From Promethearchaeota archaeon (GTDB lineage: Archaea > Asgardarchaeota > Lokiarchaeia > Sigyniarchaeales > SOKP01), in contig JAEOTS010000009.1 of assembly GCA_016839745.1 (NCBI GenBank), forward strand, positions 9,507 through 73,506: a stretch of 64,000 nucleotides of DNA. Direction: 5' to 3'. Under the pieces are notes generated by a model. The model was given only the letters and a program-made list of their open reading frames with translations. It ran no database searches and had not been told where the DNA came from. Below, one piece after another: positions 1 through 64,000 of this stretch (position 1 is the stretch's first letter; every line of letters begins with the position of its first letter). Position numbers and translations under genes: made by a program.

Positions 1-974
1 CTTTAAGCTTTTTCGACCCCATGTTTTCCATGGCTGGGGGCGCAACGATTTTAGCTATTAATCCCATTTATTACCATCACGAAAATATACCTATCAGATT
101 AGAGGTTCTAAAAAAGTTCGTAACTGGTGAAACTCCGGGGGCAATTTTAATTACCGAACCAGAACGTGGGTCTGACGCTGTGCATATGTTAACAACTTGC
201 ACCGAGCAGGACGACGGCTCTTTTCTTTTAAACGGTGAAAAAATTTACAATACAAATGCTCCTAAGGCAGGTTATGTTGTAGCATATGCCACAGCTGAAC
301 AGAACAACGGGAACACGATGGCTCAATTCCTTATAGACACTTCTTGGGATGGATGGGATTGCAAGCGCGTTATGATCCCCTGGGTTCCTAAGGTGTGGAT
401 TGGTCACGAACATTTTACTAATTTAAGAGTTCCTAAGGATTACATCTTAGGAGGTGTAGGAAAAGGACGTGAACATCTATTTGAGGGTTTAGTACCAGAA
501 AGAATAGGTATTGCTCTCGACGCAACATCTCAATGTTGGAACGCAATAGCTCACGCAGCGATATACGCTAACAATAGAAAGCAGTTCGATCAAATGATTC
601 TAAAGTTCCAAGGCGTAGGCTTTTTACTAACAGATTTGTGGGCTAGGTTATCTAATGTAACTCAGGGATTATTACGTTTCTGTGAACAATACGACGCTAA
701 AGTTGAACATTATGGTGGAGAACTACCAAAAAATCTCGCTCAAGCTATGGTAGCTGGAGCAAGTCAATACAAATACCATACTTGCGCTTTATCTAAAGAA
801 ATTTGTTACGAAGCCGCAAATCTTATGGGAGGAGCTGGTTTATGCGATAACACCTTAATGCATGACTTATTGAACATATCCAGAATTCAAGAGATTGTGG
901 GCGGTTCGAGACAAATCCAACAATATATACTCAGCATGGCTATGAGGACCTTGTATAAGATGTCAGGGATATAG
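1..974 (+). CDS. acyl-CoA dehydrogenase family protein, N-terminus cut by window edge (paralog 1 of 3)
   Basis: The frame is open from base 3: LSFFDPMFSMAGGAT aligns with DFFEPQFSLAGGAT of the next gene. ACAD motifs ITEPERGSDA and GGSRQIQQY are present. The protein is nearly collinear with 1123..2427. Confidence 0.85.
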   Translation, partial: LSFFDPMFSMAGGATILAINPIYYHHENIPIRLEVLKKFVTGETPGAILITEPERGSDAVHMLTTCTEQDDGSFLLNGEKIYNTNAPKAGYVVAYATAEQNNGNTMAQFLIDTSWDGWDCKRVMIPWVPKVWIGHEHFTNLRVPKDYILGGVGKGREHLFEGLVPERIGIALDATSQCWNAIAHAAIYANNRKQFDQMILKFQGVGFLLTDLWARLSNVTQGLLRFCEQYDAKVEHYGGELPKNLAQAMVAGASQYKYHTCALSKEICYEAANLMGGAGLCDNTLMHDLLNISRIQEIVGGSRQIQQYILSMAMRTLYKMSGI

Positions 975-986
975 GATAAGAGTTCA

Positions 987-1007
987 TTTTTTCACACTTT
1001 TTTTTTT
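987..1007 (+). terminator. oligo-T tract (T6 then T10) directly after the stop codon; archaeal-type terminator
   Basis: T runs at 987..992 and 998..1007 begin 13 nt downstream of the TAG at 972..974. Confidence 0.4.
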
Positions 1008-1122
1008 AATTTCTTCTGTTCAATAATCAATAAACAAATTTAAAAAGAGAAATTATATTTCTCTTAGTAAGACTTTTTCTCTAATAATTTTCAGATAGAT
1101 TATAAAATTTGGAGTTAGGAAA

Positions 1123-2427
1123 ATGGAAGAAGAAAAAAATAAAAGGTTTATAACTCAAGCTATAAATGACGAAATCCTTGAAAAGTTAAGTCTAAAAAAC
1201 AGGTATTCGTTTTTAAACACGAATTTAACAGCCATTTTAGAACCAAAAGAATTTAACTTTCTAAAAAAAGCTCAAAAATTCTGCATGCGATTCGAAAAGA
1301 AAAATAACATTACGCACGGACCTGACGAAGATATTTACAGTTGGATCCCCGCATTTGGAGCCGAAGGATACCTAACAAGATCTCACTCATTTGACATGTG
1401 CGATGTTCATTACGATAATTATGGTGCAAGCACGGAATTAATGAGATGTTTAGCTGTAGATTTTTTTGAACCCCAATTCTCATTAGCTGGGGGCGCAACC
1501 GTGTTAGCTATCAACCCTCTTTACGAACACCACGAAAATATGCCTATACGATTAGAAATCATGAAAAAATTTGTAACAGGTGAAACGCCAGGAGCGATCT
1601 TAATCACAGAACCTGAAAGAGGATCTGACGCGGTACACATGTTGACTACATGCGACGAACAAGAAGACGGCTCGTTCGTCTTAAACGGAGAAAAAATATT
1701 TAACACTAATGCCCCAAAAGCGGGATACGTTGTAGCTTACGCTACCGCAGAGCAGAACAACGGGAACACAATGGCTCAATTCTTAATCGATACCTCATGG
1801 GACGGTTGGAATTGCGAACGCGTTTACATACCATATGTGCCAAAAGTATGGTTAGGTAAGGAAAGATTAGATAACCTTAGAGTACCAAAGGATTACGTGT
1901 TAGGTGGTGTAGGAAAGGGACGAGAACATCTTTTTGAAGGTCTAGTTCCGGAAAGAATAGGAATAGCAATCGATTCCATAGCCCAGTGTTGGAACGCAGT
2001 CGCTCACGCAGCAATATATGTTAACAACAGGAAGCAGTTCGATCAAATGGTTCTCAAATTCCAAGGGGTAGGCTTTCTTTTAACAGATTTATGGGCTAGA
2101 TTAACTAATGTCACACTTGGACTTTTAATGTTTTGTAAGAACTATGATGATAAGATGGAAAAATTTGGAGGAACGCTTCCTAGAAACATTTCGCAAGCAT
2201 TAGTAGCTTCTGCTAGCCAGTTCAAATATCACACATGCGCTTTATCTAAAGAAATTTGTTATGAAGCTGCAAATCTTATGGGAGGCGCGGGATTATGCGA
2301 TAACACTGCAATGCAAGATTTAGTAAACATGTCTAGAATCGCTGAAATCATAGGAGGGAGCAGACAAATACAACAATATGTTATGTCTATGGCTTTGAGA
2401 CAACTTTATAAGATGGCTGGCATATAA
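1123..2427 (+). CDS. acyl-CoA dehydrogenase family protein (paralog 2 of 3)
   Basis: 434 aa with an ATG start and a GGAG about 12 nt upstream. Motifs ITEPERGSDAVH, LVPERIGIA and IIGGSRQIQQY. Confidence 0.9.
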   Translation: MEEEKNKRFITQAINDEILEKLSLKNRYSFLNTNLTAILEPKEFNFLKKAQKFCMRFEKKNNITHGPDEDIYSWIPAFGAEGYLTRSHSFDMCDVHYDNYGASTELMRCLAVDFFEPQFSLAGGATVLAINPLYEHHENMPIRLEIMKKFVTGETPGAILITEPERGSDAVHMLTTCDEQEDGSFVLNGEKIFNTNAPKAGYVVAYATAEQNNGNTMAQFLIDTSWDGWNCERVYIPYVPKVWLGKERLDNLRVPKDYVLGGVGKGREHLFEGLVPERIGIAIDSIAQCWNAVAHAAIYVNNRKQFDQMVLKFQGVGFLLTDLWARLTNVTLGLLMFCKNYDDKMEKFGGTLPRNISQALVASASQFKYHTCALSKEICYEAANLMGGAGLCDNTAMQDLVNMSRIAEIIGGSRQIQQYVMSMALRQLYKMAGI

Positions 2428-2450
2428 GACATCCAGTTTCTTTACATATC

Positions 2451-2462
2451 TTTTTTTTTTTT
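2451..2462 (+). terminator. T12 tract downstream of the ACAD paralog 2 stop
   Basis: Uninterrupted T12 lies 24 nt after the TAA at 2425..2427. Confidence 0.4.
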
Positions 2463-2668
2463 ATTAATTCTTAAAAAACTTATCTAAATAAATATACGAT
2501 TTTTCCCTTTAGTTTTTAGTATTCAATATTTAAGATTATGTAAAAAGGCAAAAATTTTAACCGTATATATTATGAATCAAATAGAGAAATCAATCTCCTC
2601 TATACTTATGATAAAAAAATAAAAATGAAGAAAATTTTATATTAAGGATTCGTTTAAATCTACGAATT

Positions 2669-3964
2669 TTATGAAACGGACATCTTGTAAAGTTGTCTTA
2701 ACGACATCGACATAACATATTGTTGTATTTGTCGAGAGCCGCCAATGATTTCTTGAATCCGCGAGATATTCATATAATCGTGCATCAAGGTGTTATCACA
2801 CAAACCTGCTCCACCCATATTATTGGCGCATTCATAACATACCTTTTTCGAGAGTTTTGCAGCGTGGTATTTGAATTGACTTGCTGAGGCAACCATTGCT
2901 TGAGAAATGTTTTTAGGAATTTCTCCATTGAATTTTATGTATTTTTCATCAAACGACTCACAGAATTTGAGCAAACCAAGCGTTAAATTAGTAGTTCTTG
3001 CCCAGAGATCGGTTAAAAGAAAACCAACGCCTTGGAATTTAAGAATCATTTGGTTAAATTGCTGTCTGTTGTTAGCGTAAATTATTGCGTGTGCTAATGC
3101 ACCCCAACATTGACTTACACCCATTATTGCGATAGAAATTCTTTCAGGAACTAACCCTTCAAACATATATTCACGTCCTTTCCCGACGCCTCCTAATACA
3201 TATTCTTTTGGGACCCGAACATTCGTAAGTGTTTCTTTTCCAAGATAGAGCTTTGGTACCCATGGAACTCCAGCTCGTTCTACATGAAATCCATCCCAAT
3301 TGGTGTTTATTAAGAATTGAGCCATCGTGTTCCCGTTGTTTTTCTCGGCTGTTGCATAGGCAACAACCCACTTGGAACGCGGAGCGTTAGTGTTGTATAT
3401 TTTTACTCCGTTTAAAAGGAACGAGCCGTCTTCTTGTTCGTCGCAAGTAGTTAATTGATGTACGGCATCCGAACCTCTTTCGGGTTCTGTAATAAGAATA
3501 GCCCCAGGAGATACTCCAGTAACCATATCTTTAAGGGCTTCTAATCGTTCAGGAACATCTTCGTGGTGTTCGTATACTGGATTAATTGCTAAAACGGTAG
3601 CTCCACCTCCCATCGCAAATTGTGGATCAAACATATCGATTGCTAAATTTCTCAAAAAATCCATAGCTAAACCCCAATCGTCGTAATGAACATCGCACAT
3701 GTCAAATGAGTGCTGACGGGTTATATACCCTTGTTCTCCAAAAGCGCGAACCCAATCGTAAATATCTTCGTCAGGTCCGTGAGTAATTTCATTTTTCTTT
3801 TCAAAACGCATACAAAATCGTTGGACTTCTTTGAAGAAATTGAATTCTTTTGTTGAAAGAATAGCCATTAAATTGTTATTCAAGAAAGAATATCGATTTT
3901 TAAGGCTAAATTTCGCAAGAATCTCGTCATTAATTGCTTGCACTTCAAATTTTTTACCTGGCAT
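2669..3964 (-). CDS. acyl-CoA dehydrogenase family protein (paralog 3 of 3, inverted)
   Basis: 431 aa with the same motifs (ITEPERGSDAVH, LVPERISIA, IIGGSRQIQQY). It is collinear with the two plus-strand copies. Confidence 0.9.
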   Translation of the reverse strand: MPGKKFEVQAINDEILAKFSLKNRYSFLNNNLMAILSTKEFNFFKEVQRFCMRFEKKNEITHGPDEDIYDWVRAFGEQGYITRQHSFDMCDVHYDDWGLAMDFLRNLAIDMFDPQFAMGGGATVLAINPVYEHHEDVPERLEALKDMVTGVSPGAILITEPERGSDAVHQLTTCDEQEDGSFLLNGVKIYNTNAPRSKWVVAYATAEKNNGNTMAQFLINTNWDGFHVERAGVPWVPKLYLGKETLTNVRVPKEYVLGGVGKGREYMFEGLVPERISIAIMGVSQCWGALAHAIIYANNRQQFNQMILKFQGVGFLLTDLWARTTNLTLGLLKFCESFDEKYIKFNGEIPKNISQAMVASASQFKYHAAKLSKKVCYECANNMGGAGLCDNTLMHDYMNISRIQEIIGGSRQIQQYVMSMSLRQLYKMSVS

Positions 3965-4133
3965 TTTAATATCGCGACCTTTTTTAGATTTTTAATTTAA
4001 TATTCTATTAGTTATAAAAAGGAGAATACAATTTTCTTTTTTAACCTTTTTTTCAAACAATCATCTATATTAATTCAATAAATTAAACAGATATGTTAAG
4101 TCTTAATTACTATCCAAGCTAATTAAAACTAAT

Positions 4134-5036
4134 ATGAAAATTTTAATAACTGGAAGCTCAGGTTTCATTGGTTCTGCCTTAAAACGATTATTAGGAGAGA
4201 AAGGAATAGAAATCGTTACATATGATATAAAAGAGAATCCAATGGATGATGTCAGAAATTTTTCATCTTTGCAAGCAAAATTTATAGGTGTAGATGGCAT
4301 TGTTCATCTAGCAGCAGTAAGTAGGGTAAAAATTGCTCACGAAAATCCTTTAGAGTGTATCAATACTAATATAGGAGGAACTATCAACGTACTTGAATCT
4401 GCTAGGACACTTATCTCTGAAGATAAACACCCTTGGGTGATATTTGGGTCTTCAAGAGAAGTTTACGGGGAATCTGTGAATTTACCAGTTGTTGAAACTT
4501 CAAATCGTAAACCTATTAATGTCTATGGAGTTTCTAAATTATCTGGAGAAGAACTTTGTAAAGTCTATGCAGGAAATTATGGATTAAAAACAAGAGTGCT
4601 AAGGTTTTCAAACGTATATACCGGTATTAATGACCATTTAGACAGAGTTATCCCTAAATTTATATTGCACGCTTTCAATAGAGAAGATCTAGTAATTAAC
4701 GGTTCGGGAGAAGAAATATTCGATTTCACTTATATTACAGATGCAATTCAGGGAATTTGGGGTTGCATTCAAGAAATTGAGAGGGGTTCGCATTTATTTG
4801 ATGATTTTAACCTATCTACGGGAGTACCAGTATCGTTAAAAGAATTAGCAGAAATTATTATCGAAAAAACGAGAAGCTCGAGTAGAGTTAAACACACGAA
4901 ATCTAGATCCTACGATGTTAATAAATTTTACGCGGATCCTGGGAAAGCACAAAAAATACTTGGATTTTCTCCCAATATAGCATTAGAAAAAGGAATTGAT
5001 TTAGTTGTAGAGGAATTAAAGAGTTTAGATTCTTGA
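4134..5036 (+). CDS. NAD-dependent epimerase/dehydratase (SDR family, UDP-sugar 4-epimerase-like)
   Basis: N-terminal Rossmann motif ILITGSSGFIGSAL and catalytic YxxxK (YGVSK). 300 aa. Confidence 0.85.
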   Translation: MKILITGSSGFIGSALKRLLGEKGIEIVTYDIKENPMDDVRNFSSLQAKFIGVDGIVHLAAVSRVKIAHENPLECINTNIGGTINVLESARTLISEDKHPWVIFGSSREVYGESVNLPVVETSNRKPINVYGVSKLSGEELCKVYAGNYGLKTRVLRFSNVYTGINDHLDRVIPKFILHAFNREDLVINGSGEEIFDFTYITDAIQGIWGCIQEIERGSHLFDDFNLSTGVPVSLKELAEIIIEKTRSSSRVKHTKSRSYDVNKFYADPGKAQKILGFSPNIALEKGIDLVVEELKSLDS

Positions 5037-5104
5037 AAAGTCCTGCAAGTTTAAAATTATAATAAAAGGAAAAGTAAAATAAAAAAAATAAAGTCTTTTA
5101 GTAT

Positions 5105-5317
5105 TTAATCGTCTTCTTCATCGTCGCCCATAAGGGATTCGATTTTTTCTTCTAATTCTTCAATTTTGTCATTAAGGGCATCGATTTTCTTATAAGTTGC
5201 GCACGTCTCACAACCATCGTCTTCTTGACATTGAGGGAGGGTATCGCAAACCTCTTCGAGTTCGTCCATTTCATCCTTTAATTTTTCAACTTGTTCTTGG
5301 AGATCATCAATACTCAT
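5105..5317 (-). CDS. hypothetical acidic coiled-coil miniprotein with a central Cys4 cluster
   Basis: 70 aa. AGGTG lies 6 nt upstream of the ATG. A CX6CX5CX2C cluster (CDTLPQCQEDDGCETC) is flanked by E/D/K heptad-like helices, and the C-terminus is DDEEDD. Confidence 0.5.
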   Translation of the reverse strand: MSIDDLQEQVEKLKDEMDELEEVCDTLPQCQEDDGCETCATYKKIDALNDKIEELEEKIESLMGDDEEDD

Positions 5318-5440
5318 ATTTCACACCTTTTAAAATAACAATGTAAGATATTATTTTTGGTATAATTTATTTTTTTTTATCATTAAGAAACTTATGAATA
5401 TTGTAATAAAAAAGAAAAAATGGAGTTTTAAAACTTTTTA

Positions 5441-7486
5441 TTAAGCTTTCAATTTATTCATTTTATTTTCAATGGTTTTGTTCAATGATTCAATTTCTTT
5501 ATCGAGTTTTTTAGTCTCTACAGAAATATTTTCGAATCTACTCTCTTGGTCGTTTAATTTTTTAACGTATCGTTCTTTTAAGGTTATAGATTGATTATCG
5601 TCTCCTAGCACAGAAATGTTTTCTCTCAGTCTTGATTGTTCGTCTGACATTAAATCTCTTTCATCATGTAATTTCTCTCTCTGGTTTTGTTTATCGTTCA
5701 AATTTTGTATTAATTCTGCGATTTCTTTTAACTGAGTTTCAAGTTTTTCGTTAATAAATTTTTGCTTGGTATAAAACCCAACTCGCTTTAATATTTCATT
5801 CTTAGACCAGTTTCTAAGGTAATTACTCGAGTAATCCTCTCGTTGTTCTTTTAACTTAAAACTAATTGCTTCCTTAGGTTTCAATGTAATTTTAAAGCGC
5901 CAAAAGTTCGGAGTTTCTTCGGGATCGATAGGTTTTTCGATAAATTTATATTCGTGGGTTTTAGGATGATCCAAATAGAGTTCTTTTTCCTCGTTCGTTT
6001 TATTATTTATCTTATATGTCGTCATTTGGTTAGTGTAATAATATTCGTAGGAATATCCACTTCCAATAGTAATTTTGTGCACATTTAAACTTTCAGATTT
6101 AGCTTCGTTGGTTATTATCACTGCTTGTTCGACTGCGTAATTCAATAGGCGTGTATCTTCTTTGTTTAAAAAAGGAACTATTGCTTCTCCTGCTAAATTA
6201 TCGTCATAGATTATCGTTACTGGCCCTCGTTCAAGCGTTAGATTTGTATTATTTGTGATCTCAAGACATGCGTTCGGATTTCTATCGTATTCGTTTTTGT
6301 TGTATAATAGAACTCGTCTTGCTTTTATAGATTCTGTTAATATAGGAACTAAAGCCGATTGTTTCCGTTTTATCGAAACTAGGTTTGATATATTGTACTC
6401 AAATAATTCTCCTAAGTCTTTTGTTTGTATTTTTGTTTGGGATCTTACTTTATCAAGTAAAGCGTCGTCAGACATGACGCCTAATGCGCCACCATATCCT
6501 ATAGCTCCTGCGGGAGCAGGGGGAGGAGCTCCTTTTCGACCACCTTTATACCTTATTTTCATTGCTCTCGGCTTGGCTTCCATTTCTGACATAGCATAAT
6601 CTTTGTATTTTTCCATTTCAAGCCCCTCTTCGATTTCAGTAGGTCTTACGCTTAGAACCTTTGGAGGACGGATTACGGGACGTTGAATAAATATAGGTCT
6701 ATAAAATTCGTATTTAAAAGAAACGGGCATTCCCGCAACTAAGGACAACTCAACATCCTCCCAATCTTGATTAGTTGTGTTTTCAATAAGACCCCAACCA
6801 GAAAGTAGGCATTTTTCTTCTAATGCTTGCTCCTTGCTCATTATTAAACGATATGAAGTTTTCCAAATTGGACTTTCACGAATATAGTAGACAAAAATGA
6901 TTCTATCAACCTCATCGTTCCCTCCCGATTCGCAGTTTATTACGATTTTTTTTGCATCCTTTTTCTTCCCCGATATAACAGTTTCGAGAAAGAATTTTAG
7001 GTCTTTTTTGATGTCTTCGTTCATAATATCAAAGGATTTTATCTCAGTAAAATTGATTTTAGAAATGACCTCGCTATCTTGTAGTAGAATCAATAATTTT
7101 TCAACAATTTTTTCATCCTTACTCATTTTTTCAAATTCTTCGATTCCCATTATCGTTCCCGATATAGTCTTTCCTCCAGCTATGGTAAGACTAATGTTTG
7201 CCCCTTTTATTTGAGTGATTAATGAGGAAAAAGAGTCTCTATCAGGAATATTTAACATGATAGATTTTAATAATTGAGATGTATCTAAAGCAGCATCATA
7301 AGAGATCGAACTTATATATCCTTTTTCGCTGGTATCTAAAACAAAGAGTGATTTTAGTACATCATCCATTTCGTCAATTTTAAACTCTAACTCAAAAGTG
7401 TCCGTTCCTTTAACGCTTCCCTCGAGAATGTAGTAGGAAACTCCATGCTTAAAAATTATGACTTTTTTGACATTTAATTTCGACAT
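5441..7486 (-). CDS. large hypothetical protein, possibly DUF4139-like, with a C-terminal coiled coil
   Basis: 681 aa. Beta-rich N-terminal and central part, a G/A/P-rich low-complexity insert (GRKGAPPPAPAGAIGYGGALG), and about 100 aa of heptad-like K/E/L/N C-terminus. The family assignment is from memory only. Confidence 0.4.
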   Translation of the reverse strand: MSKLNVKKVIIFKHGVSYYILEGSVKGTDTFELEFKIDEMDDVLKSLFVLDTSEKGYISSISYDAALDTSQLLKSIMLNIPDRDSFSSLITQIKGANISLTIAGGKTISGTIMGIEEFEKMSKDEKIVEKLLILLQDSEVISKINFTEIKSFDIMNEDIKKDLKFFLETVISGKKKDAKKIVINCESGGNDEVDRIIFVYYIRESPIWKTSYRLIMSKEQALEEKCLLSGWGLIENTTNQDWEDVELSLVAGMPVSFKYEFYRPIFIQRPVIRPPKVLSVRPTEIEEGLEMEKYKDYAMSEMEAKPRAMKIRYKGGRKGAPPPAPAGAIGYGGALGVMSDDALLDKVRSQTKIQTKDLGELFEYNISNLVSIKRKQSALVPILTESIKARRVLLYNKNEYDRNPNACLEITNNTNLTLERGPVTIIYDDNLAGEAIVPFLNKEDTRLLNYAVEQAVIITNEAKSESLNVHKITIGSGYSYEYYYTNQMTTYKINNKTNEEKELYLDHPKTHEYKFIEKPIDPEETPNFWRFKITLKPKEAISFKLKEQREDYSSNYLRNWSKNEILKRVGFYTKQKFINEKLETQLKEIAELIQNLNDKQNQREKLHDERDLMSDEQSRLRENISVLGDDNQSITLKERYVKKLNDQESRFENISVETKKLDKEIESLNKTIENKMNKLKA

Positions 7487-7528
7487 AAAGATAATAAATC
7501 GATATACAAATATAAATCTTAATTCTTG

Positions 7529-7538
7529 AAAAAAAAAA
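7529..7538 (-). terminator. T10 tract (A10 on the plus strand) downstream of the thioredoxin-like gene
   Basis: A10 at 7529..7538 lies 32 nt beyond the stop at 7570..7572 of the helicase/thioredoxin pair. Confidence 0.35.
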
Positions 7539-7569
7539 GAAAAGAAAAGTGAAAAATTAATGAAATTTA

Positions 7570-8070
7570 TTAGAGATTTTCTTTAATTATTTTAAGAGTA
7601 TCCTCTTCGATAGTCTCTTTGGGATGTTCTATAATCTGACCCAAATACTCACCATTTTTATTAAAGAAGTAGAAGGTTGGAATCGCTTTTAACTCGAACT
7701 TAGGATTTACCGCTTCAGGGGGGGATCTTGTTTTATGCCATAGTATTTCTCCCGGTTTGCGTAAAGCATCAACCATAATACCATACAAGATACGAAATTC
7801 AACATCTTTAGTTTTCATCCGTTTCACTAGCTTTATCATACGAGGTACGTTTTTATGGCAATCAGGACACCAATCAGCCCCAAAGGCGATAATTTTTAAC
7901 TGTTCATTCTTACTTTTTAAGAGTCTGAGAATTTCTTCTAATATTTCGGCTTTAGGTTCGTAAACCTTGTAATTATTCTTTATTTTCGGTCCAAACTCTC
8001 TTAGATAATCATCAGGGGTCATCGTGGGAGATTCAATATCGCTCCAGCTTAAATCGAGATCACTATTCAT
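7570..8070 (-). CDS. thioredoxin-fold protein (TlpA/thioredoxin-like)
   Basis: 166 aa. Redox motif WCPDC sits in FGADWCPDCHKNVP, and IPTFYFF resembles the cis-Pro loop region. Confidence 0.7.
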   Translation of the reverse strand: MNSDLDLSWSDIESPTMTPDDYLREFGPKIKNNYKVYEPKAEILEEILRLLKSKNEQLKIIAFGADWCPDCHKNVPRMIKLVKRMKTKDVEFRILYGIMVDALRKPGEILWHKTRSPPEAVNPKFELKAIPTFYFFNKNGEYLGQIIEHPKETIEEDTLKIIKENL

Positions 8071-8130
8071 ACTTAAAATAATAATTTCTTTTTTAAAAAA
8101 ATTAAGCTAATGATTGATAAGAATTTTTAC

Positions 8131-10452
8131 TTAATCATTTTTCTCAACATTTAAGAGTTCTTTTAATAGGAAAAGAGCTCCCTGTTTATCTAATGGATCG
8201 TTATTGTTTCCACATTTAGGGCTCATAATGCACGCAGGACAACCATTATCTGATTTACAGCTACACGATTCAACTAATTTTAAGGCAAGGTTTAATAATT
8301 CGACTAAATTAAAGAAGAGCTGTTCAGATATTCCAATACCGCCTTTGTAGGCATCATATATGTATATTACAGGCTGCTGTTTAACAGGATCGAAATCGAT
8401 AGAGACCCCACCTAAATCCCATCTTGATATTTGGGCTAATGCTGGAGCCATTGCAATCATGGCGTGTTCCACTGCGTGAATTGTCCCTCCCAAATCGAAT
8501 CCTTTCAATTCTAACTCTTTTTGAAATTCAAATGGAATCCCAAACCAAACCGCTTGAGTTTCAAACTCAATAATTGGAATGTTATTTAGTGGATGTCGGG
8601 ATAAAGTTTCTTGCGTTAAGGTATCAATGACTTTATAAGAGTAATATTCGTGCTCAACTTTTACATTGCCAAAGAATTTCTCAATTATGTTATTCTGCCC
8701 CGTATTATCTTGCGAGAGAATTTCAAGAGGAAATATATCTGTATGCTTGAGCGATTGAGTGTAAAATTCAACATTAGCTCTAGATAAATACACAACTTTT
8801 TCATCGAGATCTAAGTCTTGTACTACATAAGTTTCAGCTTCATAAAGGTAAACTGCTCCTGGGTGTAAATCACGAAAAACATAACTTTCGTCTTCGACTG
8901 TTAACAGTTCTTCAAATCCACTCTTCCTAAGAATTACTTTATAGCTCCTAGAGGAAACTGCGTTCAATCCGTACTTCTCGTTTGGAAAAAAGTCTCCTTT
9001 CCAATAGTACTTGTCCATCCTCTTCATCAACAACGATTCTGAAACTAAATCACTAATACAATTGTCAAATGTCACCTTTTTCTCAATTCCAAATCTCTGA
9101 TATTCATCAATAGTTATAGGTATTTCTTTAGCAGCACAGCATAAGTGATTTTTTAAAATATATTTATTTTTTAAAGTTATAAGTACTTCTTCTTGAATAT
9201 TTCCAAATAATTGCTCATGGTTATGGATATAAAACAAATCTAAGGGATTTTGCATTGGAATGAAAGTTGAAATCGATAATTCTGATCCTCTACCAGAGCG
9301 CCCAATCTGTTGTCTGAAGCTTGAAATAGTGCCTGGAAAACCCGAGCTAATTGTAGCGTCTAGGGAACCTATATCTATTCCTAATTCTAGAGCATTTGTA
9401 GAGCTAATCCCTAGAATATTCTTATTTTTAAAGTTTTCTTCGATTTCTCTTCTTTTTTTCTTGCTGATGCCCGCTCTATAACTGCTAATTCTGTCTTTGA
9501 GCAGGGGGAGAGCTTTCTTAGTCCAAATGGCTTGTAATTCGGCCATCTTTCTCGAAAGGGTGAAAGTTAAAGTTTGAATGCCGCTTTTGTATTTTAAATG
9601 AGTGATAAATAAATTCTTGGTTTCTTGATGGGCAGACCTATATTTTGCCGAGGCCTTATCATACGGTAAATCCCATAGTATTACTTTTTTTGCTCCAGAG
9701 GGAGAATCGTCTTTATCAATGACTACAAACTCTTCGCCAATTAATTTCTCGCAGAACACTTTTGCGTTATTAATTGTGGCACTTGATAATATCCAAATTG
9801 GTTTTACTTCAAATATGTCAAGAATTCGCTTCAATCTTCTTAAGAGTAAGGCGAAATTAGACCCAAAAATGCCTTTGTATATATGAATTTCGTCGAGTAC
9901 AATATATTTTAGATTACTACAAACTCTTCGCCACTTTTGTTTGAACCACGGTAAGTAATAGTGTAATCCATAAGGATTAGTTATTATAATGTTTGCACTT
10001 GCTAATATGCGCCTTTTTTCGTTTGGAGTAGTATCTCCGTCGTACACGCCAATACGGTAATCTTTTATGTTAGTCTCGCTTAGAATTTCTTTTAATTGAG
10101 AATGCTGATCGCGAGCTAAAGCTTTAGTTGGAAAAAGGTATAACGCCGTAGTTTTTTCGTTGTTTAAAAGGTGATCTAACACCGGTAAATTATAGCAGAG
10201 AGATTTTCCTGATGCCGTGGATGTAACAATAACAGTATTATTATCTTTCCTGATTGAATTTATAGCCACAGCTTGATGTCGCCAAAGATTTATTCCTTTA
10301 TTATTTAACCATCGTTCTAATCTTTTTCTTAGAGGTTTATCTAAAGCTTCAAAGCGAGCCTTAAGTTCGGGGATATGTTCAATGTGAGATATTTGACCAC
10401 AATAGAAATCTTGAGATTTGATAAACTTAAGAAAATCTTCAAAATCCACCAT
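8131..10452 (-). CDS. DEAD/DEAH-box helicase with C-terminal DUF1998 (MrfA/YprA-like zinc-binding domain)
   Basis: 773 aa. Walker A TSTASGKS, DEIH box, SAT motif, motif VI QQIGRSGR, and a C-terminal Cys4 cluster CSCKSDNGCPACIMSPKCG. Confidence 0.85.
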   Translation of the reverse strand: MVDFEDFLKFIKSQDFYCGQISHIEHIPELKARFEALDKPLRKRLERWLNNKGINLWRHQAVAINSIRKDNNTVIVTSTASGKSLCYNLPVLDHLLNNEKTTALYLFPTKALARDQHSQLKEILSETNIKDYRIGVYDGDTTPNEKRRILASANIIITNPYGLHYYLPWFKQKWRRVCSNLKYIVLDEIHIYKGIFGSNFALLLRRLKRILDIFEVKPIWILSSATINNAKVFCEKLIGEEFVVIDKDDSPSGAKKVILWDLPYDKASAKYRSAHQETKNLFITHLKYKSGIQTLTFTLSRKMAELQAIWTKKALPLLKDRISSYRAGISKKKRREIEENFKNKNILGISSTNALELGIDIGSLDATISSGFPGTISSFRQQIGRSGRGSELSISTFIPMQNPLDLFYIHNHEQLFGNIQEEVLITLKNKYILKNHLCCAAKEIPITIDEYQRFGIEKKVTFDNCISDLVSESLLMKRMDKYYWKGDFFPNEKYGLNAVSSRSYKVILRKSGFEELLTVEDESYVFRDLHPGAVYLYEAETYVVQDLDLDEKVVYLSRANVEFYTQSLKHTDIFPLEILSQDNTGQNNIIEKFFGNVKVEHEYYSYKVIDTLTQETLSRHPLNNIPIIEFETQAVWFGIPFEFQKELELKGFDLGGTIHAVEHAMIAMAPALAQISRWDLGGVSIDFDPVKQQPVIYIYDAYKGGIGISEQLFFNLVELLNLALKLVESCSCKSDNGCPACIMSPKCGNNNDPLDKQGALFLLKELLNVEKND

Positions 10453-10576
10453 AAACTAGCCCAAGAAATTTAATGAAATATATGAATTAAAAATTCAAAG
10501 GATATATGATTTTATAATTTTTAAGAACCTCCAAAAATGTCAACTTTTTTAATGAAGTCTACTTACAATTAAAATT

Positions 10577-11884
10577 ATGGGAATGAATGCAAAAAAAGAA
10601 GATGATTTTATTTCTCCTACTTTAGTGAACTACTTAAGACAAGAGATACCAATAGAAGAAATTAGGGATTATTCCTCATCAGGAAGAATAGAGAGTATTG
10701 ATTTTGTAAAAGGTTTTGCAATACTGTTCATAATACTGGCCCATTATGCTGCTGTTTGGTTAAATGAAGAGTGGTATTTCGTGTATGGATTAGCATTTAT
10801 GTTTTTAGATATTTTAGGCCCTTCACTTTTTATATTTCTCTCTGCTTTAAGCGTAGTATTTACAGTAAAGAAAAAAGCAGGAAAAATGCCCGAGAAACTC
10901 ATTAGAAATCGAGTTTTTTCAAGAGGACTAATTATTGTGGTTATTGGCGTGTTTATAAACTTAACAGAGCACTATTATCCCTTTCCCTTAAATCTTTGGG
11001 GCTGGAATATTTTGTTTTTTATGGGATTTTCCCAAATTTTTTCGTATTACGCATTAAAAATAACTAAGATGCCTCGTGCGATTATTGGAATATTCATAAT
11101 TTTCTTAACTCCCACGATTAGAGCTTTTCTCTATACTGAAAAAGACACAAATTTGATAGTGGGATTTTTTCACTTTATCATCACTTCTGCCAATCCGTCT
11201 GTCACGCTTTTACCTTGGCTTTCGATATGTTTTATTTCGACAATTTTCGGAGAATATCTTTATGAGGCGATGAGTGATAAGTCAGAGAATAGATTTAGAG
11301 GATTATTTCGCATCTTCTTTACTTGGGGTATTTCCCTTATTGTTGCTGGAGTTATGATGGGGTTTACTTTACAAACGGTAGTAACTATGAACATGTCAGA
11401 ATATGGACACTTATCTCTATTGGGAATTGCCAACGATCAGAGTTTTTTTTACCTGCCAGGCATGCCCGATTTTTTGATTAGAGGAACTGCCTCCAATATG
11501 TTATATAATTTAGGAGCTGCTCTCACAATTATAGGTATCGCTTTTTATTTCATCGATTTAAAAGGAAAATCGAATAATATTGTAAGAATGTTTAGATACT
11601 ATGGAAAAATCTCTTTGAGTCTGTTTATGATACATTTTATCTTCATGCCCCTATATGTTAAGCAATTAAATATTTTTTTATTTCCAGTTATTTATATTGC
11701 GAATGTTGGCTTGTTAGGATTTATGATGTATATATGGATTGAATATGGAAAAGGAATAGGATCACCTGAATGGTTAATGGTTCAAATTGGTAGGATTGGA
11801 CAAAAAACCGGAGAAAATATTAAAAAAACTTCGAAATTAGCAGTTGAAAAAACTAAAAAATCAATTGAAAAAAGAAGGACCTAA
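10577..11884 (+). CDS. multipass membrane protein, DUF1624 / heparan-alpha-glucosaminide N-acetyltransferase-like acyltransferase
   Basis: 435 aa with about 10 hydrophobic helices. An N-terminal RIESIDFVKGFAILFIILAH resembles the DUF1624 signature. Confidence 0.5.
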   Translation: MGMNAKKEDDFISPTLVNYLRQEIPIEEIRDYSSSGRIESIDFVKGFAILFIILAHYAAVWLNEEWYFVYGLAFMFLDILGPSLFIFLSALSVVFTVKKKAGKMPEKLIRNRVFSRGLIIVVIGVFINLTEHYYPFPLNLWGWNILFFMGFSQIFSYYALKITKMPRAIIGIFIIFLTPTIRAFLYTEKDTNLIVGFFHFIITSANPSVTLLPWLSICFISTIFGEYLYEAMSDKSENRFRGLFRIFFTWGISLIVAGVMMGFTLQTVVTMNMSEYGHLSLLGIANDQSFFYLPGMPDFLIRGTASNMLYNLGAALTIIGIAFYFIDLKGKSNNIVRMFRYYGKISLSLFMIHFIFMPLYVKQLNIFLFPVIYIANVGLLGFMMYIWIEYGKGIGSPEWLMVQIGRIGQKTGENIKKTSKLAVEKTKKSIEKRRT

Positions 11885-12029
11885 ATCATACTTTTATATT
11901 TTTTTTATTATAGATGTTTAAGGTTCAAAAGTATAACAGTAAATTCTTCACCTACTAAAATATAAAAATAATTACCCGTTATTGAGATCAATTTAATCCT
12001 AAATATATGAAATATTTTTTAATTGAAAA

Positions 12030-13049
12030 ATGTCTAATTCTGAGTGGAATAAAGTAGATTTTCAGACTTTCATAGATAAGTTTAGTAAGAAAGTAATCGT
12101 TGAAAACGCACCGATTATGTTATACTCGAAGAAGGATAAAGAGCACGAAGCTTTAAATTCGTTGATAACTTTTTTCTTTCTTACTGGAGGTTTATTTATT
12201 TTTATCTCCTTAGCGATATTTTTTGGATTCGCTGAAATTTTTACTATTCTTTTTGTTGCAATAATCGTTATTGCAGCAGTGGTGGATGCGGTTTTAATTT
12301 TTAATTATCTTCGTTCTCATGTACTAATCAGACCTTTAGAAAATTGGGTGGAAGTGTATGAAGGACAGATGCAAGGAGATAATGTGTTTTATTGCCTTTC
12401 ATATTATCCTGTGTTTTCTGGAAAATGTCACCCAAATAAAGCAAAAAATGTGCTTTACAAATTGCTTCAGGAAGAATTATTTAATAGTAGTATAGATATA
12501 ACCCAGATTGAAGTTTATTTACAATTTAATTTAACTGATCCAGAAAACTATAATGTAATCGGTTATTATTTCCAGTATGGAGAAGGTGTTCCCTTTAAGA
12601 GCGTTAAAATCAACAGAAATTCATGGAAATTTTTCCCTATGGAGCAAGCAAGCCACGAGAACTTTATTGCAATAGCTAATTGGGATCATCAATACGAGTG
12701 GCGTAATGATTTAGAATTAGATTATGATAAACTACATAGCTACGCACCATGGATTATACAAAAATGGGACGAATCAAATATAAAACCATTAACGAAAATA
12801 TTTAAAAACGAACTTAATTGGGATTTAAGAGGAATTGAATCGATTCCTAAGTTAAAACCATGGGAGCCTAATTTCGAAACAACTTCTTTTGATAGTTTTA
12901 AGGCTTTTAAGGACCTTCAATTGATGAATGATGCGATCGAAAAAGTTATAGGTAAAGATATAAAAATAGAAAAATTAAAAGATATTAAAAAGCATTTGTT
13001 AGAATTTAAAGCTTATTTAAGGGATTTAAATTCTCAATATATTATCTAA
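12030..13049 (+). CDS. hypothetical membrane protein (two N-proximal TM helices plus a soluble W/Y-rich domain)
   Basis: 339 aa. I recognise no family motif. It ends 22 nt before the next gene. Confidence 0.55.
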   Translation: MSNSEWNKVDFQTFIDKFSKKVIVENAPIMLYSKKDKEHEALNSLITFFFLTGGLFIFISLAIFFGFAEIFTILFVAIIVIAAVVDAVLIFNYLRSHVLIRPLENWVEVYEGQMQGDNVFYCLSYYPVFSGKCHPNKAKNVLYKLLQEELFNSSIDITQIEVYLQFNLTDPENYNVIGYYFQYGEGVPFKSVKINRNSWKFFPMEQASHENFIAIANWDHQYEWRNDLELDYDKLHSYAPWIIQKWDESNIKPLTKIFKNELNWDLRGIESIPKLKPWEPNFETTSFDSFKAFKDLQLMNDAIEKVIGKDIKIEKLKDIKKHLLEFKAYLRDLNSQYII

Positions 13050-13071
13050 AGAATTATAGAGTTAAACCAAA

Positions 13072-14505
13072 ATGGAATCTTTACAAACAATTAAAGAACT
13101 TAAAATTGAGACCAATAAAATCTTTTACGATAAAAAAACAGAAATTTTATCTGTGTATATTTACGATATCGTCTTTATTGGAAATTATAAAAAGAATACA
13201 AAGATAAATAAAATATTAGATGACATCTACAAATCGCTTGGAGAAACCCAGATATTGCGCGAATACTTATTAATCGTAGATTTTGTTACACAAACTCCAA
13301 TTAATGAAAAAACTAAATTAAAAGATTTAAAATTAATTTCTAAAAAAGAAAAACCAGATAAAAAAAAAGAAGAGAAGGAGAAGAAAAAAGACATAAGTAG
13401 AGACAAAAGCGGTAAAGCAGACGAAAAGTTTAAGAGTAAAAAATTACGTAGCGCTCCCGAGAAGCCAATGAAATATCAAGAAAAAGAAAGACTTGTCGTG
13501 GATGCTCCAAAGGCAAAAAAAAGAGCAAAACGAAAGGAAGAAACTTATGAAATAGAGATGGCCGATGAAGAAGCTGCCGATGAAGATATGTTTTTTGAAG
13601 AACCGGGAGAATTTGAGGAGGCTTCAGAAAAGTCAATGAGTGCACTTCCCGTTTCAGCTCCACCCCCATCTCCAGCTCCAACAAGAGCTCCTGACGGTGC
13701 CCCTAAAGCAAGTAGAGAGGTTTTAGGCGGATATGGCGAAGGTCCAAAAGATGATGATATAGTTCCTTCCGTAGTGTCTGAAGCTGTTTCCGAAGAACCA
13801 AAACCGACAGTTTACGAAATTAACATGGGACTTCAGTACTATTCTGTCATGATGGAAAAGTCGAGCTATCTTTTCTATGTTTACTTATCACATAAAGAGC
13901 TAAAAATTGTTGACGAAGAAGGGAAAACTGTGTTTGAAACGTCGTTTACAATAGTCACAACTAAGAAGGAACCCCCAATAGTGAACTTAAAAGTTGAGGG
14001 AGAAGGATTTGAAGTGCATCCCTTATACGGGAAAGTAGAAATTAAAAAGGACGCTATCAACCCCCCTGTAATGATCTTTTCAGTACTACCTGTAAAGAAT
14101 AAGAAAAGAACTAAAAAAGAAAAGAAGATGAGTGAGAGACGATACTTACACGTCTACATTGAATATGAGGATAATGTAATTAATCATAGCGTCTTATCGA
14201 TAATCGTACAACCCAAACATTTTAGATTAGATATCGGTCCAATTCATTTAAACATAAGTAAAAAGACGGCAGCTGTAATTTCTTTTCTTTCTATTATAGT
14301 CGCTGTTGCTTCGTTAATATTTACTATATTTGCTTTCGATCCTTCGTCAACTTTAGTCGATGTCGTAGGAAATTTTGCACCAGGAATTGGTTCTATCCTG
14401 TTCATAGTGATCTTTCTTATCACATTATTTAAAGAAGGTATTTATCCACTCAAAGAGAAAATCAGTTATTTCCTAAATTTTGATAATACGGGGCTAATAA
14501 AATAG
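13072..14505 (+). CDS. hypothetical C-terminally membrane-anchored protein with a long K/E- and P-rich disordered linker
   Basis: 477 aa. Low-complexity stretches KKEKPDKKKEEKEKKK and VSAPPPSPAPTRAPDGAP, followed by a beta-rich domain and two C-terminal TM helices. Confidence 0.55.
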   Translation: MESLQTIKELKIETNKIFYDKKTEILSVYIYDIVFIGNYKKNTKINKILDDIYKSLGETQILREYLLIVDFVTQTPINEKTKLKDLKLISKKEKPDKKKEEKEKKKDISRDKSGKADEKFKSKKLRSAPEKPMKYQEKERLVVDAPKAKKRAKRKEETYEIEMADEEAADEDMFFEEPGEFEEASEKSMSALPVSAPPPSPAPTRAPDGAPKASREVLGGYGEGPKDDDIVPSVVSEAVSEEPKPTVYEINMGLQYYSVMMEKSSYLFYVYLSHKELKIVDEEGKTVFETSFTIVTTKKEPPIVNLKVEGEGFEVHPLYGKVEIKKDAINPPVMIFSVLPVKNKKRTKKEKKMSERRYLHVYIEYEDNVINHSVLSIIVQPKHFRLDIGPIHLNISKKTAAVISFLSIIVAVASLIFTIFAFDPSSTLVDVVGNFAPGIGSILFIVIFLITLFKEGIYPLKEKISYFLNFDNTGLIK

Positions 14506-14516
14506 AAGAGCTTACT

Positions 14517-15437
14517 CTAATATTTCTTATATTTTTTTTTTATGTATTCCCAAAAACCATTCTTTAATTCACTTAATACCTTATTTTTTGATTTGATAAA
14601 AAATAAATCTCTTTTTACGATCTGTGGAGAACCTCTAATTTCTATAATTTTAATTAAACCTGCCTTTTCAGCGTTAACTGCCATCATTTCACTCATTATG
14701 CTAATATAATTTGATTCGCTAACTGCTGAAATAATAGAATCGTTATCGTTCATCTCGAGTTTAATTTTTAGCCTTTTATAATCTGGAAATTGACGCTTAA
14801 ATGCATTTCTCATCCCTGAGCCCTTTTCTCGCCAAACGAAGGGAAATTTGATCAGATCTGTAAACTCAACTAAACCATTAGTATTTTTTAATAATTTATG
14901 GTTAGGAGAACAAATAAATTTAAGTTCATCTTCTCCAATTTTAATGAAATCAAAATCATCCTTACTATATTTTAGAAAACCCCCTATACCAGCAAAATCT
15001 GCCAAATTTTTTACGATATTTTCTATTGACTTTCTTGAATTATTGATCTTAACTTTAAAACTTACATTAGGATTATTATCCCGGTATTCAGCAATATCTC
15101 TAGGAAGGATTTGAGAACCAGGAGTCGTTGATGCAGAGATAATAATATTTTCATACCTAAAATCGCTAAACTTTGACAACTCTTTTACACACGCATCGAA
15201 TAAATCTATAATTCTTTGCGCGTGATCTAAAAAAACTGTTCCAGCTTCGGTTATTTCAAACTTCTTTGTGCTTCTATTTATTAAAACAATATCTGAGTCA
15301 TCACCAAAAAAATATCTCTCTAGTTGAGATGTTTGATGAGATAACGTACTTTGAGAAATGGGAAGATCGCGAGCTAATTCGGAGAAGCTTTTATATTTCG
15401 CTAATTTAACGAAATTTCTTAAGTATTCGATATTCAT
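14517..15437 (-). CDS. LysR-family transcriptional regulator
   Basis: 306 aa. N-terminal HTH: LRNFVKLAKYKSFSELARDLPISQSTLSHQTSQLE. It is divergent from dsrE-tusA. Confidence 0.85.
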   Translation of the reverse strand: MNIEYLRNFVKLAKYKSFSELARDLPISQSTLSHQTSQLERYFFGDDSDIVLINRSTKKFEITEAGTVFLDHAQRIIDLFDACVKELSKFSDFRYENIIISASTTPGSQILPRDIAEYRDNNPNVSFKVKINNSRKSIENIVKNLADFAGIGGFLKYSKDDFDFIKIGEDELKFICSPNHKLLKNTNGLVEFTDLIKFPFVWREKGSGMRNAFKRQFPDYKRLKIKLEMNDNDSIISAVSESNYISIMSEMMAVNAEKAGLIKIIEIRGSPQIVKRDLFFIKSKNKVLSELKNGFWEYIKKKYKKY

Positions 15438-15511
15438 CCTTCTACTGCTTATTTTTAATTTTTTACTCTAAAAATATCAAGTGTTTCCAATTAAATATTA
15501 CTTTACCAATA

Positions 15512-15554
15512 ATAAATAATTTATCGAAAATATAAATAAATTATTTCGAAAAAA
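15512..15554. promoter_or_regulatory. tandem imperfect direct repeat with internal dyads in the LysR / dsrE divergent intergenic region (candidate operator)
   Basis: ATAAATAATTTATCGAAAA (15512..15530) is followed by ATAAATAAATTATTTCGAAAAAA (15532..15554). Each contains a 13-nt dyad (ATAAAT-A-ATTTAT and AAATAA-A-TTATTT). The AT-rich background weakens the significance. Confidence 0.3.
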
Positions 15555-15621
15555 TTAATAAATCTTTTTTTATTACAATTCCATAACTAACCTTATAAAT
15601 TTAAACATTACATAATCTAAC

Positions 15622-15981
15622 ATGACAGAAAAGATAAAAGTATTTACGGTTGTAATTGGAAACGCTGCTTATACTTCCGAAAGACCTTATACAATGTTAC
15701 GGTTTGCTTATACCGCCCTATTGGAAGGACATAAAATTAATATCTTTTTGGTTGAAGATGGTGTTTTTGTAGGGAAGAAAAATCAAGATCCTTCGTCATA
15801 CGATAACGTTGGTAAATGGCTTAAAGATGTCATCGAAGAGGGTGGAGTAATTAAAGCGTGTGGAGTTTGTACAAAAGCGAGAGGGGTTTCTGCTGAAGAG
15901 TTGATTGAAGGTATTGAAATTACTACCATGAATGGCTTCGTTGACATGTGCGTCCAAGCGGATAATATTTTATTTAGCTAA
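15622..15981 (+). CDS. DsrE/DsrF-family sulfur-relay protein
   Basis: 119 aa, with the size and layout of a DsrE/TusD-like protein. The putative active-site Cys lies in IKACGVCTKARG. Confidence 0.7.
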   Translation: MTEKIKVFTVVIGNAAYTSERPYTMLRFAYTALLEGHKINIFLVEDGVFVGKKNQDPSSYDNVGKWLKDVIEEGGVIKACGVCTKARGVSAEELIEGIEITTMNGFVDMCVQADNILFS

Positions 15982-16002
15982 ATCAAATAGAGATGATTTA
16001 TC

Positions 16003-16230
16003 TTGAGCAAAACTTATAATTTGAAATTGGACGGATTGGTTTGCCCATTACCCGTCGCTAAAACTAAAAAGAAATTAAACGAAATGGAAACTGGTGAGGT
16101 ATTAGAAGTTACGGGAGATTTTGGCGAATCTGGGGAAAACATCAAGCGATATGTAGAAAAACATGGAGATTCAATTATAGAGTTTAAAATTGAAGGTGAA
16201 GATTATTATATTAAAATTAGAAAAGCTTAG
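16003..16230 (+). CDS. tusA: TusA/SirA-family sulfurtransferase
   Basis: 75 aa with a TTG start. The CPxP active-site motif lies in LDGLVCPLPVAKTKKKL. Confidence 0.8.
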   Translation: MSKTYNLKLDGLVCPLPVAKTKKKLNEMETGEVLEVTGDFGESGENIKRYVEKHGDSIIEFKIEGEDYYIKIRKA

Positions 16231-16558
16231 TTTTCTTAATTTTTATTGTAGGTTTTATTAAATCGTCATCTATAGGGAGATAAAGAAAGGAAAACCAAAA
16301 TAAATATTGTAAGTCATCATGCTTGCAAACTGCGCTGGTTAAGTCCCCCCATAAATATGTGCAGGACCAACCTCAAAAACACTTTTTCACTCAGCTCTTG
16401 AAAAGCTTCGAATATTTTCTACTTCAATATTTTATTAAAGTTTAAAAATGAGCACGATTATACATCGAAAAGCTTTATATAAAATAACGACAAAATTTTA
16501 ATACACATCTTAAAAAATTAAAGATGTTATATATCCACAGCAATTTAAAAAAATTGAG

Positions 16559-17620
16559 ATGATAAAAATTCTAGCACAAGATTTTAGCACAGCTTGGGCA
16601 ATCCCTTGGTATACGGTTATGGTGACTATTAACATCATGGGCCTGGTGTATTGTGCAGTTGTTTACAAACGATCACTGATTCCAAGGGATGGAAAGGATT
16701 CAACATATCGGAAATGGATGCGAATAATGGCGGTAATCTTTACGTTAGTTTCTGCATATCGAGCGATTAGTGTATGGTCTATACCTTATACTTTCCGAAT
16801 ACCGAACACGTTAGCGGAAGTTTCATTCGCTGGGTTATTTGGATATGCGATGTTACGATTTAATACTTATTTGCCTGCTACCGACGATGCACGTGCTAAT
16901 AAATTCAAGTCATTCATAACAAAGACTCCCTATATCCTAGTAGGATGTTTAATTCTAGCACAACCCATTGACACATGGGGGGGGATCACCCATTTTGTAT
17001 TAAGGGGTGTATTCGTGGAGACATTATGGGCGATTGGGTTCCTGTCAGTACTCCCACTTGCTATTATACAACTGCGCCGTGTTTTCTCGATAAAAGATAA
17101 GGAGGCAGTAGAACGGTTGCGAATACTGAGGTATTCTGCGATAATAATTGTAACTTGGTGCGTGGTTTATTGTATGTACAGGTGGCTCTTTACTTTACCG
17201 GGAATGTGGGGTAGGGCGTTATATATATTAGAAACGGAGGGAATTCAACTTGAAACTGGCATACAAGCGATAATTGATGCCTTGGGCTTTAGAACGCGAA
17301 CATCGCTAGAGTACAGCGATTGGAGTTTTAGTTTTCTAATATGGCACTCTGCCTACTTTAGCGTCTGTACTTGGATTTCAATATTCTTAATGAAAGCGCC
17401 ACGACCCCGGGAAATTTCCGGGAAACATAACGCTAAGCTAACGCTAATAACGCTAGCGCTAATAACGATAGGTTTAATATCGCTTATCACGATAATTGGC
17501 TTACCAGCTGACTTTGATGAGATAATTACTCTTATCATTTTGGGAGGCATATTTCTCGTACCAATTGCCTACTTTTTCGTTTGGGAAATTAAGCGTGTTA
17601 AGTTAAGGACTATAGAATAA
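16559..17620 (+). CDS. hypothetical multipass membrane protein
   Basis: 353 aa with 8 or more hydrophobic segments and no recognisable family motif. It looks more G+C-rich than its neighbours. Confidence 0.55.
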   Translation: MIKILAQDFSTAWAIPWYTVMVTINIMGLVYCAVVYKRSLIPRDGKDSTYRKWMRIMAVIFTLVSAYRAISVWSIPYTFRIPNTLAEVSFAGLFGYAMLRFNTYLPATDDARANKFKSFITKTPYILVGCLILAQPIDTWGGITHFVLRGVFVETLWAIGFLSVLPLAIIQLRRVFSIKDKEAVERLRILRYSAIIIVTWCVVYCMYRWLFTLPGMWGRALYILETEGIQLETGIQAIIDALGFRTRTSLEYSDWSFSFLIWHSAYFSVCTWISIFLMKAPRPREISGKHNAKLTLITLALITIGLISLITIIGLPADFDEIITLIILGGIFLVPIAYFFVWEIKRVKLRTIE

Positions 17621-17627
17621 ATTTTAA

Positions 17628-17641
17628 TTTTTTTTTTTTTT
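17628..17641 (+). terminator. T14 tract after the membrane-protein gene
   Basis: Uninterrupted T14 starts 8 nt after the TAA at 17618..17620. Confidence 0.45.
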
Positions 17642-17928
17642 ATAAATACCAAATTAATCTCAGTGAATAATAAGTTAAAGATTGGCGACAAAAATCGCAA
17701 CCAAACAATAAGGATCCGTGAATGATTTCATTTATAAACGTGAAAAAAATTCCATTGGATTATAAGATAAAGTGAAGCCTTTTTTAAAATCAATAATGAT
17801 TTATTAGGTGATAGCTTAAGAAAATGAAAAGTGAAAGAGAGACAACATTTTTTGTCGACAAAGACTAATTTGCTACATCATATTTTTTGAAACAAATAGA
17901 AAATAAAAAATAGAAATAATAATTTCTT

Positions 17929-19077
17929 TTATTTCATTCTTGCTGAAACCCAGTCGTAATAACCTTTATCTTCCATTACCTTCGGAATTTCGGCGAAGAA
18001 TTGAGCAGTAATCTCTTTTACGTGTTTAGCTGCTACAGGATGGAACATCATAGCTAAATCTAAGCCCACTAAGCTCAGAGTTAATGCGTTAATGATTTCC
18101 CAGATAGGTCCTCTGTATTGTCTTAAACCCCATTGAGGTGCTTGCTTTTCACTCATCCAGGCTTCACGAGCCCCCCATGCATTAGTAGTTCCGCCACTAA
18201 TTGGATAAGCTAAATCAGTTTCTCCCAATAAACCTGCGATTCGCATTCTTTGATAAATGCTAAATGAATATTCCATTCCATAACCTAAGGTAGCACATGT
18301 AGGGTCCATTACAATTCTATTTTTGGGTAATCCTAGTTCTAATGCGTCTTTGTTCATTTTTATTTGGTTATTTAAATCCAAGCTCGTCCAAAGTAAGCAA
18401 TTATGGTCGTACTTAACGGCTAAAGGAATAACTTCCTCCCAGGTTGCTTTATCAGCTGCAGATAGCATTAAAACCTCGCTCTCGGTGGCAGCTGCAGTGA
18501 CTTTAAATAACTCGACATCTTTTTCTTTATTTCCAGAGCAACCAATAATTACCGGAACATCAACGGCTTGTAAGATATCTTCTAAATATTTCACAGATTG
18601 CGAAACTGGTGCGTCGCCCATAGCAGGATCAATTTCTAGAGAATGAAAAGTTATGCTTTCTGCGCCGAACTTATCGACGGCAAATTTTGCCCATTCTGCG
18701 GGATCTCCTAATACTTCTCCATATTCTTGCTTAATAGGTTTAGGTAACATCATTTTAGAGCCCATATCAAAAACATCATAAGTAACTAAAGGTGGGTTAG
18801 GATTTCTTTTGTCAAGACCAAGAAAGTTGTAAAACGGGGGAACCTTTTCTCCGCCAATTACTGCTTTCTTTCCGTTCGATCTTATGAATTCAATCGTTTC
18901 GATTTGTCCGGGAAATTCCAAATCAAGAGTAAATTTGGTTGGAGTCCATTCTGCTTTTCCAATTCCAGGTAAAACGGCTTGTGCAGCAGATTGAACGATA
19001 CCGGGCAACATTTGAAACTCTAAATACTCTGCGAATAAATCTACATCTTTTAGTTCGATTTCTTCAGTTTCTTTCAT
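17929..19077 (-). CDS. cdhD: acetyl-CoA decarbonylase/synthase (CODH/ACS) delta subunit, corrinoid Fe-S protein small subunit
   Basis: 382 aa. Blocks matching methanogen CdhD as I remember it: IGGEKVPPFYNF, VTYDVFDM, PAEWAKFAVDKFGAESITFH, LQAVDVPVIIGCSGN, GGTTNAWGAREAWM, YRGPIWEI. Confidence 0.9.
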   Translation of the reverse strand: MKETEEIELKDVDLFAEYLEFQMLPGIVQSAAQAVLPGIGKAEWTPTKFTLDLEFPGQIETIEFIRSNGKKAVIGGEKVPPFYNFLGLDKRNPNPPLVTYDVFDMGSKMMLPKPIKQEYGEVLGDPAEWAKFAVDKFGAESITFHSLEIDPAMGDAPVSQSVKYLEDILQAVDVPVIIGCSGNKEKDVELFKVTAAATESEVLMLSAADKATWEEVIPLAVKYDHNCLLWTSLDLNNQIKMNKDALELGLPKNRIVMDPTCATLGYGMEYSFSIYQRMRIAGLLGETDLAYPISGGTTNAWGAREAWMSEKQAPQWGLRQYRGPIWEIINALTLSLVGLDLAMMFHPVAAKHVKEITAQFFAEIPKVMEDKGYYDWVSARMK

Positions 19078-19352
19078 TAATTGGGCTAATTTCTTACTAA
19101 TCTCATCAAACGAAATTTTGTATCACTTTACATTATTATATTAAATCTATAATTAGGCTATTGGTGAATTGAATTTAAAATTATGTGATGGAAAATGATC
19201 AAGGATCACCCAAAATGATTGTTTTATGTGGTTTAGATAAGAAAAATTTCGTAAAATTACTGAATTTGACCATTCTTTAAATATAGTCCACTTCGGAATT
19301 CGTCATGTATGTTTGAAAATGATAAAAAAAGTCTTTACTAAAAATTACTTTA

Positions 19353-19871
19353 TTAGTAATTCTTCTTTGTAATTCTCTTCTTAAATAAGATAATCAAGCT
19401 TGAAGTTAAAATAATAGTTAGAATTAAGAGACCTATTTGATATCCAGGTATAATTGGAAGGTAATATCTCGTTAACTCGTCATTACTACAATAGAAAAAG
19501 AAAGTATCTGGTCCGTTTTCAATCAAAATTAGTTCGATGTAATAGATTTTAGACTCTGATGCTGTATAGTTAATGTAAGGATTATCATCTATACTATAAT
19601 TTATTGCTACATCAAAAATATCAGGATTAAGGCTACTATCAATATTTATAAAAGATTCAGTAGGACGCCTATCATAAAGAAACAGGTTGAAATTTCCATC
19701 ACCGCTGTGAGTTACATTAATTACAATATTTTCATCTGCTTCTAAGTGAACAAGGAAATATACAGAAATACCGTTGTTTATATTATCTATATGCTCAAAA
19801 CCAAAAACACTTACAGTTGGGATTAAAGTCATTAAAGTAAGAAGTGTAATCGCGAGATACTTTCGTTTCAT
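19353..19871 (-). CDS. hypothetical secreted, C-terminally anchored protein (possible pre-peptidase-C-terminal-like beta-sandwich)
   Basis: 172 aa. N-terminal signal-like helix and C-terminal TM followed by KKRITKK. NFNLFLYD resembles PPC-domain motifs. Confidence 0.45.
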   Translation of the reverse strand: MKRKYLAITLLTLMTLIPTVSVFGFEHIDNINNGISVYFLVHLEADENIVINVTHSGDGNFNLFLYDRRPTESFINIDSSLNPDIFDVAINYSIDDNPYINYTASESKIYYIELILIENGPDTFFFYCSNDELTRYYLPIIPGYQIGLLILTIILTSSLIILFKKRITKKNY

Positions 19872-19944
19872 AATTTTGGTTAGGTAATAATTTTAAGTTT
19901 GATATAACGTTTAAACTAAATTAAGCTTTATTAAAATATGAAAT

Positions 19945-20853
19945 ATGAAAATAAGTGTGAACTTGTTTAACATGGACAAAATATCAATACAAAATTTAGA
20001 GTTTGGTAAGTATCATGGTCTTGGAAACGATTATGTAATAATAAATAATCTAAAATATGGGATTCCTGACGATAAAAAATCAGACTTAGCAAAAATATTA
20101 TGTAAGCATCATTATTCTATAGGGGCTGATGGAGTTTTATTTGTTTGCCATCCAAAAAAAACGGAAGTGAGGATGAAAATGTTCAATCCCGACGGTACTC
20201 AAGCCGAGATGTGTGGAAATGGAGTTCGATGTTTTGCGAAATTTCTTTACGAAAACGATATTTATAAAAAAGATAAAATAGAGATTGAAACACTTAAAAG
20301 TATTGTAATCGCTAAACTTACTGTTATTAATGATAAAGTCGAAACAGTAACAATTGATATGGGCACTCCGACTTTAGATTGCGAGAGCATTCCAGTTAAT
20401 TTAGAAAGTCCGGTAAATCAATGCGTTAATGAATCAATAGTAGTTTTAGATAAGATTTTTAAATTTACAGCAGTATCAACAGGTAACCCTCACGCTATTA
20501 TTTTTTCAAAAGAGGTCATTAATGACGATGATTTGAAGAAATATGGTGCTGCAATCGAGTCTAATATCCTTTTTCCAAAAAAAACCAATGTAGAATTCGT
20601 AAAAGTATTGTCCAAAGAGGAAGCTATTCTGAGAGTTTTTGAAAGAGGAGTTGGCGTAACTAATTCGTGTGGAACCGGTACTTGTGCTGCTGTAGTAGCA
20701 GGAACGACTTTAGGATTATTTAGGAAAAATACTCCCGTTACAGTCCATAACGATGGGGGTGATTTGAAAATTACTTATGATGGGAAATCAGTTTTTATGG
20801 AAGGTCCGGCTGAAAAAGTTTTTGACGGAGTAATTGAAACAATTGAGTTTTAA
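19945..20853 (+). CDS. dapF: diaminopimelate epimerase
   Basis: HGLGNDYVII plus the two catalytic Cys motifs MCGNG and SCGTG. An alternative in-frame ATG lies at 19972. Confidence 0.9.
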   Translation: MKISVNLFNMDKISIQNLEFGKYHGLGNDYVIINNLKYGIPDDKKSDLAKILCKHHYSIGADGVLFVCHPKKTEVRMKMFNPDGTQAEMCGNGVRCFAKFLYENDIYKKDKIEIETLKSIVIAKLTVINDKVETVTIDMGTPTLDCESIPVNLESPVNQCVNESIVVLDKIFKFTAVSTGNPHAIIFSKEVINDDDLKKYGAAIESNILFPKKTNVEFVKVLSKEEAILRVFERGVGVTNSCGTGTCAAVVAGTTLGLFRKNTPVTVHNDGGDLKITYDGKSVFMEGPAEKVFDGVIETIEF

Positions 20854-20926
20854 TTTGTTTTCATAATTTACTTGGCCATTTTTATTTAAAAAAGAAGGAA
20901 ATTTATCAAATTTGAGGTAATAAACT

Positions 20927-22240
20927 ATGAATTATTCTGATTGGTTAAAGAGAAAAGGATTAGAATATAGAGAGGATATATTGTATTTTGCAAAAAAAAA
21001 AACCTTAGATATCGCTAAAAGGTTTGGTACACCCCTTTATGTAATTAACGAACAAATGATACGTGAGCGCTACAGAAGCTTGAAAAATGTTTTAAATCAC
21101 GAATACAAAAATAACCAAATTAACTATGCTGTTAAAGCAAATTCAAATCTGTCTGTTCTAAAAATTCTGAATTCAGAAGGGGCTTCCTTCGATTGTACTT
21201 CTATGGGAGAAGTGTACATTTGTTTAAAAGCGGGTATATCTTCAGAAAAGATGATATATACGGGAAATATGTTCACAGATGCTGACTTTAAATTCGCAGT
21301 AAAAAATAATGTTTTCGTCAATTTAGACAGTCTAAGCCAATTGAACCGTTTAGTACGAATTCATGAGAGCCTTGGTAAGGAAAAAAAAGCTATCTCTTTT
21401 AGGATAAATCCAGAATTTGGGGCAGGACACCATAAACACACAATTACAGCAGGAAAAGACATAAAATTTGGTATACTCGAACAACAAGCAATAGAAGCGT
21501 ACAGAAAAGCTAAAGAAGCTGGTTTTGAAAAATTTGGTATTCATCAGCATATTGGGTCTGGAGTAATAAACGCTCTCGATTTTGGAAAACCAGCAGAAAA
21601 ATTTATTAGTATTATCAAGAAAATAATAAAAACACTTGATATTAAGTTTGAATTCATCGATTTTGGTGGGGGTTTGGGAATTCCTTATCGACCAGAAGAA
21701 GAACCATTAGATTTAGAGAGTTATAAAAATTTAGTAATAAAACCGTTTTTGAATTTGTTGGAGGCAGAAGAGTTAGGCGAACCCATTTTTAAAATCGAAC
21801 CAGGACGTTTCCTAAGCGCGGAGTCTACAATTTTATTAACGCAGATAAATACAATAAAAGATAATGGATTTAAGCTTTTTGCTGGAGTTAACGCTGGTTT
21901 TAATACGCTAATTCGTCCAACATTATACAATAGTTATCATCATATAATTCCTTGTGATTTAAAAGGAAAAAAGCGGGAATTTGAATATGATATTGTAGGA
22001 CCTATTTGTGAGTCTGGAGACATTCTTGGAGAAGGTAGGAAATTAAATGAGTTGAAAGAGGAAGATTATCTTGCTATTCTTGATACTGGAGCATACGGTT
22101 TTGTTATGAGTAGCCCTTATAATTCAAGACCTAGACCTGCTGAAGTATTAATTAATAATAATTCTGTGTATGAGATTAGAAGGGCAGAAACTTTCGAGGA
22201 TCTATTAAACGGTCAAAAAGTTCCAGAACATTTAAAATAA
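20927..22240 (+). CDS. lysA: diaminopimelate decarboxylase
   Basis: 437 aa. PLP-Lys motif YAVKAN, GGGLGIPY, EPGR and GPICESGD. GAGGT lies 9 nt upstream of the ATG. Confidence 0.9.
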   Translation: MNYSDWLKRKGLEYREDILYFAKKKTLDIAKRFGTPLYVINEQMIRERYRSLKNVLNHEYKNNQINYAVKANSNLSVLKILNSEGASFDCTSMGEVYICLKAGISSEKMIYTGNMFTDADFKFAVKNNVFVNLDSLSQLNRLVRIHESLGKEKKAISFRINPEFGAGHHKHTITAGKDIKFGILEQQAIEAYRKAKEAGFEKFGIHQHIGSGVINALDFGKPAEKFISIIKKIIKTLDIKFEFIDFGGGLGIPYRPEEEPLDLESYKNLVIKPFLNLLEAEELGEPIFKIEPGRFLSAESTILLTQINTIKDNGFKLFAGVNAGFNTLIRPTLYNSYHHIIPCDLKGKKREFEYDIVGPICESGDILGEGRKLNELKEEDYLAILDTGAYGFVMSSPYNSRPRPAEVLINNNSVYEIRRAETFEDLLNGQKVPEHLK

Positions 22241-22522
22241 GAAAAAAGAATTAAATCCTTTATAACGTTAATTATCACGAGATAGAATTATAAATATGGG
22301 CTGCGTAAGGATTGGATACCCTTTATGCCGTTTCGATGAAGAGTTGGCGTAATGAAATCTATATTACTTAGATTAATGATAATACCGATCTGCTCTGATT
22401 TATTTATAATTTTATCTCTCTTATTAAAAAGATAAGTATAATTTTTAAATGAAAGAAAATCTTCTTAAAACCTAAGAACTTTTTATTTTATCATCACAGA
22501 AATTATAATTAAAGTTTTATCT

Positions 22523-23248
22523 ATGAATGTTGCTATTTTATCTGATATTCATGGAAATATTCACGCATTAAACGCCGTAATATCTGACATCAAATCTCTC
22601 AACATCTCAGAAATTGTATTTTTAGGAGATTTGGTTATAAATGGCCCTTCACCATCGGAAGTATTTCAAGAATTGCGAAATTTAAAACCAATTTGTTGGA
22701 TAAAAGGAAATACTGACACCTGGTTTGCTGAAATAAATGACGAATGGTCACCAACTACGGAACAAGAAGAAAAATTATATAATCTTTTTATCTTTGCTCG
22801 AAATTATTTAACCAAAGAATCGATAGAATTTTTATTAAAACGCCCTGAGAAATGTGTTTTTGAAACTGCTGGAGTAGCTATCTTAGCATTACACGGATCG
22901 CCTAGATCTATTTCAGAAGGTATAGGAAAAAATATTACGCAGAATGAACTTAAAGGAATTTTCTCAGATATAGAAGAATCAGTTATAGTGTCAGGACATT
23001 CACATGTACCTTTTATAGGAAAGGTTGCGAATAAATTTATTTTTAATGTAGGAAGTATTGGAATGTCCTTAGACGATGATAATAGAGCGTCTTACGGTAT
23101 AATAAAAATTAAAAATGAGATCCCTGAATGTTCGATCCGAAGAATAGCATATCCTATAAGTAAAACTCTATCAATAGCACAGAATCGGGATTTTCCTGAT
23201 TTGAAAAATTATAAAAAAAAGTTAAATGAAGCGAGAAGTTCACCGTAA
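22523..23248 (+). CDS. metallophosphoesterase (YfcE/MJ0936-like)
   Basis: Motifs SDIHGN, GDLV, GNTD and GHSH in canonical order. Confidence 0.85.
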   Translation: MNVAILSDIHGNIHALNAVISDIKSLNISEIVFLGDLVINGPSPSEVFQELRNLKPICWIKGNTDTWFAEINDEWSPTTEQEEKLYNLFIFARNYLTKESIEFLLKRPEKCVFETAGVAILALHGSPRSISEGIGKNITQNELKGIFSDIEESVIVSGHSHVPFIGKVANKFIFNVGSIGMSLDDDNRASYGIIKIKNEIPECSIRRIAYPISKTLSIAQNRDFPDLKNYKKKLNEARSSP

Positions 23249-23270
23249 ATTTATTTAAAGATATAAAAAG

Positions 23271-24092
23271 CTAAAGATCAAGTACATCTTTCATTTCGAA
23301 AATTTTATTTTCTTTCACTTTGGCAACAAATTTGATAGCTTTAATTGCTCCTGATGCGAAACATGCTCTACTATGAGCTTGATGCTTTAATTCTATTCGT
23401 TCGCCTGGTCCTGCAAATAAGATGGTATGGTCGCCAATAATATCACCACCCCGGACAGAATGGATGCCTATTTCGCTTTTTGCTCCAACGAGTCGCTTAT
23501 TTGGTCCTTTTTCTCTTCCATATTTTGCTATTTCATCTAAGTTAGAACCTATCGCATTAGTTATAGCCTCTCCAATTTTTAAAGCAGTGCCACTAGGAGA
23601 ATCAACTTTCCTATGATGATGTGCCTCTATGACTTCTATATCCCACTCCTTCAAATAGCTTGCTATTATACCGGAGATTTTAAATAGGAGATTTACTCCA
23701 GTGGCCATATTTGGTGATATTACAGCAGGAGCTCTATTTTTTTCTACAAGTTCTTTAAACTTTTCTAAAAAATCTTTTGACATAGCAGTTGTTCCAATTA
23801 CGCACCGTATTCCGTTTTTAACACAAATTAGGCAATTCTTTTCTGTAGCTCTTGCAACTGTAAAATCAACAACCACATCTGGCTTGGTTTCGTTAATAAC
23901 CTCTTGAATATTATTCACATCTTTGATCATAATCTTATTAGCGTCATCGATTGCTACAAGGGCTCCTAACTCATTATTAATTTGAGTTAGGTCGCATGCA
24001 GCTACAACTTCTATTTCGCCATCGGTAATTGCGAGTGAGGAAATTAATTTTCCCATCGATCCGGTAGGACCTAGTATTAATAACTTTATCAT
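23271..24092 (-). CDS. dapB: 4-hydroxy-tetrahydrodipicolinate reductase
   Basis: N-terminal Rossmann motif ILGPTGSMG and the signature EAHHHRKVDSPSGTA. Confidence 0.9.
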   Translation of the reverse strand: MIKLLILGPTGSMGKLISSLAITDGEIEVVAACDLTQINNELGALVAIDDANKIMIKDVNNIQEVINETKPDVVVDFTVARATEKNCLICVKNGIRCVIGTTAMSKDFLEKFKELVEKNRAPAVISPNMATGVNLLFKISGIIASYLKEWDIEVIEAHHHRKVDSPSGTALKIGEAITNAIGSNLDEIAKYGREKGPNKRLVGAKSEIGIHSVRGGDIIGDHTILFAGPGERIELKHQAHSRACFASGAIKAIKFVAKVKENKIFEMKDVLDL

Positions 24093-24118
24093 CTCAATTC
24101 CTCAATCATACTAGTGAT

Positions 24119-25018
24119 CTATATTAAGTTTAGATTTCTTAATACAGTCTTTATTTTTTCTTGATTTTCTTCTAAAGGTGGAGTTAAAGGTAATCTCATC
24201 CTTTTATTCATAATGCCCATTATTTCAGCGGAAAACTTAACAGGACCGGGATTGGTTTCCACAAATAATATTTTGAAAAGATTAAAAAGTTCCAATTGCA
24301 TTTCCCTTGCCCTATCCCAATTTCCCTTAAGCATGGTGTTCGTGAATTCCACTAGTTTAGCGGGTATAATATTTGAGGCTACGCTTACAACTCCTTTGCC
24401 ACCTAAAGCCATTATATGAAATGTCATCCCGTCATCACCACTAAGTACTATGAAATCATCTGGAGTTGTTTTTATGATCTTCGTAATTTGGTCTATGTTT
24501 CCGCTCGCACATTTAATCCCAACGATGTTATCTTTTTTATATGCTAATTTTGAAACAGTTTCAGGTTCTAGATTCCTCCCCGTCCTACTGGGAACATTAT
24601 AAAGAACTATTGGCAAAGAAATTGAATCTGCTACTGTGGAAAAATGATCGATCAGAGAATGTTGAACAGGTTTATTATAATACGGTACAACTACTAAGCA
24701 CCCGTCTGCACCTGCTTTTTCAGCGTACTGGCAAAGCGAAATCGCTTCTTTAGTTGAATTACTCCCACAACCCGCTAAAATAAAGGGATCTTTTCCACTC
24801 TTCTTCCCTTCATCAATAGCTATATCCATAGCAACATGGTGTTCTTCGTGAGAAAGGGTCGCTGATTCTCCCGTGGTGCCCATAGTTAGTGGTTGACACC
24901 CGTTGTCAATCTGAAACCTGATAAATTCTCTATATTTTCCCTCGTCTATTTCTAAATCCTCTGTGAAAGGTGTAATCATCGCAGTAATGACATTTTGTAA
25001 TTTTTCTATTTTATTCAT
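24119..25018 (-). CDS. dapA: 4-hydroxy-tetrahydrodipicolinate synthase
   Basis: GTTGESATLSHEEH, YNVPSRTG, and the Schiff-base Lys context GIKCASG. Confidence 0.9.
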   Translation of the reverse strand: MNKIEKLQNVITAMITPFTEDLEIDEGKYREFIRFQIDNGCQPLTMGTTGESATLSHEEHHVAMDIAIDEGKKSGKDPFILAGCGSNSTKEAISLCQYAEKAGADGCLVVVPYYNKPVQHSLIDHFSTVADSISLPIVLYNVPSRTGRNLEPETVSKLAYKKDNIVGIKCASGNIDQITKIIKTTPDDFIVLSGDDGMTFHIMALGGKGVVSVASNIIPAKLVEFTNTMLKGNWDRAREMQLELFNLFKILFVETNPGPVKFSAEIMGIMNKRMRLPLTPPLEENQEKIKTVLRNLNLI

Positions 25019-25269
25019 ATACTCTCAACTCGGTTTTAAATATATTGAATGATTGTATTGACTTAACTATTTAAATAAAAAATGCTAATTAAAGTATTAT
25101 TTGGTAAAGCTCACTTATAAGCCTTATTGCTAAACGCATCATAAATAAATCTCTAAGCAATTTGAGTCTCGTTGTATCCTCCTTTGATTTTGGGGATTAA
25201 TGATTTTAGTTTAAGACAAAAAATAAATAGGAAGTTAATTATGATTTTGGTATAAAATTCTATAATAAC

Positions 25270-26280
25270 ATGAAAATCGATTATTTAGATAAATTTTCCG
25301 GAACCCTTTTAGGAGTAAGCATTGGAGACACCTTAGGTCATCCGTTTGAAGGAATGATCAGGGAAAGAATATATTCACATTTTAAGGACTTCAAACAATA
25401 TTTGAAAGACAACAAACGGTTCTTCAAAACTTACACAGATGACACTCAACTGACACTACACACAGCAGAAGCGCTTATCCAAGGATCAGGATTTAATGAA
25501 AACAATTTCATTAGGGAGTATGTTAAATGGCTTGACGATCCTCCAATAGGTCCCGGATTTGGGTGCATATCCTCCATACAAAAATTAAAATACGGAATTC
25601 CATGGAAAAAAGCAGCTTCAAATTCCGGAGGTAATGGCACAGCAATGAGAGTCTCTCCTATTGGACTATTTTATTGTAAAGACATAAAGAGTTTAAATAG
25701 TGCGGCGTTAAAATCTAGTGTAATTACTCATTCTCACCCAGCAGCTTCGGCAGGTGCTATCGTTATAGCAAGAGCAATAGCTTTTCTAGTTGATAAATCA
25801 GTAGAGAATCGTTTCTCAATAGAGGAATTTTTTGCTACTTTAATATCTTCAATTTCAGACTCGCAAGAAAAAATATGGGAAGAATTTATTAAGATTTTAA
25901 ATAGAGTTAAAGACAATCTCAACATTTCAGTAGAGACTGGGCTAATAAAATTTTCCCAAGTGGGTGTAAAATCTCCGTTCTTTATCGAAGATTATTTGGG
26001 TAAAGCTTTTGTTCATCCCTATACATTAAGCACCGTCGCTTGCGCAATATTCATCTTTTTAAAAAATCTGAACTCGTTTGAAGATTGTATCATTCAATTA
26101 GCTACTGCGGGTGGCGATAGTGATACTGTAGGTGCTATTGGTGGGAGCTTAGCTGGAGCTTATTTCGGATTAGGAAATATTCCAGATGATTTGAAAACGA
26201 TGGTAAAACAGCATAAAAATATCTTAAAAATTAGTGAGCAATTACATTTTAAATTCATAGAAAAATACGAAATATTTTAA
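25270..26280 (+). CDS. ADP-ribosylglycohydrolase family protein
   Basis: 336 aa with motifs YTDDTQLTL and GGDSDTVGAIGGSLAGAYFG. Confidence 0.85.
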   Translation: MKIDYLDKFSGTLLGVSIGDTLGHPFEGMIRERIYSHFKDFKQYLKDNKRFFKTYTDDTQLTLHTAEALIQGSGFNENNFIREYVKWLDDPPIGPGFGCISSIQKLKYGIPWKKAASNSGGNGTAMRVSPIGLFYCKDIKSLNSAALKSSVITHSHPAASAGAIVIARAIAFLVDKSVENRFSIEEFFATLISSISDSQEKIWEEFIKILNRVKDNLNISVETGLIKFSQVGVKSPFFIEDYLGKAFVHPYTLSTVACAIFIFLKNLNSFEDCIIQLATAGGDSDTVGAIGGSLAGAYFGLGNIPDDLKTMVKQHKNILKISEQLHFKFIEKYEIF

Positions 26281-26846
26281 TCAGCTCTACTTAGATACTT
26301 CTTCAGTTTTTTCAAACATATTTCGCAGAAATCATGCGGTTTTTTATCGGTATCGTCTAAGGAGTTTGAGAAACGCATCACACATAGATTCTCGCAATGT
26401 TCTAATCCAAAAGTGTGGCCAAGCTCGTGAATTGCTTCTTTGAGAACTCTTTGCTCAAATTGAGCTTCATTTTCGGTTCTTCTATAGAATTCTTCTCTTA
26501 AGCGAGTAACTGAAATTAATGCGCTCCCAAAAGACTTATTTCTAGGCAGATCAGCAACGCCAAATACAAAGTTTAAAAATTTAGAGAAAATGTCAACATC
26601 CATAACCCCCAGAATGCGATAATAATTTTTATTCTTTACATGAGCGTTTAATCTTTTTTTAACTTGTAACGCATCGTATTGTCGCTTTATGGGTTCAAAT
26701 TCGGAATCCAACACGGGAAGTTGGTCAGGAAGGATAACAACTTTGATATTATATTTTTTAAAGAACCACTTTAAATTCTTTTTAAGAATTATTAATATTC
26801 CGGGTTCGATATCTCCAATTTTCTGCAAATATATTGTTTTCGTCAT
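26277..26846 (-). CDS. amzA: archaemetzincin (zinc metallopeptidase)
   Basis: HELGHTFGLEHC..NLCVM..CEIC matches the archaemetzincin HExxHxxGxxxC...CxM...CxxC signature. Confidence 0.85.
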   Translation of the reverse strand: MTKTIYLQKIGDIEPGILIILKKNLKWFFKKYNIKVVILPDQLPVLDSEFEPIKRQYDALQVKKRLNAHVKNKNYYRILGVMDVDIFSKFLNFVFGVADLPRNKSFGSALISVTRLREEFYRRTENEAQFEQRVLKEAIHELGHTFGLEHCENLCVMRFSNSLDDTDKKPHDFCEICLKKLKKYLSRAD

Positions 26847-27045
26847 TTTAGAGCTAACTTAAATAGCTTTCCTAAGGAAGTTAAATATAACCTAATTTAT
26901 TAGATTTAACAATAACTGCTTAGATGGAATAAAGAAATAAAAAAATTAAAAATCGAAAAAAGATTTGGATCATTATTATTGATATTTTATAATGTAATTT
27001 TTCATTATGAAAGCATAATTTATCAAACTACTCCTCGAATTTAAT

Positions 27046-27119
27046 GGGAGGGTGGTCTAGCTTGGTATGATTCCTGGTTTGGGACCAGGTGGCCGGGGGT
27101 TCGAATCCCCCCTCTCCCA
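27046..27119 (+). tRNA. tRNA-Pro: tRNA-Pro (anticodon UGG); no intron and no encoded CCA
   Basis: Hand-folded cloverleaf. Acceptor GGGAGGG/CTCTCCC with one G-U. Anticodon stem CCTGG/CCAGG with loop TTTGGGA, anticodon TGG at 27080..27082. T arm GGGGG-TTCGAAT-CCCCC. Discriminator A at 27119. Confidence 0.9.
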
Positions 27120-27201
27120 TTTTTCTAATTATCTTTCTTGAGAGATCTAATTTCAAAGAATATGATCAAAAAAAACTAAGCGGTTATAAAATGAAAAAGG
27201 A

Positions 27202-27489
27202 TTAGATTTCGAAATATTCTTCAACATTTATTGAATCGTTTGTATTGAAATAGATATCTGGAATTAGTTCTTGAACTGTTGTCAGAAGAGACAACATTAT
27301 TGCGGGATTATCTGAAGTAATTTTGTAGTAAATATGGAGCCCTATTCTCGTTTTTACTTGAATCTGTTCTTTAAAGAACTCTATTAACTGCTGGACATCT
27401 TCTTTAAACTCTTTATTTTTTTCAATCCAGACGAAAATTTGTTTCTTTTTAGTTTTGATGTTTGATTTAATTTTTAATTTTAATATCAT
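27202..27489 (-). CDS. hypothetical protein
   Basis: 95 aa with an ATG start and a K-rich N-terminus. No recognisable motif. Confidence 0.45.
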   Translation of the reverse strand: MILKLKIKSNIKTKKKQIFVWIEKNKEFKEDVQQLIEFFKEQIQVKTRIGLHIYYKITSDNPAIMLSLLTTVQELIPDIYFNTNDSINVEEYFEI

Positions 27490-27607
27490 TTTTATCGAGA
27501 AATTATATAATTAATTCTTGAAGTATTAGTTAATATTCTTTTAAATCTAATTATAAAAACGAGGATATTTTTAGGGGAAAATTAGAGGGATTAAAATTTT
27601 AAAATGT

Positions 27608-27886
27608 TTAATCTCTAATCCTCTTTAATTCGATTTTAACAACATTATAACGATCCGGACACTCTAATTCGACTACATCAGAATCTTGCGACCAAGGAAA
27701 TGTGCCGCCAAATTGTAAAGTTATAATAGAGGGAAAGATATCATGATAAAAGAAGCCACACAATCCTCCGGAATCGTGTCCGCTCAATTCTATCACATCT
27801 CCTTCCTTATGATTTGCGTTACATTGACCTTTAACATCTTTTATGGTGCCTAGTATTTTATAGGTTTTCCTATCGTTTTCGCTCAT
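27608..27886 (-). CDS. TIGR04076-family small Cys-containing protein
   Basis: 92 aa. The pattern C..H.EGD...GGLCGFFYH...P....LQFGGTFPW...ECPD matches my memory of this family. It lies 16 nt downstream of the polyferredoxin gene. Confidence 0.6.
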   Translation of the reverse strand: MSENDRKTYKILGTIKDVKGQCNANHKEGDVIELSGHDSGGLCGFFYHDIFPSIITLQFGGTFPWSQDSDVVELECPDRYNVVKIELKRIRD

Positions 27887-27902
27887 TATTATACACGTTA
27901 CT

Positions 27903-28991
27903 TCATTTTAGTTTTTTTCTTAATTCTTTTAGAATGTTATCCACTTTTTTATCTTTAATCCAATACCTAATTTTAGAAGATTGTAATAGCGATTGGAATT
28001 TGGCATTAAGCTCGTTTAATTTTTGCTTATCATCGTCAGATAATTGAGGAACATCTACTACTTTCGACTTGCTAATTTTTTTAATATGTTCTTCTATAGA
28101 GGGAATCTCTACTTGCTCCTTACCTTCAATAAGAGCTTTTCTTAACACTTCTTTAATATTTTTAACCCAACCTTCTATCCAAGGATAAGGTCCTCTCTTC
28201 TTTGGGTCTCTGATCTGAATATTTTTCCTTTTAACAACAATTAAATCGTCAGGACAAGAATTTTCGCACGCTCCACAATAAAAACATTCATCTTCGTTAC
28301 AGGCAATTTTACCATATTTCACGACTTCCTCTGCGCTTTCAGGGATGTAAAACGATTCCACGGGGCAGATATTGACGCAAGCTTTGCAACCTTGTGGGTC
28401 GCACTTGTGTAACATATTTTTCTTAATAATTACTTCTCCTTCTATTGGAGTACTGATTGAAAAACAATCAGCTGGACATTCTTTTGAAATTTTATAGTAA
28501 TCTTGGACATAATTGCTCTCTCTTACCGATAAACATAGTTGACAAATTTCGTTTTCCTTATCTTCGGTACACTTATCCAAATCGATTTCATAGAATTTCT
28601 CGATTGTAGGAAATTCGTCCATATTAATTTGTCCTTCGGGTTCAATATTTTCGTGGAACGCGTTGGTCGGGCATACAACGACACATAACATACAATAGCA
28701 GCATTTATCATGATCAATAAATAGTTTAGGATTTGAATCGTCCAATATATTTTGGGCAATTTCTGGGATTGGTCCTAGTTCTATGGCATCAACTGGGCAG
28801 ACAAGTTTACATAAACTGCACCCAATACATTTTTTGATGTCGTAGGTTAATTTTTTCTTAACTTCCTTATATTGCCAATTTAAAACCAACTGATCTAGAA
28901 TTACATCTAATGTTTTTTCGATCTCTTCCTCTTTATTTGGGTCTGTTTTATCCTTTCCTGAAGTTTCAGTAATATTGATTCTCCCTAACAC
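27903..28991 (-). CDS. polyferredoxin-like multi-[4Fe-4S] protein
   Basis: 362 aa with a GTG start. Four clear CxxCxxCxxxCP motifs (CIGCSLCKLVCP, CCYCMLCVVVCP, CKACVNICP, CFYCGACENSCP) plus additional Cys pairs. Confidence 0.8.
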   Translation of the reverse strand: MLGRINITETSGKDKTDPNKEEEIEKTLDVILDQLVLNWQYKEVKKKLTYDIKKCIGCSLCKLVCPVDAIELGPIPEIAQNILDDSNPKLFIDHDKCCYCMLCVVVCPTNAFHENIEPEGQINMDEFPTIEKFYEIDLDKCTEDKENEICQLCLSVRESNYVQDYYKISKECPADCFSISTPIEGEVIIKKNMLHKCDPQGCKACVNICPVESFYIPESAEEVVKYGKIACNEDECFYCGACENSCPDDLIVVKRKNIQIRDPKKRGPYPWIEGWVKNIKEVLRKALIEGKEQVEIPSIEEHIKKISKSKVVDVPQLSDDDKQKLNELNAKFQSLLQSSKIRYWIKDKKVDNILKELRKKLK

Positions 28992-29069
28992 TTTGTTAAG
29001 ACTTTTCTAAGTAATCTAAATTACGGAGATTAATTAATTTTAACTCTTAAATAAATATAAAATAAAAGG

Positions 29070-29570
29070 TTAGGAATAATAGGATTGACTCTCTCTATCG
29101 AAGCCAACCACATATTCAATAGATTTACCTTTTGGCCGCGGTCCGGGAGGACGATATAGAAGTTGCCAGTGAGGAATGAATGCACCAATTCCGTTTTTTG
29201 CGAGTATTATTGCAGGATGGTTCTTGTCTTTGAAAACCTCCTCACTAATATTAAGCGTAATAGTCTTACACTGCCACTCATTGATAGCACCAAGTGAATG
29301 GATATATTCATGAAGTAGAATATGATAAGTGTATGCCCAAATGCGATCATCTGGTTGTGTTTCTAATAGTTTCTTCAATGGAGATGTATTCATTACTATT
29401 TCCGTTCCGGGATAAAAATGCATTCCTCCTATAAATCCACGGGGGGACATTCCCATTTCTAAAAGACCTAAACTCAAACCCGCACGATGGCGACCCAATA
29501 TTCTTCTTACGTCTTCTTTGACATGTTCAAATATTTCAGGCATTTTTTGTTTTAAATCGTCTAGGTTCAT
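29070..29570 (-). CDS. hypothetical protein with an HExxH motif (putative zinc metallopeptidase)
   Basis: 166 aa. HILLHEYIHSLG contains HEYIH. A strong GGAGGAG lies 5 nt upstream of the ATG. Confidence 0.4.
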   Translation of the reverse strand: MNLDDLKQKMPEIFEHVKEDVRRILGRHRAGLSLGLLEMGMSPRGFIGGMHFYPGTEIVMNTSPLKKLLETQPDDRIWAYTYHILLHEYIHSLGAINEWQCKTITLNISEEVFKDKNHPAIILAKNGIGAFIPHWQLLYRPPGPRPKGKSIEYVVGFDRESQSYYS

Positions 29571-29639
29571 ATAACTCCTCCTGCAATTACTAATTTTTAT
29601 TTAAAATATAATAAATGAGAGTCTTAATGATTAAGATTG

Positions 29640-30431
29640 TTAAAAATCAAAAAACCAATCATCATCATCCTCCCAAAGAAAATCCATAAAGGATGACATA
29701 TCTTTCATCAGGGATTTTACATTTGCTATTTTGGAATCTCTTGTAAAATTATCTAAATCAGAAAAAAATAATTTATCGACAAGATTATCGATACTGATTC
29801 TTTTCCGAAATTGTAATGGATTGTAGAATAAAGTATATAAAATTTCTCGTTCTAGATTTTCAACTTCAGATTTTGGTTTTAAAAAATTTTGTTGGTAAGT
29901 TTTGTTAATTATGTTCTTAAGTTCGACGATGAAGCACTCTTTGTTTTGCAATAGTTTACTTCTCTCTACTTCTAGGTTTCTAATATCATGCTCAATATCT
30001 CTAATCTGCTGCCCTAAAAATCTAATTTTATCATCAGGGGCTTTAATGCTCTCAAATTTTGTAGAACATCCAATATCTTTAAGATCAATAGATTTAATAT
30101 CGTCGTCTATTTGAGCCATGTTGTATTGGATGCTATAATAATCTGGTGTTATATCAATTCTTATAGAAAGATTGCTTTTTATTCTGTATTTGCCACCTCG
30201 CTTTTCATCTCCTATTCTCTCAACAACATTGTTAGAGGTTAGAATGTCTAACTGGCTGTGCACTGCTTGTCTTGATATCCCTAAAATTTTAGATAATTCT
30301 GAAGTAGAGTGGGGAACTTTAGCTAATTTAGACAATATAATACGTCGAGTCGGATTCCCTAACATCTCTAATAAATCATCTAAGCTAATAAATTGTTTTG
30401 TCTCATCTTCTCTTTCTATTTCCATTTGCAT
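29640..30431 (-). CDS. ArsR-family winged-helix regulator with a C-terminal coiled-coil extension
   Basis: wHTH: LGNPTRRIILSKLAKVPHSTSELSKILGISRQAVHSQLDIL. The ATG at 30429..30431 is preferred over the upstream GTG at 30434. Confidence 0.75.
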   Translation of the reverse strand: MQMEIEREDETKQFISLDDLLEMLGNPTRRIILSKLAKVPHSTSELSKILGISRQAVHSQLDILTSNNVVERIGDEKRGGKYRIKSNLSIRIDITPDYYSIQYNMAQIDDDIKSIDLKDIGCSTKFESIKAPDDKIRFLGQQIRDIEHDIRNLEVERSKLLQNKECFIVELKNIINKTYQQNFLKPKSEVENLEREILYTLFYNPLQFRKRISIDNLVDKLFFSDLDNFTRDSKIANVKSLMKDMSSFMDFLWEDDDDWFFDF

Positions 30432-30464
30432 CACTTTATTTTATCAAATTGAAATAATTTTTAA

Positions 30465-32780
30465 CTATCTATACATATCATCTGACCCTTCTGAATATTG
30501 ATCGTGAACTCTCTTAGCTCTGTCTGCTCCTTTAATGATTTTGTCAATTGCTTCGTCGAATTCTGCTTGATTTATCTCGATTTTACTGACGATTTTGGAT
30601 TGAGCGCTCTTAATTTTATCCTCTAACGCTTTGATATCGTTACTAGACGCTTTTTCTAGTTGTAATTGTTCTAATTGTTCTTCATAATCATGTAATTCTA
30701 ATTTTTTTTCGTTAAAAACAGGAATATTTTTACGGATTGTTAATAGCGTTGCTTCTTCGCATATAGCTTGAATGTCAGCACCCGTATAATCTTCTAAAGC
30801 TTCAGCTAATTTATCATAATTTACATTTTCGGCTAAGGGTTTATTCTTGAGATGAATTTTGAAAATTTCCTTTCGTGTTTCCAAATCAGGCATAGAAATT
30901 TCGACATGCCTCCCAAACCGTCCTGATCTTAGTAAAGCTGGATCGAGCATATCAGGTCTATTTGTTGCAGCTAGTAAAATTACGTCTTTCAAATCTTCTA
31001 AACCGTCCATTTCGGTTAGAAGTTGGGAAATCACTTGATCTGTTACCTCTGAACTCGCAGATCTACCCCTCATCCCTGCAATTGCATCGATCTCATCGAA
31101 AAATATAATACAAGGGGCGGCGGATCTCGCTTTCCTAAAAGTTTCTCTAACTGCTTTTTCACTTTCACCAACCCATTTTGAGAGAAATTCGGGACCCTTT
31201 ACTGAAATAAAATTTACTTCGCTTTCGTGAGCTAGTGCTTTTGCTAACAAGGTTTTTCCTGTTCCGGGAGGTCCATATAACAATATCCCACTTGGAGGTT
31301 TTGAAGATAAATGACTGTATAATTCGGGGTACTTTAAAGGCCACTCAATAATTTCTCTTAGTTGTAATTTAGCGTCTTCTAGGCCTCCCACATCATCCCA
31401 AGTTTCCTTAGGCTGAGAAATAACTACTTCTCTTAATGCAGAAGGTTCGATATTGTTAAGAGCTGAAGTAAAATTATCCATTCTAATCCTGATCGCATTT
31501 AACACCTCGAAAGGAATTGGTTTGTCTAAGTCTATTTTAGGAAGCATTTCTCTAATGGCTAACATGGCCGATTCCTTTGCTAAGGCTTCAACATCGGCAC
31601 CAACAAAACCGTGAGTCCTTTCTGCGATTGTTCTCAAATTTACATCCTCGAATAAAGGCATACCTCGAGTGTGAATTTGCAGTATTTCATATCTTCCATC
31701 CGTGTCGGGTACTCCAATTTCGATTTCTTTATCAAATCTACCCGGTCTTCGGAGGGCAATATCGATGTCGTTAACTCTATTTGTTGCTCCGATTACGATG
31801 ATTTCACCTCTCCCTTCCAAACCATCGAGTAGAGAAAGCAGTTGAGCTACAACCCTTCTTTCAACCTCTCCAGTGACTTCCCCTCTTTTTGGGGCAATTG
31901 AATCTAATTCATCGATAAATATTATTGAAGGTGCGTTGTTTTTAGCATCATCAAAAATATTTCTTAAATTTTGTTCGCTTTGTCCGTAAAATTTACTCAT
32001 AATTTCCGGACCGCTGATCGTTATGAAATGAGCATCGGTTTCAAAAGCTACAGCTCTTGCTAATAATGTTTTCCCTGTTCCAGGAGGTCCGTGTAATAAA
32101 ACACCCTTAGGTGGATCAATTCCAATTCTTTGAAAAAGCTCCGGATGTTTCATTGGTAATTCGATCATTTCACGAATTCTCTGAATTTCATCTGCTAATC
32201 CCCCAATATCTTCGTAACTTACTCTTGATTTTTCTCTTTCTACTAGTTCTTTATGTGTTTTTTCGCTTAATTTAATGTCTGTTCCAAGATGGATTCTCAC
32301 TGCATCTATTCTTGGCTGGAAATCAACGACGATCATATCGTATCTCTTATTGTAAGAATAAAAACTCAAGATGTCGTCTTTGGTAACAACTCTATTTTCT
32401 AATAATGTATTTAACTGTCTAGGACTGATTACAATTGATTCTGATAAACTCGCAAAGACAACCTTTTCTGCTAAAGCAGTTTTAATTTTACGAATTATAA
32501 CATTATCGTCAATAGTCGCATCTATATTTCTTCTTAAAAAATTATCAAGTCTGATGAAACCAGTACCGTTATCTTCTTGCTTTCCTGGAAATAACAATGC
32601 TGCCGTTTTAGATTTTGAAATAGGATGAAATATTTCTATAGCATCACCAGTTTTAAATTTTAGCTTTTTAACTACCTCAGGATCTATTCTTACTCTACCC
32701 AATCCAGAATCTTCTTTAAAAGCGTCTTTTACTCTTAACCTACTGTCTTTTCCTTCAATACCACTTGAAATTCCGCTCAT
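30465..32780 (-). CDS. cdc48: CDC48/VCP-type AAA+ ATPase (two AAA domains)
   Basis: 771 aa. Double-psi-barrel-like N domain, two Walker A motifs [11 protein letters not shown], Walker B motifs IIFIDELD and IIFFDEID, and ATNRxxxxDxALRRxGRF twice. Confidence 0.92.
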
Positions 32781-32794
32781 AATTGATACATCCT

Positions 32795-33427
32795 CTAAGA
32801 ATTCTTCTTTCTCATTAATATAGATACAATTCCATTATTCACTTCCATTACATGATCGTCCATCGTAGACTCAAACGGTAATCGTATCTTTTTTTCAAAA
32901 TCAACAAAGTTGATTTCTATTGATACCTTAAGATTTCTTCCATCCTCGCTTAAACTTAAAAGTATGTGCCCTTTTTCAACTCCAGGCGCTTCTATAATAA
33001 TATCAGCAAAATCCTCATGAAGATTAATTTCATAATAAGGTTCGTTTACCACCGATTTTTCGCGCTTTATATTTGGTTGTAGGGATAAAGTTCCTACATC
33101 AATAGCTTGTTTTTTTCCTGATTGTCCTAATTGTCTAAACTGCGGAAAATTAGAAATATTTAGTCTTTTAAAATAATCTTGAAGTTTTTGCTCATCAAAA
33201 TTACCCTCAATTCTGATCTCTGGCTTGTCCATTCCAGATTCAAAATGGTAAGTAACCTTAAATCCTTTTATATTTTCATCTTTTAGATTCTTATTTGGAT
33301 CAAAATTTGGTTCAGGCAGAAATAAAAAATCCACATCAAAAACATCTGAGTCTATATTAAGAAATTTCTTAATACGCTCTAAAAACTCATTATAATCATC
33401 ATCAAATTCATCTGACAAAAATATCAC
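32795..33427 (-). CDS. Hsp20/alpha-crystallin-domain-like protein (tentative) with an acidic N-terminal extension
   Basis: 210 aa with a GTG start. The C-terminal ~80 aa ([30 protein letters not shown]...IRLPF...[12 protein letters not shown]) follows the ACD pattern. It ends 14 nt upstream of cdc48. Confidence 0.5.
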
Positions 33428-33539
33428 CTATTTGAAAAATTGTCAACTTCTAATTGACATAAGGTACTTTACCTTAAAAAATGTATCGATTTTTAAAAAT
33501 AAGCGGTTAACATTAAAACAATTTTAGGAGCAATTTCCA

Positions 33540-34133
33540 TTATTCGACCAGCGATATCATTTCTGATTTGTATATTTTCTTCAGTATAAGCTCTAATAAT
33601 TCTTCAAAGGATTCTACGATCCCTTCACCGTATATCGCAGCAGTATTTTTAGTTTTTAAGTTGTGGTACTTAAAGCTATTAATGTTTTCTAGAAATTCAG
33701 AGGTATTAAATTTATCGTCCAAATCTTGCTTGTTGAATGCAAGAATTTTAGGGATTTTTTCAAAATCTTCTTCGAAATAATTGCATAACTCATTCCACGA
33801 GGTTAAGTTCCTATAATAGGCAGAATTTTGTGAATCAGCAACGAAAATAATTCCATCTATTGCTCGTAAAGTTATAGGTCTAGTTATAATGTAAAAGTCT
33901 TGCCCAGTTGTGGAATAAAGGTGGAGTTTAAGGAGCCATTGTTTATTTTCAAAAACAATCGTACCATAATCGAAAAATAGAGTTCTTCGTACGCTACTGT
34001 CTATGCTTAACACCCTATCTTCCTTTCCAAAATGTTTAAATAAGGATTTCAAGGTAGTGGTTTTTCCCGAAAGTGCAGGACCAAAATAACAGATTTTTAA
34101 TTGAATTGTTTGACTTAAATGGTCTATTATCAT
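33540..34133 (-). CDS. mglA: MglA-like small Ras-superfamily GTPase
   Basis: 197 aa. It aligns block by block with Myxococcus MglA as I remember it: KICYFGPALSGKTTTL (P-loop), RRTLFFDY, LYSTTGQDFY (G3 with Gln), IDGIIFVADSQ, NKQD (G4). Confidence 0.85.
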   Translation of the reverse strand: MIIDHLSQTIQLKICYFGPALSGKTTTLKSLFKHFGKEDRVLSIDSSVRRTLFFDYGTIVFENKQWLLKLHLYSTTGQDFYIITRPITLRAIDGIIFVADSQNSAYYRNLTSWNELCNYFEEDFEKIPKILAFNKQDLDDKFNTSEFLENINSFKYHNLKTKNTAAIYGEGIVESFEELLELILKKIYKSEMISLVE

Positions 34134-34242
34134 CTTATATCTTTTTGCATTAATTTTTGACTTATATTCTGATTAGAAGTATATTAATTTCTATTTTTTT
34201 TCCAAAAAATGTAGAAGAGGAAGAAGAGATATATGCGAGGAT

Positions 34243-35298
34243 TTAATCATAACTAAGTTTTACTTCCTTAATGACATTGTAAGTTCTTCGCAATAATTCA
34301 TATGCAATTTGGGGAGGATTCCATCCTTTAAGTCCACAATCAGGTCCTACGAATTTAAGTCGATCGTCATAATGTTCAAGAGCAAAAAGTAAATTTTTCT
34401 TGATGAATTCTTTTGAATCTATTAAGTTCATAGTTCCTTCAAATGTATTGAGTTCATCAAGTGGGGTTCCAGTATCCAATTTTTCAGCCATTATACTATT
34501 AATATTCGTTCTCGTGATACCGACCCGTATAAACTTATCAAACTTCTCTAAGTCATTTTTTGGAATGATATTAGAATGATCAGAGGCATATTCACAAGTA
34601 AGCACATCTATGTTTTCTGCTTGAATAGGAATTGAGTATTTTTTTAAAGTGTGAAGGTGGATTTGGATAAATCCATCTATTCCTTCTACAGTTTTATCAA
34701 ATGCTTTAATCAAGGCATCATCTTCAATATTAAACATGTCAACATACCCAAATGAAGGTTCATCTATCGAGATGATGGAACTTCGCAGATATTTGGTATT
34801 CTTTATTGATCGTCTCAATATACTATTGAGAGACTTAGCAAAATTTAACGCTATGTCAGGATATATCGTAAATCCATGCTTTTTTATGTATAATTCTATG
34901 GGTCCGGTAATACATACTTTGATTTTAAGCGCATTTCCAGTTCTTTCATAGTAATCCTTAGCAAAATTTTCTAAAATAAAGAGTTCTGGAATAATAGCTT
35001 TTTTAGGATCAATCAAAGATGGCTCTACTTCATAATCTTCAATAGGCTTTAAAAATTGAGTATACATGTCCATATGTTGGGGATAATTTATTATTTCTAC
35101 ACCCGAGTTTAATTTTAGCTGGAACGACTGGAGAAATGGATGGATAAAAAAATTATAAATTCCCCTATTCTCATATATATCTGCATTATTTACTATTCCC
35201 TTGTATGCTGCCCAATAAAACTGCTCGAACTTATCAAAGTCGATATAATCTGGTAAGGGAAAACTTCCTACATCGTCAAATTGGGGAAAGTCTTTCAT
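34243..35298 (-). CDS. cobalamin-independent methionine synthase (MetE C-terminal domain)-like protein
   Basis: 351 aa with DDVGSFPLP near the N-terminus, ISIDEPSFG and GPDCGLKG. A His-x-His (IHLHT) occupies the position where MetE has His-x-Cys. Confidence 0.55.
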   Translation of the reverse strand: MKDFPQFDDVGSFPLPDYIDFDKFEQFYWAAYKGIVNNADIYENRGIYNFFIHPFLQSFQLKLNSGVEIINYPQHMDMYTQFLKPIEDYEVEPSLIDPKKAIIPELFILENFAKDYYERTGNALKIKVCITGPIELYIKKHGFTIYPDIALNFAKSLNSILRRSIKNTKYLRSSIISIDEPSFGYVDMFNIEDDALIKAFDKTVEGIDGFIQIHLHTLKKYSIPIQAENIDVLTCEYASDHSNIIPKNDLEKFDKFIRVGITRTNINSIMAEKLDTGTPLDELNTFEGTMNLIDSKEFIKKNLLFALEHYDDRLKFVGPDCGLKGWNPPQIAYELLRRTYNVIKEVKLSYD

Positions 35299-35365
35299 GA
35301 AAATTTAATCGATCTAAAACTGTAATTTCGTTAATCATAAATAATCCTTTACAACAGATATATGT

Positions 35366-36424
35366 ATGGAAGAAGAGTTAATTAATAAACAAATAAAAAG
35401 GAAGAAAAAAAAGCAAATCGCAGAATTAGCGCTAGCTGCTAAAAGCGCTAAGGAAAATAATGGAAAACCATTTATATTTCACTTTCTAACGACTTTAAAA
35501 TGTAATTGCGATTGTGAAACTTGCCTTTGGAAAAATAATACTTTAAAGGACGAACTTTCTCTCGAGGAAATCAAGCGTATTTATTCGGAAGCAAAGGAAG
35601 CCGGTTTTGTGGTAACCATTTTATGGGGTGGAGAACCTCTAATTAGAAAAGATATTACAGAAATTATTAAATTCGTTAAAAGAGAGTTAAAATTTGCAAT
35701 TGTAGGAATTGTAACAAATGGTTGGTTCCTTCCAGAGAAAATCAAAGAATTTGGAGATGATTTAGATTTTATTCTGATATCTCTAGACTCCCCTAAGGCT
35801 GAAGAACACGATAAGATTAGAGGATTGCCGGGATTATACAATAAAATCATGAATGCAGTTTCTACAATTCAAACTAATTATCCATTGATCTCACTTCAGT
35901 TTAGTTTTTCTATTAGTAAATATAATGTAAACCGCGTTGAGGAAATGATACAATTATCAGATAAAAAGGGAATCCCGGTGGCTTTTAATGTAATTAATAC
36001 TGTTCGCCATTATTCATATAGTGATGTAGATGAGAAAGGCACGCTTTCTGCGAGTGAGAACGAAATTAGTAAAGCATTTGAGGTAATTTTTAACGCTAAA
36101 AAGAGCGGTTCAAAAATATTAAATTCAGAAATGTATTTAAACCACTTTATTGGCGGGAAAAAACAATATATCTGCCACACAAGAAAGGTTTTCATGTTTG
36201 TAAACTATAATGGAGACATCGAAAATTGTCTCCAACTTGATAAACCTATCTCTAATTTACGCCAGACATCTGTTATAGAAGTGTTACAACTCCCTGAATT
36301 CGTTAAATTCACTGAAGAAAGCGAAAAGTGTTATAGTTGTAATTCTCCTACCATGATCGACACAAGTTATCTATGGGATGATATAAGTTTGTTAACAAAA
36401 TCAGGAGGTATTTCCTTTGGTTAA
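35366..36424 (+). CDS. radical SAM protein
   Basis: CxxxCxxC in TLKCNCDCETCLW, the GGEPL motif, a K-rich N-terminus and a Cys-containing C-terminal region (CYSCNSP). Confidence 0.8.
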   Translation: MEEELINKQIKRKKKKQIAELALAAKSAKENNGKPFIFHFLTTLKCNCDCETCLWKNNTLKDELSLEEIKRIYSEAKEAGFVVTILWGGEPLIRKDITEIIKFVKRELKFAIVGIVTNGWFLPEKIKEFGDDLDFILISLDSPKAEEHDKIRGLPGLYNKIMNAVSTIQTNYPLISLQFSFSISKYNVNRVEEMIQLSDKKGIPVAFNVINTVRHYSYSDVDEKGTLSASENEISKAFEVIFNAKKSGSKILNSEMYLNHFIGGKKQYICHTRKVFMFVNYNGDIENCLQLDKPISNLRQTSVIEVLQLPEFVKFTEESEKCYSCNSPTMIDTSYLWDDISLLTKSGGISFG

Positions 36425-36440
36425 ATATTTATTAACTCGT

Positions 36441-38321
36441 TTAATAATATTTCTCAATCAAAAGCTCTATCTCCTCTTCGTCCAAACCAAATAACTTAAG
36501 AAGACAAATATCTATTATTCTTTTGAAGTTTTTTACATCCCTTATTTGGGAATAAATATTAAGGTTTAAATCTTTTAACTTATCAAATTTGCCTTTATCC
36601 ATGGAGACTATATTTTGAGTTAAATTTGAAGTTAAATATCGAATAATATCAATTAATTCTATTTGATAAGGAAATTGAAAAAGTGAAATGTTGGGAACTG
36701 GGATCTCCTCCTCCAATTTAGTCTTACTTCTCTTTATTGTTATATTTTTTGCTTTGAAAAGAAATTTCACAATCTTCGAATTAAGATATGCAAGTAGAAA
36801 TAAGTGATCAATGTCGGTTTTTCCCTCCCTCGGCCATAAGAAATAAGTATCAGAAGTAGCATAATATGAATCTTGGGTGTATCCAAAGACATTTGAATTG
36901 GAAATGTAACTAAAAAAAATCTTAGGTTCCTTATCATAGTAAGGTTCGAGATTAACTAATTTTCTTTTATGGTTAATATCAAACTGGGTAATTAAACTCC
37001 CTCTTCTTGGAAAATATATGTCTCTAATATTTTCTTTGGCATTCCTAAGTATATCTTCAAGTTCTCTTCTGTATTGGTTTAAATATGCCGTAAGGTTAGG
37101 ATATTTCTTCTCAGTTAATTTATTCCTTCTTTTTAAGTCTTGAATTTTAAATTCATTCTTTTCTAGGTAGATTAAATAACCTGAAAAGCCATTCTTGTCA
37201 TAAGAGAATGGCAAGATAACTTTGCTTTTAAACAATTTTTTTAATTTTTGTTTCTCATCATTGTTCAATTTTACGAAAGTATTGTTCATCTTGATAAACA
37301 TGTTCGAATCGGCAATTTTGAGGTTATCATTCTCTTTTAATATGAAAACTTCATCTTTAATCAAAATTAATCCATTTCTAATGATAAAAAAATCAGATAG
37401 ATAAGATAAACTCCCATTAAAGCTGCAAAATATCTCGATCTTTTTAACAACATTCTTTACATCAACAGGATATTGTAAGTTCCAGCCGTTAATTTTAGAT
37501 AAATCTTTATTTGTCATTGCTGATTTGTATTTTAGAAGATGTGGTGAATTTTCGTTGTTTATTATATTTTTAAAGAGGATTTTATTCGATTTTTCATTAA
37601 ATCGGTTATTATATGGATTAACTTGAACCACATCTATATATTTATTGATATTCTTTTGTTTTTCATTCTCATACTTCTTTTGAAGAACAAAGATACAATT
37701 GTGTTGACCCTTAGCATCCTTAAAAACAGAAATTTTTGATAAATCAATGAGTTGTAATATAAAGCAATCGGTTACTATGTGTGGTTTTAGATGTTTAATC
37801 CCTGTCTTATTAGATTTCGTTAACCAGTAGTTAGTGGTGATAAAAGATAGTAACCCTCCCGGTTGTAATTTTTCTATTCCTAGATGAATGAAAAAATAAA
37901 ATAAATCCATATTTCCAACGAAATATTTTTCACACATCGAATAAGTCCTTACAAGCTCTTGAAAAATATGTGCGTTATAGTTTTGTCCTAAATAAGGTGG
38001 ATTTCCTATAATAATATTAAATTTTTCGTTAGAGTCTGAGCCTAAGAAATTCTCGAATTTAAATTTTACATTCGGATAATAATTTAAAAGAGGTGCTTCT
38101 AAACTTTGATCTAATTCATAAGCGGTGATATCGGTAAATCCTTCATCTATCATATGACTGAGAAAGATTCCTTTACCTGCGCTAGGTTCGAGAATTTTAA
38201 TTAAATCAATGTTTGGCTTATTGTGGATTGAAAGATATTGTTGCTTAATGTTTTTGACCATAAATTCTGCTATGTAATCAGGAGTAAAAATTTGACTTAA
38301 CTGGTTTTTATTCAAATCCAT
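36441..38321 (-). CDS. N6-adenine DNA methyltransferase, gamma-class (Eco57I/TaqI-like) with a C-terminal target-recognition region
   Basis: 626 aa. Motif I LEPSAGKGIF precedes motif IV IIIGNPPYLG, followed by a long, very AT-rich C-terminal region. No nuclease domain is seen. Confidence 0.8.
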   Translation of the reverse strand: MDLNKNQLSQIFTPDYIAEFMVKNIKQQYLSIHNKPNIDLIKILEPSAGKGIFLSHMIDEGFTDITAYELDQSLEAPLLNYYPNVKFKFENFLGSDSNEKFNIIIGNPPYLGQNYNAHIFQELVRTYSMCEKYFVGNMDLFYFFIHLGIEKLQPGGLLSFITTNYWLTKSNKTGIKHLKPHIVTDCFILQLIDLSKISVFKDAKGQHNCIFVLQKKYENEKQKNINKYIDVVQVNPYNNRFNEKSNKILFKNIINNENSPHLLKYKSAMTNKDLSKINGWNLQYPVDVKNVVKKIEIFCSFNGSLSYLSDFFIIRNGLILIKDEVFILKENDNLKIADSNMFIKMNNTFVKLNNDEKQKLKKLFKSKVILPFSYDKNGFSGYLIYLEKNEFKIQDLKRRNKLTEKKYPNLTAYLNQYRRELEDILRNAKENIRDIYFPRRGSLITQFDINHKRKLVNLEPYYDKEPKIFFSYISNSNVFGYTQDSYYATSDTYFLWPREGKTDIDHLFLLAYLNSKIVKFLFKAKNITIKRSKTKLEEEIPVPNISLFQFPYQIELIDIIRYLTSNLTQNIVSMDKGKFDKLKDLNLNIYSQIRDVKNFKRIIDICLLKLFGLDEEEIELLIEKYY

Positions 38322-38408
38322 TATTTACTAGATTGTTGAAAGTAGCTAAATATTTGAAGTTTTTACTTAGATAAACTTATTGCCTTAGAAAAAGTGAAAA
38401 AAAAGTTT

Positions 38409-39935
38409 TTAATGCTCGTGTTGATGTTCATGGCCGTGAGATTTAATATTTATTGGTCGCATTTTTCCAATTGCCCAACCTGTTACTTCATTAAGAGAGG
38501 GATGAATTACCATTGATTTATAAAGCGGCATAAAAGAACCTGCCTCAGGACAAGCTCTCCCTAACTTGTTAGAACCTGTTCTTCCGGGAAAATCGGGAGA
38601 ATCGCAGGTATAGCCTGCATTCATCAAATAGACAAAGGGTTGAACCAGCATCGCAGCGTGAGGGCCGACCACATGTGCACCTAATAATTTATAAGATTTA
38701 TCGATGACGAGTTTAACAAAACCATTATCAAAATCATCACTTTCATATCCCATTGCAAATCCTTTTGCAACTGAGGAGTAATTATTTATTGCAACATATA
38801 TCTCGTGACCATTTTCTATGGCTTCTTCTTGAGTCATTCCCACATGTCCTATTTGGGGCGATGTAAAAATAGCCCAAGGCACTACTGAATAATCTACTTC
38901 TCTTTTATCATCGGGAGGACCAAAAATGTTGTTTGCACAGATATCCGCTTCATAGTTAGCTTTATGTCTAAATTGATAAAGACCGTTAGCATCTCCAAAG
39001 CACCATATATTTGGTTTTGAAGTTTCTAAGTATTTATTGGTTTTAATCCAGCCTCTTTCGTCAGTTTCAACTCCAGTCTTCTCAACCGCCAATAAATCAG
39101 CATTAGAACGACGTCCAGCGGCAATTAAAATTTCTTCGGCTAGTAGTTCAATTTCCTTTCCACTCTCAACATTTTGAACTATAACAGTCTTTAGATTCTT
39201 TTTTATTCCTACTTTAATCGCTTTATGGTTTACTAACACAGTCATATGTTTCTTAAAATTGCGTTCTAAGAACTTGCTTATTTCAGGTTCTTCAGTCATG
39301 ACTAAACGTGGCAACATCTCAACGATGGTAACGTTTGTACCAAAAGCTGAAAATATATGTGCGAATTCAGCTGCAATTACTCCACCCCCAATAATAATTA
39401 GACTTTCCCATGGTTTTTTAGGAAATTTTTCACCAAAGAAATTCTTGTTTGTTACATATTCGATTTCGTCTAATCCTTGTATTGGAGGAATTAGAGAACG
39501 CGCGCCGGAAGCTAATACAAATTTTTCTCCTTTAAAGTGTCCAATTATTCCATTGGATTCTACAGATTTAACTATCATTTCGTAATCTCCTACAAATTCT
39601 CCTACACCTTTATAAAGTTTCAAGTTTGGTACATGCGATAGTCCTTCTTCCATTTCTTTGCTTTCGTCTATCTGACTCCACATACGCTTACCAATCAACT
39701 CCCAATCAAAATCTTCAACTCTTAATTTGATTCCTACTTTAGTAGCATGCTCTGCTTCTCTTATCAAATCAGCAGGGTGAACCAAAACTTTTGAAGGAAT
39801 GCAACCACGAGTTAAACATGTCGCTCCTAGTTTTGTGTCTTCGACTAGAACGCACTTTAAACTCATTTGAAGTCCATAATTAAGGACACTTAATCCTGCT
39901 CCAGATCCTATCACAACTAAATCATAGTTATCCAT
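38409..39935 (-). CDS. class I pyridine nucleotide-disulfide oxidoreductase (dihydrolipoyl dehydrogenase / mycothione reductase-like)
   Basis: FAD motif VVIGSGAG, redox disulfide CLTRGC, second Rossmann motif IIGGGVIAAEF, and C-terminal His-Glu dyad HPSLNE. It ends in a His-rich tail, SHGHEHQHEH. Confidence 0.8.
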   Translation of the reverse strand: MDNYDLVVIGSGAGLSVLNYGLQMSLKCVLVEDTKLGATCLTRGCIPSKVLVHPADLIREAEHATKVGIKLRVEDFDWELIGKRMWSQIDESKEMEEGLSHVPNLKLYKGVGEFVGDYEMIVKSVESNGIIGHFKGEKFVLASGARSLIPPIQGLDEIEYVTNKNFFGEKFPKKPWESLIIIGGGVIAAEFAHIFSAFGTNVTIVEMLPRLVMTEEPEISKFLERNFKKHMTVLVNHKAIKVGIKKNLKTVIVQNVESGKEIELLAEEILIAAGRRSNADLLAVEKTGVETDERGWIKTNKYLETSKPNIWCFGDANGLYQFRHKANYEADICANNIFGPPDDKREVDYSVVPWAIFTSPQIGHVGMTQEEAIENGHEIYVAINNYSSVAKGFAMGYESDDFDNGFVKLVIDKSYKLLGAHVVGPHAAMLVQPFVYLMNAGYTCDSPDFPGRTGSNKLGRACPEAGSFMPLYKSMVIHPSLNEVTGWAIGKMRPINIKSHGHEHQHEH

Positions 39936-40043
39936 ACATTCAATTCTCCATCTATCATTTTTAAAGTTTTTATTAATTTTTTAAAGATTATAGAAAAATA
40001 AGATTGTTTAAGAGAATTAATTCTAATTAAGAGGTTTTAGGGT

Positions 40044-41234
40044 CTACTTACGCATATTAATAAAACCCCCAGATTTCATTAATTCACATGGTTTAAGGAA
40101 TGTCTTATCGCTCACTTCAACGAATTCTTCCAATATTTTGGACCACTTTTCATAATTTCTCTTGCCTGAACCGAAAGGACCAGGCATACTCGTTCCTGCG
40201 AGCATCACATCATTAATTACTTTATATCCGGAAACAATATTCTCTTCTAACAACTTACATCCTTCATTGAGCATAATAGCCATTGTCATTTCGGGATTTA
40301 AAATGCCCGCTTTTTTATCTAAATTTATTTCTGCCTTCCCCCTCGTCCAATCGTAGAAGCCTCGACCTGATTTCCTTCCTAAATGCCCTTTATTGACAAG
40401 TTCAGTAAGAACCTTTCCGGGAGCGAAATCTGGAGAAAAAATCTTTTCATAACTTCTCAATGAATTATAAGTAGTATCTATCCCAAGATAATCAGTTAAT
40501 TCGCAAGGGCCCATAGGAGTTAATCTTCTTGCTTCGGCATCAGCATCGATTTGTTCCCAAGGAATACCTTTCTCTGAAGCTATATCGAAAATCCAACTAA
40601 GATAAATAATTGGTGGAATTAGTAAACGATTTGCAATAAATCCCGGACTTTCTTTCTCAATTCGAACTGAAAGTCGTTTTCCTTTAAGACATGGTAGACT
40701 TTTTCCTATTTCGACACCAATATCTAATGCTCTATCGGTTGTTTCTTCCCCTTTCATCACTTCAACACAGCATTGAAGTACAACAGGGAAGAAGAAATGC
40801 ATTCCAATAACATTTTCTGGTCTAATTGAATCTTTAGCTATGTCTGTTATTTTAAATGTCGAGGTATTTGAAGCAAAAATACAGTGTGGAGGTGAATTTT
40901 CCATAACCAGATTACATACTTGTTTTTTAATGTCTAGCTTCTCAATAATAGCTTCAAAAACGAAATCACTCTTTTTAACTGCATATGATAAATCAGTTGA
41001 TACCTTACATTTTAACATTAGATCCAAAACGGAGACTCCTTCTTCTAGTTTATCTTTTATCTGAGCTTTTTTCAAACCCTCTTTAATTTTTGACAAACCA
41101 TTGTTAACTATGTTTTCTTTAATATCAACTAAAATTACTTTATAACCTGCCATTAAAGCAACTTGAGCTATTCCATATCCCATAGCTCCTGCCCCTACAA
41201 CGGTTACATTTTTAATTTTGCTAATCTCCACCAT
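40044..41234 (-). CDS. 3-hydroxyacyl-CoA dehydrogenase (3-hydroxybutyryl-CoA dehydrogenase-like, extended C-terminus)
   Basis: N-terminal VTVVGAGAMGYGIAQV, and HFFFPV and PGFIANR motifs typical of the HAD family. 396 aa. Confidence 0.85.
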   Translation of the reverse strand: MVEISKIKNVTVVGAGAMGYGIAQVALMAGYKVILVDIKENIVNNGLSKIKEGLKKAQIKDKLEEGVSVLDLMLKCKVSTDLSYAVKKSDFVFEAIIEKLDIKKQVCNLVMENSPPHCIFASNTSTFKITDIAKDSIRPENVIGMHFFFPVVLQCCVEVMKGEETTDRALDIGVEIGKSLPCLKGKRLSVRIEKESPGFIANRLLIPPIIYLSWIFDIASEKGIPWEQIDADAEARRLTPMGPCELTDYLGIDTTYNSLRSYEKIFSPDFAPGKVLTELVNKGHLGRKSGRGFYDWTRGKAEINLDKKAGILNPEMTMAIMLNEGCKLLEENIVSGYKVINDVMLAGTSMPGPFGSGKRNYEKWSKILEEFVEVSDKTFLKPCELMKSGGFINMRK

Positions 41235-41421
41235 TTAAGGCGCCAACTCTCAATATTCAAATATCCATTGATCTCTTATTTTCCGAATATAAATCTTTTA
41301 TGTTTCTGGAATTTATCAAAACAATACTGCTTTAAATACGAGTTTTATAAAAAATTATGAAAGAGATTCAATAAAAATATTGGTTAAATAAAAATGAAAA
41401 AGTAAGAAATTAAAGTTGCAT

Positions 41422-42351
41422 TTAGTTTCCGATAATATCCTTTAACTTGGGAAAGATTCGGGGATAATGCACCGCCATGCAATGGATCCCTGCTAGGAGG
41501 TTTTTACTTCGTAATTCTGATATGAATGGTTTGAAGAAATCATAATTATATTGATCGTATAATTTTTTCTGCTCCTTTTTATCAGTGACTTCTTTTTTAA
41601 CGTTTTTCCACTTAGCTAAGATTTCTTTAGGGACGCTAACGCCAGGTACAAAAGTATCGAAACCTTTAGCAATTCCATATGACTTCATTGGAAATATTCC
41701 AAGTAATATCGGCACTTTATACTTCTTGATTTCTGTTAAAAACTCTATAGTACGATCGAGGTCGTAAACAACTTGAGTTTGGATAAATTCACAACCCGCT
41801 TCTGCTTTTCTACCTATTTTTAATATTTCTGCGCCCATTGGTTCAGCATTAGGATTTGCAGCCGCCCCAACATGTAAAGTTGGAGGTGCTTCGATCTCGT
41901 TACCGTTAATAGAACCTTTATCAACCATTTCCCTCACTAACTTTACCAGCGTTGCGGAATCAAGATCAAAAACAGGTTTTGACTCGGGCATATCGCCTAA
42001 AGCTGTGTGATCGCCTGTTAGAGAAAGAACATTGCGTATCCCTAGAGCGTGCGCGCCCATTATCATTCCCGCAATTCCTAACTTATTAACATCCCTTACA
42101 GTCATTTGCCAAACGCATTCTAAACCGGCAGCTTTTTGAATTAAATGCGTTGCAGCCATAGAATTTATTGTTACAATGCCTAAGGGACTATCTGTCACAT
42201 TTGCAGCAATAACATAGGGGGCCATTTCTTTAGCTTCATGGATAGTGTGAGAGAGATCCGTTGTTTTTTCAGGCTCAAGTTCACCTGTTAATATAAATTC
42301 ACCCTTCGCGATGGCCTCTCCTAATTTGGAATAAGTTTTTACTTCTGTCAT
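41422..42351 (-). CDS. metF: methylenetetrahydrofolate reductase, MetF (copy 1)
   Basis: Collinear with the second MetF at 51266..52204 (FILTGELEPEK, ANVTDSP, LSLTGDH, VGAAANPN, FIQTQ). I prefer the ATG at 42349..42351, which has GGAGGT about 10 nt upstream, over the track TTG at 42369. Confidence 0.85.
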   Translation of the reverse strand: MTEVKTYSKLGEAIAKGEFILTGELEPEKTTDLSHTIHEAKEMAPYVIAANVTDSPLGIVTINSMAATHLIQKAAGLECVWQMTVRDVNKLGIAGMIMGAHALGIRNVLSLTGDHTALGDMPESKPVFDLDSATLVKLVREMVDKGSINGNEIEAPPTLHVGAAANPNAEPMGAEILKIGRKAEAGCEFIQTQVVYDLDRTIEFLTEIKKYKVPILLGIFPMKSYGIAKGFDTFVPGVSVPKEILAKWKNVKKEVTDKKEQKKLYDQYNYDFFKPFISELRSKNLLAGIHCMAVHYPRIFPKLKDIIGN

Positions 42352-42359
42352 TTTCACAT

Positions 42360-43031
42360 TTACCTCCAAACTATCTCTCTTTGATGACCGATCTTACTCC
42401 AATCCAATGGGTCTCTTAATTTTGAAAATAAGTCTAAACGGCCTAACTCTTTTAGGCGATTATATATCGTTATCCAACCGCAGTCTTTCTCATAATCACC
42501 CACTTCACATTTTCCATCCACCATACCTCCACAAGGTCCATTCATAAGCGCTTTAGCGCAAGTTGTGACTGGACAAATACCTCCAGTTTCGTTTAACAAA
42601 CAATCGCCACACCCTTTGCAACGCATATAGAAACGTCCGATGCGTTCTGTCATTCCTATAAACTCAGTGTTATTAGCCGTGAAAACGGGTATTTCTGGAT
42701 GAGATTTCGTAAGAACTTCAATAATCGATTGTACCCCTAAACCACAGGCTAATGTTAAAATACCGTCTGAGTTTTTAACATCCTCATCAATCTTGCGTAA
42801 ATCTTTTTTCATCACACGGTTATCACAAACATCCTCGCTCACTATTGCATTAGTAACATTAAATCCCCTTTCTTTTAGTTTTTCCGACCATTCCTCAGCT
42901 CCTTCACTCCCCCCAGTTTGACAGAGAGCTGCGCAAACCCCACAGCTCACGACTAATATATTTTTTACTTTATAATTGTTAAGAGCTTCAAAAACCTCTT
43001 CTTCCGGTTTTTTCGTTGTTATTACAACCAT
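42360..43031 (-). CDS. metV: MetV, zinc/Fe-S-type partner subunit of MetF (methylene-THF reductase C-terminal-domain protein)
   Basis: The Cys-rich block CKGCGDCLLNETGGICPVTTCAKALMNGPCGGMVDGKCEV is characteristic of acetogen MetV. Confidence 0.85.
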   Translation of the reverse strand: MVVITTKKPEEEVFEALNNYKVKNILVVSCGVCAALCQTGGSEGAEEWSEKLKERGFNVTNAIVSEDVCDNRVMKKDLRKIDEDVKNSDGILTLACGLGVQSIIEVLTKSHPEIPVFTANNTEFIGMTERIGRFYMRCKGCGDCLLNETGGICPVTTCAKALMNGPCGGMVDGKCEVGDYEKDCGWITIYNRLKELGRLDLFSKLRDPLDWSKIGHQREIVWR

Positions 43032-43214
43032 GATTTTTAACTCTTCTTTTTTGATTTTAGTTGATTTTAAATTTTAATCCTGTAATATTTGAGAAAATTA
43101 TCTAATCCATTTTAACTTAATTATTACAATAAATAAACAATTAAATGCATCAAAATGATAATTTTATCGAATTATGAAAACTAGCTGATCGAAACCTTCC
43201 AAATCAGAGCTTTT

Positions 43215-43225
43215 AAAAAAAAAAA
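43215..43225 (-). terminator. T11 tract (A11 on the plus strand) downstream of the BNR-repeat gene
   Basis: A11 at 43215..43225 lies 12 nt beyond the stop at 43237..43239. Confidence 0.4.
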
Positions 43226-43236
43226 TAAAAAGGAAT

Positions 43237-44751
43237 CTATAACTCATTCTTAATTTGATGTTTTTCCTTTGTATCTTTTGAAATATTGCGTTTATTGCGA
43301 TAGCGGAATATAACCACGACTGATATTGTCCCTATTATAAGTACTATTACAATGATAAATACTAATTCTATTGGAAATGGTAAAGCAGTAATTCCATAAG
43401 CATAATATATATCCATCTCATTATTTCTTCCGTCAGACCAAGCTATATGAGGGATTCCGTATTGATCAAGTTGAATACACATATATTCTCCAGGTCTCGT
43501 AAAAATACTCGAAGTGTCTTGGTCCGCTATAACTATTTCATCGGACAAGACAGGATCGTTTCTATTAACCCCCGTAAAATTGATTGTACGATAATAGGGT
43601 CTATAATTACCTCCAATTTCACTATAATAGACAACATGTAATCTTCCAGTCGGATCAATTACCATATCGGGATTCCATTGGTTTCCGGCAGTGTTTGGGT
43701 TCACTTGTATTCGTTCACTCCAATTTATACCATAATTATCGGAATAACGCAAGTATACATCCCATGTGTCAGCAACTTGATCAAATTTATCCGCCCATAT
43801 AACATAAAGCCGATCATCATTATCAAACTTTATTACTGGTAAGGTAGATTTACTTACTCCACCACTTGCTAGTTCAAACGCGGAATAATTTCCGTCGTCG
43901 TTAATAATTTGCGGAGTGTCAAATGATAAACCCTTATCAAGACTTTTAGAAATAAAAAGATTTCCACCCGAGCCAGGTACCCAACTCCATGCTACAAAAG
44001 GGTCTCCAGAACCATTTAAAGTAATATAAGGCCCTACAAAAAACTCATCTTCACCTATCACCGAAATTTCATGGTATGAGGCTCCTCCATCCATAGAACG
44101 CGTTACACGAATGGTTGCGTTCCCATTTGGGTCTTCTACATTAGCATCGTCATAAACAAGATACACTGTGTTATTTTCACCAACAAAGAAAGTTTCCTTA
44201 TCTGCAAAATATGTGCTATTGGAAGCTTGTATGGGATTCCATGTAACTCCGTTGTCGCTGCTTTTAGCTATCGTTATTTGTGTTAGATAACCTCCACTCG
44301 GATCATTAAAGTACTCAGGTTCGAATTCAAGATAAGCATAATAGACAGTTCCATTATACCAATATAACCACGGATCAGATTGTCGTGTAAAAGAACCAAA
44401 CATTGGCATGTCGTACGGTTGAGTCCAAGAAGTACCACCATCAAGAGATCTTACAATGCTCACGCGTGCCCCACCTCCATTATGCGTTTCTGAATTTTTC
44501 CAGCCAACGAAAATCGTTCCATCATCGCTTATTGCCATCGAAACTTCCACATGGTGGGCGTAGTTGTTGTCGTCAGTTGATAAAAGTTTATTACTTGAAA
44601 ATCCTAAAATAACTTTGTCTGTCTCTTGAGAAAGGCTTAAATTACCTGCAGCAATGGAATTAATTGAAATAAAAGTAGAAAAAGGGAGTAAAAATGCTAA
44701 AATGAATACATAAGAAGTCAAGAAGACATATGATTTTCTAATTCTATTCAT
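43237..44751 (-). CDS. BNR/Asp-box repeat (sialidase-fold) surface protein with signal peptide and C-terminal TM anchor
   Basis: Five SxDxGxxW/Y/F boxes: SLDGGTSW, SSDNGVTW, SMDGGASY, SLDKGLSF, SDNYGINW. Hydrophobic N-terminus and a C-terminal TM followed by RYRNKR. Confidence 0.75.
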   Translation of the reverse strand: MNRIRKSYVFLTSYVFILAFLLPFSTFISINSIAAGNLSLSQETDKVILGFSSNKLLSTDDNNYAHHVEVSMAISDDGTIFVGWKNSETHNGGGARVSIVRSLDGGTSWTQPYDMPMFGSFTRQSDPWLYWYNGTVYYAYLEFEPEYFNDPSGGYLTQITIAKSSDNGVTWNPIQASNSTYFADKETFFVGENNTVYLVYDDANVEDPNGNATIRVTRSMDGGASYHEISVIGEDEFFVGPYITLNGSGDPFVAWSWVPGSGGNLFISKSLDKGLSFDTPQIINDDGNYSAFELASGGVSKSTLPVIKFDNDDRLYVIWADKFDQVADTWDVYLRYSDNYGINWSERIQVNPNTAGNQWNPDMVIDPTGRLHVVYYSEIGGNYRPYYRTINFTGVNRNDPVLSDEIVIADQDTSSIFTRPGEYMCIQLDQYGIPHIAWSDGRNNEMDIYYAYGITALPFPIELVFIIVIVLIIGTISVVVIFRYRNKRNISKDTKEKHQIKNEL

Positions 44752-44908
44752 TTAGCGCCACAAATCTAATTTTATTTTTAGTAGAATATATTTTCACTAT
44801 TAATGGTTCATTTATATCAGTCAACTAATAAACATTGTTATTAAATAACACAAGTTATTTATTCCAGTTTCTTTTTAAAAAACCAAATAAAAAAAAGAAA
44901 GAAAAGGA

Positions 44909-46396
44909 TTATTGTATTAAAGTGGGAAGAATTTTTGCTAATGGAACAGCTAGACCACCTAGTAAAGAACCAATAGAAGTCAGTTTTTTCAAATAATCCT
45001 TCATGTTTTTAGTTACTTTTATAGTTCTCGTTTTTCCCTCAATAATGGTGCCATCAGAGGACATTAAAAAGATTTGAATTGTTTGTTCTCCCGTTTCTCT
45101 TGGCTCTAAAGTTAACCAAGTTGTATCTCCATTTTCTAGCATAGTTGACAATACACCTGCAATGTCAGTACTTTCAGAAGAGATTAAAGGAATGGATTCA
45201 TTCGGAATTAAAAAGCTTCCTCTCCCTTCGACTTTGATATCCAACTTTAATTTGCTAGGTTCGAAACCAGGGGCGACTACCTTTATAGCGTAATTCTTAT
45301 CCTCAGGAGCATTATTATAAAGAAAAACAAAAATATTTAACTCCGAATTCAAATAAACGACTTCCTGTGCTGAAGAATCCATATATATTGGATCTTTTGA
45401 AAGACGTTCAATGTTATCAGCGAGTTCTAATTGAAGCCTATCGATGATGTTAAAAAAACCAGGATTGAATTTTTTAATGTAATTGAATAATTTATAGATA
45501 TCAGAAGTAGAGAAGTACCACAAACCGTCAATTAACAATCCCTTTTTGACATCAAAAGAAACAGAATCTACATTAATTACTTCTTTTAATTCACGAGTAA
45601 ATTGTTCATCGGTTAAAACGCCTTGAAATCGCAAATAATATAAGAATAAGATCGATTCAATTCCAAAAGTTAATGGTAATTCATCTTCCTCGGCTTCTTT
45701 CACCTTTTGAATAAAGGACGGTGTTAAAATTTTTTCTATTCCTAGTAAGTATTCGTCCCATTTAAGATATGTAACCGGATCCAAATGATCTGCAAATACT
45801 TCAGCAAAAAAATTATCAAGAAAAATTTGATGAGTTGTGGGCTTATAGAAATCTTGAAGACCATTTACATCGTGAATATTTAGGTTTAAACTCCTAATAA
45901 TAATCGCTAATCCTAACCCTATTAACGCAAATCCTGCTGCTGCGAATCCTAAATTCAGATCTCCGAGTAATAACATTACCAAGAACAAAATTAAAGCAAT
46001 AAAACATATTGTGGCAATAATCTTTAGCAGGTTAACAACTCGTTTAACGCTTGAAAACAACATTTCAAAACCATCAAGGCTGTCTATTGGTCTCCCTCTC
46101 TTTCTTTCAAATTTTAATCTTAATTTAAGAGAAGAATTTGTCGAATTTGCACCTAAAAATAGCATTATTGAATTAAAGGCATATATACCTAATATCACGA
46201 AAAACACAATTTTTAACGTGAAATCCAACGCTGAAATAAAAGCTAGAATGGTTACTATTAGCAGAAGAATAGGAAGAATGAACAGTAGAACTTTGCCAAA
46301 TCCAGATACGTACTTAACCATTTTGCCTTGAAATCGTTCCTTTTTACTTATTTTAGATAAGTCTTTTTCTAATTCTCTTTCCATTTTATAATTCAT
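44909..46396 (-). CDS. hypothetical membrane protein (four TM helices plus a soluble C-terminal region)
   Basis: 495 aa with no recognisable motif. Confidence 0.5.
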   Translation of the reverse strand: MNYKMERELEKDLSKISKKERFQGKMVKYVSGFGKVLLFILPILLLIVTILAFISALDFTLKIVFFVILGIYAFNSIMLFLGANSTNSSLKLRLKFERKRGRPIDSLDGFEMLFSSVKRVVNLLKIIATICFIALILFLVMLLLGDLNLGFAAAGFALIGLGLAIIIRSLNLNIHDVNGLQDFYKPTTHQIFLDNFFAEVFADHLDPVTYLKWDEYLLGIEKILTPSFIQKVKEAEEDELPLTFGIESILFLYYLRFQGVLTDEQFTRELKEVINVDSVSFDVKKGLLIDGLWYFSTSDIYKLFNYIKKFNPGFFNIIDRLQLELADNIERLSKDPIYMDSSAQEVVYLNSELNIFVFLYNNAPEDKNYAIKVVAPGFEPSKLKLDIKVEGRGSFLIPNESIPLISSESTDIAGVLSTMLENGDTTWLTLEPRETGEQTIQIFLMSSDGTIIEGKTRTIKVTKNMKDYLKKLTSIGSLLGGLAVPLAKILPTLIQ

Positions 46397-46532
46397 CTTT
46401 TCAATTTCTTAAAAATTTAATAAATATATAGTTAGAATAATAAAAATCGTGATTTAAAATATTAATGAAAATAATCTCTCTTAATCTGAATTAAAAACTA
46501 AATATTTAAACAAGACATCCTTTAATAAAATC

Positions 46533-47651
46533 ATGTCGGAAATAGAGTATTATGAGATTGTAAGACAAAAATTAACTCTAGGGCCTTTATACGCGCCAAA
46601 ACATAAGAAAATCTTTGAGCTGATGAAACTCTTGTGGAATGAAGAGGAAATTGAAATACTTTCCAAATTTGAAGGCGCTGATAAATATAATTCGTTAAAA
46701 GAGTTAGTAAAATCAACTGGGATCTCAAAAGATAAACTGGTACCCATTTTAGATCGGTTATATAATAAAGGCACAATTGCTAAAGTCGAGAGCGGGTACG
46801 GGCTAGTTCCGATTCTACCAGGCATATTTGAAAGATATTTTATTAGAAGGAACGATTCTAAAGTAAATTTAAAAAGAGTAGCTGAAATATATAGGTGGTT
46901 TTTTAAGAATTTTTTACCCCCATTCTTAGTGGAAACAAATTTAAAATTTTTTAGACCGCGATTACCCGTTGACGCTAAAGAAAAATTAATACAAATAGAC
47001 GAGTCTCTTGATGTTGAGACTCAAATTCTTCCGTATGAATTAATAACTCAATTAATTGATAACTACGATGTCTTTACCGTTATTTCCTGTCAATGTCGTT
47101 TAATTGCAGAATATGGAGGAGACCCATGTAAAGTAGCACCCGCAGAAATGGGATGTTTTTTAGCAGGTGAAGGTGCTCGATCTTCCATTGAACGTGGGGC
47201 TCCAAAACTTAATAAAAAAGAAGCAATAGAATATTTAAAAAAAACAGAAAAAGCGGGATTAATTCATAATTGTGTAGCTGATAGCAGTATTGAATCTACT
47301 TTAGCCATATGTAATTGTTGTAGTTGTCATTGTGGGGCACTTGTAGCAGCAAAAGAGCATAAATACTATGCCACTTTGGCATCTAATTACACACCCAAAA
47401 TAAACGACGATCTTTGCACTAAATGCGAAATCTGCCTTAATAAGTGCCCAATGGGCGTAATTTATCATAAACTTCCTAATGAATCAGATTCTTCTGATGA
47501 ACATATGTTTATAAATGAAGATTTTTGCTTGGGGTGTGGAGTTTGTGCAACTAATTGCCCCAATGATGCTATAAAGCTAGTAAAAGTTAGAGATAATGTT
47601 CCCACAGAACAGTACAAATTCGGGACGAAAACATTTTTGGAATTGATATAA
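46533..47651 (+). CDS. Fe-S protein: N-terminal winged-helix-like region, Cys-rich middle, C-terminal 2x[4Fe-4S] ferredoxin domain
   Basis: 372 aa. Motifs CTKCEICLNKCP and CLGCGVCATNCP, additional CQCR..C and CNCCSCHC clusters, and a wHTH-like N-terminal stretch LKELVKSTGISKDKLVPILDRLYNKGTI. Confidence 0.6.
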   Translation: MSEIEYYEIVRQKLTLGPLYAPKHKKIFELMKLLWNEEEIEILSKFEGADKYNSLKELVKSTGISKDKLVPILDRLYNKGTIAKVESGYGLVPILPGIFERYFIRRNDSKVNLKRVAEIYRWFFKNFLPPFLVETNLKFFRPRLPVDAKEKLIQIDESLDVETQILPYELITQLIDNYDVFTVISCQCRLIAEYGGDPCKVAPAEMGCFLAGEGARSSIERGAPKLNKKEAIEYLKKTEKAGLIHNCVADSSIESTLAICNCCSCHCGALVAAKEHKYYATLASNYTPKINDDLCTKCEICLNKCPMGVIYHKLPNESDSSDEHMFINEDFCLGCGVCATNCPNDAIKLVKVRDNVPTEQYKFGTKTFLELI

Positions 47652-48012
47652 ATTTAACCATTAAGTTGTGAGTTTTTTTTCATATTTTTGAGAATAGTTT
47701 TATGGTTATAAATGACTAATTTCAGACAAATTTTTTTAAATAGTGCGGAAAAAGGAAAAAACAATCTTAAAAACTTCAAAAAATGATCATTTTTTAATTT
47801 TTAACTAATGTTTGGGGGACTTTTTTCCCCTTAAATAACGAATTCCTTTTTCGTTTATATTGTATTCAGAAAAAGTTAAATTATTAAGGATTCACCCGAT
47901 CTCGTAAAATTGGCTAAGGAAAATTTCCCATTACATTTATATACTTAACTAGTCTAACAATATTTAGAAAAAAAAAAAAAGAAATAAAATTTTAAAAAAG
48001 TGTGATAAAAAA

Positions 48013-48351
48013 ATGGAAATATTAAAACTTCAAGAAAAAATATTAAACCTTACGGATGAACAAATAAACGGAATATATTCTTTCGCAAGTAGAGTCACTC
48101 AAGAGACCATTGATGAGTTAGCTCCAATTTTATTAGATGTCTGTTTAGAAGCCGAATCAGGTATTCTAAAGAACGAGTTAGGCAGAGTAATATTTCATTT
48201 ACAGAAAACGGAGAGATTGAATACCCGAATTGGTTTTGAAAAACTATTGCATGGAGCCTTAAAAGTGGATACTAAAGAAGTTTTTAAGGTTCTTGAATCC
48301 GGAGCTTCAGACGCAAAGGATTTAGTTGGAAGAATCAAATCTGTATTATAA
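48013..48351 (+). CDS. hypothetical small helical protein
   Basis: 112 aa. An SD-like GTGTGATA lies 5 nt upstream of the ATG. Confidence 0.45.
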   Translation: MEILKLQEKILNLTDEQINGIYSFASRVTQETIDELAPILLDVCLEAESGILKNELGRVIFHLQKTERLNTRIGFEKLLHGALKVDTKEVFKVLESGASDAKDLVGRIKSVL

Positions 48352-48389
48352 GGAAAAAGTTTTTTTTAACTTCTTATTTTATTATAGTA

Positions 48390-48671
48390 ATGGATAATCG
48401 AGATACTCAGTCTGATTTAGATAAAGCTTGGGAGCATTACGAGAAAATCCGAGACTCTCTCAACGGTTTATACGAAATTTTGAACATGAATTTGGACGAT
48501 GGAAACATATTTTACCAATGCGCAGTTGATAATCTTGAGATTTTAAAGGAGACCATAATTGATTTGTTAAAAAAAGATTATAACCCAACCGAAATTAAAA
48601 TTAAATTGCGGGAATTAGAATTTGACATGAAGAAAACTCTCTTTTTTGAGAAAAAGGAGAATCAGAAATAA
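48390..48671 (+). CDS. hypothetical small helical protein
   Basis: 93 aa, 38 nt downstream of the previous gene. Confidence 0.45.
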   Translation: MDNRDTQSDLDKAWEHYEKIRDSLNGLYEILNMNLDDGNIFYQCAVDNLEILKETIIDLLKKDYNPTEIKIKLRELEFDMKKTLFFEKKENQK

Positions 48672-48837
48672 GTTATTTGAGCTAATCTGTTTGTATTAAT
48701 CCCGCACTATTAATTCTTTCATTTTCTTAGCATTGCATTTCAAATATCACTTTCATTTATAAGGGGGATTGAGACAATTTAAATTAAAGTTATTTTATAT
48801 ATTTATTTGAAAACTAAAAATTAAGAGGGAATATGAA

Positions 48838-49551
48838 GTGTTAACTTTATTTGGTTGGATAGATGGGATTACTGCGTCTGGAGTTGTTATTTTTGGTTTC
48901 ATTTTTGGATTTTTCTTCTTATATAAAGCGCGTAAGTCCAGTGCTAAGATTTTATCTGTTTTAGGAATAGTAAATATTTTAGCTGGGCTTATGTATTTAG
49001 GGGTTTTTACAGATTTCTTAGTAGTTCTGGTAACAGAAACTAACCTGGATAATACTTACGGCTTAGTTGGGATTTTAAGTTATATATGGTTCGCTCCAGT
49101 AATAATACTTGCTCTCTATATCGGTGCTGAACTCTTGATACCCAAAAGAAAGTGGTATCTCATGTTTATCATCGTTGTTATATGTATATTATTTGAAATT
49201 CTTTTCTTCTTAGACCCATTGGGTACATTTAATTTTGTCCCTCCACCAGAAGTTCCACCAACAGGAGAATTATTAATTGATTACAATGTAAATATGTTTA
49301 CACCAGCTGGAATAATAATGGCAATATTATTACTCGCGGTCCTAATTATTCTTGGATTTGGTTTTTTAATAAAGAGCTTTCAGTCTTCAGGCGTATTAAG
49401 GAAAAAATTCTTTTTCTTATCAATGGGATCGATCTGTTTTTGCATATTTGGACTATTAGAGGGTTTAACAGAACCCGGATTTATGGTAATTTTCGTAAGG
49501 CTCGGTTATCTCATTAGTTTTTGGCTGATGTATTATGGTCTAAAAGATTAG
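48838..49551 (+). CDS. hypothetical multipass membrane protein
   Basis: 237 aa with a GTG start preceded by GAGGG. About 7 hydrophobic helices. Confidence 0.55.
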   Translation: MLTLFGWIDGITASGVVIFGFIFGFFFLYKARKSSAKILSVLGIVNILAGLMYLGVFTDFLVVLVTETNLDNTYGLVGILSYIWFAPVIILALYIGAELLIPKRKWYLMFIIVVICILFEILFFLDPLGTFNFVPPPEVPPTGELLIDYNVNMFTPAGIIMAILLLAVLIILGFGFLIKSFQSSGVLRKKFFFLSMGSICFCIFGLLEGLTEPGFMVIFVRLGYLISFWLMYYGLKD

Positions 49552-49663
49552 AATTATCTTTCAAATCTTTTTTTTCTTTTTTATCGATTTAAAAGGCAAA
49601 ATAAAAATTGCTTTATTTATTTTCTCAATTAAAGGTAATTGATTAATAGTTAGGTATTTTTTT

Positions 49664-50686
49664 TTGTCTACACTTAAATCTGCAATCGATGAAATTGACG
49701 GTGTTTACCGAATAAAAATTGATGTTCCTTTTCAAGTCAAATTCGTATGCAGTTATCTTTTTAAGTTAGAGGACCAAACTGTTCTAATCGATGCAGGTTT
49801 CAATAGTCCCTCGTGGAAGAAGAAATTTATACAAAAAATCAACAATATTGGATTTAATATTGAGGATATTGATATTTGTATAATCACTCATAACCATATA
49901 GACCATATTGGGCTAATTCAAGAATTTAAAAAGAAGAACCCTGAGTTAAAGATCGTTATGCATAACATAACTAATAAACTCTTAGAGTGGGAAACAGATA
50001 AATCAAATAAGGAAGACATTGAAAAAAAGGCTATTAAAATTTCTTTGGAAATGAAGAAATATGGGTTGAGTGAAGAGGAAAGGTTAAGAATTATACAATT
50101 TTTTACTTATTGGCCAAGTTTAAGGAGACATTACCCACCAGATAAAATTGTACATGATGGTGATAAGCTTTTAAACGATTTAGAAATAATTTGGACACCA
50201 GGTCATAGTTTTGGGCATATTTGTATTTTTAACTCAAAAAAGAAATATCTTTTCAGCGGGGATCATATTTTAAGTCGCATTACACCACATATAGGCAATT
50301 TTGTAATACCTGATTTTCTCGCTGATGAATATAAGAACTATAACTTCAAGAATGTGCTTGATCAATACCTTCAGTCATTAGACAGAATTGACCTATTGAA
50401 TCCAAAAGTTATCTTTCCCGCTCACCAAGAAATAATTTATAATCCCCATGAAAGAATAAAAACAATAAAAGAACACCACGCGAATAGGCTTAATGATATT
50501 TCCAAAGTAATAAAAAAAAATCCAATAAGCCCAAGGAAGATATCTCAAATTCACTTTGGTGAAGATTTGGACGTAATTAACTCGTTTATGGCTTTAAGTG
50601 AAGTTTTAGGCCATCTTTTCTATCTCGAAGACCTCGGAAAAATTGATAAATTAGAAAAGAACGGCAAATTTTATTATCAAAGTTAA
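49664..50686 (+). CDS. MBL-fold metallo-hydrolase
   Basis: HxHxDH motif (ITHNHIDHIG), TPGHSFGH, and later GDH and H residues. TTG start. Confidence 0.8.
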   Translation: MSTLKSAIDEIDGVYRIKIDVPFQVKFVCSYLFKLEDQTVLIDAGFNSPSWKKKFIQKINNIGFNIEDIDICIITHNHIDHIGLIQEFKKKNPELKIVMHNITNKLLEWETDKSNKEDIEKKAIKISLEMKKYGLSEEERLRIIQFFTYWPSLRRHYPPDKIVHDGDKLLNDLEIIWTPGHSFGHICIFNSKKKYLFSGDHILSRITPHIGNFVIPDFLADEYKNYNFKNVLDQYLQSLDRIDLLNPKVIFPAHQEIIYNPHERIKTIKEHHANRLNDISKVIKKNPISPRKISQIHFGEDLDVINSFMALSEVLGHLFYLEDLGKIDKLEKNGKFYYQS

Positions 50687-50726
50687 AAACTATGGGTTTC
50701 CTCTCCTAAATAAATTAGTTAATTAG

Positions 50727-51188
50727 CTACATAGGAACTTTCTCATTTTGAGATACGGTCTTAATAGGTTTTAAAACTACGCAAACTCGTTCCACTCCTT
50801 TAACATCGCTTCTACCTCTAAAACTTTCTATAACTGCATCGAGTTCATTTATTTCTGGAACATTTACCTTAACAAGAATGCCACATTCTCCCGCTAAGAA
50901 ATATACTTCTTCACACTGGGGAAGTATTTGGGCTTCTCGCAATAATTCCTTTAATTCGGATTGACTTCTCGGGATCAATGTGATAAATGCTATTATACAG
51001 TGTTCGTCCTCTCTACATACCTTAATCGTGAACTTTTCTATTACGTTTTCGTCTTGAAGTTTAATAACTCTTTTTCTCACGGTGGATTCACTCATTCCTA
51101 TTTCCTCTCCTATTTCTCGATATGGTCTTCGTGAATCCTCGATTAACATTTCTAGAATTTGTTTATCTTTCTCATCTAAATTTTTCAT
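50727..51188 (-). CDS. Lrp/AsnC-family transcriptional regulator
   Basis: HTH LDEKDKQILEMLIEDSRRPYREIGEEIGMSESTVRKRVIKL plus a C-terminal RAM-like domain. The ATG at 51186..51188 is preferred over the track TTG at 51218. Confidence 0.85.
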   Translation of the reverse strand: MKNLDEKDKQILEMLIEDSRRPYREIGEEIGMSESTVRKRVIKLQDENVIEKFTIKVCREDEHCIIAFITLIPRSQSELKELLREAQILPQCEEVYFLAGECGILVKVNVPEINELDAVIESFRGRSDVKGVERVCVVLKPIKTVSQNEKVPM

Positions 51189-51265
51189 ATTTCTATCACA
51201 CTCTTCCAATTTGTTCAAATACAGTAAAAAAATTATTAAAATTAAATTTTATATTACACTATTAA

Positions 51266-52204
51266 CTAAAAATTCTTTAATAATGGCTCAAAAAGCCTTT
51301 CGTAGTGAACGGCCATGCAATGAATGCCCGCAGCCTTAGTAGTTTTCTGGATTTCTCTTATAAACGGTTCAAAAAAATCAATATTAATTTTATCGATAGC
51401 TTGATTCCGTTTTTTCTTATCTTCTTTGAATTCCTTTTTTACACTTTTTAAAGCGCTCAAAAGATCCTTTGGAACTGAAACACCAGGGATGTACTCGTTA
51501 AAATACCAAGCAATTCCATAATTTTTTATAGGAAATAATCCCAGCAAAACAGGAACATTGAATCTTTCTAATTCTTTTAAAAATTCCTTGGCATCATCTA
51601 TATCAAAAGATGTTTGAGTTTGAATGAAATCAGCACCAACTTCTACTTTTCTTCCTACTTTAAGGATTTCAGGTTCTCTGGGGTTTGAATTTGGATTAGC
51701 GGCGCATCCCACATTCATTTCGATTTTCCCACCTTCAATTTCGTTTCCCTCTAAGTCAGTACCATCATCTACCATTTTAGAAACGAGATCGATTAATTGT
51801 GTAGAGTCTAAATCATATACTGCTCTTGCATTTTTATTATCTCCTAACGCTGAATGATCTCCTGTCAAAGCTAAAAGGTTTCTCAATCCAAGAATCGAAC
51901 CTCCTAAAATATCACCAAATAAAGCAATCCTATTCCTATCTCTAACGGTTATCTGCCAGATGGCTTCTAGCCCTACTTTTTCTTGAACTAAATGGCATGG
52001 TACCAAAGAGCAAGTGTAAGCGTCTCCTTGTGGTCCATCAGTTACATTAGCCGCAGTAATCTTTCCCGTTTTCTTCATTTCTTCTGCGGAATGCAGAATG
52101 GAGGATAAATCAACCATCTTTTTCGGCTCCAATTCACCAGTGAATAAAAATTTGCCTTCTTTCATTGTTTTTACTAAATTACTATATGCTGGTCTTTTTG
52201 CCAT
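51266..52204 (-). CDS. metF: methylenetetrahydrofolate reductase, MetF (copy 2)
   Basis: 312 aa, collinear with copy 1 (FLFTGELEPKK, ANVTDGP, LALTGDH, VGCAANPN, FIQTQ). GGAGGAG lies upstream of the ATG. Confidence 0.85.
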   Translation of the reverse strand: MAKRPAYSNLVKTMKEGKFLFTGELEPKKMVDLSSILHSAEEMKKTGKITAANVTDGPQGDAYTCSLVPCHLVQEKVGLEAIWQITVRDRNRIALFGDILGGSILGLRNLLALTGDHSALGDNKNARAVYDLDSTQLIDLVSKMVDDGTDLEGNEIEGGKIEMNVGCAANPNSNPREPEILKVGRKVEVGADFIQTQTSFDIDDAKEFLKELERFNVPVLLGLFPIKNYGIAWYFNEYIPGVSVPKDLLSALKSVKKEFKEDKKKRNQAIDKINIDFFEPFIREIQKTTKAAGIHCMAVHYERLFEPLLKNF

Positions 52205-52207
52205 TTT

Positions 52208-52906
52208 TTAATTCTCCTCCTTTTGTGGTTCAGTTTCTTCGTTTGTGAACGTTTTATTTATCTCTATGAATCTGGGGCTACTCCATAGCTGATAATTTCT
52301 TGGCGGACGATACTTATTAAAGAGATCAAGCCTATTGAATTTCCTAAGACGTTCATAAATCTTTATCCAGGCACACTCATGTATATATCCACCAACTTCG
52401 CATTTACCATTAACTGTACCTCCACACGGTCCATTACTCAAGTTTTTAGCACAACCTGCCATAGGACATACTCCACCAGTAACCCCTAGTAAACACTCTC
52501 CACAAGTTTCACAGTATTCAGCAAAATTATTTTCAGCGTTATTTTCTGCTCCTCCAAACATACTATTTTGGGCTGGATAAGTAATAATGTTTTCGAATAT
52601 TCTATTCATCATAACAACTCCCAAACCGCAGGATAGAGATACAATTGCATCATAATGCTCAACAAACGGTCGAACAGTTGTTGCTGCGATTCTATCGTCA
52701 CATTGTCTGAGTACAGTTATAGCTTTCCATGTTAATTCCTTCCCCTCGCTCCTTGCTTTTAATTCTAGCATCTGTGCTAATACTTTTGCCTCGTTGATAG
52801 AGCGAGGAGGTTGACAGCAGCCGTCACATCCAGCTACTAAAATCTTCGAATACGGTTTTATCATCTCGTAAATTTCTTCAATATTTTTCTGTTGCGTGAT
52901 TATCAT
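52208..52906 (-). CDS. metV: MetV partner subunit (copy 2)
   Basis: CETCGECLLGVTGGVCPMAGCAKNLSNGPCGGTVNGKCEV. The gene ends 3 nt before metF copy 2. Confidence 0.85.
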   Translation of the reverse strand: MIITQQKNIEEIYEMIKPYSKILVAGCDGCCQPPRSINEAKVLAQMLELKARSEGKELTWKAITVLRQCDDRIAATTVRPFVEHYDAIVSLSCGLGVVMMNRIFENIITYPAQNSMFGGAENNAENNFAEYCETCGECLLGVTGGVCPMAGCAKNLSNGPCGGTVNGKCEVGGYIHECAWIKIYERLRKFNRLDLFNKYRPPRNYQLWSSPRFIEINKTFTNEETEPQKEEN

Positions 52907-52937
52907 ATTATTTAACTCCTTTTTTTATCATAAATAT

Positions 52938-55900
52938 TTATTCTGATATTTTAATTGATTTACTTTTATTTTCTAATTCAATTGATCCTAATTTTTTTAT
53001 TCTTTCGACGAATTCTATCATCGTATCAGAGAATATTTTACCTTCGCTGGCAGAAATCCATTTACGCAAAAATCTATCAGGATTAATCCCTATGGATTCG
53101 AGTTCTGATTCAATTTCATTTGTTCTTCTCAAAGTATCTTGATTTCCAGCAATGTAATGACAATCTCCGATATGACATCCTCCTACGAAAACTCCATCTG
53201 CACCCTCTAAAAATGCTTGTAATATGAGGCTCTTAGATAATCCTCCAGAACACATCACTCTTATCGTTCTAACATTAGGCGGGTATTGGTATCGACTTAC
53301 TCCAGCTAAATCTGCGCCGGCATAACTGCACCAATTGCATAAGAATGCTATGATTCTTGGACGTCCGTTTCCGAATTCAACGCGTGCTGCTTCAGCTATC
53401 ATTGGTTCAATCTGAGAGGTTCCAAAATGGCTCATTGTAATTGCTTCAGCAGGGCACTCAGCGGCGCAGTCCCCACATCCCTTACACAACAAGGGGTTTA
53501 CTTCGGAGATCATTTTACCTTCTTCATATTTTACTCCAACGGCTCCGTAGTTACAAACTTCAGCACATCGATTACAACCTATGCATAGTGCTGGATTAAC
53601 TTTTGAAATTACACCTTCTGTTACTAGGATATCCTTAGATAAAATTGTAGTCGCTCTCGAAGCTGCTGATAATGCTTGAGCGATACTTTCGCTGATCGTA
53701 GCAGTTCCACGGGCTGTACCACATAAGAATATACCATCAGTTGCGAAATCTGAAGGTCTTAGTTTCACATGCGCCTCCAAAAAAAAGTTGTCACTATTTG
53801 TAGGTACTTTTAGCATTTTCGCTAATTTTTCATTTTCTTCTCCATCAGAAACAATACCGGCGCTTAATGCTATTAAATCGGAATTAATAGACAAATTGCC
53901 TAATTTTGGTGTTTCTATTTTTACACTTAATTTTCCGCTATCTTGAACGATTTCTGGGGGTTTTTCATGATTAAATCGAATGAAAACAATTCCTTTTTCC
54001 CTTGCTAAGTTGTAATACTTTTCCTTAAATCCATAAGTTCTTATATCCCTGTAAATAACTACAATATTTAATTTTGGATTAACTTCTTTTGCTTTTATTG
54101 CGTTTTTAATAGCTTCAGCACAACACATTCTGCTACAATAGGGGTGTTCTTCGTTTCTAGAACCAACGCACTGTATCATTACTAATGTGTTTACTCCCTC
54201 GATTTTTTCAGGATTCGTATAAAGAATATTTTCTAATTCAGATTGCAAAATTACTTTATCATTTTTCCCAAAAAGAAATTCTCCTTCTTTTGGTTGATAT
54301 TCGTGAGCACCGGTAGCTACGATTATGATTCCATGCTGAAATTCCGTTGTTTCTTTATCATTACCAAAAGTAATATTTGTCGTGAAATTACAGACATATC
54401 CACCAATTGAATTGATTTTACCATTAAGAAAAACATTAATGAGTTTATGTTCATTAACTTTTTTGATTAAATCCGAAATATGTTCTTGAACATCGTAATT
54501 TTCAATTGTTTGATGTATATTTTTAGAAAAACCACCAAGTTCATTGCTTTTTTCAATGAGAAACACTTCAAATCCTTGATTTGCTAAGTTAAGCGCTGCC
54601 GTCATTCCTGCTACACCCCCGCCAATCACCATTCCTTTATGTATTACGGGTACTTCTTGTTCTTGTAATGGTATTAAATTACGAGCTTTTGCGATTGCCA
54701 TCCTAACCAAGTCTTTAGCTTTTTCTGTGGCTTCTTTTGGCTCATGCATGTGTACCCATGAGCATTGATCTCGAATATTAGCCAAATCAAAAAGATATTT
54801 GTTCAACCCGGCTTCCCTAATTGTTGCTTGAAATAATGGTTCGTGCGTTCTAGGTGTGCATGAAGCAACTATCACTCGATTTAAGTTAAACTCTTTAATT
54901 TTTTCTTTAATATTTGTTTGGGTATCAGCTGAACAAGTATATAGGTTTCTTTCAGCATAACTTACATCTGGTAATTTACTTGCATAGTCAACAACGTCAG
55001 CAACATCAACAACACCTGCAATATTAATTCCACAATGACACACAAAAACTCCAATTCGGGGAGGTTCCCCAATAGTATCAATTTCTCTCGGGAGTTTTTT
55101 TTCAGTAATTAAGGTATTTCTAGCTTCAGACAATAAAATATTAACAGCTCCAGCTGCTGCACTTGCTTCAACCACAGTTTCTGGAATATCTTTTGGCTCT
55201 GAAAACATCCCACAAACATAAATTCCTTCTCGAGAGGTTTCTACAGGAGAAAATGGTTTAGTCTTACAGAACAATTCTTCGTTCAAATCAATCTTTAATT
55301 TTATCGCTAACTCTTGAGTACTAAGATTTGGCATCGCCCCTACTGCTAAAACTACTAAATTAAAAATGTCTTCAATTATCTTCCCATCTTCAGACTCATA
55401 ACTAAGGATTAAATCGTTCGATTCTGAAACCTCTTTCACGGCTGAAATTCTACTTCGGATATATTTTACTCCGTATTCTTCTTGAGCACGATCAATATAC
55501 TTATCAAAATCTTTTCCACATGCTCTAATATCCATTGAAAAAATGGTAGGTTGAACAATTGGCATATGTTCCTTAGCAATTACTGCTTCTTTAGCAGTAT
55601 ACATGCAACAAACAGATGAACAATATTCGCCACCATGTTTTTTATCTCTTGAACCTACACATTGCAAGAATGCAATTTTTTTAGGGATTATCCCATCTGA
55701 TGGCCTAAGAATAAGACCCGAATGCGGACCACTTGCACTCAATATACGCTCGAATTGAATACTCGTGACAACATTGGGATATTTTCCAAAACCATAATGC
55801 TGTGTAGATGCTGGATCATATTCATCAAATCCAGGTGCTAGAATTACAGCCCCTACATTAAGTGTAGTCTTTTTATCTTTAAGGGTATAATCGATGGCTT

Positions 55901-56399
55901 TAGCTTTACATACACCCTTACAAAATCCACACCCTATACATATATCTTGATTAATAGAAAACACTAAAGGAACAGCTTGAGGGAATTTAACGGATATCGC
56001 CGCTCTTTTTGAGAGACCTTCATTAAAGAAGTCAATTGCTTCTACTGGGCATTCTTGAGCACATACACCGCAACCAGTACATGTTTCTTGATCTAAAAAC
56101 AACGATTGTTGCTTTAGCTCAACTTTGAAATTACCTGGCTTTCCCGTAATTTTTTCGAGAGTAGTATTAATTAAAAGGTTGATATTTTCATGGCGTCCTG
56201 CGGCAACCAATTTTGGCGCGAGGATACAAATGGCACAATCATTAGTTGGAAAGGTTTTATCTAGCTGGGACATCACACCTCCAATACTCATTGTTGATTC
56301 TGCTAAATATACTTTATAACCAGAGTCACCCAAATCCATTGAAGCTTGTATACCTGCTATTCCGCCTCCAATAACTAAAACCGAGCCCACTTTTTCCAT
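52938..56399 (-). CDS. fused HdrA-like / HdrA / MvhD polyprotein (heterodisulfide-reductase subunit A-type flavoprotein with a C-terminal MvhD domain)
   Basis: 1153 aa. FAD motif VLVIGGGIAG with LDKTFPTNDCAICILAPK and an inserted ferredoxin. Then the HdrA N-domain IGVFVCHCGINIAG, a second FAD motif MVIGGGVAGMTAA, CVGSRN..YCSRMCC and a C-terminal 2x[4Fe-4S]. Then the MvhD block FLCNWCSYAGADLAGVSR..VMCSG. Confidence 0.85.
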   Translation of the reverse strand: MEKVGSVLVIGGGIAGIQASMDLGDSGYKVYLAESTMSIGGVMSQLDKTFPTNDCAICILAPKLVAAGRHENINLLINTTLEKITGKPGNFKVELKQQSLFLDQETCTGCGVCAQECPVEAIDFFNEGLSKRAAISVKFPQAVPLVFSINQDICIGCGFCKGVCKAKAIDYTLKDKKTTLNVGAVILAPGFDEYDPASTQHYGFGKYPNVVTSIQFERILSASGPHSGLILRPSDGIIPKKIAFLQCVGSRDKKHGGEYCSSVCCMYTAKEAVIAKEHMPIVQPTIFSMDIRACGKDFDKYIDRAQEEYGVKYIRSRISAVKEVSESNDLILSYESEDGKIIEDIFNLVVLAVGAMPNLSTQELAIKLKIDLNEELFCKTKPFSPVETSREGIYVCGMFSEPKDIPETVVEASAAAGAVNILLSEARNTLITEKKLPREIDTIGEPPRIGVFVCHCGINIAGVVDVADVVDYASKLPDVSYAERNLYTCSADTQTNIKEKIKEFNLNRVIVASCTPRTHEPLFQATIREAGLNKYLFDLANIRDQCSWVHMHEPKEATEKAKDLVRMAIAKARNLIPLQEQEVPVIHKGMVIGGGVAGMTAALNLANQGFEVFLIEKSNELGGFSKNIHQTIENYDVQEHISDLIKKVNEHKLINVFLNGKINSIGGYVCNFTTNITFGNDKETTEFQHGIIIVATGAHEYQPKEGEFLFGKNDKVILQSELENILYTNPEKIEGVNTLVMIQCVGSRNEEHPYCSRMCCAEAIKNAIKAKEVNPKLNIVVIYRDIRTYGFKEKYYNLAREKGIVFIRFNHEKPPEIVQDSGKLSVKIETPKLGNLSINSDLIALSAGIVSDGEENEKLAKMLKVPTNSDNFFLEAHVKLRPSDFATDGIFLCGTARGTATISESIAQALSAASRATTILSKDILVTEGVISKVNPALCIGCNRCAEVCNYGAVGVKYEEGKMISEVNPLLCKGCGDCAAECPAEAITMSHFGTSQIEPMIAEAARVEFGNGRPRIIAFLCNWCSYAGADLAGVSRYQYPPNVRTIRVMCSGGLSKSLILQAFLEGADGVFVGGCHIGDCHYIAGNQDTLRRTNEIESELESIGINPDRFLRKWISASEGKIFSDTMIEFVERIKKLGSIELENKSKSIKISE

Positions 56400-56401
56400 T
56401 T

Positions 56402-57172
56402 TTATCCCCCCAAAATTGATATAAATGTTGGAATTTCTTCATTTATTTCAGAAACATCGACTAAACCTCTTGCCCTTAGAACAACTATGTGCTCTAACAC
56501 CTCGCTCGCTTTAATACCAATCTCATTTGCTATAGTAGGGACAGATTTACCTTTCTCTTTTATTTTTATTATGATTTTATGACGAATAAATTCATTTCTA
56601 ACGACCTCGTCAATTAAATTTTCAAATTTCTCAACTGTAATTTGTTCGCCGTATACATTTTCTTCAGTTACTAATTCCCTTTGTCTTGCTATTAACCCTC
56701 TCAATCTAGAATCCTCTAATACATTTTTAACAGCTTGTAACGAATCTGTTATTTGTGCTTCTTTTTGTTTTTCTTTCATTGGAGATGGTCCTAATTTTTG
56801 TATATGATTAGTAAATTCCGATACAATTTGAGCGAATTTATTTCCTTCTGCCGCAGAAACCCAATCAAGACGCATTCGATTAGAAAAATTAACTAAACCT
56901 AATAATTTGCTTAAAGCTTTCATTTTAATTTCAGCTTCATAATTGCCAGTTAGGTAATGACAGTCTCCTAAATGACACCCTAAAACAATTACTCCATCAA
57001 TTCCATGGATGAAAGCATCTGCGACGAACGATGGATCTACTCTGCCAGAGCACATTACTCGAATGACTCTAATATTGGTCGGGTATTGAATGCGGCTAAC
57101 GCCCGCAAGATCTGCACCTGCATAGGAACACCAGTTGCATAAAAATCCTAAAATTTTTGGTTCAAATTTCAT
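56402..57172 (-). CDS. mvhD: MvhD-like protein (methyl-viologen-reducing hydrogenase delta-subunit domain) with a C-terminal winged-helix extension
   Basis: FLCNWCSYAGADLAGVSRIQYPTNIRVIRVMCSGRVD and GCHLGDCHY. Residues ~195-250 (SVPTIANEIGIKASEVLEHIVVLRARGLVDV) look like a wHTH. Its ATG directly abuts the hdrA stop. Confidence 0.85.
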   Translation of the reverse strand: MKFEPKILGFLCNWCSYAGADLAGVSRIQYPTNIRVIRVMCSGRVDPSFVADAFIHGIDGVIVLGCHLGDCHYLTGNYEAEIKMKALSKLLGLVNFSNRMRLDWVSAAEGNKFAQIVSEFTNHIQKLGPSPMKEKQKEAQITDSLQAVKNVLEDSRLRGLIARQRELVTEENVYGEQITVEKFENLIDEVVRNEFIRHKIIIKIKEKGKSVPTIANEIGIKASEVLEHIVVLRARGLVDVSEINEEIPTFISILGG

Positions 57173-58840
57173 TTAAACACCTCCTCCGTAAGCAAAAATT
57201 TCTGCTCGTATTTGATCCCCCGTAAAGTGATGGATAATTATTGCTTTTTTAGGACAACTTGCTCCACACAGTCCACATCCTTTGCAAACTACTTTATTAA
57301 CAATTGCAGTGTCTGTAATTTCATCTTTTGTAATAGCTTTATAGGGACAAATTTTTATGCAGGCTTCACATCCAATACATAATTCCTCTATAACTTCTGC
57401 GGTTGATCCTTCTACTTCTAAAGTATCTTTCCATAAAATTCTAGAAGCCCGCGAAGCCGCTGCATTAGCTTGACTAGTACTTTCGGCTATATCGGCGGGC
57501 CAATGCGCAGATCCGCACATAAAAATACCATCAGTTGCAAAATCTACGGGTCTTAGTTTCACATGAGCCTCTAAGAAGAAATTATTTTCTTCTAATGGAA
57601 CTTTAAGCATTTTCGCTAACTTATCTGAATCCTCATTTGCGATAAGCGGAGTAGATAAGACTACAAGATCCTGTGGTATTTCAATTTCTTGGTTTAGTGA
57701 GTCACTATATACCTTTACTACACCTTTCTTAATAATTGGAGGTTTTTCTGGTAAGTATTTAATGAATAAGATACTCATCTCTCTGGCTTTTCGATAATAT
57801 TTCTCATAAACCGTTCCAGATGCTTGAATATCTTGGAATAATATGGTTATATGAGCATTGGGATTTTTTTCCTTAATTAGCATGGCGTTTTTCATTGCAG
57901 TCATGCAACAAATATTGGAACAATATTTTCTTACTTCATTTCGACAACCAACACACAATATCATTGTAATGTTATTAGAACTAATTTGATCAGCCTTCAA
58001 TAATTTCTCCAAGTCCAATTGGCTAATTATGTTTTTTTTATTATATCCATACAAGCCATCTGGTGTTAAAGGAATTGCGCCAGTTGCTATAATAATTACC
58101 CCCGCGTCTATTTCGATGGTTTTATCGTTTTGTTTAACAGAAATTTTATAATTTCCAATGAAACCATCAACTTTTTCGATTACTGAGGATTTGTAAACTT
58201 TAATTTTTTCATGAGATTCGATTAAATCTAAAGTCTCTAATAACTTTGAAGCATCCTCATTACTGGGATATACTTTATTAAGGGATCTAAGGAGTCCCCC
58301 TAACTCTTTTTCTTTTTCAATTAACGAGACTTCAAATCCTTGATTGCCCAGGTTTAGAGCTGCGGTCATTCCTGCTATTCCACCACCTATTACAATAGCT
58401 GAAGGAGTGATCGACACTTTTATTCTTTCTAATGGTTCCAATAAAGCTGCTTTGTGAACGCTCATCCTAATAAGGTCCTTAGCTTTAATCGTTCCTTTTT
58501 CTGGCTCCTTCATATGAACCCAAGAGTCCTGGTCTCTAATATTTACCATTTCGAATAAGTAAGGATTTAGACCAGCTTCTTGGCATATGGCTCTAAATAA
58601 GGGTTCATGAGTTCTCGGAGAACAAGAAGCTACGATAACGCGATTTAACTCGTGTTCTTTTATATTTTCTTTAATTTCAGTCAATCCTACTTCGGAACAA
58701 GTATAAAGGTTATCCGCTGAATAGGTTACATTTGGTAATGTTTTAGCATATTCCGCTAAAGACGGAACATCTAATACACCGCCAATATTAGTCCCGCAAT
58801 GACATACAAATACCCCAATTCTAATATCTTCGTCTGTCAT
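57173..58840 (-). CDS. hdrA: heterodisulfide reductase subunit A-type flavoprotein
   Basis: 555 aa. N-domain IGVFVCHCGTNIGGVLDV, FAD motif IVIGGGIAGMTAA, CVGCRN..YCSNICC, FFLEAHVKLRPVDFATDGIF, and C-terminal CIGCEACIKICP / CKGCGLCGASCP. Confidence 0.9.
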   Translation of the reverse strand: MTDEDIRIGVFVCHCGTNIGGVLDVPSLAEYAKTLPNVTYSADNLYTCSEVGLTEIKENIKEHELNRVIVASCSPRTHEPLFRAICQEAGLNPYLFEMVNIRDQDSWVHMKEPEKGTIKAKDLIRMSVHKAALLEPLERIKVSITPSAIVIGGGIAGMTAALNLGNQGFEVSLIEKEKELGGLLRSLNKVYPSNEDASKLLETLDLIESHEKIKVYKSSVIEKVDGFIGNYKISVKQNDKTIEIDAGVIIIATGAIPLTPDGLYGYNKKNIISQLDLEKLLKADQISSNNITMILCVGCRNEVRKYCSNICCMTAMKNAMLIKEKNPNAHITILFQDIQASGTVYEKYYRKAREMSILFIKYLPEKPPIIKKGVVKVYSDSLNQEIEIPQDLVVLSTPLIANEDSDKLAKMLKVPLEENNFFLEAHVKLRPVDFATDGIFMCGSAHWPADIAESTSQANAAASRASRILWKDTLEVEGSTAEVIEELCIGCEACIKICPYKAITKDEITDTAIVNKVVCKGCGLCGASCPKKAIIIHHFTGDQIRAEIFAYGGGV

Positions 58841-58844
58841 TTTT

Positions 58845-60140
58845 TTATACCCTCATTACTGTCTCAGCTGCTTTAGCTGCTGCTCCACTTGCGTCTATTA
58901 CTGAATTTGGGATGTCCATTGGTTCTCTACAAGCCCCACAAAGGAAGATTCCTTCTTTGGTTGATTTTTGGGGATAGTAGGTCATCCCTTTGAAAAAATT
59001 AAATTCATCAAGCTTAATTCCTAAAATTTCTGACAATTTCACTGCGTCTTTATTTGGAATCATACTCGTTGCTAAAATAACTAAGTCAAATTGAAGTTCT
59101 TTCACTTCAAACGTGTTTATATCTTCATAAACAACAATAGGATTTTTTTGTTCGTCTTGTAAAATTTTTGCAACCTTTCCTTTAACATATTCAATTGCGT
59201 AATCTTCCGAACCTCTCTGAATATACTTTCGAAATCCTTTTCCACCGGCTCTTAGATCAATGTAAAATATCGATGTTTGAATTTCATTATCGTGTTCATA
59301 AGCGATCATAGCTTCTTTAGTTGTATACATACAACAACAAGAGGAGCAATAGGGATTATTTTTTAAGTCTCTTGAACCTACGCAATTAATAAACGCGAGT
59401 TTTTTTGGTTCTTTTTTATCGAAAGGCCTAATTAAATGCCCATCTAAAGGCCCAGAAGCGCAAATCAATCGTTCAAACTCTAACGAAGTTACAACATTAG
59501 GAAATCGTTCATACCCTAAGGAGATAATAGATTTAGGATTAAACACATCGTATCCTATAGCAGCTATGATCGATGCCACGTTTATTTCAATTTCCTTATC
59601 TTCCTGATCGAAATCTATTGCTTCTCTCTCACATGCTTTTTCACATAATCTACAAGCGGATTTCGTAAACCATAAGCATTTTTCTTTATCAATTGACATG
59701 ATGGCGGGAACTCCTTGAACATAATCAATAAAGATCGCTCTCCGCTTTCTTAATTGCATATCGAAATCGTCATCTACTCTCATAGGACATTTTTCAACAC
59801 ATAACCCACAATTAATACAAGCATCTTCTTTCACATACCGTGCATGGGTTAATACTTTAACCGTGAAATTACCAGCAGTCCCCTCAACTTTTTGGACTTC
59901 TGATAGTGTGCGAAGCGTAATATTTGGATGTCGAGAACATTCTGCAAGTTTTGGTGCTAAAATGCATATAGAACAATCGTTCGTAGGGAATGTTTTATCA
60001 AGCTGGGCCATTCTTCCTCCAATACACGCGTTTTTCTCTATTAAATCAACCTTTATACCTCTTTCAGCTAAATCTAATGAAGCTTGAATCCCAGCTATAC
60101 CTGCTCCAATAACCATAACGCTTTTTAACCTTCCGTCCAA
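58845..60140 (-). CDS. HdrA-like FAD/Fe-S oxidoreductase (FAD domain with inserted ferredoxin; lacks the HdrA N-domain and C-terminal ferredoxin)
   Basis: 431 aa with a TTG start and GGTGA 7 nt upstream. VMVIGAGIAGIQASLDL, LDKTFPTNDCSICILAPK, CINCGLCVEKCP, CVGSRD..YCSSCCCMY. Confidence 0.8.
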   Translation of the reverse strand: MDGRLKSVMVIGAGIAGIQASLDLAERGIKVDLIEKNACIGGRMAQLDKTFPTNDCSICILAPKLAECSRHPNITLRTLSEVQKVEGTAGNFTVKVLTHARYVKEDACINCGLCVEKCPMRVDDDFDMQLRKRRAIFIDYVQGVPAIMSIDKEKCLWFTKSACRLCEKACEREAIDFDQEDKEIEINVASIIAAIGYDVFNPKSIISLGYERFPNVVTSLEFERLICASGPLDGHLIRPFDKKEPKKLAFINCVGSRDLKNNPYCSSCCCMYTTKEAMIAYEHDNEIQTSIFYIDLRAGGKGFRKYIQRGSEDYAIEYVKGKVAKILQDEQKNPIVVYEDINTFEVKELQFDLVILATSMIPNKDAVKLSEILGIKLDEFNFFKGMTYYPQKSTKEGIFLCGACREPMDIPNSVIDASGAAAKAAETVMRV

Positions 60141-60573
60141 ATCTGTTCACCGTATATTATTTAAGGTTTTGTTATACGACTCGAAACTAAATTGCTACCG
60201 AGGATTTATTGAAAATTTCATTTTTAAGAAAAATTTTTTCTTATTAATTTAATTACTCTTAACATTTTCTAATGAATCGTTCAATAATATTATTAGAACC
60301 GATGATTCTATATAAAATTTTTATTAAAAAAAGTAAAAAAGTGTGGAATTATTGTGATAATCAATAAAAAAATGCGGAAAAAATCAATTTCCTCAAAAAA
60401 AATATAACTAATCAAGAAGAAATGTTATTTTTTTGTTTGATTTAATTTATTTAGAAGAATAATCTTATAATAGATGACGGTATTTTTATTAATAGTATTA
60501 AGATGTTTTAATTACAGAATGGACTACTATAAAACAAATTATTAGTGCAAAAGATAAATAAGAGTTAAGAATA

Positions 60574-61683
60574 ATGACTGAAAACGAAGTTAAACCTAAA
60601 TCCTTTGTAGATCTTATCAAAGAGGTTCACGAAAAAGGTATTTGTGGAGAATGTGGTGGATGTGTTAGTTTTTGTTCTGCTGCTGAAATAGGAGCCATTG
60701 ATATCTCTACAACGGGGTTACCCTATTATTCAAATGAAGAAAATTGCCTTCATTGTGGCATTTGCTATTTAATCTGCCCCGAAATTCACGAATTAGACGA
60801 AGAATTAAATGAGAGATTTAATTTTAAGCCCCCAATAGGTAATTGGTCTAAAATAGTAACAGCTCAAGCCAGTGATCCTCAGATACAAAAGTTTGCTACA
60901 GATGGTGGAGTGGTTACCGCAATATTGATTGCCTTATTAGAAAATAACTTAATTGATGCAGCGATTGTAGCAAAAAAAATAGGTCCCTTTCAAAGAACAC
61001 CTTTCTTTGCTAAAAATAAGCAAGATATCATAGACGCGATAGGAACAAACTATAACATAGAAGGTCCTGTTTCAGAGTTAGGAAAATACAACACTTTCGT
61101 TCCAACGATTACAGAATTAAAAAAAGTAGTTAGTTCTGATAAAATGAAAATAGCGGTTGTCGGAGTTCCATGCCAAATTCATTCCATAAGAAAAATGCAA
61201 GAGTTAAAAATAATTCCTGCTCATGTAGTCGAATACACATTGGGGCTATTTTGTTACGAGAATTTTAAATTTGACGACGCTGCTAGGGCGAGAATAGAAG
61301 AAAGATTTAATTTCTCTTTTAATGATATTGAAAAGATGAATATTAAGGAGAACTTAATTATAAATCTTAAAAACAAAGATGAACCACTGATAATAGAATT
61401 TTCAGATCTACAAGATATTATGAGACATGCGTGTAGAGTATGTGAAAATTTTACGAATTACTTCGCAGATATTTCTTTTGGGGGAATTGCATCGCAACAA
61501 GGATTAACCACCACTTTAATTCGTACTAAAGCTGGAGAGAAGATATACAAACTTGCTTTAAACAAAGGATATATTAACGAACCCAGCGATTCCAATACCT
61601 CTATCGAAAAATCGAAAATGATAGCTCAAATTATAAGCTTTAGTAAAAGAAAAGCTAATAGAGCAGAAGAATTTCAACCTTAA
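60574..61683 (+). CDS. FrhB/FdhB-family protein (coenzyme F420 hydrogenase/dehydrogenase beta-subunit-like) with an N-terminal ferredoxin domain
   Basis: 369 aa. CGECGGCVSFC and CLHCGICYLICP, DGGVVTAILIALLE, VGVPCQIHSIRK, CRVCENFTNYFADISFGG. Confidence 0.85.
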   Translation: MTENEVKPKSFVDLIKEVHEKGICGECGGCVSFCSAAEIGAIDISTTGLPYYSNEENCLHCGICYLICPEIHELDEELNERFNFKPPIGNWSKIVTAQASDPQIQKFATDGGVVTAILIALLENNLIDAAIVAKKIGPFQRTPFFAKNKQDIIDAIGTNYNIEGPVSELGKYNTFVPTITELKKVVSSDKMKIAVVGVPCQIHSIRKMQELKIIPAHVVEYTLGLFCYENFKFDDAARARIEERFNFSFNDIEKMNIKENLIINLKNKDEPLIIEFSDLQDIMRHACRVCENFTNYFADISFGGIASQQGLTTTLIRTKAGEKIYKLALNKGYINEPSDSNTSIEKSKMIAQIISFSKRKANRAEEFQP

Positions 61684-62034
61684 AATGAAATTTATTGTTT
61701 AGTTTTAAGTTTCTCTTTTTATTGGGAATCCATTTGGTGAAAATCCTTATAATACTCTGAATGACCTATAATGTTAAGATATAAACATATTTAAATGCTT
61801 AATTTTATTACTTAAATGACATTTATATACAATTTTGGGATATTGTAGACTTCATTTATTACGATAGAGAGAACAATGTGATTTTACGCAGAAGATAAGA
61901 GTCATATTATCCATATATTAATCCCAATTAAAAACTCATTTAAGTTAATGATCAAATAATAAACATCTATTGTAATAAGAGTCCGACGAAAGCTTTACTG
62001 GGAACAATTGGATTCAAAAAACGAGCAGTTCATC

Positions 62035-62715
62035 ATGAAAATAACAGTTTCGGGCCCAACACAGAGCGGTAAGTCAAGTTTCATTAAGTACTTTGACGAA
62101 AAAGCTTTGAATGTAGAGGCAAAAGCCAGAGACAACAAGTATTATACAGTTGGAATGGATTTAGGTAGCGTTAAATTAAATGGGTTTGATGTCTTCTTAT
62201 TTGGAACTCCTGGTTTATTAAGATTTAATGTTATGAGAGATGTTGTCGTGCGAGGAGCTGATGGTCTAATTTTTATATTTGATGCGGCTCACCCAGAAAA
62301 AGACGAAGATGCAATTATAATTTTAAATTCTCTTAGAAAGGTTCTAAGTCCCGATATACCAATAGTATATTTAGCAAATAAACAAGATGTTGCAGGAGCA
62401 CGACATGCCGAAGTAGTGAGGTCCCAGAATTATCTTCGTGAAGATTCAGTGATTTTTCCAACTAACACCAGAACAGGAGAAAACTTAGAAGAGGCGTTGA
62501 AATTTCTTGTGAATCGAATATACGATCATTATTCTTCGCTCCTCACAGTGCTCCGTTCATACGAAACAAACATAGAAGGTTTGCAAGAAAAGCTGAATAA
62601 GAATCCCGTTGAAATGAGAGATTTGTTAAATAACCTTGAAATAAAGAGATTTATTGAAGTTGACAGGATAAATAAAACCTATAAGGTAAAACATGGGTTA
62701 AAACTCTTAATATAA
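62035..62715 (+). CDS. small GTPase (MglA/CvnD-related, COG2229-like) with a C-terminal winged-helix-like extension
   Basis: P-loop GPTQSGKSS, G3 FGTPGLLRF, G4 NKQD. About 60 extra C-terminal residues (VEMRDLLNNLEIKRFIEVDRINKTYKV). The ATG at 62035 is preferred; the track ORF starts at an in-frame TTG at 62008. Confidence 0.75.
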   Translation: MKITVSGPTQSGKSSFIKYFDEKALNVEAKARDNKYYTVGMDLGSVKLNGFDVFLFGTPGLLRFNVMRDVVVRGADGLIFIFDAAHPEKDEDAIIILNSLRKVLSPDIPIVYLANKQDVAGARHAEVVRSQNYLREDSVIFPTNTRTGENLEEALKFLVNRIYDHYSSLLTVLRSYETNIEGLQEKLNKNPVEMRDLLNNLEIKRFIEVDRINKTYKVKHGLKLLI

Positions 62716-62724
62716 CCTCTAAAT

Positions 62725-64000
62725 TTAAATTTGAGATAATTCTGAGGGTATTATTTCTTCTTTTCCGAATTTTTTTTGCATATCTATCAGATCATTTCTC
62801 TGCTTAAAGAGAACATCCCAGAAGAATTTTGGAATTTCCTTTTCTGCCTTGTACATCTCTTCCATACGGTTTAATTTATTAAGCAGAAAACTAATTCTAA
62901 GCGTGAATTGCTCGATATAATCCTCATGAGAATAATCTTGATTTAATTCTAACTTGAAAAGATTTTTCAAATCTTCATATTTCGGAAGATAACCAATTGG
63001 TGAATTAATAGCTTCGTAATCTCCTTTGGTGCGTCCTTCTGCCCATATAACCCATACTTTTTTATCTAAAATGCCATTTAAATAGTTTCCATCCTTTCCT
63101 TTAAGAAAGTAGTTCGTTGAAAATACTTGGGGACAATGCTTCAATTGGTGGCCAAATTTTTGGTGGTTTTTTAGATATTTACCTAGTGGGACAACCAAGA
63201 AATCGAGATTTGCCATTGGGCTAGCTTTTCTAACGCCGACAGCACCAAGAGTTGCGGTTGTTGTTTCAGATTCGATAATAGCCCCTAAAAAAATTCCATG
63301 CTCCCAATTAATGCTTTCCACTACGGGAGGCATTGTATCTGAATCCCTTCCGCCGTAAAATATTCCGTGGATTGGTACTCCATCAGGATCTTCTAATTTA
63401 GGATCACAATTAGAAAGATCCATAAGGTTAATTGTATATCGAGCATTTGGGTGGGCGTGGGTTACTTTATTACCGTTTTTATCGGTCATTCCATCAATCC
63501 AGTCACCATAATGATTAAAGCCATCTTTGGGATGATCTACACCCATTCCAATCCAATAGGGTTTACCATCTTTTACGAGAACGTTAGAATAAATTAATTC
63601 TCTTGGAGAAGTAAGCGCTTCGTAAATCACTGGATCGTTTTTTGCGTTTACATCTTTAATAATTCCAAAAATTCCCTTCTCTATGTTGACGGCGTGAGCA
63701 AAACCATCTTTCCACGAACGTAAATATGCAATATCATCCCCTACAATCAGTTGTCCGGGAAGCATCGCAGTTGATGTTTTTCCGCAAGCACTTGGAAAAG
63801 CTCCGGTAAAATAGGTTACTCGATTTTTTCCTTTCGGGCGAACTCCTAATATAAAATAATGTTCCGTGAGCCAATCTTCATTATTTGCTTTATGTATTGC
63901 TAAGCGTAAGGCTAATTTTTTTAATCCAAGAGAATTTCCGGCATATTGGTTATTAACAGTCAATACTCGCCCTTCTTGTAAATCAACAAATATTCTACGT
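62725..64000 (-). CDS. pckG: phosphoenolpyruvate carboxykinase (GTP), N-terminus beyond the window edge
   Basis: Kinase-1a motif FPSACGKTS and YAGNSLGLKKLALRLA. The track start at 63963 is an internal TTG, and the frame stays open to base 64000. Confidence 0.9.
   Translation of the reverse strand, partial: RRIFVDLQEGRVLTVNNQYAGNSLGLKKLALRLAIHKANNEDWLTEHYFILGVRPKGKNRVTYFTGAFPSACGKTSTAMLPGQLIVGDDIAYLRSWKDGFAHAVNIEKGIFGIIKDVNAKNDPVIYEALTSPRELIYSNVLVKDGKPYWIGMGVDHPKDGFNHYGDWIDGMTDKNGNKVTHAHPNARYTINLMDLSNCDPKLEDPDGVPIHGIFYGGRDSDTMPPVVESINWEHGIFLGAIIESETTTATLGAVGVRKASPMANLDFLVVPLGKYLKNHQKFGHQLKHCPQVFSTNYFLKGKDGNYLNGILDKKVWVIWAEGRTKGDYEAINSPIGYLPKYEDLKNLFKLELNQDYSHEDYIEQFTLRISFLLNKLNRMEEMYKAEKEIPKFFWDVLFKQRNDLIDMQKKFGKEEIIPSELSQI

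Follow-up and report, generated by a model that had tools for sequence, protein, structure and literature searches.

What kind of enzyme is made by an operon that joins HdrA- and MvhD-type modules to MetV and MetF and carries no gene for HdrB or HdrC? In the 64-kb stretch of Lokiarchaeal DNA analysed here, which we call the window, ORF calling places six co-directional genes along the minus strand from 60140 to 51266, in the order HdrA-like, HdrA-like, MvhD, a 1153-aa fusion, MetV, and MetF, with successive spacers of 4, 0, 2, 31, and 3 nt. The genes, coordinates, lengths, and spacers given by an earlier sequence-only reading were all reproduced exactly. The first gene (g1) has an SD-like GGTGA 8 nt ahead of its TTG start, and metV has GGAG 9 nt ahead of its ATG. 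A T-run was looked for in the 31-nt spacer between g4 and metV and none was found; a T7 run lies at 51232, after the metF stop codon. We infer co-transcription of the six genes solely from the spacing, the SD-like sites, and the missing T-runs. A gene for an Lrp/AsnC-family regulator (50727..51218, minus strand; PF13404, 2.9e-15, and PF01037) starts 47 nt 3′ of metF on the same strand and follows metF in all Lokiarchaeal metVF loci examined for synteny; it has a dN/dS of 0.064 and is probably under its own promoter. Neither this regulator nor a second metV-metF pair at 41422-43031, which has no Hdr genes nearby, was mentioned in the earlier reading. A CdhD-like gene also lies within the window.

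HdrA-type FAD/Fe-S modules are detected by Pfam in genes 1, 2, and 4, and the earlier count of four HdrA flavin modules and two MvhD modules is correct. [quoted passage not shown] Gene 2 (57173..58840, minus strand; 555 aa) is a long module, coded Nfct, with an N-terminal cluster domain, the FAD/TrxR core, and a C-terminal 2x[4Fe-4S] ferredoxin. Its alignment covers 5odc_A residues 2-239 and 307-643 and skips 240-306; the inserted ferredoxin is absent, and Cys194 and Cys197 are gone. Gene 4 (52938..56399, minus strand; 1153 aa), identified by Pfam and BLASTP, is a natural fic-Nfct-MvhD fusion, a “type II” HdrA joined to MvhD, in which residues 3-417, 445-1001, and 1014-1153 are head-to-tail paralogues of genes 1, 2, and 3 (44%, 49%, and 48% identity). 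The AlphaFold2 model of this protein has a pTM of 0.83, and its top structural matches are the HdrA chains 5odh_A, 8rvu_A, and 7bkb_A.

The short and long modules complement one another. In the ligand map, whichever module carries the N-terminal domain (Cys11, 13, 46, and 71) is without Cys197, which its partner supplies; the inserted and C-terminal ferredoxins are divided in the same manner, and no module of the operon contains all four HdrA domains together. The E356/K409 bifurcation signature is present in all four modules, and both TrxR modules of a pair keep the FAD motif and the HA4 cluster ligands. Counted per pair, this gives a single trans-ligated N-terminal cluster, a single inserted ferredoxin domain, and a single C-terminal ferredoxin/MvhD arm; FAD sites and TrxR-domain [4Fe-4S] (HA4) clusters number two apiece. 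The gene cluster holds two such heterodimer-type copies, one split (g1+g2+g3) and one fused (g4). That unlike HdrA modules pair in place of a homodimer, as had been suggested earlier, appears to be right, the Fe-S ligands being exactly complementary; heterodimeric and fused HdrA have already been published (PMC9012536, PMC9430772, PMC12054007). The GltD/NAD(P)H insert (PF14691) has no Pfam match in g1, g2, or g4 and is confined to 1648-aa Asgard paralogues. NADH is thus unlikely as the direct donor.

The remaining subunits are readily assigned. FlpD/MvhD matches are found in g3 (56402..57172, minus strand; 256 aa; PF02662, 2.4e-51, or E = 2e-51) and at the C-terminus of g4 (E = 3e-49). The g3 protein is a “long” MvhD, in which some 120 conserved residues, weakly similar to a winged helix (HTH_20, E = 0.0018), extend the protein C-terminally beyond the FlpD domain (residues 7-128); among the surveyed loci, 37 cases of a long MvhD after split Nfct-type genes were seen. 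MetV (52208..52906, minus strand; 232 aa; PF12225, 4.7e-30) contains the NGPCGG motif, and all 13 of its 13 cysteines are invariant across 19 homologues. By these features it is the Fe-S/zinc-ribbon subunit of a MetVF-type methylene-THF reductase; no solved MetV structure was found. MetF (51266..52204, minus strand; 312 aa; PF02219, 6e-31) is the predicted catalytic subunit of a methylene-tetrahydropterin reductase, with E24, D116, and Q195 aligned to the catalytic motifs of T. thermophilus MTHFR.

The absence of HdrB and HdrC in and near the operon, noted earlier, holds for the whole window. The CCG tripeptide occurs in no stop-to-stop ORF of at least 60 aa in the 64 kb; a phmmer search of the window with a Lokiarchaeal HdrD-like query returned nothing at E <= 10; a CCG profile taken through three iterations on 80 related loci found no match there; and tblastn with the HdrB of a sister lineage found no hdrB remnant in the window. 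No [NiFe]-hydrogenase gene is present in the window. Four more assemblies, each independent, show the same hdrCB-less layout (L084, L085, L086, and L005; 86–94% identity), which excludes an assembly artefact.

Synteny with relatives, which the sequence-only reading had proposed as a check, bears out this recurrence and speaks against its view of an HdrBC-less operon as an architecture of its own. In sister Lokiarchaeia (82–83% identity; L006-L008) hdrC-hdrB stands at the head of the equivalent operon, more distant Asgard genomes have the order fusedHdrA-hdrC-hdrB-metV-metF, and hdrB and hdrC are also encoded in the loci L059, L066, L068, and L071. In a rough tree (neighbor joining, midpoint-rooted, without support values) the hdrCB-less clade nests inside relatives that bear hdrCB or hdrD. 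Given the sister operons and this placement, the operon is, by sequence comparison, a derived form in which hdrB and hdrC were lost from a known Hdr-type cluster, and not a distinct ancestral architecture. L002, L076, L079, L081, and L074 are further hdrCB-less cases, and similar loss is seen in bacteria of the Desulfobulbaceae and Caldatribacteriota. Of the cluster, L002 retains only a fused HdrA-MvhD and MetVF. Between two hdrCB-less genomes, dN/dS is 0.03–0.09 for all six genes and the FrhB-like gene. Fixed in its clade and under strong purifying selection, the hdrBC-less form is, on these comparisons, functional. Given its loss of hdrBC, it is best seen as a useful natural test of HdrB and HdrC function and not as a novel enzyme class.

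A possible redox partner lies across the divergent intergenic region (60141..60573; 433 nt, AT-rich), presumed to be the promoter region of both the operon and the gene opposite. In the product of that gene (60574..61683, plus strand; 369 aa), the FrhB N and C domains come after an N-terminal 2x[4Fe-4S] ferredoxin domain. Its best PDB matches are 8rja_E (3e-44, residues 11-346) and 8riu_B (9e-36), the FwdI and ACDS-zeta F420 reductases, and it fits the F420-reductase plug-in build including size (about 360–370 aa). The gene has a dN/dS of 0.082 and is divergent in the window and in L084, L086, L005, L007, and L008; it is missing from L002 and L006. The intergenic region aligns over its full length with hdrCB-less L005 only; against L007 and L008, only the flanking coding ends align. 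The arrangement in sister lineages places hdrC-hdrB between the divergent region and g1. Lokiarchaeota are reported to have a full set of F420 biosynthesis genes, and Lokiarchaeal hdrABC and frhB are reported to be expressed, without mvhADG. The FrhB-like protein is a candidate module for electron exchange with the MvhD arm, as donor or acceptor; the earlier proposal of this gene as the partner seems reasonable, given its conserved divergent position and its resemblance to experimentally proven F420-reductase modules.

We favor, with a confidence slightly better than even, the interpretation that the operon encodes an Hdr-type MetVF reductase from which hdrC and hdrB have been deleted, with MetVF at the HdrCB position, ferredoxin as the low-potential partner, and F420H2 supply through the FrhB-type module. 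The electron path was mapped from the Mvh-, Fdh-, and Elp-Hdr structures, in which electrons pass from the arm to FAD′ and then to HA4′ or through a shuttle cluster to HA5′. By analogy, MvhD and the two terminal domains of g2 or g4C would form a mobile arm that hands electron pairs to the FAD in g1 or g4N, the partner module. From there the low-potential electron would travel through the shuttle cluster to the inserted ferredoxin domain and on to free ferredoxin, while the high-potential electron would most likely move from HA4 through MetV to the MetF flavin and methylene-H4F, or in reverse. Where HA4 of the canonical enzymes touches HdrC, that of the operon would most likely touch MetV. This would agree with pull-downs in S. 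ovata, where MetV binds HdrA and MetF, not HdrB, and HdrA also contacts MetF (PMC9430772). The third couple, F420H2/F420, would most likely enter through the divergent FrhB-type module, much as an FdhB/FrhB-type subunit feeds HdrA via an MvhD homologue in Elp-Hdr. With H4F taken as the pterin carrier and H4MPT as an alternative, the overall stoichiometry would be 2 F420H2 + Fd(ox) + CH2=H4F -> 2 F420 + Fd(red) + CH3-H4F, operating in the bifurcating or the confurcating direction, and hdrCB, gone from the operon in this lineage, would be unneeded in cis. The proposal gives no role to the second FAD and HA4 of each pair, nor a reason for the constant retention of two paralogous pairs.

A stronger version of this interpretation is tentative: that the hdrCB-less operon makes an undescribed, self-sufficient, three-terminal, flavin-based bifurcating methylene-H4F reductase that depends on F420H2 and reduces ferredoxin, or the same enzyme confurcating in reverse. 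MetVF would there take over from HdrBC the high-potential branch on a heterodimeric type II HdrA. If this were true, Lokiarchaeia would gain an energy-coupling step at the level of the methylene reductase, and HdrBC would become an optional fourth terminal of the long-unresolved Moorella-type complex. In sum, the interpretation given in the sequence-only reading finds support in part.

The best surviving rival, which we nevertheless regard as unlikely, is that the complex is a canonical HdrABC-MvhD-MetVF whose HdrB and HdrC come in trans from a paralogous cluster, so that the operon is only apparently HdrBC-less. The question whether hdrBC exist elsewhere in the genome can be answered for two related MAGs, where they do, with a paralogous HdrA cassette of their own. 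In MAG ABR04 the hdrCB-less operon is complete (L005) and a paralogous hdrC-hdrB-frhB-hdrA cluster (L039) is present as well; in DZG_bin1.240 the copy of the operon (L004) runs off the contig on its upstream side, and that contig also bears the paralogous cluster (L030). HdrB of the paralogous cluster shares 56% identity with the operon HdrB of the sister lineage, and hdrABC is often not co-localised with metFV-mvhD (Poudel 2018). A CCG gene, for HdrCB or HdrD, stands beside the HdrA cassette in 65 of the 82 surveyed loci, so HdrCB may be mechanistically important and supplied in trans. Against this, the HdrA and MvhD proteins of the paralogous full set are only 54–61% identical to g1-g4, and sharing of hdrCB would need cross-reactivity. 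Moreover, hdrCB was lost at least twice inside the metVF-linked Lokiarchaeal clade and is absent in Desulfobulbaceae too, and the dN/dS values show no relaxed constraint after the loss.

Somewhat less probable still is separate function, with the cassette and FrhB-like protein forming an F420:ferredoxin-type oxidoreductase, a role proposed for FrhB-HdrA-MvhD in Korarchaeia, and MetVF acting as a ferredoxin-dependent “2S” reductase. In C. ljungdahlii, MetVF on its own is indeed a competent, non-bifurcating enzyme that uses reduced ferredoxin, in S. ovata it was purified free of Hdr, with no tight co-purification (PMC9430772), the cassette is far commoner without MetVF (66 of 82 loci), and the window's second metVF pair stands without Hdr genes. 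The gene linkage argues otherwise. In Loki clade A, Loki clade B (~47% identity), Desulfobacteraceae, and Desulfobulbaceae, four unrelated groups, metV lies 14–89 nt 3′ of HdrA, MvhD, or HdrB genes; linkage is looser in Caldatribacteriota L074 (gap ~3 kb), and the literature adds HdrA-metV linkage in Moorella, Sporomusa, Chloroflexi, and Ca. Syntrophoarchaeum (PMC9012536, PMC9430772). The SD-like site and lack of a T-run in the 31-nt spacer, the reduced L002 cluster, and the HdrA-MetV and HdrA-MetF contacts of S. ovata also weigh against separation.

It is improbable that the complex is a methylene-H4MPT reductase replacing Mer in the archaeal Wood-Ljungdahl pathway, in the role of ANME-1-type MetF. 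Asgard MetF does group with ANME-1, Bathyarchaeota, and Verstraetearchaeota in a clade that may use H4MPT (Chadwick 2022 PMC9012536), the closest 50%-identity MetF clusters are from Lokiarchaeota and Bathyarchaeota/Hecatellales, and the CdhD-like gene could be read in the same sense. Lokiarchaeal mer is reported to be expressed, however, so that a replacement is not needed, and cultured Lokiarchaeia have fhs, folD, and metF; the H4MPT alternative of the earlier reading gains no positive evidence here. The CH2=/CH3-H4MPT couple, at about -320 mV, offers almost no driving force as a high-potential branch from F420H2. The H4F couple, at -200 mV (PMC9430772), does give driving force for bifurcation from F420H2. 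Finally, a decaying, non-functional remnant, suggested by the loss of two subunits present in sister lineages, is effectively refuted by six ORFs intact in at least four independent assemblies, the low dN/dS, and the intact cofactor ligands and MetV and MetF residues.

Among known systems, the closest is the Hdr-type MetVF methylene-THF reductase (“6S” or type IV) described for Moorella thermoacetica and Sporomusa ovata. Its HdrCBA-MvhD-MetVF cluster, like the operon, sets MetV and MetF beside MvhD and an HdrA with two TrxR modules, and Moorella HdrA has the same heterodimer design as the short/long pairs (PMC9012536). Like the sister Lokiarchaeal operons it has hdrC and hdrB, both lacking from the operon and window, and Moorella HdrA has the GltD/NAD(P)H insert that the operon HdrAs lack. 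The operon, in an archaeal host, doubles the HdrA/MvhD set, once split and once fused with MvhD, and has the divergent FrhB-type gene. Ca. Syntrophoarchaeum has an archaeal MetFV-HdrA-MvhD cluster, described with HdrBC unmentioned (PMC9012536) and likened here by description only. The Asgard paralogous cluster (hdrC-hdrB-frhB-fic-Nfct-MvhD-ficNfct-MvhD) shares the four-gene HdrA/MvhD cassette and the long-MvhD/short-MvhD pattern, often with an Lrp/AsnC regulator close by; unlike the operon it has hdrCB and an in-operon frhB, has no metVF, and keeps MvhD separate from the second HdrA, whereas the two are fused in g4.

In the “type II” HdrA of ANME (HdrA3-6, 12, and 13; PMC9012536, PMC12054007), one module has likewise lost the N-terminal domain and the other Cys197, and both TrxR modules retain the FBEB residues, as in the operon. 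The HdrA3/4 fusions begin with the N-domain module, whereas the operon, like Moorella, has the Cys197 module first; the operon also has MvhD fused at the end, and its cassette is linked to MetVF, unlike the ANME-1 clusters (PMC9012536). In Elp-Hdr of M. marburgensis, Fdh-Hdr-Fmd of M. hungatei, and HdrA2B2C2 of M. acetivorans, an FrhB/FdhB-type flavoprotein and an MvhD-type [2Fe-2S] connector feed the HdrA FAD, and ferredoxin is the low-potential acceptor, as presumed for the operon. These enzymes have a homodimeric four-domain HdrA and use HdrBC and heterodisulfide as the high-potential branch, in contrast to the heterodimer-type HdrA and presumed MetVF branch of the operon, whose FrhB-like protein is far closer to FwdI/ACDS-zeta (3e-44) than to FdhB/ElpB (2e-11 or weaker). 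The C. ljungdahlii-type “2S” MetVF shares MetV (NGPCGG, Cys clusters) and the MetF core and has no Hdr/MvhD partners and no bifurcation; the pair at 41422-43031 fits it better than the operon pair does. Canonical methanogen HdrABC-MvhAGD, with its four-domain homodimeric HdrA, HdrB, HdrC, and MvhAG, has features absent from operon and window. The hdrBC-less operon is thus a derived version of a published cluster type, built on a heterodimeric HdrA concept that was already known.

The six genes of the operon lie co-directionally on the minus strand, exactly where ORF calling and Pfam searches place them and exactly as the sequence-only reading had described them. From 5′ to 3′ they are g1 (58845–60140, 431 aa, TTG start) and g2 (57173–58840, 555 aa), both with HdrA-type FAD/Fe-S domains; g3 (56402–57172, 256 aa), of the FlpD/MvhD family; g4 (52938–56399, 1153 aa), HdrA-type with FlpD/MvhD at its end; metV (52208–52906, 232 aa, PF12225); and metF (51266–52204, 312 aa, PF02219). 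The spacers are 4, 0, 2, 31 and 3 nt. Shine–Dalgarno-like sites without oligo-T occur at the internal junctions, a T7 run lies 3′ of metF, and G+C is about 33%. BLASTP reveals that g4 is a fusion of paralogues of g1, g2 and g3 (44%, 49% and 48% identity), and the operon thus holds one three-part unit twice. No single HdrA module reaches an NCBIfam equivalog cutoff; g4 exceeds the HdrA2 cutoff only because the scores of three matched stretches add up. The closest homologues are proteins of Lokiarchaeota/Promethearchaeota MAGs at no more than 95% identity, and those nearest to g4 are P0001 (95%) and P0002 (94%, locus L086), with the nearest named MAG at 89%.

The MetF residues Glu, Asp and Gln are kept and align to the catalytic motifs of the T. 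thermophilus MTHFR, and MetV keeps all 13 cysteines and the NGPCGG motif. Sequence searches of the PDB returned no homologue of MetV and, for MetF, weak matches to classical MTHFRs only. At its C-terminus (residues ~135–256) g3 carries a conserved extension that weakly resembles winged-helix domains. Across the surveyed loci, MvhD is "long" (~250–270 aa) where it follows a split HdrA pair (37 cases) and "short" (~145 aa) where it follows, or is fused to, a fused HdrA (44 cases).

That no HdrB or HdrC is encoded in or near the operon, as first proposed from the sequence, holds across the 64-kb window. The CCG tripeptide occurs in no window ORF of at least 60 aa, a Lokiarchaeal HdrD-like query gave no phmmer match at E ≤ 10, and a CCG profile iterated on 80 related loci found no match in the window. 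Searches by tblastn with HdrB of the sister lineage detected no hdrB remnant in the window, including the intergenic region between the FrhB-like gene and g1, and Pfam identified no hydrogenase or Hdr subunit among the other large ORFs. When this intergenic region was compared by blastn with that of hdrCB-bearing relatives, only the coding flanks aligned and no deletion end-points could be discerned.

Relatives were sought by scanning one genome per GTDB species, which yielded 80 loci; these were annotated with domain seeds and the iterated CCG profile, and the annotations were spot-checked with Pfam and NCBIfam. In the shorthand used here, fic is a short HdrA module (FAD/TrxR core and inserted ferredoxin), Nfct a long one (N-terminal cluster domain, FAD/TrxR core and C-terminal ferredoxin), and D is MvhD. 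The window has genes for PEPCK, a Ras-like protein and an FrhB-like protein on the opposite strand, followed by fic-Nfct-D-ficNfctD-MetV-MetF-AsnC without hdrCB. The same layout is seen in three independent samples (L084, 93%; L086, 94%; L005, 86%), and its downstream portion in L085. Synteny speaks against the hdrBC-less state as a separate ancestral architecture. At the sister loci L006–L008 (82–83%), genes for an HdrC-like protein (168–172 aa, two CxxCxxCxxxC motifs, top NCBIfam match TIGR03290) and an HdrB-like protein (289 aa, two CCG domains, top match TIGR03288 at 305 bits) lie directly 5′ of the first HdrA gene in the same operon, which is therefore a complete Moorella-type hdrC-hdrB-hdrA...mvhD-metV-metF operon. 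In Bathyarchaeia, as in Thermoplasmata and Methanomassiliicoccales, the cassette of g1–g4-type genes is flanked by hdrCB and mvhGA.

More distant loci extend this picture. Four distant Asgard loci (L059, L066, L068, L071; 47–48% identity) read ficNfctD-hdrC-hdrB-metV-metF-asnC; L002 (75%) is down to an MvhD fragment and ficNfctD-metV-metF-asnC; and L003 (69%) has an HdrD-like gene and the four-gene cassette without adjoining metVF. In L003, from a Lokiarchaeote, the cassette is preceded (1–6067) by the HdrD-like gene, a histidine kinase gene, mvhA, mvhG and an HdrA-MvhD fusion, which shows that linkage of the cassette with a hydrogenase of group 3c type can occur in Lokiarchaeia. Another Asgard cluster, paralogous and more common, is hdrC-hdrB-frhB-fic-Nfct-D-ficNfct-D; it shares 54–61% identity with g1–g4. 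MAG ABR04 carries this cluster (L039) together with a complete hdrCB-less metVF operon (L005), and in DZG_bin1.240 it (L030) shares a contig with a truncated operon copy (L004).

Among bacteria, three Desulfobulbaceae loci (L076, L079, L081) read ficNfct-D-metV-metF; their fetched flanks, at most 10 kb on each side, contain no CCG gene. In L076 and L079 (13028–13600) MvhD is split into two short ORFs (~85–102 aa each) before metV, perhaps owing to a frameshift or to an in-frame stop, for instance a selenocysteine codon. The metVF-linked locus of Desulfobacteraceae (L044) is preceded by an HdrD-like gene, and in Caldatribacteriota (L074) metVF lies ~3 kb downstream of the cassette. A CCG gene is present at 65 of 82 loci, FrhB at 26 and MvhAG at 22; MetVF is present at 16, nine with a CCG gene and seven, one of them truncated, without. 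Proteins of 1618–1651 aa from Hod-, Thor-, Hermod- and Promethearchaeota (L016, L017, L020, L050; P0044–P0058) combine the fic-Nfct-MvhD architecture with a GltD/NfnB-type insert (PF14691), and are thus HdrA of the NAD(P)H-binding Moorella type, joined to MvhD. An HdrD-like gene of ~400 aa adjoins them at all four loci examined.

The distribution of hdrCB can be read against a neighbor-joining tree of fused HdrA, a rough one built from BLOSUM62 distances with a midpoint root and without support values. The hdrCB-less clade (the window, L084, L086, L001, L005) is sister to the hdrCB-bearing L006–L008; L002 and L003 are the next branches, and every outgroup has hdrCB or hdrD. On the simplest reading, this tree implies two separate losses of hdrCB, one in the clade of the window and the other in L002. 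Between the window and L005, both hdrCB-less, dN/dS is 0.03–0.09 for all six genes, the FrhB-like gene and the Lrp/AsnC-family gene 3′ of metF, values that are approximate because dS, at ~0.7–1.4, is near saturation. Judged from codon divergence, the operon has been under strong purifying selection since the loss of hdrCB. The idea of a pseudogenised remnant is rejected on the dN/dS values and the intact ligands.

The ligands themselves are distributed in a complementary way between modules. The four HdrA modules were aligned to HdrA of M. thermolithotrophicus (5odc_A), and every reference cysteine was tabulated. All four keep the GxGxxG FAD motif, the TrxR-domain cluster ligands Cys386, 399, 403 and 404, and E356/K409, a pair regarded as marking a bifurcating flavin. 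In g1 and the first half of g4, Cys194/Cys197 are present, as is an inserted ferredoxin domain with all eight cysteines. In g2 and the second half of g4, Cys194/Cys197 and the entire inserted ferredoxin are gone; N-terminal-domain cysteines 11, 13, 46 and 71 are present, with a C-terminal ferredoxin that has all eight of its own. An AlphaFold2 model of g4 (pTM 0.83), in which low-confidence stretches include several Fe-S-ligand loops, best matches the HdrA chains of Mvh-Hdr, Elp-Hdr and Fdh-Hdr. QmoA/QmoB consist of one short and one long HdrA-like protein, the latter ending in an MvhD-like part. The complementary ligand sets of g1 and g2, and of the two halves of g4, match those described for tandem and fused HdrA of ANME archaea and remarked in Moorella HdrA (Chadwick 2022, PMC9012536), and HdrA of Moorella and Sporomusa is described in the same way by Kremp 2022 (PMC9430772). 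A 2025 survey (PMC12054007) names HdrA with two TrxR domains "type II" and reports that this type has had no biochemical characterisation.

We infer the electron route through the operon proteins by mapping the canonical path of the Mvh-, Fdh- and Elp-Hdr structures onto the ligand table. In that path the mobile arm reduces FAD′ on the partner HdrA′. From there one electron, of high potential, exits through HA4′ to HdrC and HdrB; the other, of low potential, passes by the arm shuttle cluster to HA5′ of the inserted ferredoxin domain in the partner, and finally to ferredoxin. The arm would then correspond to g2 (with g3) or the second HdrA module of g4 (with its MvhD end), and the bifurcating FAD′, HA4′ and HA5′/HA6′ to g1 or the first module of g4, so that each pair would form one complete bifurcation unit. 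MetV may occupy the docking site of HdrC, which would make methylene-H4F (E0′ = −200 mV, as cited in PMC9430772) the high-potential acceptor. Such docking is supported by pull-downs in S. ovata, where MetV retrieves HdrA and MetF, not HdrB (PMC9430772), and by L002 and the Desulfobulbaceae clusters, which are down to fused HdrA, MvhD and MetVF.

The divergent FrhB-like gene noted beside the operon is indeed present (60574–61683, plus strand, Pfam); the other neighbors by Pfam encode a Ras-like small GTPase, PEPCK and a metallo-β-lactamase-fold protein. In the FrhB-like protein a 2×[4Fe-4S] domain at the N-terminus precedes the FrhB N and C domains. Its top PDB matches, 8rja_E (3e-44) and 8riu_B (9e-36), come from Ca. 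Ethanoperedens thermophilum. They represent FwdI and the zeta subunit of ACDS, two F420-reductase modules that have been shown to connect Fe-S chains to F420. In Elp-Hdr, F420H2 is oxidised by an FdhB/FrhB-type subunit and the electrons reach HdrA via an MvhD homologue. A complete F420 biosynthesis gene set has been reported for Lokiarchaeota, and Lokiarchaeal transcripts include hdrABC and frhB without mvhADG. The FrhB-like gene is conserved, in divergent orientation, in the window, L084, L086, L005, L007 and L008, and absent at L002 and L006. On the other flank, 47 nt 3′ of metF, an Lrp/AsnC gene (50727–51218, minus strand) is found, as at every Lokiarchaeal metVF locus seen, and its product may be the operon's regulator. 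The gap between metF and the start of this gene contains the T7 run and a TATA-like sequence.

A second pair, metV2-metF2 (41422–43031, minus strand; 223 and 315 aa), shares 38% (MetV) and 50% (MetF) identity with the copies in the operon, lies away from any Hdr genes, and is also found in L005 and L007. It fits the plain "2S" MetVF type. [quoted passage not shown] Ras/Arf-like small GTPases, typical Asgard signature proteins, are encoded at 62008–62715 (plus), syntenic with PEPCK in relatives, and 33540–34133 (minus). A CdhD-like gene (CODH/ACS delta, PF03599; 17929–19077, minus) stands alone, with no other cdh among annotated neighbors. Further Fe-S proteins are a polyferredoxin-like one (362 aa; 27903–28991, minus) and one of 372 aa (46533–47651, plus) that ends in a C-terminal 2×[4Fe-4S] domain and whose N-terminal part weakly matches a family of regulatory proteins from Sulfolobus plasmids. 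Other content, at 1123–3964, 19945–25018, 30465–32780 and 36441–38321, comprises two divergent acyl-CoA-dehydrogenase-like genes, a lysine/DAP block (dapF, lysA-like, dapB, dapA), a CDC48-type AAA ATPase and an Eco57I-like restriction-modification methylase.

Since 2014 the Hdr-type methylene-THF reductase has stood as an unsolved problem: attempts to purify the complex intact from Moorella and Sporomusa did not succeed, and neither its second electron partner nor the role of HdrBC has been established (PMC9430772). The loci form a natural series, from hdrC-hdrB-[HdrA ×4, MvhD ×2]-metVF, through the same set minus hdrCB, to a minimal form with fused HdrA-MvhD and metVF, and all three are found in a single archaeal class, of which members are now in culture. 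This series is a natural hdrBC knock-out set for an enzyme of unsolved mechanism, and makes it possible to ask both whether HdrBC is dispensable for MetVF–ferredoxin coupling and which donor serves the MvhD arm. The operon also bears on the balance of F420, ferredoxin and C1 units in Asgard archaea, and hence on models of syntrophic metabolism.

Published classifications of bacterial MTHFRs recognise E. coli-type, 2S, 3S, 6S and "X" enzymes, and include no type with HdrA and MvhD without HdrBC. The sole archaeal mention found is one sentence on Ca. Syntrophoarchaeum in Chadwick 2022 (PMC9012536), and the open-access literature searched yielded no explicit account of a metVF-hdrA-mvhD operon in Asgard archaea. 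MTHFR or Hdr each come up on their own, and not as a metVF-Hdr linkage, in papers on Atabeyarchaeia, Korarchaeia, Desulfobulbus rimicarensis and D. autotrophicum. The sequence-only reading described the operon correctly; its claim of a novel architecture is weakened because the heterodimer principle had already been published, because the hdrBC-less state appears to be a derived loss, and because hdrBC is present elsewhere in related genomes. The operon belongs with the Hdr-type MetVF reductases, although hdrBC in the cluster, a defining feature of that group, is missing, and, unlike Moorella HdrA, its HdrA modules are without the NADH-binding GltD insert. It is not a new enzyme class: its parts, the heterodimer principle and the link between MetVF and Hdr are already in the literature.

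Follow-up and report, generated by a model that had tools for sequence, protein, structure and literature searches.

Described systems with asymmetric HdrA

The canonical (MvhAGD-HdrABC)2 complex of Methanothermococcus thermolithotrophicus (PDB 5ODC) contains a symmetric HdrA homodimer with all four domains on its 654 aa subunit. Asymmetric relatives have been described as well: the HdrA of Sporomusa and Moorella has already been read as a heterodimeric HdrA type (PMC9430772), tandem and fused HdrA are known from ANME archaea and Moorella (PMC9012536), and a fused double-HdrA-MvhD from Loki- and Thorarchaeota (PMC11237513). The idea of a heterodimer of complementary HdrA halves is thus already published. 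Here we analyse an operon from a Lokiarchaeial 64-kb window (the whole stretch of DNA under study) that holds two such units, module 1 split over the genes A and B and followed by an MvhD gene, C, and module 2 fused into a single A-B-MvhD gene, the fusion. All HdrA cofactor sites of 5ODC are found once per A+B pair; since the domains are shared over two non-identical halves, only one complete bifurcation path would be expected per pair.

The MetFV-HdrCBA-MvhD of Moorella thermoacetica and Sporomusa ovata, in which an extra TrxR half is followed by a half with N-domain, TrxR domain and C-terminal ferredoxin (PMC9430772; PMC9012536), has the same A-then-B order and shares MvhD, MetV and MetF with the window. 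It has however only one HdrA-MvhD module where the window has two, and its MvhD is not fused to HdrA as in module 2. The HdrCB of these systems is found in the sister operons L084 and L086 but not in the window, the inserted ferredoxin domain that is kept in the window A halves is absent from Sporomusa HdrA, and the GltD/NAD(P)H insertion of Moorella is lacking in the window. For the ANME tandem HdrA5/6 and 12/13 and the fused HdrA3/4, the same complementarity between Cys197 and N-terminal domain, and the heterodimer hypothesis, were presented by Chadwick et al. 2022 (PMC9012536). The ANME fusions are described with the N-domain half first (PMC9012536), whereas the Cys197 half comes first in the window fusion, and no MetF was found for the ANME-1 HdrA clusters (PMC9012536), while the window has one. 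In an ANME-2 locus of our sample (L074), A and B are clustered with a fused A-B gene. The text consulted of the ANME paper (PMC9012536) describes neither a long MvhD nor a rule of two modules.

BamE, known from a cryo-EM structure of the class II benzoyl-CoA reductase of Geobacter metallireducens, is a fused HdrA dimer (preprint 10.64898/2026.04.10.717634) with two FAD-binding TrxR domains, like the window modules, and lends the heterodimer idea structural support. Its bifurcating FAD lies in the N-terminal TrxR1 with Lys280 and its second FAD is non-bifurcating (10.64898/2026.04.10.717634); at the second FAD, BamE has Gln768 where the window B modules have Lys. The Cys59-Cys62 pair in the N-terminal half of BamE corresponds to Cys55/58 in the fusion and Cys56/59 in A. 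The inserted ferredoxin of BamE is the low-potential exit, the C-terminal ferredoxin clusters are the input and the TrxR-domain cluster is the high-potential exit, and the same domains are present in the window. The adaptor BamF is described as an MvhD that exceeds the usual length by more than 100 aa and includes a winged HTH, a description that the tail of C resembles. BamE/BamD form a dimeric core, but BamE is homodimeric there, whereas the window operon has two different modules, one of them split, and the partners are the tungsten enzyme BamBC, BamD and BamGHI instead of MetVF and an FrhB-like protein. A sequence search of the PDB returned only canonical HdrA, MvhD and sHdr-like chains and no BamE or BamF models, and the likeness to both is one of description.

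The operon and its divided HdrA

The operon consists of six genes on the minus strand, A, B, C, the fusion, MetV and MetF, with intergenic gaps of 4, 0, 2, 31 and 3 nt. Module 1 is made up of half A (58845..60140, 431 aa), half B (57173..58840, 555 aa) and the adaptor C, a long MvhD (56402..57172, 256 aa), and module 2 of the fusion (52938..56399, 1153 aa), all four being ORF calls. In the fusion, the A part (aa 1-420, 55140..56399) has Cys55/Cys58, the inserted ferredoxin domain and the E217/K270 flavin pair, the B part (aa 447-1002, 53394..55061) was recognised by BLASTP, phmmer and Cys mapping, and a short MvhD domain without the winged-helix-like tail follows (aa 1013-1141, 52977..53363). 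Beyond the fusion lie MetV (52208..52906, 232 aa, Pfam PF12225 E 4.7e-30), whose class is the iron-sulfur subunit of MetVF-type methylenetetrahydrofolate reductase, and as last gene MetF of the MTHFR family (51266..52204, 312 aa, Pfam PF02219 E 6.2e-31 and NCBIfam matches). Divergent from A, on the plus strand, is an FrhB/FpoF-like iron-sulfur flavoprotein (60574..61683, 369 aa), and the AT-rich spacer between them (60141..60573) was found to hold no hdrCB remnant. The closest relatives of the window proteins are from Promethearchaeota/Lokiarchaeota, with 84-95% identity.

A and B had been taken for complementary, degenerate halves of a canonical HdrA in the first-pass annotation, and the mapping of cysteines on 5ODC (residue numbering of chain A) and phmmer against the PDB agree with this. 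In A, a thioredoxin-reductase-like FAD domain with the pair Cys56/Cys59 (HdrA Cys194/197) is accompanied by an inserted ferredoxin domain of the 2x[4Fe-4S] type and by the [4Fe-4S] ligands of the TrxR domain, while N-terminal domain and C-terminal ferredoxin are both missing. B starts with an MvhD-like N-terminal [4Fe-4S] domain (Cys13/15/48/73), continues with a TrxR-like FAD domain that has KVYPSNEDAS instead of the CxxC pair and no inserted ferredoxin, and ends in a 2x[4Fe-4S] ferredoxin domain. The fusion repeats this, as its residues 7-362 match HdrA 143-498, 447-617 match HdrA 1-171 and 857-1002 match HdrA 498-639. Among the four modules, Cys194/197 and the eight Cys of the inserted ferredoxin are carried by the A modules alone, and the N-domain Cys11/13/46/71 and the eight Cys of the C-terminal ferredoxin by the B modules alone. 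The TrxR-domain cluster ligands Cys386/399/403/404 are present in all four, and so are the GxGxxG...E motif, E356, K409 and the FAD fold.

Neither A nor B has all four domains of a canonical HdrA on one polypeptide, and their scores with the NCBIfam HdrA equivalog model (372 and 404) are far below the cut-off of 1400; the fusion passes only the NCBIfam HdrA2 'exception' model (1169.6 against 1100), and does so through the sum of three stretches. Each set does have two TrxR/FAD domains with complementary accessory domains and Cys197, as an asymmetric HdrA dimer should. As read from its sequence, each module is the equivalent of the canonical HdrA homodimer with the work divided between the halves. 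From 5ODC as described in PMC9012536 and from BamE, we infer that the halves would pair as an HdrA-like (pseudo)dimer in which the N-domain cluster is completed across the interface.

The division holds throughout the family: Cys194/197 is found in 53 of 53 fused A modules and in 23 of 25 split ones (the other two are gapped at those columns), and in none of the 79 B modules. The pair E356/K409 is invariant in all 78 A modules and relaxed in the B modules (E in 67/79, K in 63/79), which matches the assignment of the two flavins in BamE. The window B modules retain the Glu/Lys pair too, so that sequence does not settle which FAD bifurcates. We considered B as the catalytic half and dropped this, given the description of BamE and a flavin pair that is invariant in the A modules only.

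C consists of an MvhD/FlpD domain (aa 1-135, 56768..57172) and an extension (aa 136-256 and stop codon, 56402..56767). FlpD (PF02662) is matched with E 2.4e-51 by C and E 3.4e-49 by the C-terminus of the fusion, the domain retains its five Cys in both copies (BLASTP alignment), and the MvhD domain of C is expected to carry a [2Fe-2S] cluster. The window MvhD domains match 5odc_D, for the C model with a target-normalised TM-score of 0.85 (Foldseek); the fold search with full-length C was dominated by this domain. The extension of 121 aa, an extra domain of roughly 120 aa, is conserved from Asgard archaea to Desulfobacterota and appears to form a conserved helical hairpin followed by a winged-helix-like domain. 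Its Pfam matches to HTH_20/HTH_40 are weak (E about 2-4e-3, below the cut-offs), MarR_2 matches are recorded for some homologues, and the best fold matches of the tail model (pLDDT 78) are all winged-helix proteins, but non-significant (E >= 0.3).

Gene boundaries, age and spread of the two modules

The fusion had been proposed to be collinear with A, B and C in series, and pairwise BLASTP bears this out: fusion 3-411 aligns with A 4-416 (43% identity, E 3e-121), 445-1001 with B 4-548 (49%, E 1e-164) and 1014-1153 with C 5-143 (48%, E 1e-44). The peptide strings quoted in the first-pass annotation were likewise all found in the ORF translations. It had also pointed to sequencing artefacts as a danger, and one could imagine that A, B and C are a single fused gene broken by errors, or that one set is a decaying pseudogene. 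Nothing except the close gene spacing speaks for this, and we regard its probability as negligible. TAA is the stop at all three boundaries inside the duplicated unit, A and B are separated by 4 nt and a change of frame, the ATG of C abuts the B stop and C and the fusion are 2 nt apart. The same boundaries are found in at least nine independent assemblies, and the lengths of A/B/C/fusion (~431/552-557/249-257/1152-1161 aa) are repeated in L002, L003, L084 and L086; L083 has B, C and the fusion, and its sequence ends before A. Furthermore, the cluster ligands are complete, and dN/dS is about 0.05-0.09 for every gene in both sets, i.e. strong purifying selection. The boundaries are thus real. 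Selenocysteine or read-through as a means of joining the split genes is ruled out by the all-TAA stops and the A-B frame change. In-frame TGA codons, at the Cys197 position and within the long MvhD, were seen in deltaproteobacterial relatives only.

Where the first-pass annotation went further, and saw a pseudo-heterodimeric HdrA captured side by side in its split and fused states, the heterodimer inference has stood but the capture has not. If a duplication had occurred recently, and one copy had only just been fused or split, this would explain why the two sets stand next to each other, collinear and unchanged in order. Such a history is nevertheless very improbable, as the identity is only 43-49% and the window split copies never pair with the window fused copies in the module phylogenies that had been suggested for dating the event. 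In these neighbour-joining trees, whose deep bootstraps are modest (41-59%), split copies group with split copies of other Lokiarchaeia/Bathyarchaeia and fused with fused; for A, the window split copy joins other split A of Lokiarchaeia and Bathyarchaeia with a bootstrap of 85, and the fused copy other fused A with 100 at the Loki level. The tandem of split and fused sets recurs moreover in Promethearchaeota, Bathyarchaeia, Thermoplasmata, ANME-2, Cloacimonadota and Desulfobacterota, among 80 loci that were chosen for their similarity to A and do not amount to an unbiased census, and GCA_011364925.1 has two such clusters on one contig. Judged by these comparisons, the split and fused copies are old, non-redundant paralogues that diverged long ago and are both maintained.

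Electron partners and proposed function

MetF and MetV (PF02219, PF12225) lie directly 3' of the fusion, together with HdrA and MvhD, as in an Hdr-type methylene-THF reductase. In the window, L001, L003, L083, L084 and L086 the fusion is followed by MetV/MetF. In L024 they come after HdrCB, and they adjoin double modules at two further loci, one from Chloroflexi (L043) and one deltaproteobacterial (L061). Pull-downs from Sporomusa gave a physical MetVF-HdrA-MvhD interaction, with MetVF only loosely bound to the Hdr proteins (PMC9430772). HdrB and HdrC also belong to this type of reductase. L024 has both, and in L084 and L086, whose operons are orthologous to that of the window, hdrC and hdrB immediately precede A and follow a spacer like the one seen here. 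Searches of the 64-kb window with tblastn found no HdrB, HdrC, HdrD, MvhA or MvhG, apart from a sole weak HdrC match at ~28.6-28.9 kb that is a generic ferredoxin-domain protein far from the cluster; with these and the Mvh hydrogenase absent from the window, the route from HdrA to MetV is a presumed one. In the window, as in L003-L006, L008, L084 and L086, the A end of the module 1 cluster has an FrhB-like gene next to it or nearby, and F420 biosynthesis is reported as encoded by Lokiarchaeota (PMC8498797). The FrhB-like protein is a candidate electron-input subunit and the likeliest donor for module 1.

Taken as a whole, we think it probable that the operon encodes two ancient paralogous asymmetric HdrA dimer + MvhD modules next to MetVF, and that it is an Hdr-type MTHFR. 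Its likely function, as predicted from the genes, is that of an Hdr-type flavin-based electron-bifurcating methylene-H4F/H4MPT reductase. Wiring, direction and substrates are predicted from homology, and the mechanism from the structures of HdrA and BamE as described in papers. In half A, which has retained the redox-active CxxC pair along with the inserted ferredoxin domain and the family-invariant Glu/Lys flavin pair, electrons would reach the FAD and bifurcate there. The high-potential electron would leave via the TrxR-domain cluster to MetV/MetF, reducing methylene-H4F or methylene-H4MPT, in sister genomes probably via HdrCB. The low-potential electron would travel to ferredoxin, first through the N-domain cluster of B, which the Cys pair of A completes, and then through the inserted ferredoxin domain of A. 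The FrhB-like neighbour would donate to module 1 from F420H2 or a similar hydride carrier, and the reverse direction, confurcation, is possible.

How the two modules relate is a more speculative matter. Tentatively, the split module, the long MvhD and the fused module could come together in a single core, an obligately heteromeric "dimer of asymmetric HdrA dimers" whose conservation would extend from Asgard archaea to Desulfobacterota. In such a core the tail of the long MvhD would dock the second module or a second donor, and two wired flavin sites would couple more than three redox partners, e.g. F420H2 or H2, ferredoxin, methylene-H4F/H4MPT and, where HdrCB is present, its substrate; a heterologous double HdrA core of this kind was not found described in the searchable literature. 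The modules could instead belong to two enzymes with no common complex, FrhB+A+B+long MvhD being one oxidoreductase and fusion+MetVF a separate Hdr-type MTHFR, an alternative to which we give roughly one chance in four. It fits the locus L001, where a deletion removing hdrC'-hdrB-A-B-'C has taken module 1, FrhB is gone too and the fusion and MetVF are kept, and L024, which has a lone fused module with HdrCB and MetVF. It fits also the split sets without an adjacent fused gene, one with complete flanks (L023) and two with short flanks (L007, L017), and the varying partners of the double module, which may be HdrCB, Mvh hydrogenase, a PyrK-like NAD(P)H module or MetVF. Separate enzymes do not, however, readily account for the spacing of only 2 nt between C and the fusion, for the long MvhD being followed directly by a fused A-B gene at 19 of 19 informative loci in archaea and bacteria, or for a fused A-B gene within 6 kb of 24 of the 31 split-type B genes of archaea and bacteria (one has none, and six could not be determined), and in benzoyl-CoA reductase two fused HdrA dimers do pair with each other in the BamE/BamD core.

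Our literature search found no paper describing the split-plus-fused MetVF operon. What is added here to the known heterodimer is that the split-plus-fused pair is widespread and stable, and that its hallmark is a long MvhD whose tail is winged-helix-like. The natural variants, in which HdrCB or module 1 may be present or lacking and the partners may differ, suggest which subunits cooperate. Flavin-based electron bifurcation by asymmetric HdrA modules has been little characterised, and the operon suggests how Lokiarchaeia, relatives of the eukaryotes, may power the methylene-H4F/H4MPT reductase step of the Wood-Ljungdahl pathway or run it backwards.

Gene layout and domain anatomy

Six closely spaced ORFs lie on the minus strand of the window, from 60140 down to 51266: A (58845-60140, 431 aa), B (57173-58840, 555 aa), C (56402-57172, 256 aa), the fusion ORF (52938-56399, 1153 aa), MetV (52208-52906, 232 aa, Pfam DUF5981) and MetF (51266-52204, 312 aa, Pfam MTHFR). 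By Pfam, a gene for a FrhB/FdhB-type protein is placed divergently upstream of A, and between it and a GTP-type PEPCK (62725-63963) there is a small Ras/Arf/Roc-type GTPase such as is typical of Asgard archaea (62008-62715, plus strand). The PEPCK-GTPase-FrhB synteny is also found in L084, one of the homologous loci in other genomes (L001-L086). All three of A, B and C end with TAA, between A and B there are 4 nt and the frame changes, the ATG of C directly abuts the stop of B, 2 nt separate C from the fusion, and the gene lengths are nearly identical in independent assemblies. The gene boundaries are thus genuine, and not the artefacts that the first-pass annotation had allowed for.

That annotation described a unit encoded twice in tandem, once split and once fused, and pairwise BLASTP bears this out. 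The fusion is collinear with A, B and C, far above chance: residues 3-411 align with A 4-416 (43% identity, E 3e-121), 445-1001 with B 4-548 (49%, E 1e-164) and 1014-1153 with C 5-143 (48%, E 1e-44), while the similarity between A and B is weak (about 32% across parts of their flavin domains). Pfam assigns Pyr_redox/FAD folds and ferredoxin motifs to A, B and the fusion, and the FlpD (MvhD) domain to C and the fusion C-terminus. In phmmer searches against the PDB, the thioredoxin-reductase (TrxR) domain of HdrA, inserted ferredoxin included, aligns with fusion residues 7-362, the HdrA N-terminal domain with 447-617, and the end of the TrxR domain together with the C-terminal ferredoxin with 857-1002.

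To map the cluster ligands, the sequence of 5ODC chain A (HdrA) was reassembled from the phmmer alignments and the four modules were aligned onto it. Cys194/Cys197 (C56/59 in split A, C55/58 in fused A) and the eight cysteines of the inserted ferredoxin are present in both A modules and absent from both B modules. The N-domain ligands Cys11/13/46/71 (C13/15/48/73 in split B, C454/456/489/514 in fused B) and the eight cysteines of the C-terminal ferredoxin are present in both B modules and absent from both A modules. The TrxR cluster (Cys386/399/403/404) is present in all four, and so are the GxGxxG...E dinucleotide fold and the equivalents of E356/K409, a pair that is the signature of the bifurcating HdrA flavin according to Kremp et al., citing Appel et al. 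2021 (PMC9430772). The ligand mapping thus agrees with the earlier reading of A and B as complementary halves of HdrA. The two sets differ in detail: the position of HdrA Cys103 is Asp in split B and still Cys in fused B (C546), split A has a 5-residue insertion in its second ferredoxin motif, and only C, not the MvhD part of the fusion, has a C-terminal extension of 121 aa.

This extension is highly conserved among Asgard homologues and recognisably homologous in bacterial long MvhDs. A profile search with it gave 450 proteins, some with recorded MarR_2 matches or regulator-like names, and against Pfam it gives weak matches to HTH_20/HTH_40. In the AlphaFold model of C (pLDDT 79, tail alone 78) the MvhD domain matches 5odc_D in fold, and after it come a helical hairpin and a unit of three helices; in a fold search with the tail the best matches were all winged-helix proteins, none of them significant. 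In class II benzoyl-CoA reductase (BCRII), a 2026 cryo-EM preprint (10.64898/2026.04.10.717634) describes the subunit BamF as an MvhD that exceeds the usual length by more than 100 aa and in which a winged HTH docks a donor module, and the predicted architecture of C fits this published description.

Age and distribution of the split and fused sets

The first-pass annotation took the unit to be captured in both its split and fused states, which the module trees do not support. The A and B modules were placed in neighbour-joining trees with canonical HdrA as the root, and in these the split and fused copies of the window never cluster together. Split A joins its split counterparts from Lokiarchaeia and Bathyarchaeia (bootstrap 85), and fused A joins other lokiarchaeial fused A (bootstrap 100). 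A split-only clade contains all 24 split B modules in its part of the tree (bootstrap 59) and a fused-only clade 52 fused B modules (bootstrap 41), so that the deep nodes are moderately supported. Both sets are under strong purifying selection, with dN/dS of 0.05-0.09 against L003 and L083 at a dS near saturation. The tandem also recurs in several phyla, and the split and fused copies are old, non-redundant paralogues and not a fusion in progress.

One genome per species was scanned with A as the query, ORFs were called and modules labelled by BLASTP, which gave a query-biased sample of at least 80 loci from many phyla. The order A, B, long MvhD, fused A-B, the latter with MvhD free or fused, is found in other Promethearchaeota (L002, L003, L005, L006, L008, L083, L084, L086), Bathyarchaeia (L004, L032) and Thermoplasmata (L025), and the two sets adjoin also in an ANME-2 archaeon, a Cloacimonadota bacterium and several Desulfobacterota. 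The genome GCA_011364925.1 has two such clusters on one contig, L083, which is syntenic with the window, and L008. In a second layout the first module is fused as well (fused A-B, long MvhD, fused A-B, MvhD; L026, L035, L042, L043, L085). Among the loci listed there are 31 split-type B genes. For 24 of them a fused A-B gene is encoded on the same strand at a distance of no more than 6 kb, for one there is no fused neighbour, and the other six are too near a contig end for judgement; a fused A-B gene directly follows the long MvhD in all 19 informative loci.

Asgard archaea encode abundant relatives of the fusion, with lengths near 1153 aa (A-B-MvhD), 1013 aa (A-B) or, with an additional NfnB/GltD-like part, 1648 aa. 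Those of the last kind (P0044-P0058, about 1640-1650 aa) have PF14691 and additional NAD-binding folds, a pattern resembling the GltD/NfnB-type insertion described in Moorella HdrA. In deltaproteobacterial L031, L061, L065 and L080 an in-frame TGA, probably encoding selenocysteine, stands at the A-module Cys197 position (FPTNDCxM*) and inside the long MvhD (G*HxGDCHY), and gene callers therefore split these genes.

Operon partners and neighbouring genes

The double module is found with MetVF in the window, L003, L083, L084, L086 and bacterial L043 and L061, with HdrC/HdrB and FrhB followed by a PyrK-like NAD(P)H module in L008, with HdrCB and MvhGA hydrogenase in L032 and L028, and with an HdrD-like protein in L002 and L085. 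In L084 and L086 the order is PEPCK, GTPase, FrhB (divergent), HdrC, HdrB, A, B, C, fusion, MetV, MetF, AsnC, which is the gene set of hdrCBA-mvhD-metVF in Moorella and Sporomusa with the HdrA-MvhD module doubled. HdrCB is missing from the operons of the window and L003, and tblastn across the whole 64 kb found no HdrB/C/D or MvhA/G.

About 9 kb downstream of the first MetV/MetF pair there is a second (41422-43031, minus strand). The two MetF proteins share 50% identity, and after the second pair come a 3-hydroxyacyl-CoA dehydrogenase (40044-41234, minus strand) and a dihydrolipoamide-dehydrogenase-like flavoprotein (38409-39935, minus strand); in L002 the same Lpd-like gene and a MetF adjoin the fusion gene. 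A homologue of CdhD, the CODH/ACS delta subunit (17929-19077, minus strand), and three acyl-CoA dehydrogenase paralogues (21-3964) place Wood-Ljungdahl and fatty-acid or amino-acid oxidation genes in one neighbourhood. The window also has an Eco57I-type restriction-modification methylase with a TaqI-like specificity domain (36441-38321, minus strand), and ORFs of 237-681 aa with no Pfam match at the thresholds used (5441-7486, 10577-11884, 13072-14505, 34243-35298, 44909-46396 and 48838-49551).

One particle or two enzymes, and a proposed path of electrons

The split module 1 and the fused module 2 may form one particle, for which the invariable order of long MvhD and then fused A-B, the 2 nt between C and the fusion, and the dimeric BamE/BamD core all speak, or they may be two separate enzymes. 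The latter is favoured by single-module operons such as L024, where one fused module stands with HdrCB and MetVF, and by L001, from which module 1 has been lost in nature. There, an ORF of 94 aa (9704-9988) ahead of the fusion gene combines the HdrC N-terminus with the middle part of C, being 77% identical to L084 HdrC 3-50 and 64% identical to C residues 44-90, and one Cys of the HdrC motif is already replaced. This chimera is the scar of a single deletion that took out hdrC'-hdrB-A-B-'C in that lokiarchaeial lineage. FrhB is also gone from L001, and the fusion and MetVF are retained. The modules are thus separable; FrhB tends to accompany module 1, and MetVF module 2.

The locus belongs to an already described kind of system. 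The interpretation of A and B as a pseudo-heterodimer is supported, yet already published: tandem and fused HdrA paralogues with complementary Cys197 and N-terminal domain were described by Chadwick et al. (PMC9012536), who also point to this complementarity in the Moorella MetFV-HdrABC-MvhD enzyme. The HdrA of Sporomusa and Moorella was dissected by Kremp et al. (PMC9430772), and double-HdrA-MvhD fusions were recorded for Loki- and Thorarchaeota in a survey of gene fusion and fission (PMC11237513). According to the BCRII preprint, BamE is a fused HdrA dimer, with the bifurcating FAD in the N-terminal, CxxC-bearing half (Lys280) and a second, non-bifurcating FAD (Gln768). Electrons enter at the C-terminal ferredoxin clusters, with the high-potential exit at the TrxR-domain cluster and the low-potential exit through the N-domain cluster and the inserted ferredoxin domain.

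In our alignments E356/K409 is invariant in 78 of 78 A modules and relaxed in B modules, those of the window keeping both residues; this contrast fits a bifurcating FAD in the CxxC-bearing half, as in BamE. Sequence analysis shows the anatomy, conservation, selection and gene associations described above, and complex formation, wiring, substrates and direction are inferred. For each module this pattern and the BamE structure lead to the following proposed path. The likeliest donor is the FrhB/FpoF-like neighbour; F420 biosynthesis genes have been reported for Lokiarchaeota (PMC8498797). In each module one electron would pass to the TrxR cluster and on to MetV/MetF, through HdrCB where present, and the other to the N-domain cluster of B, the inserted ferredoxin of A and finally ferredoxin, and the flow may also run in reverse.
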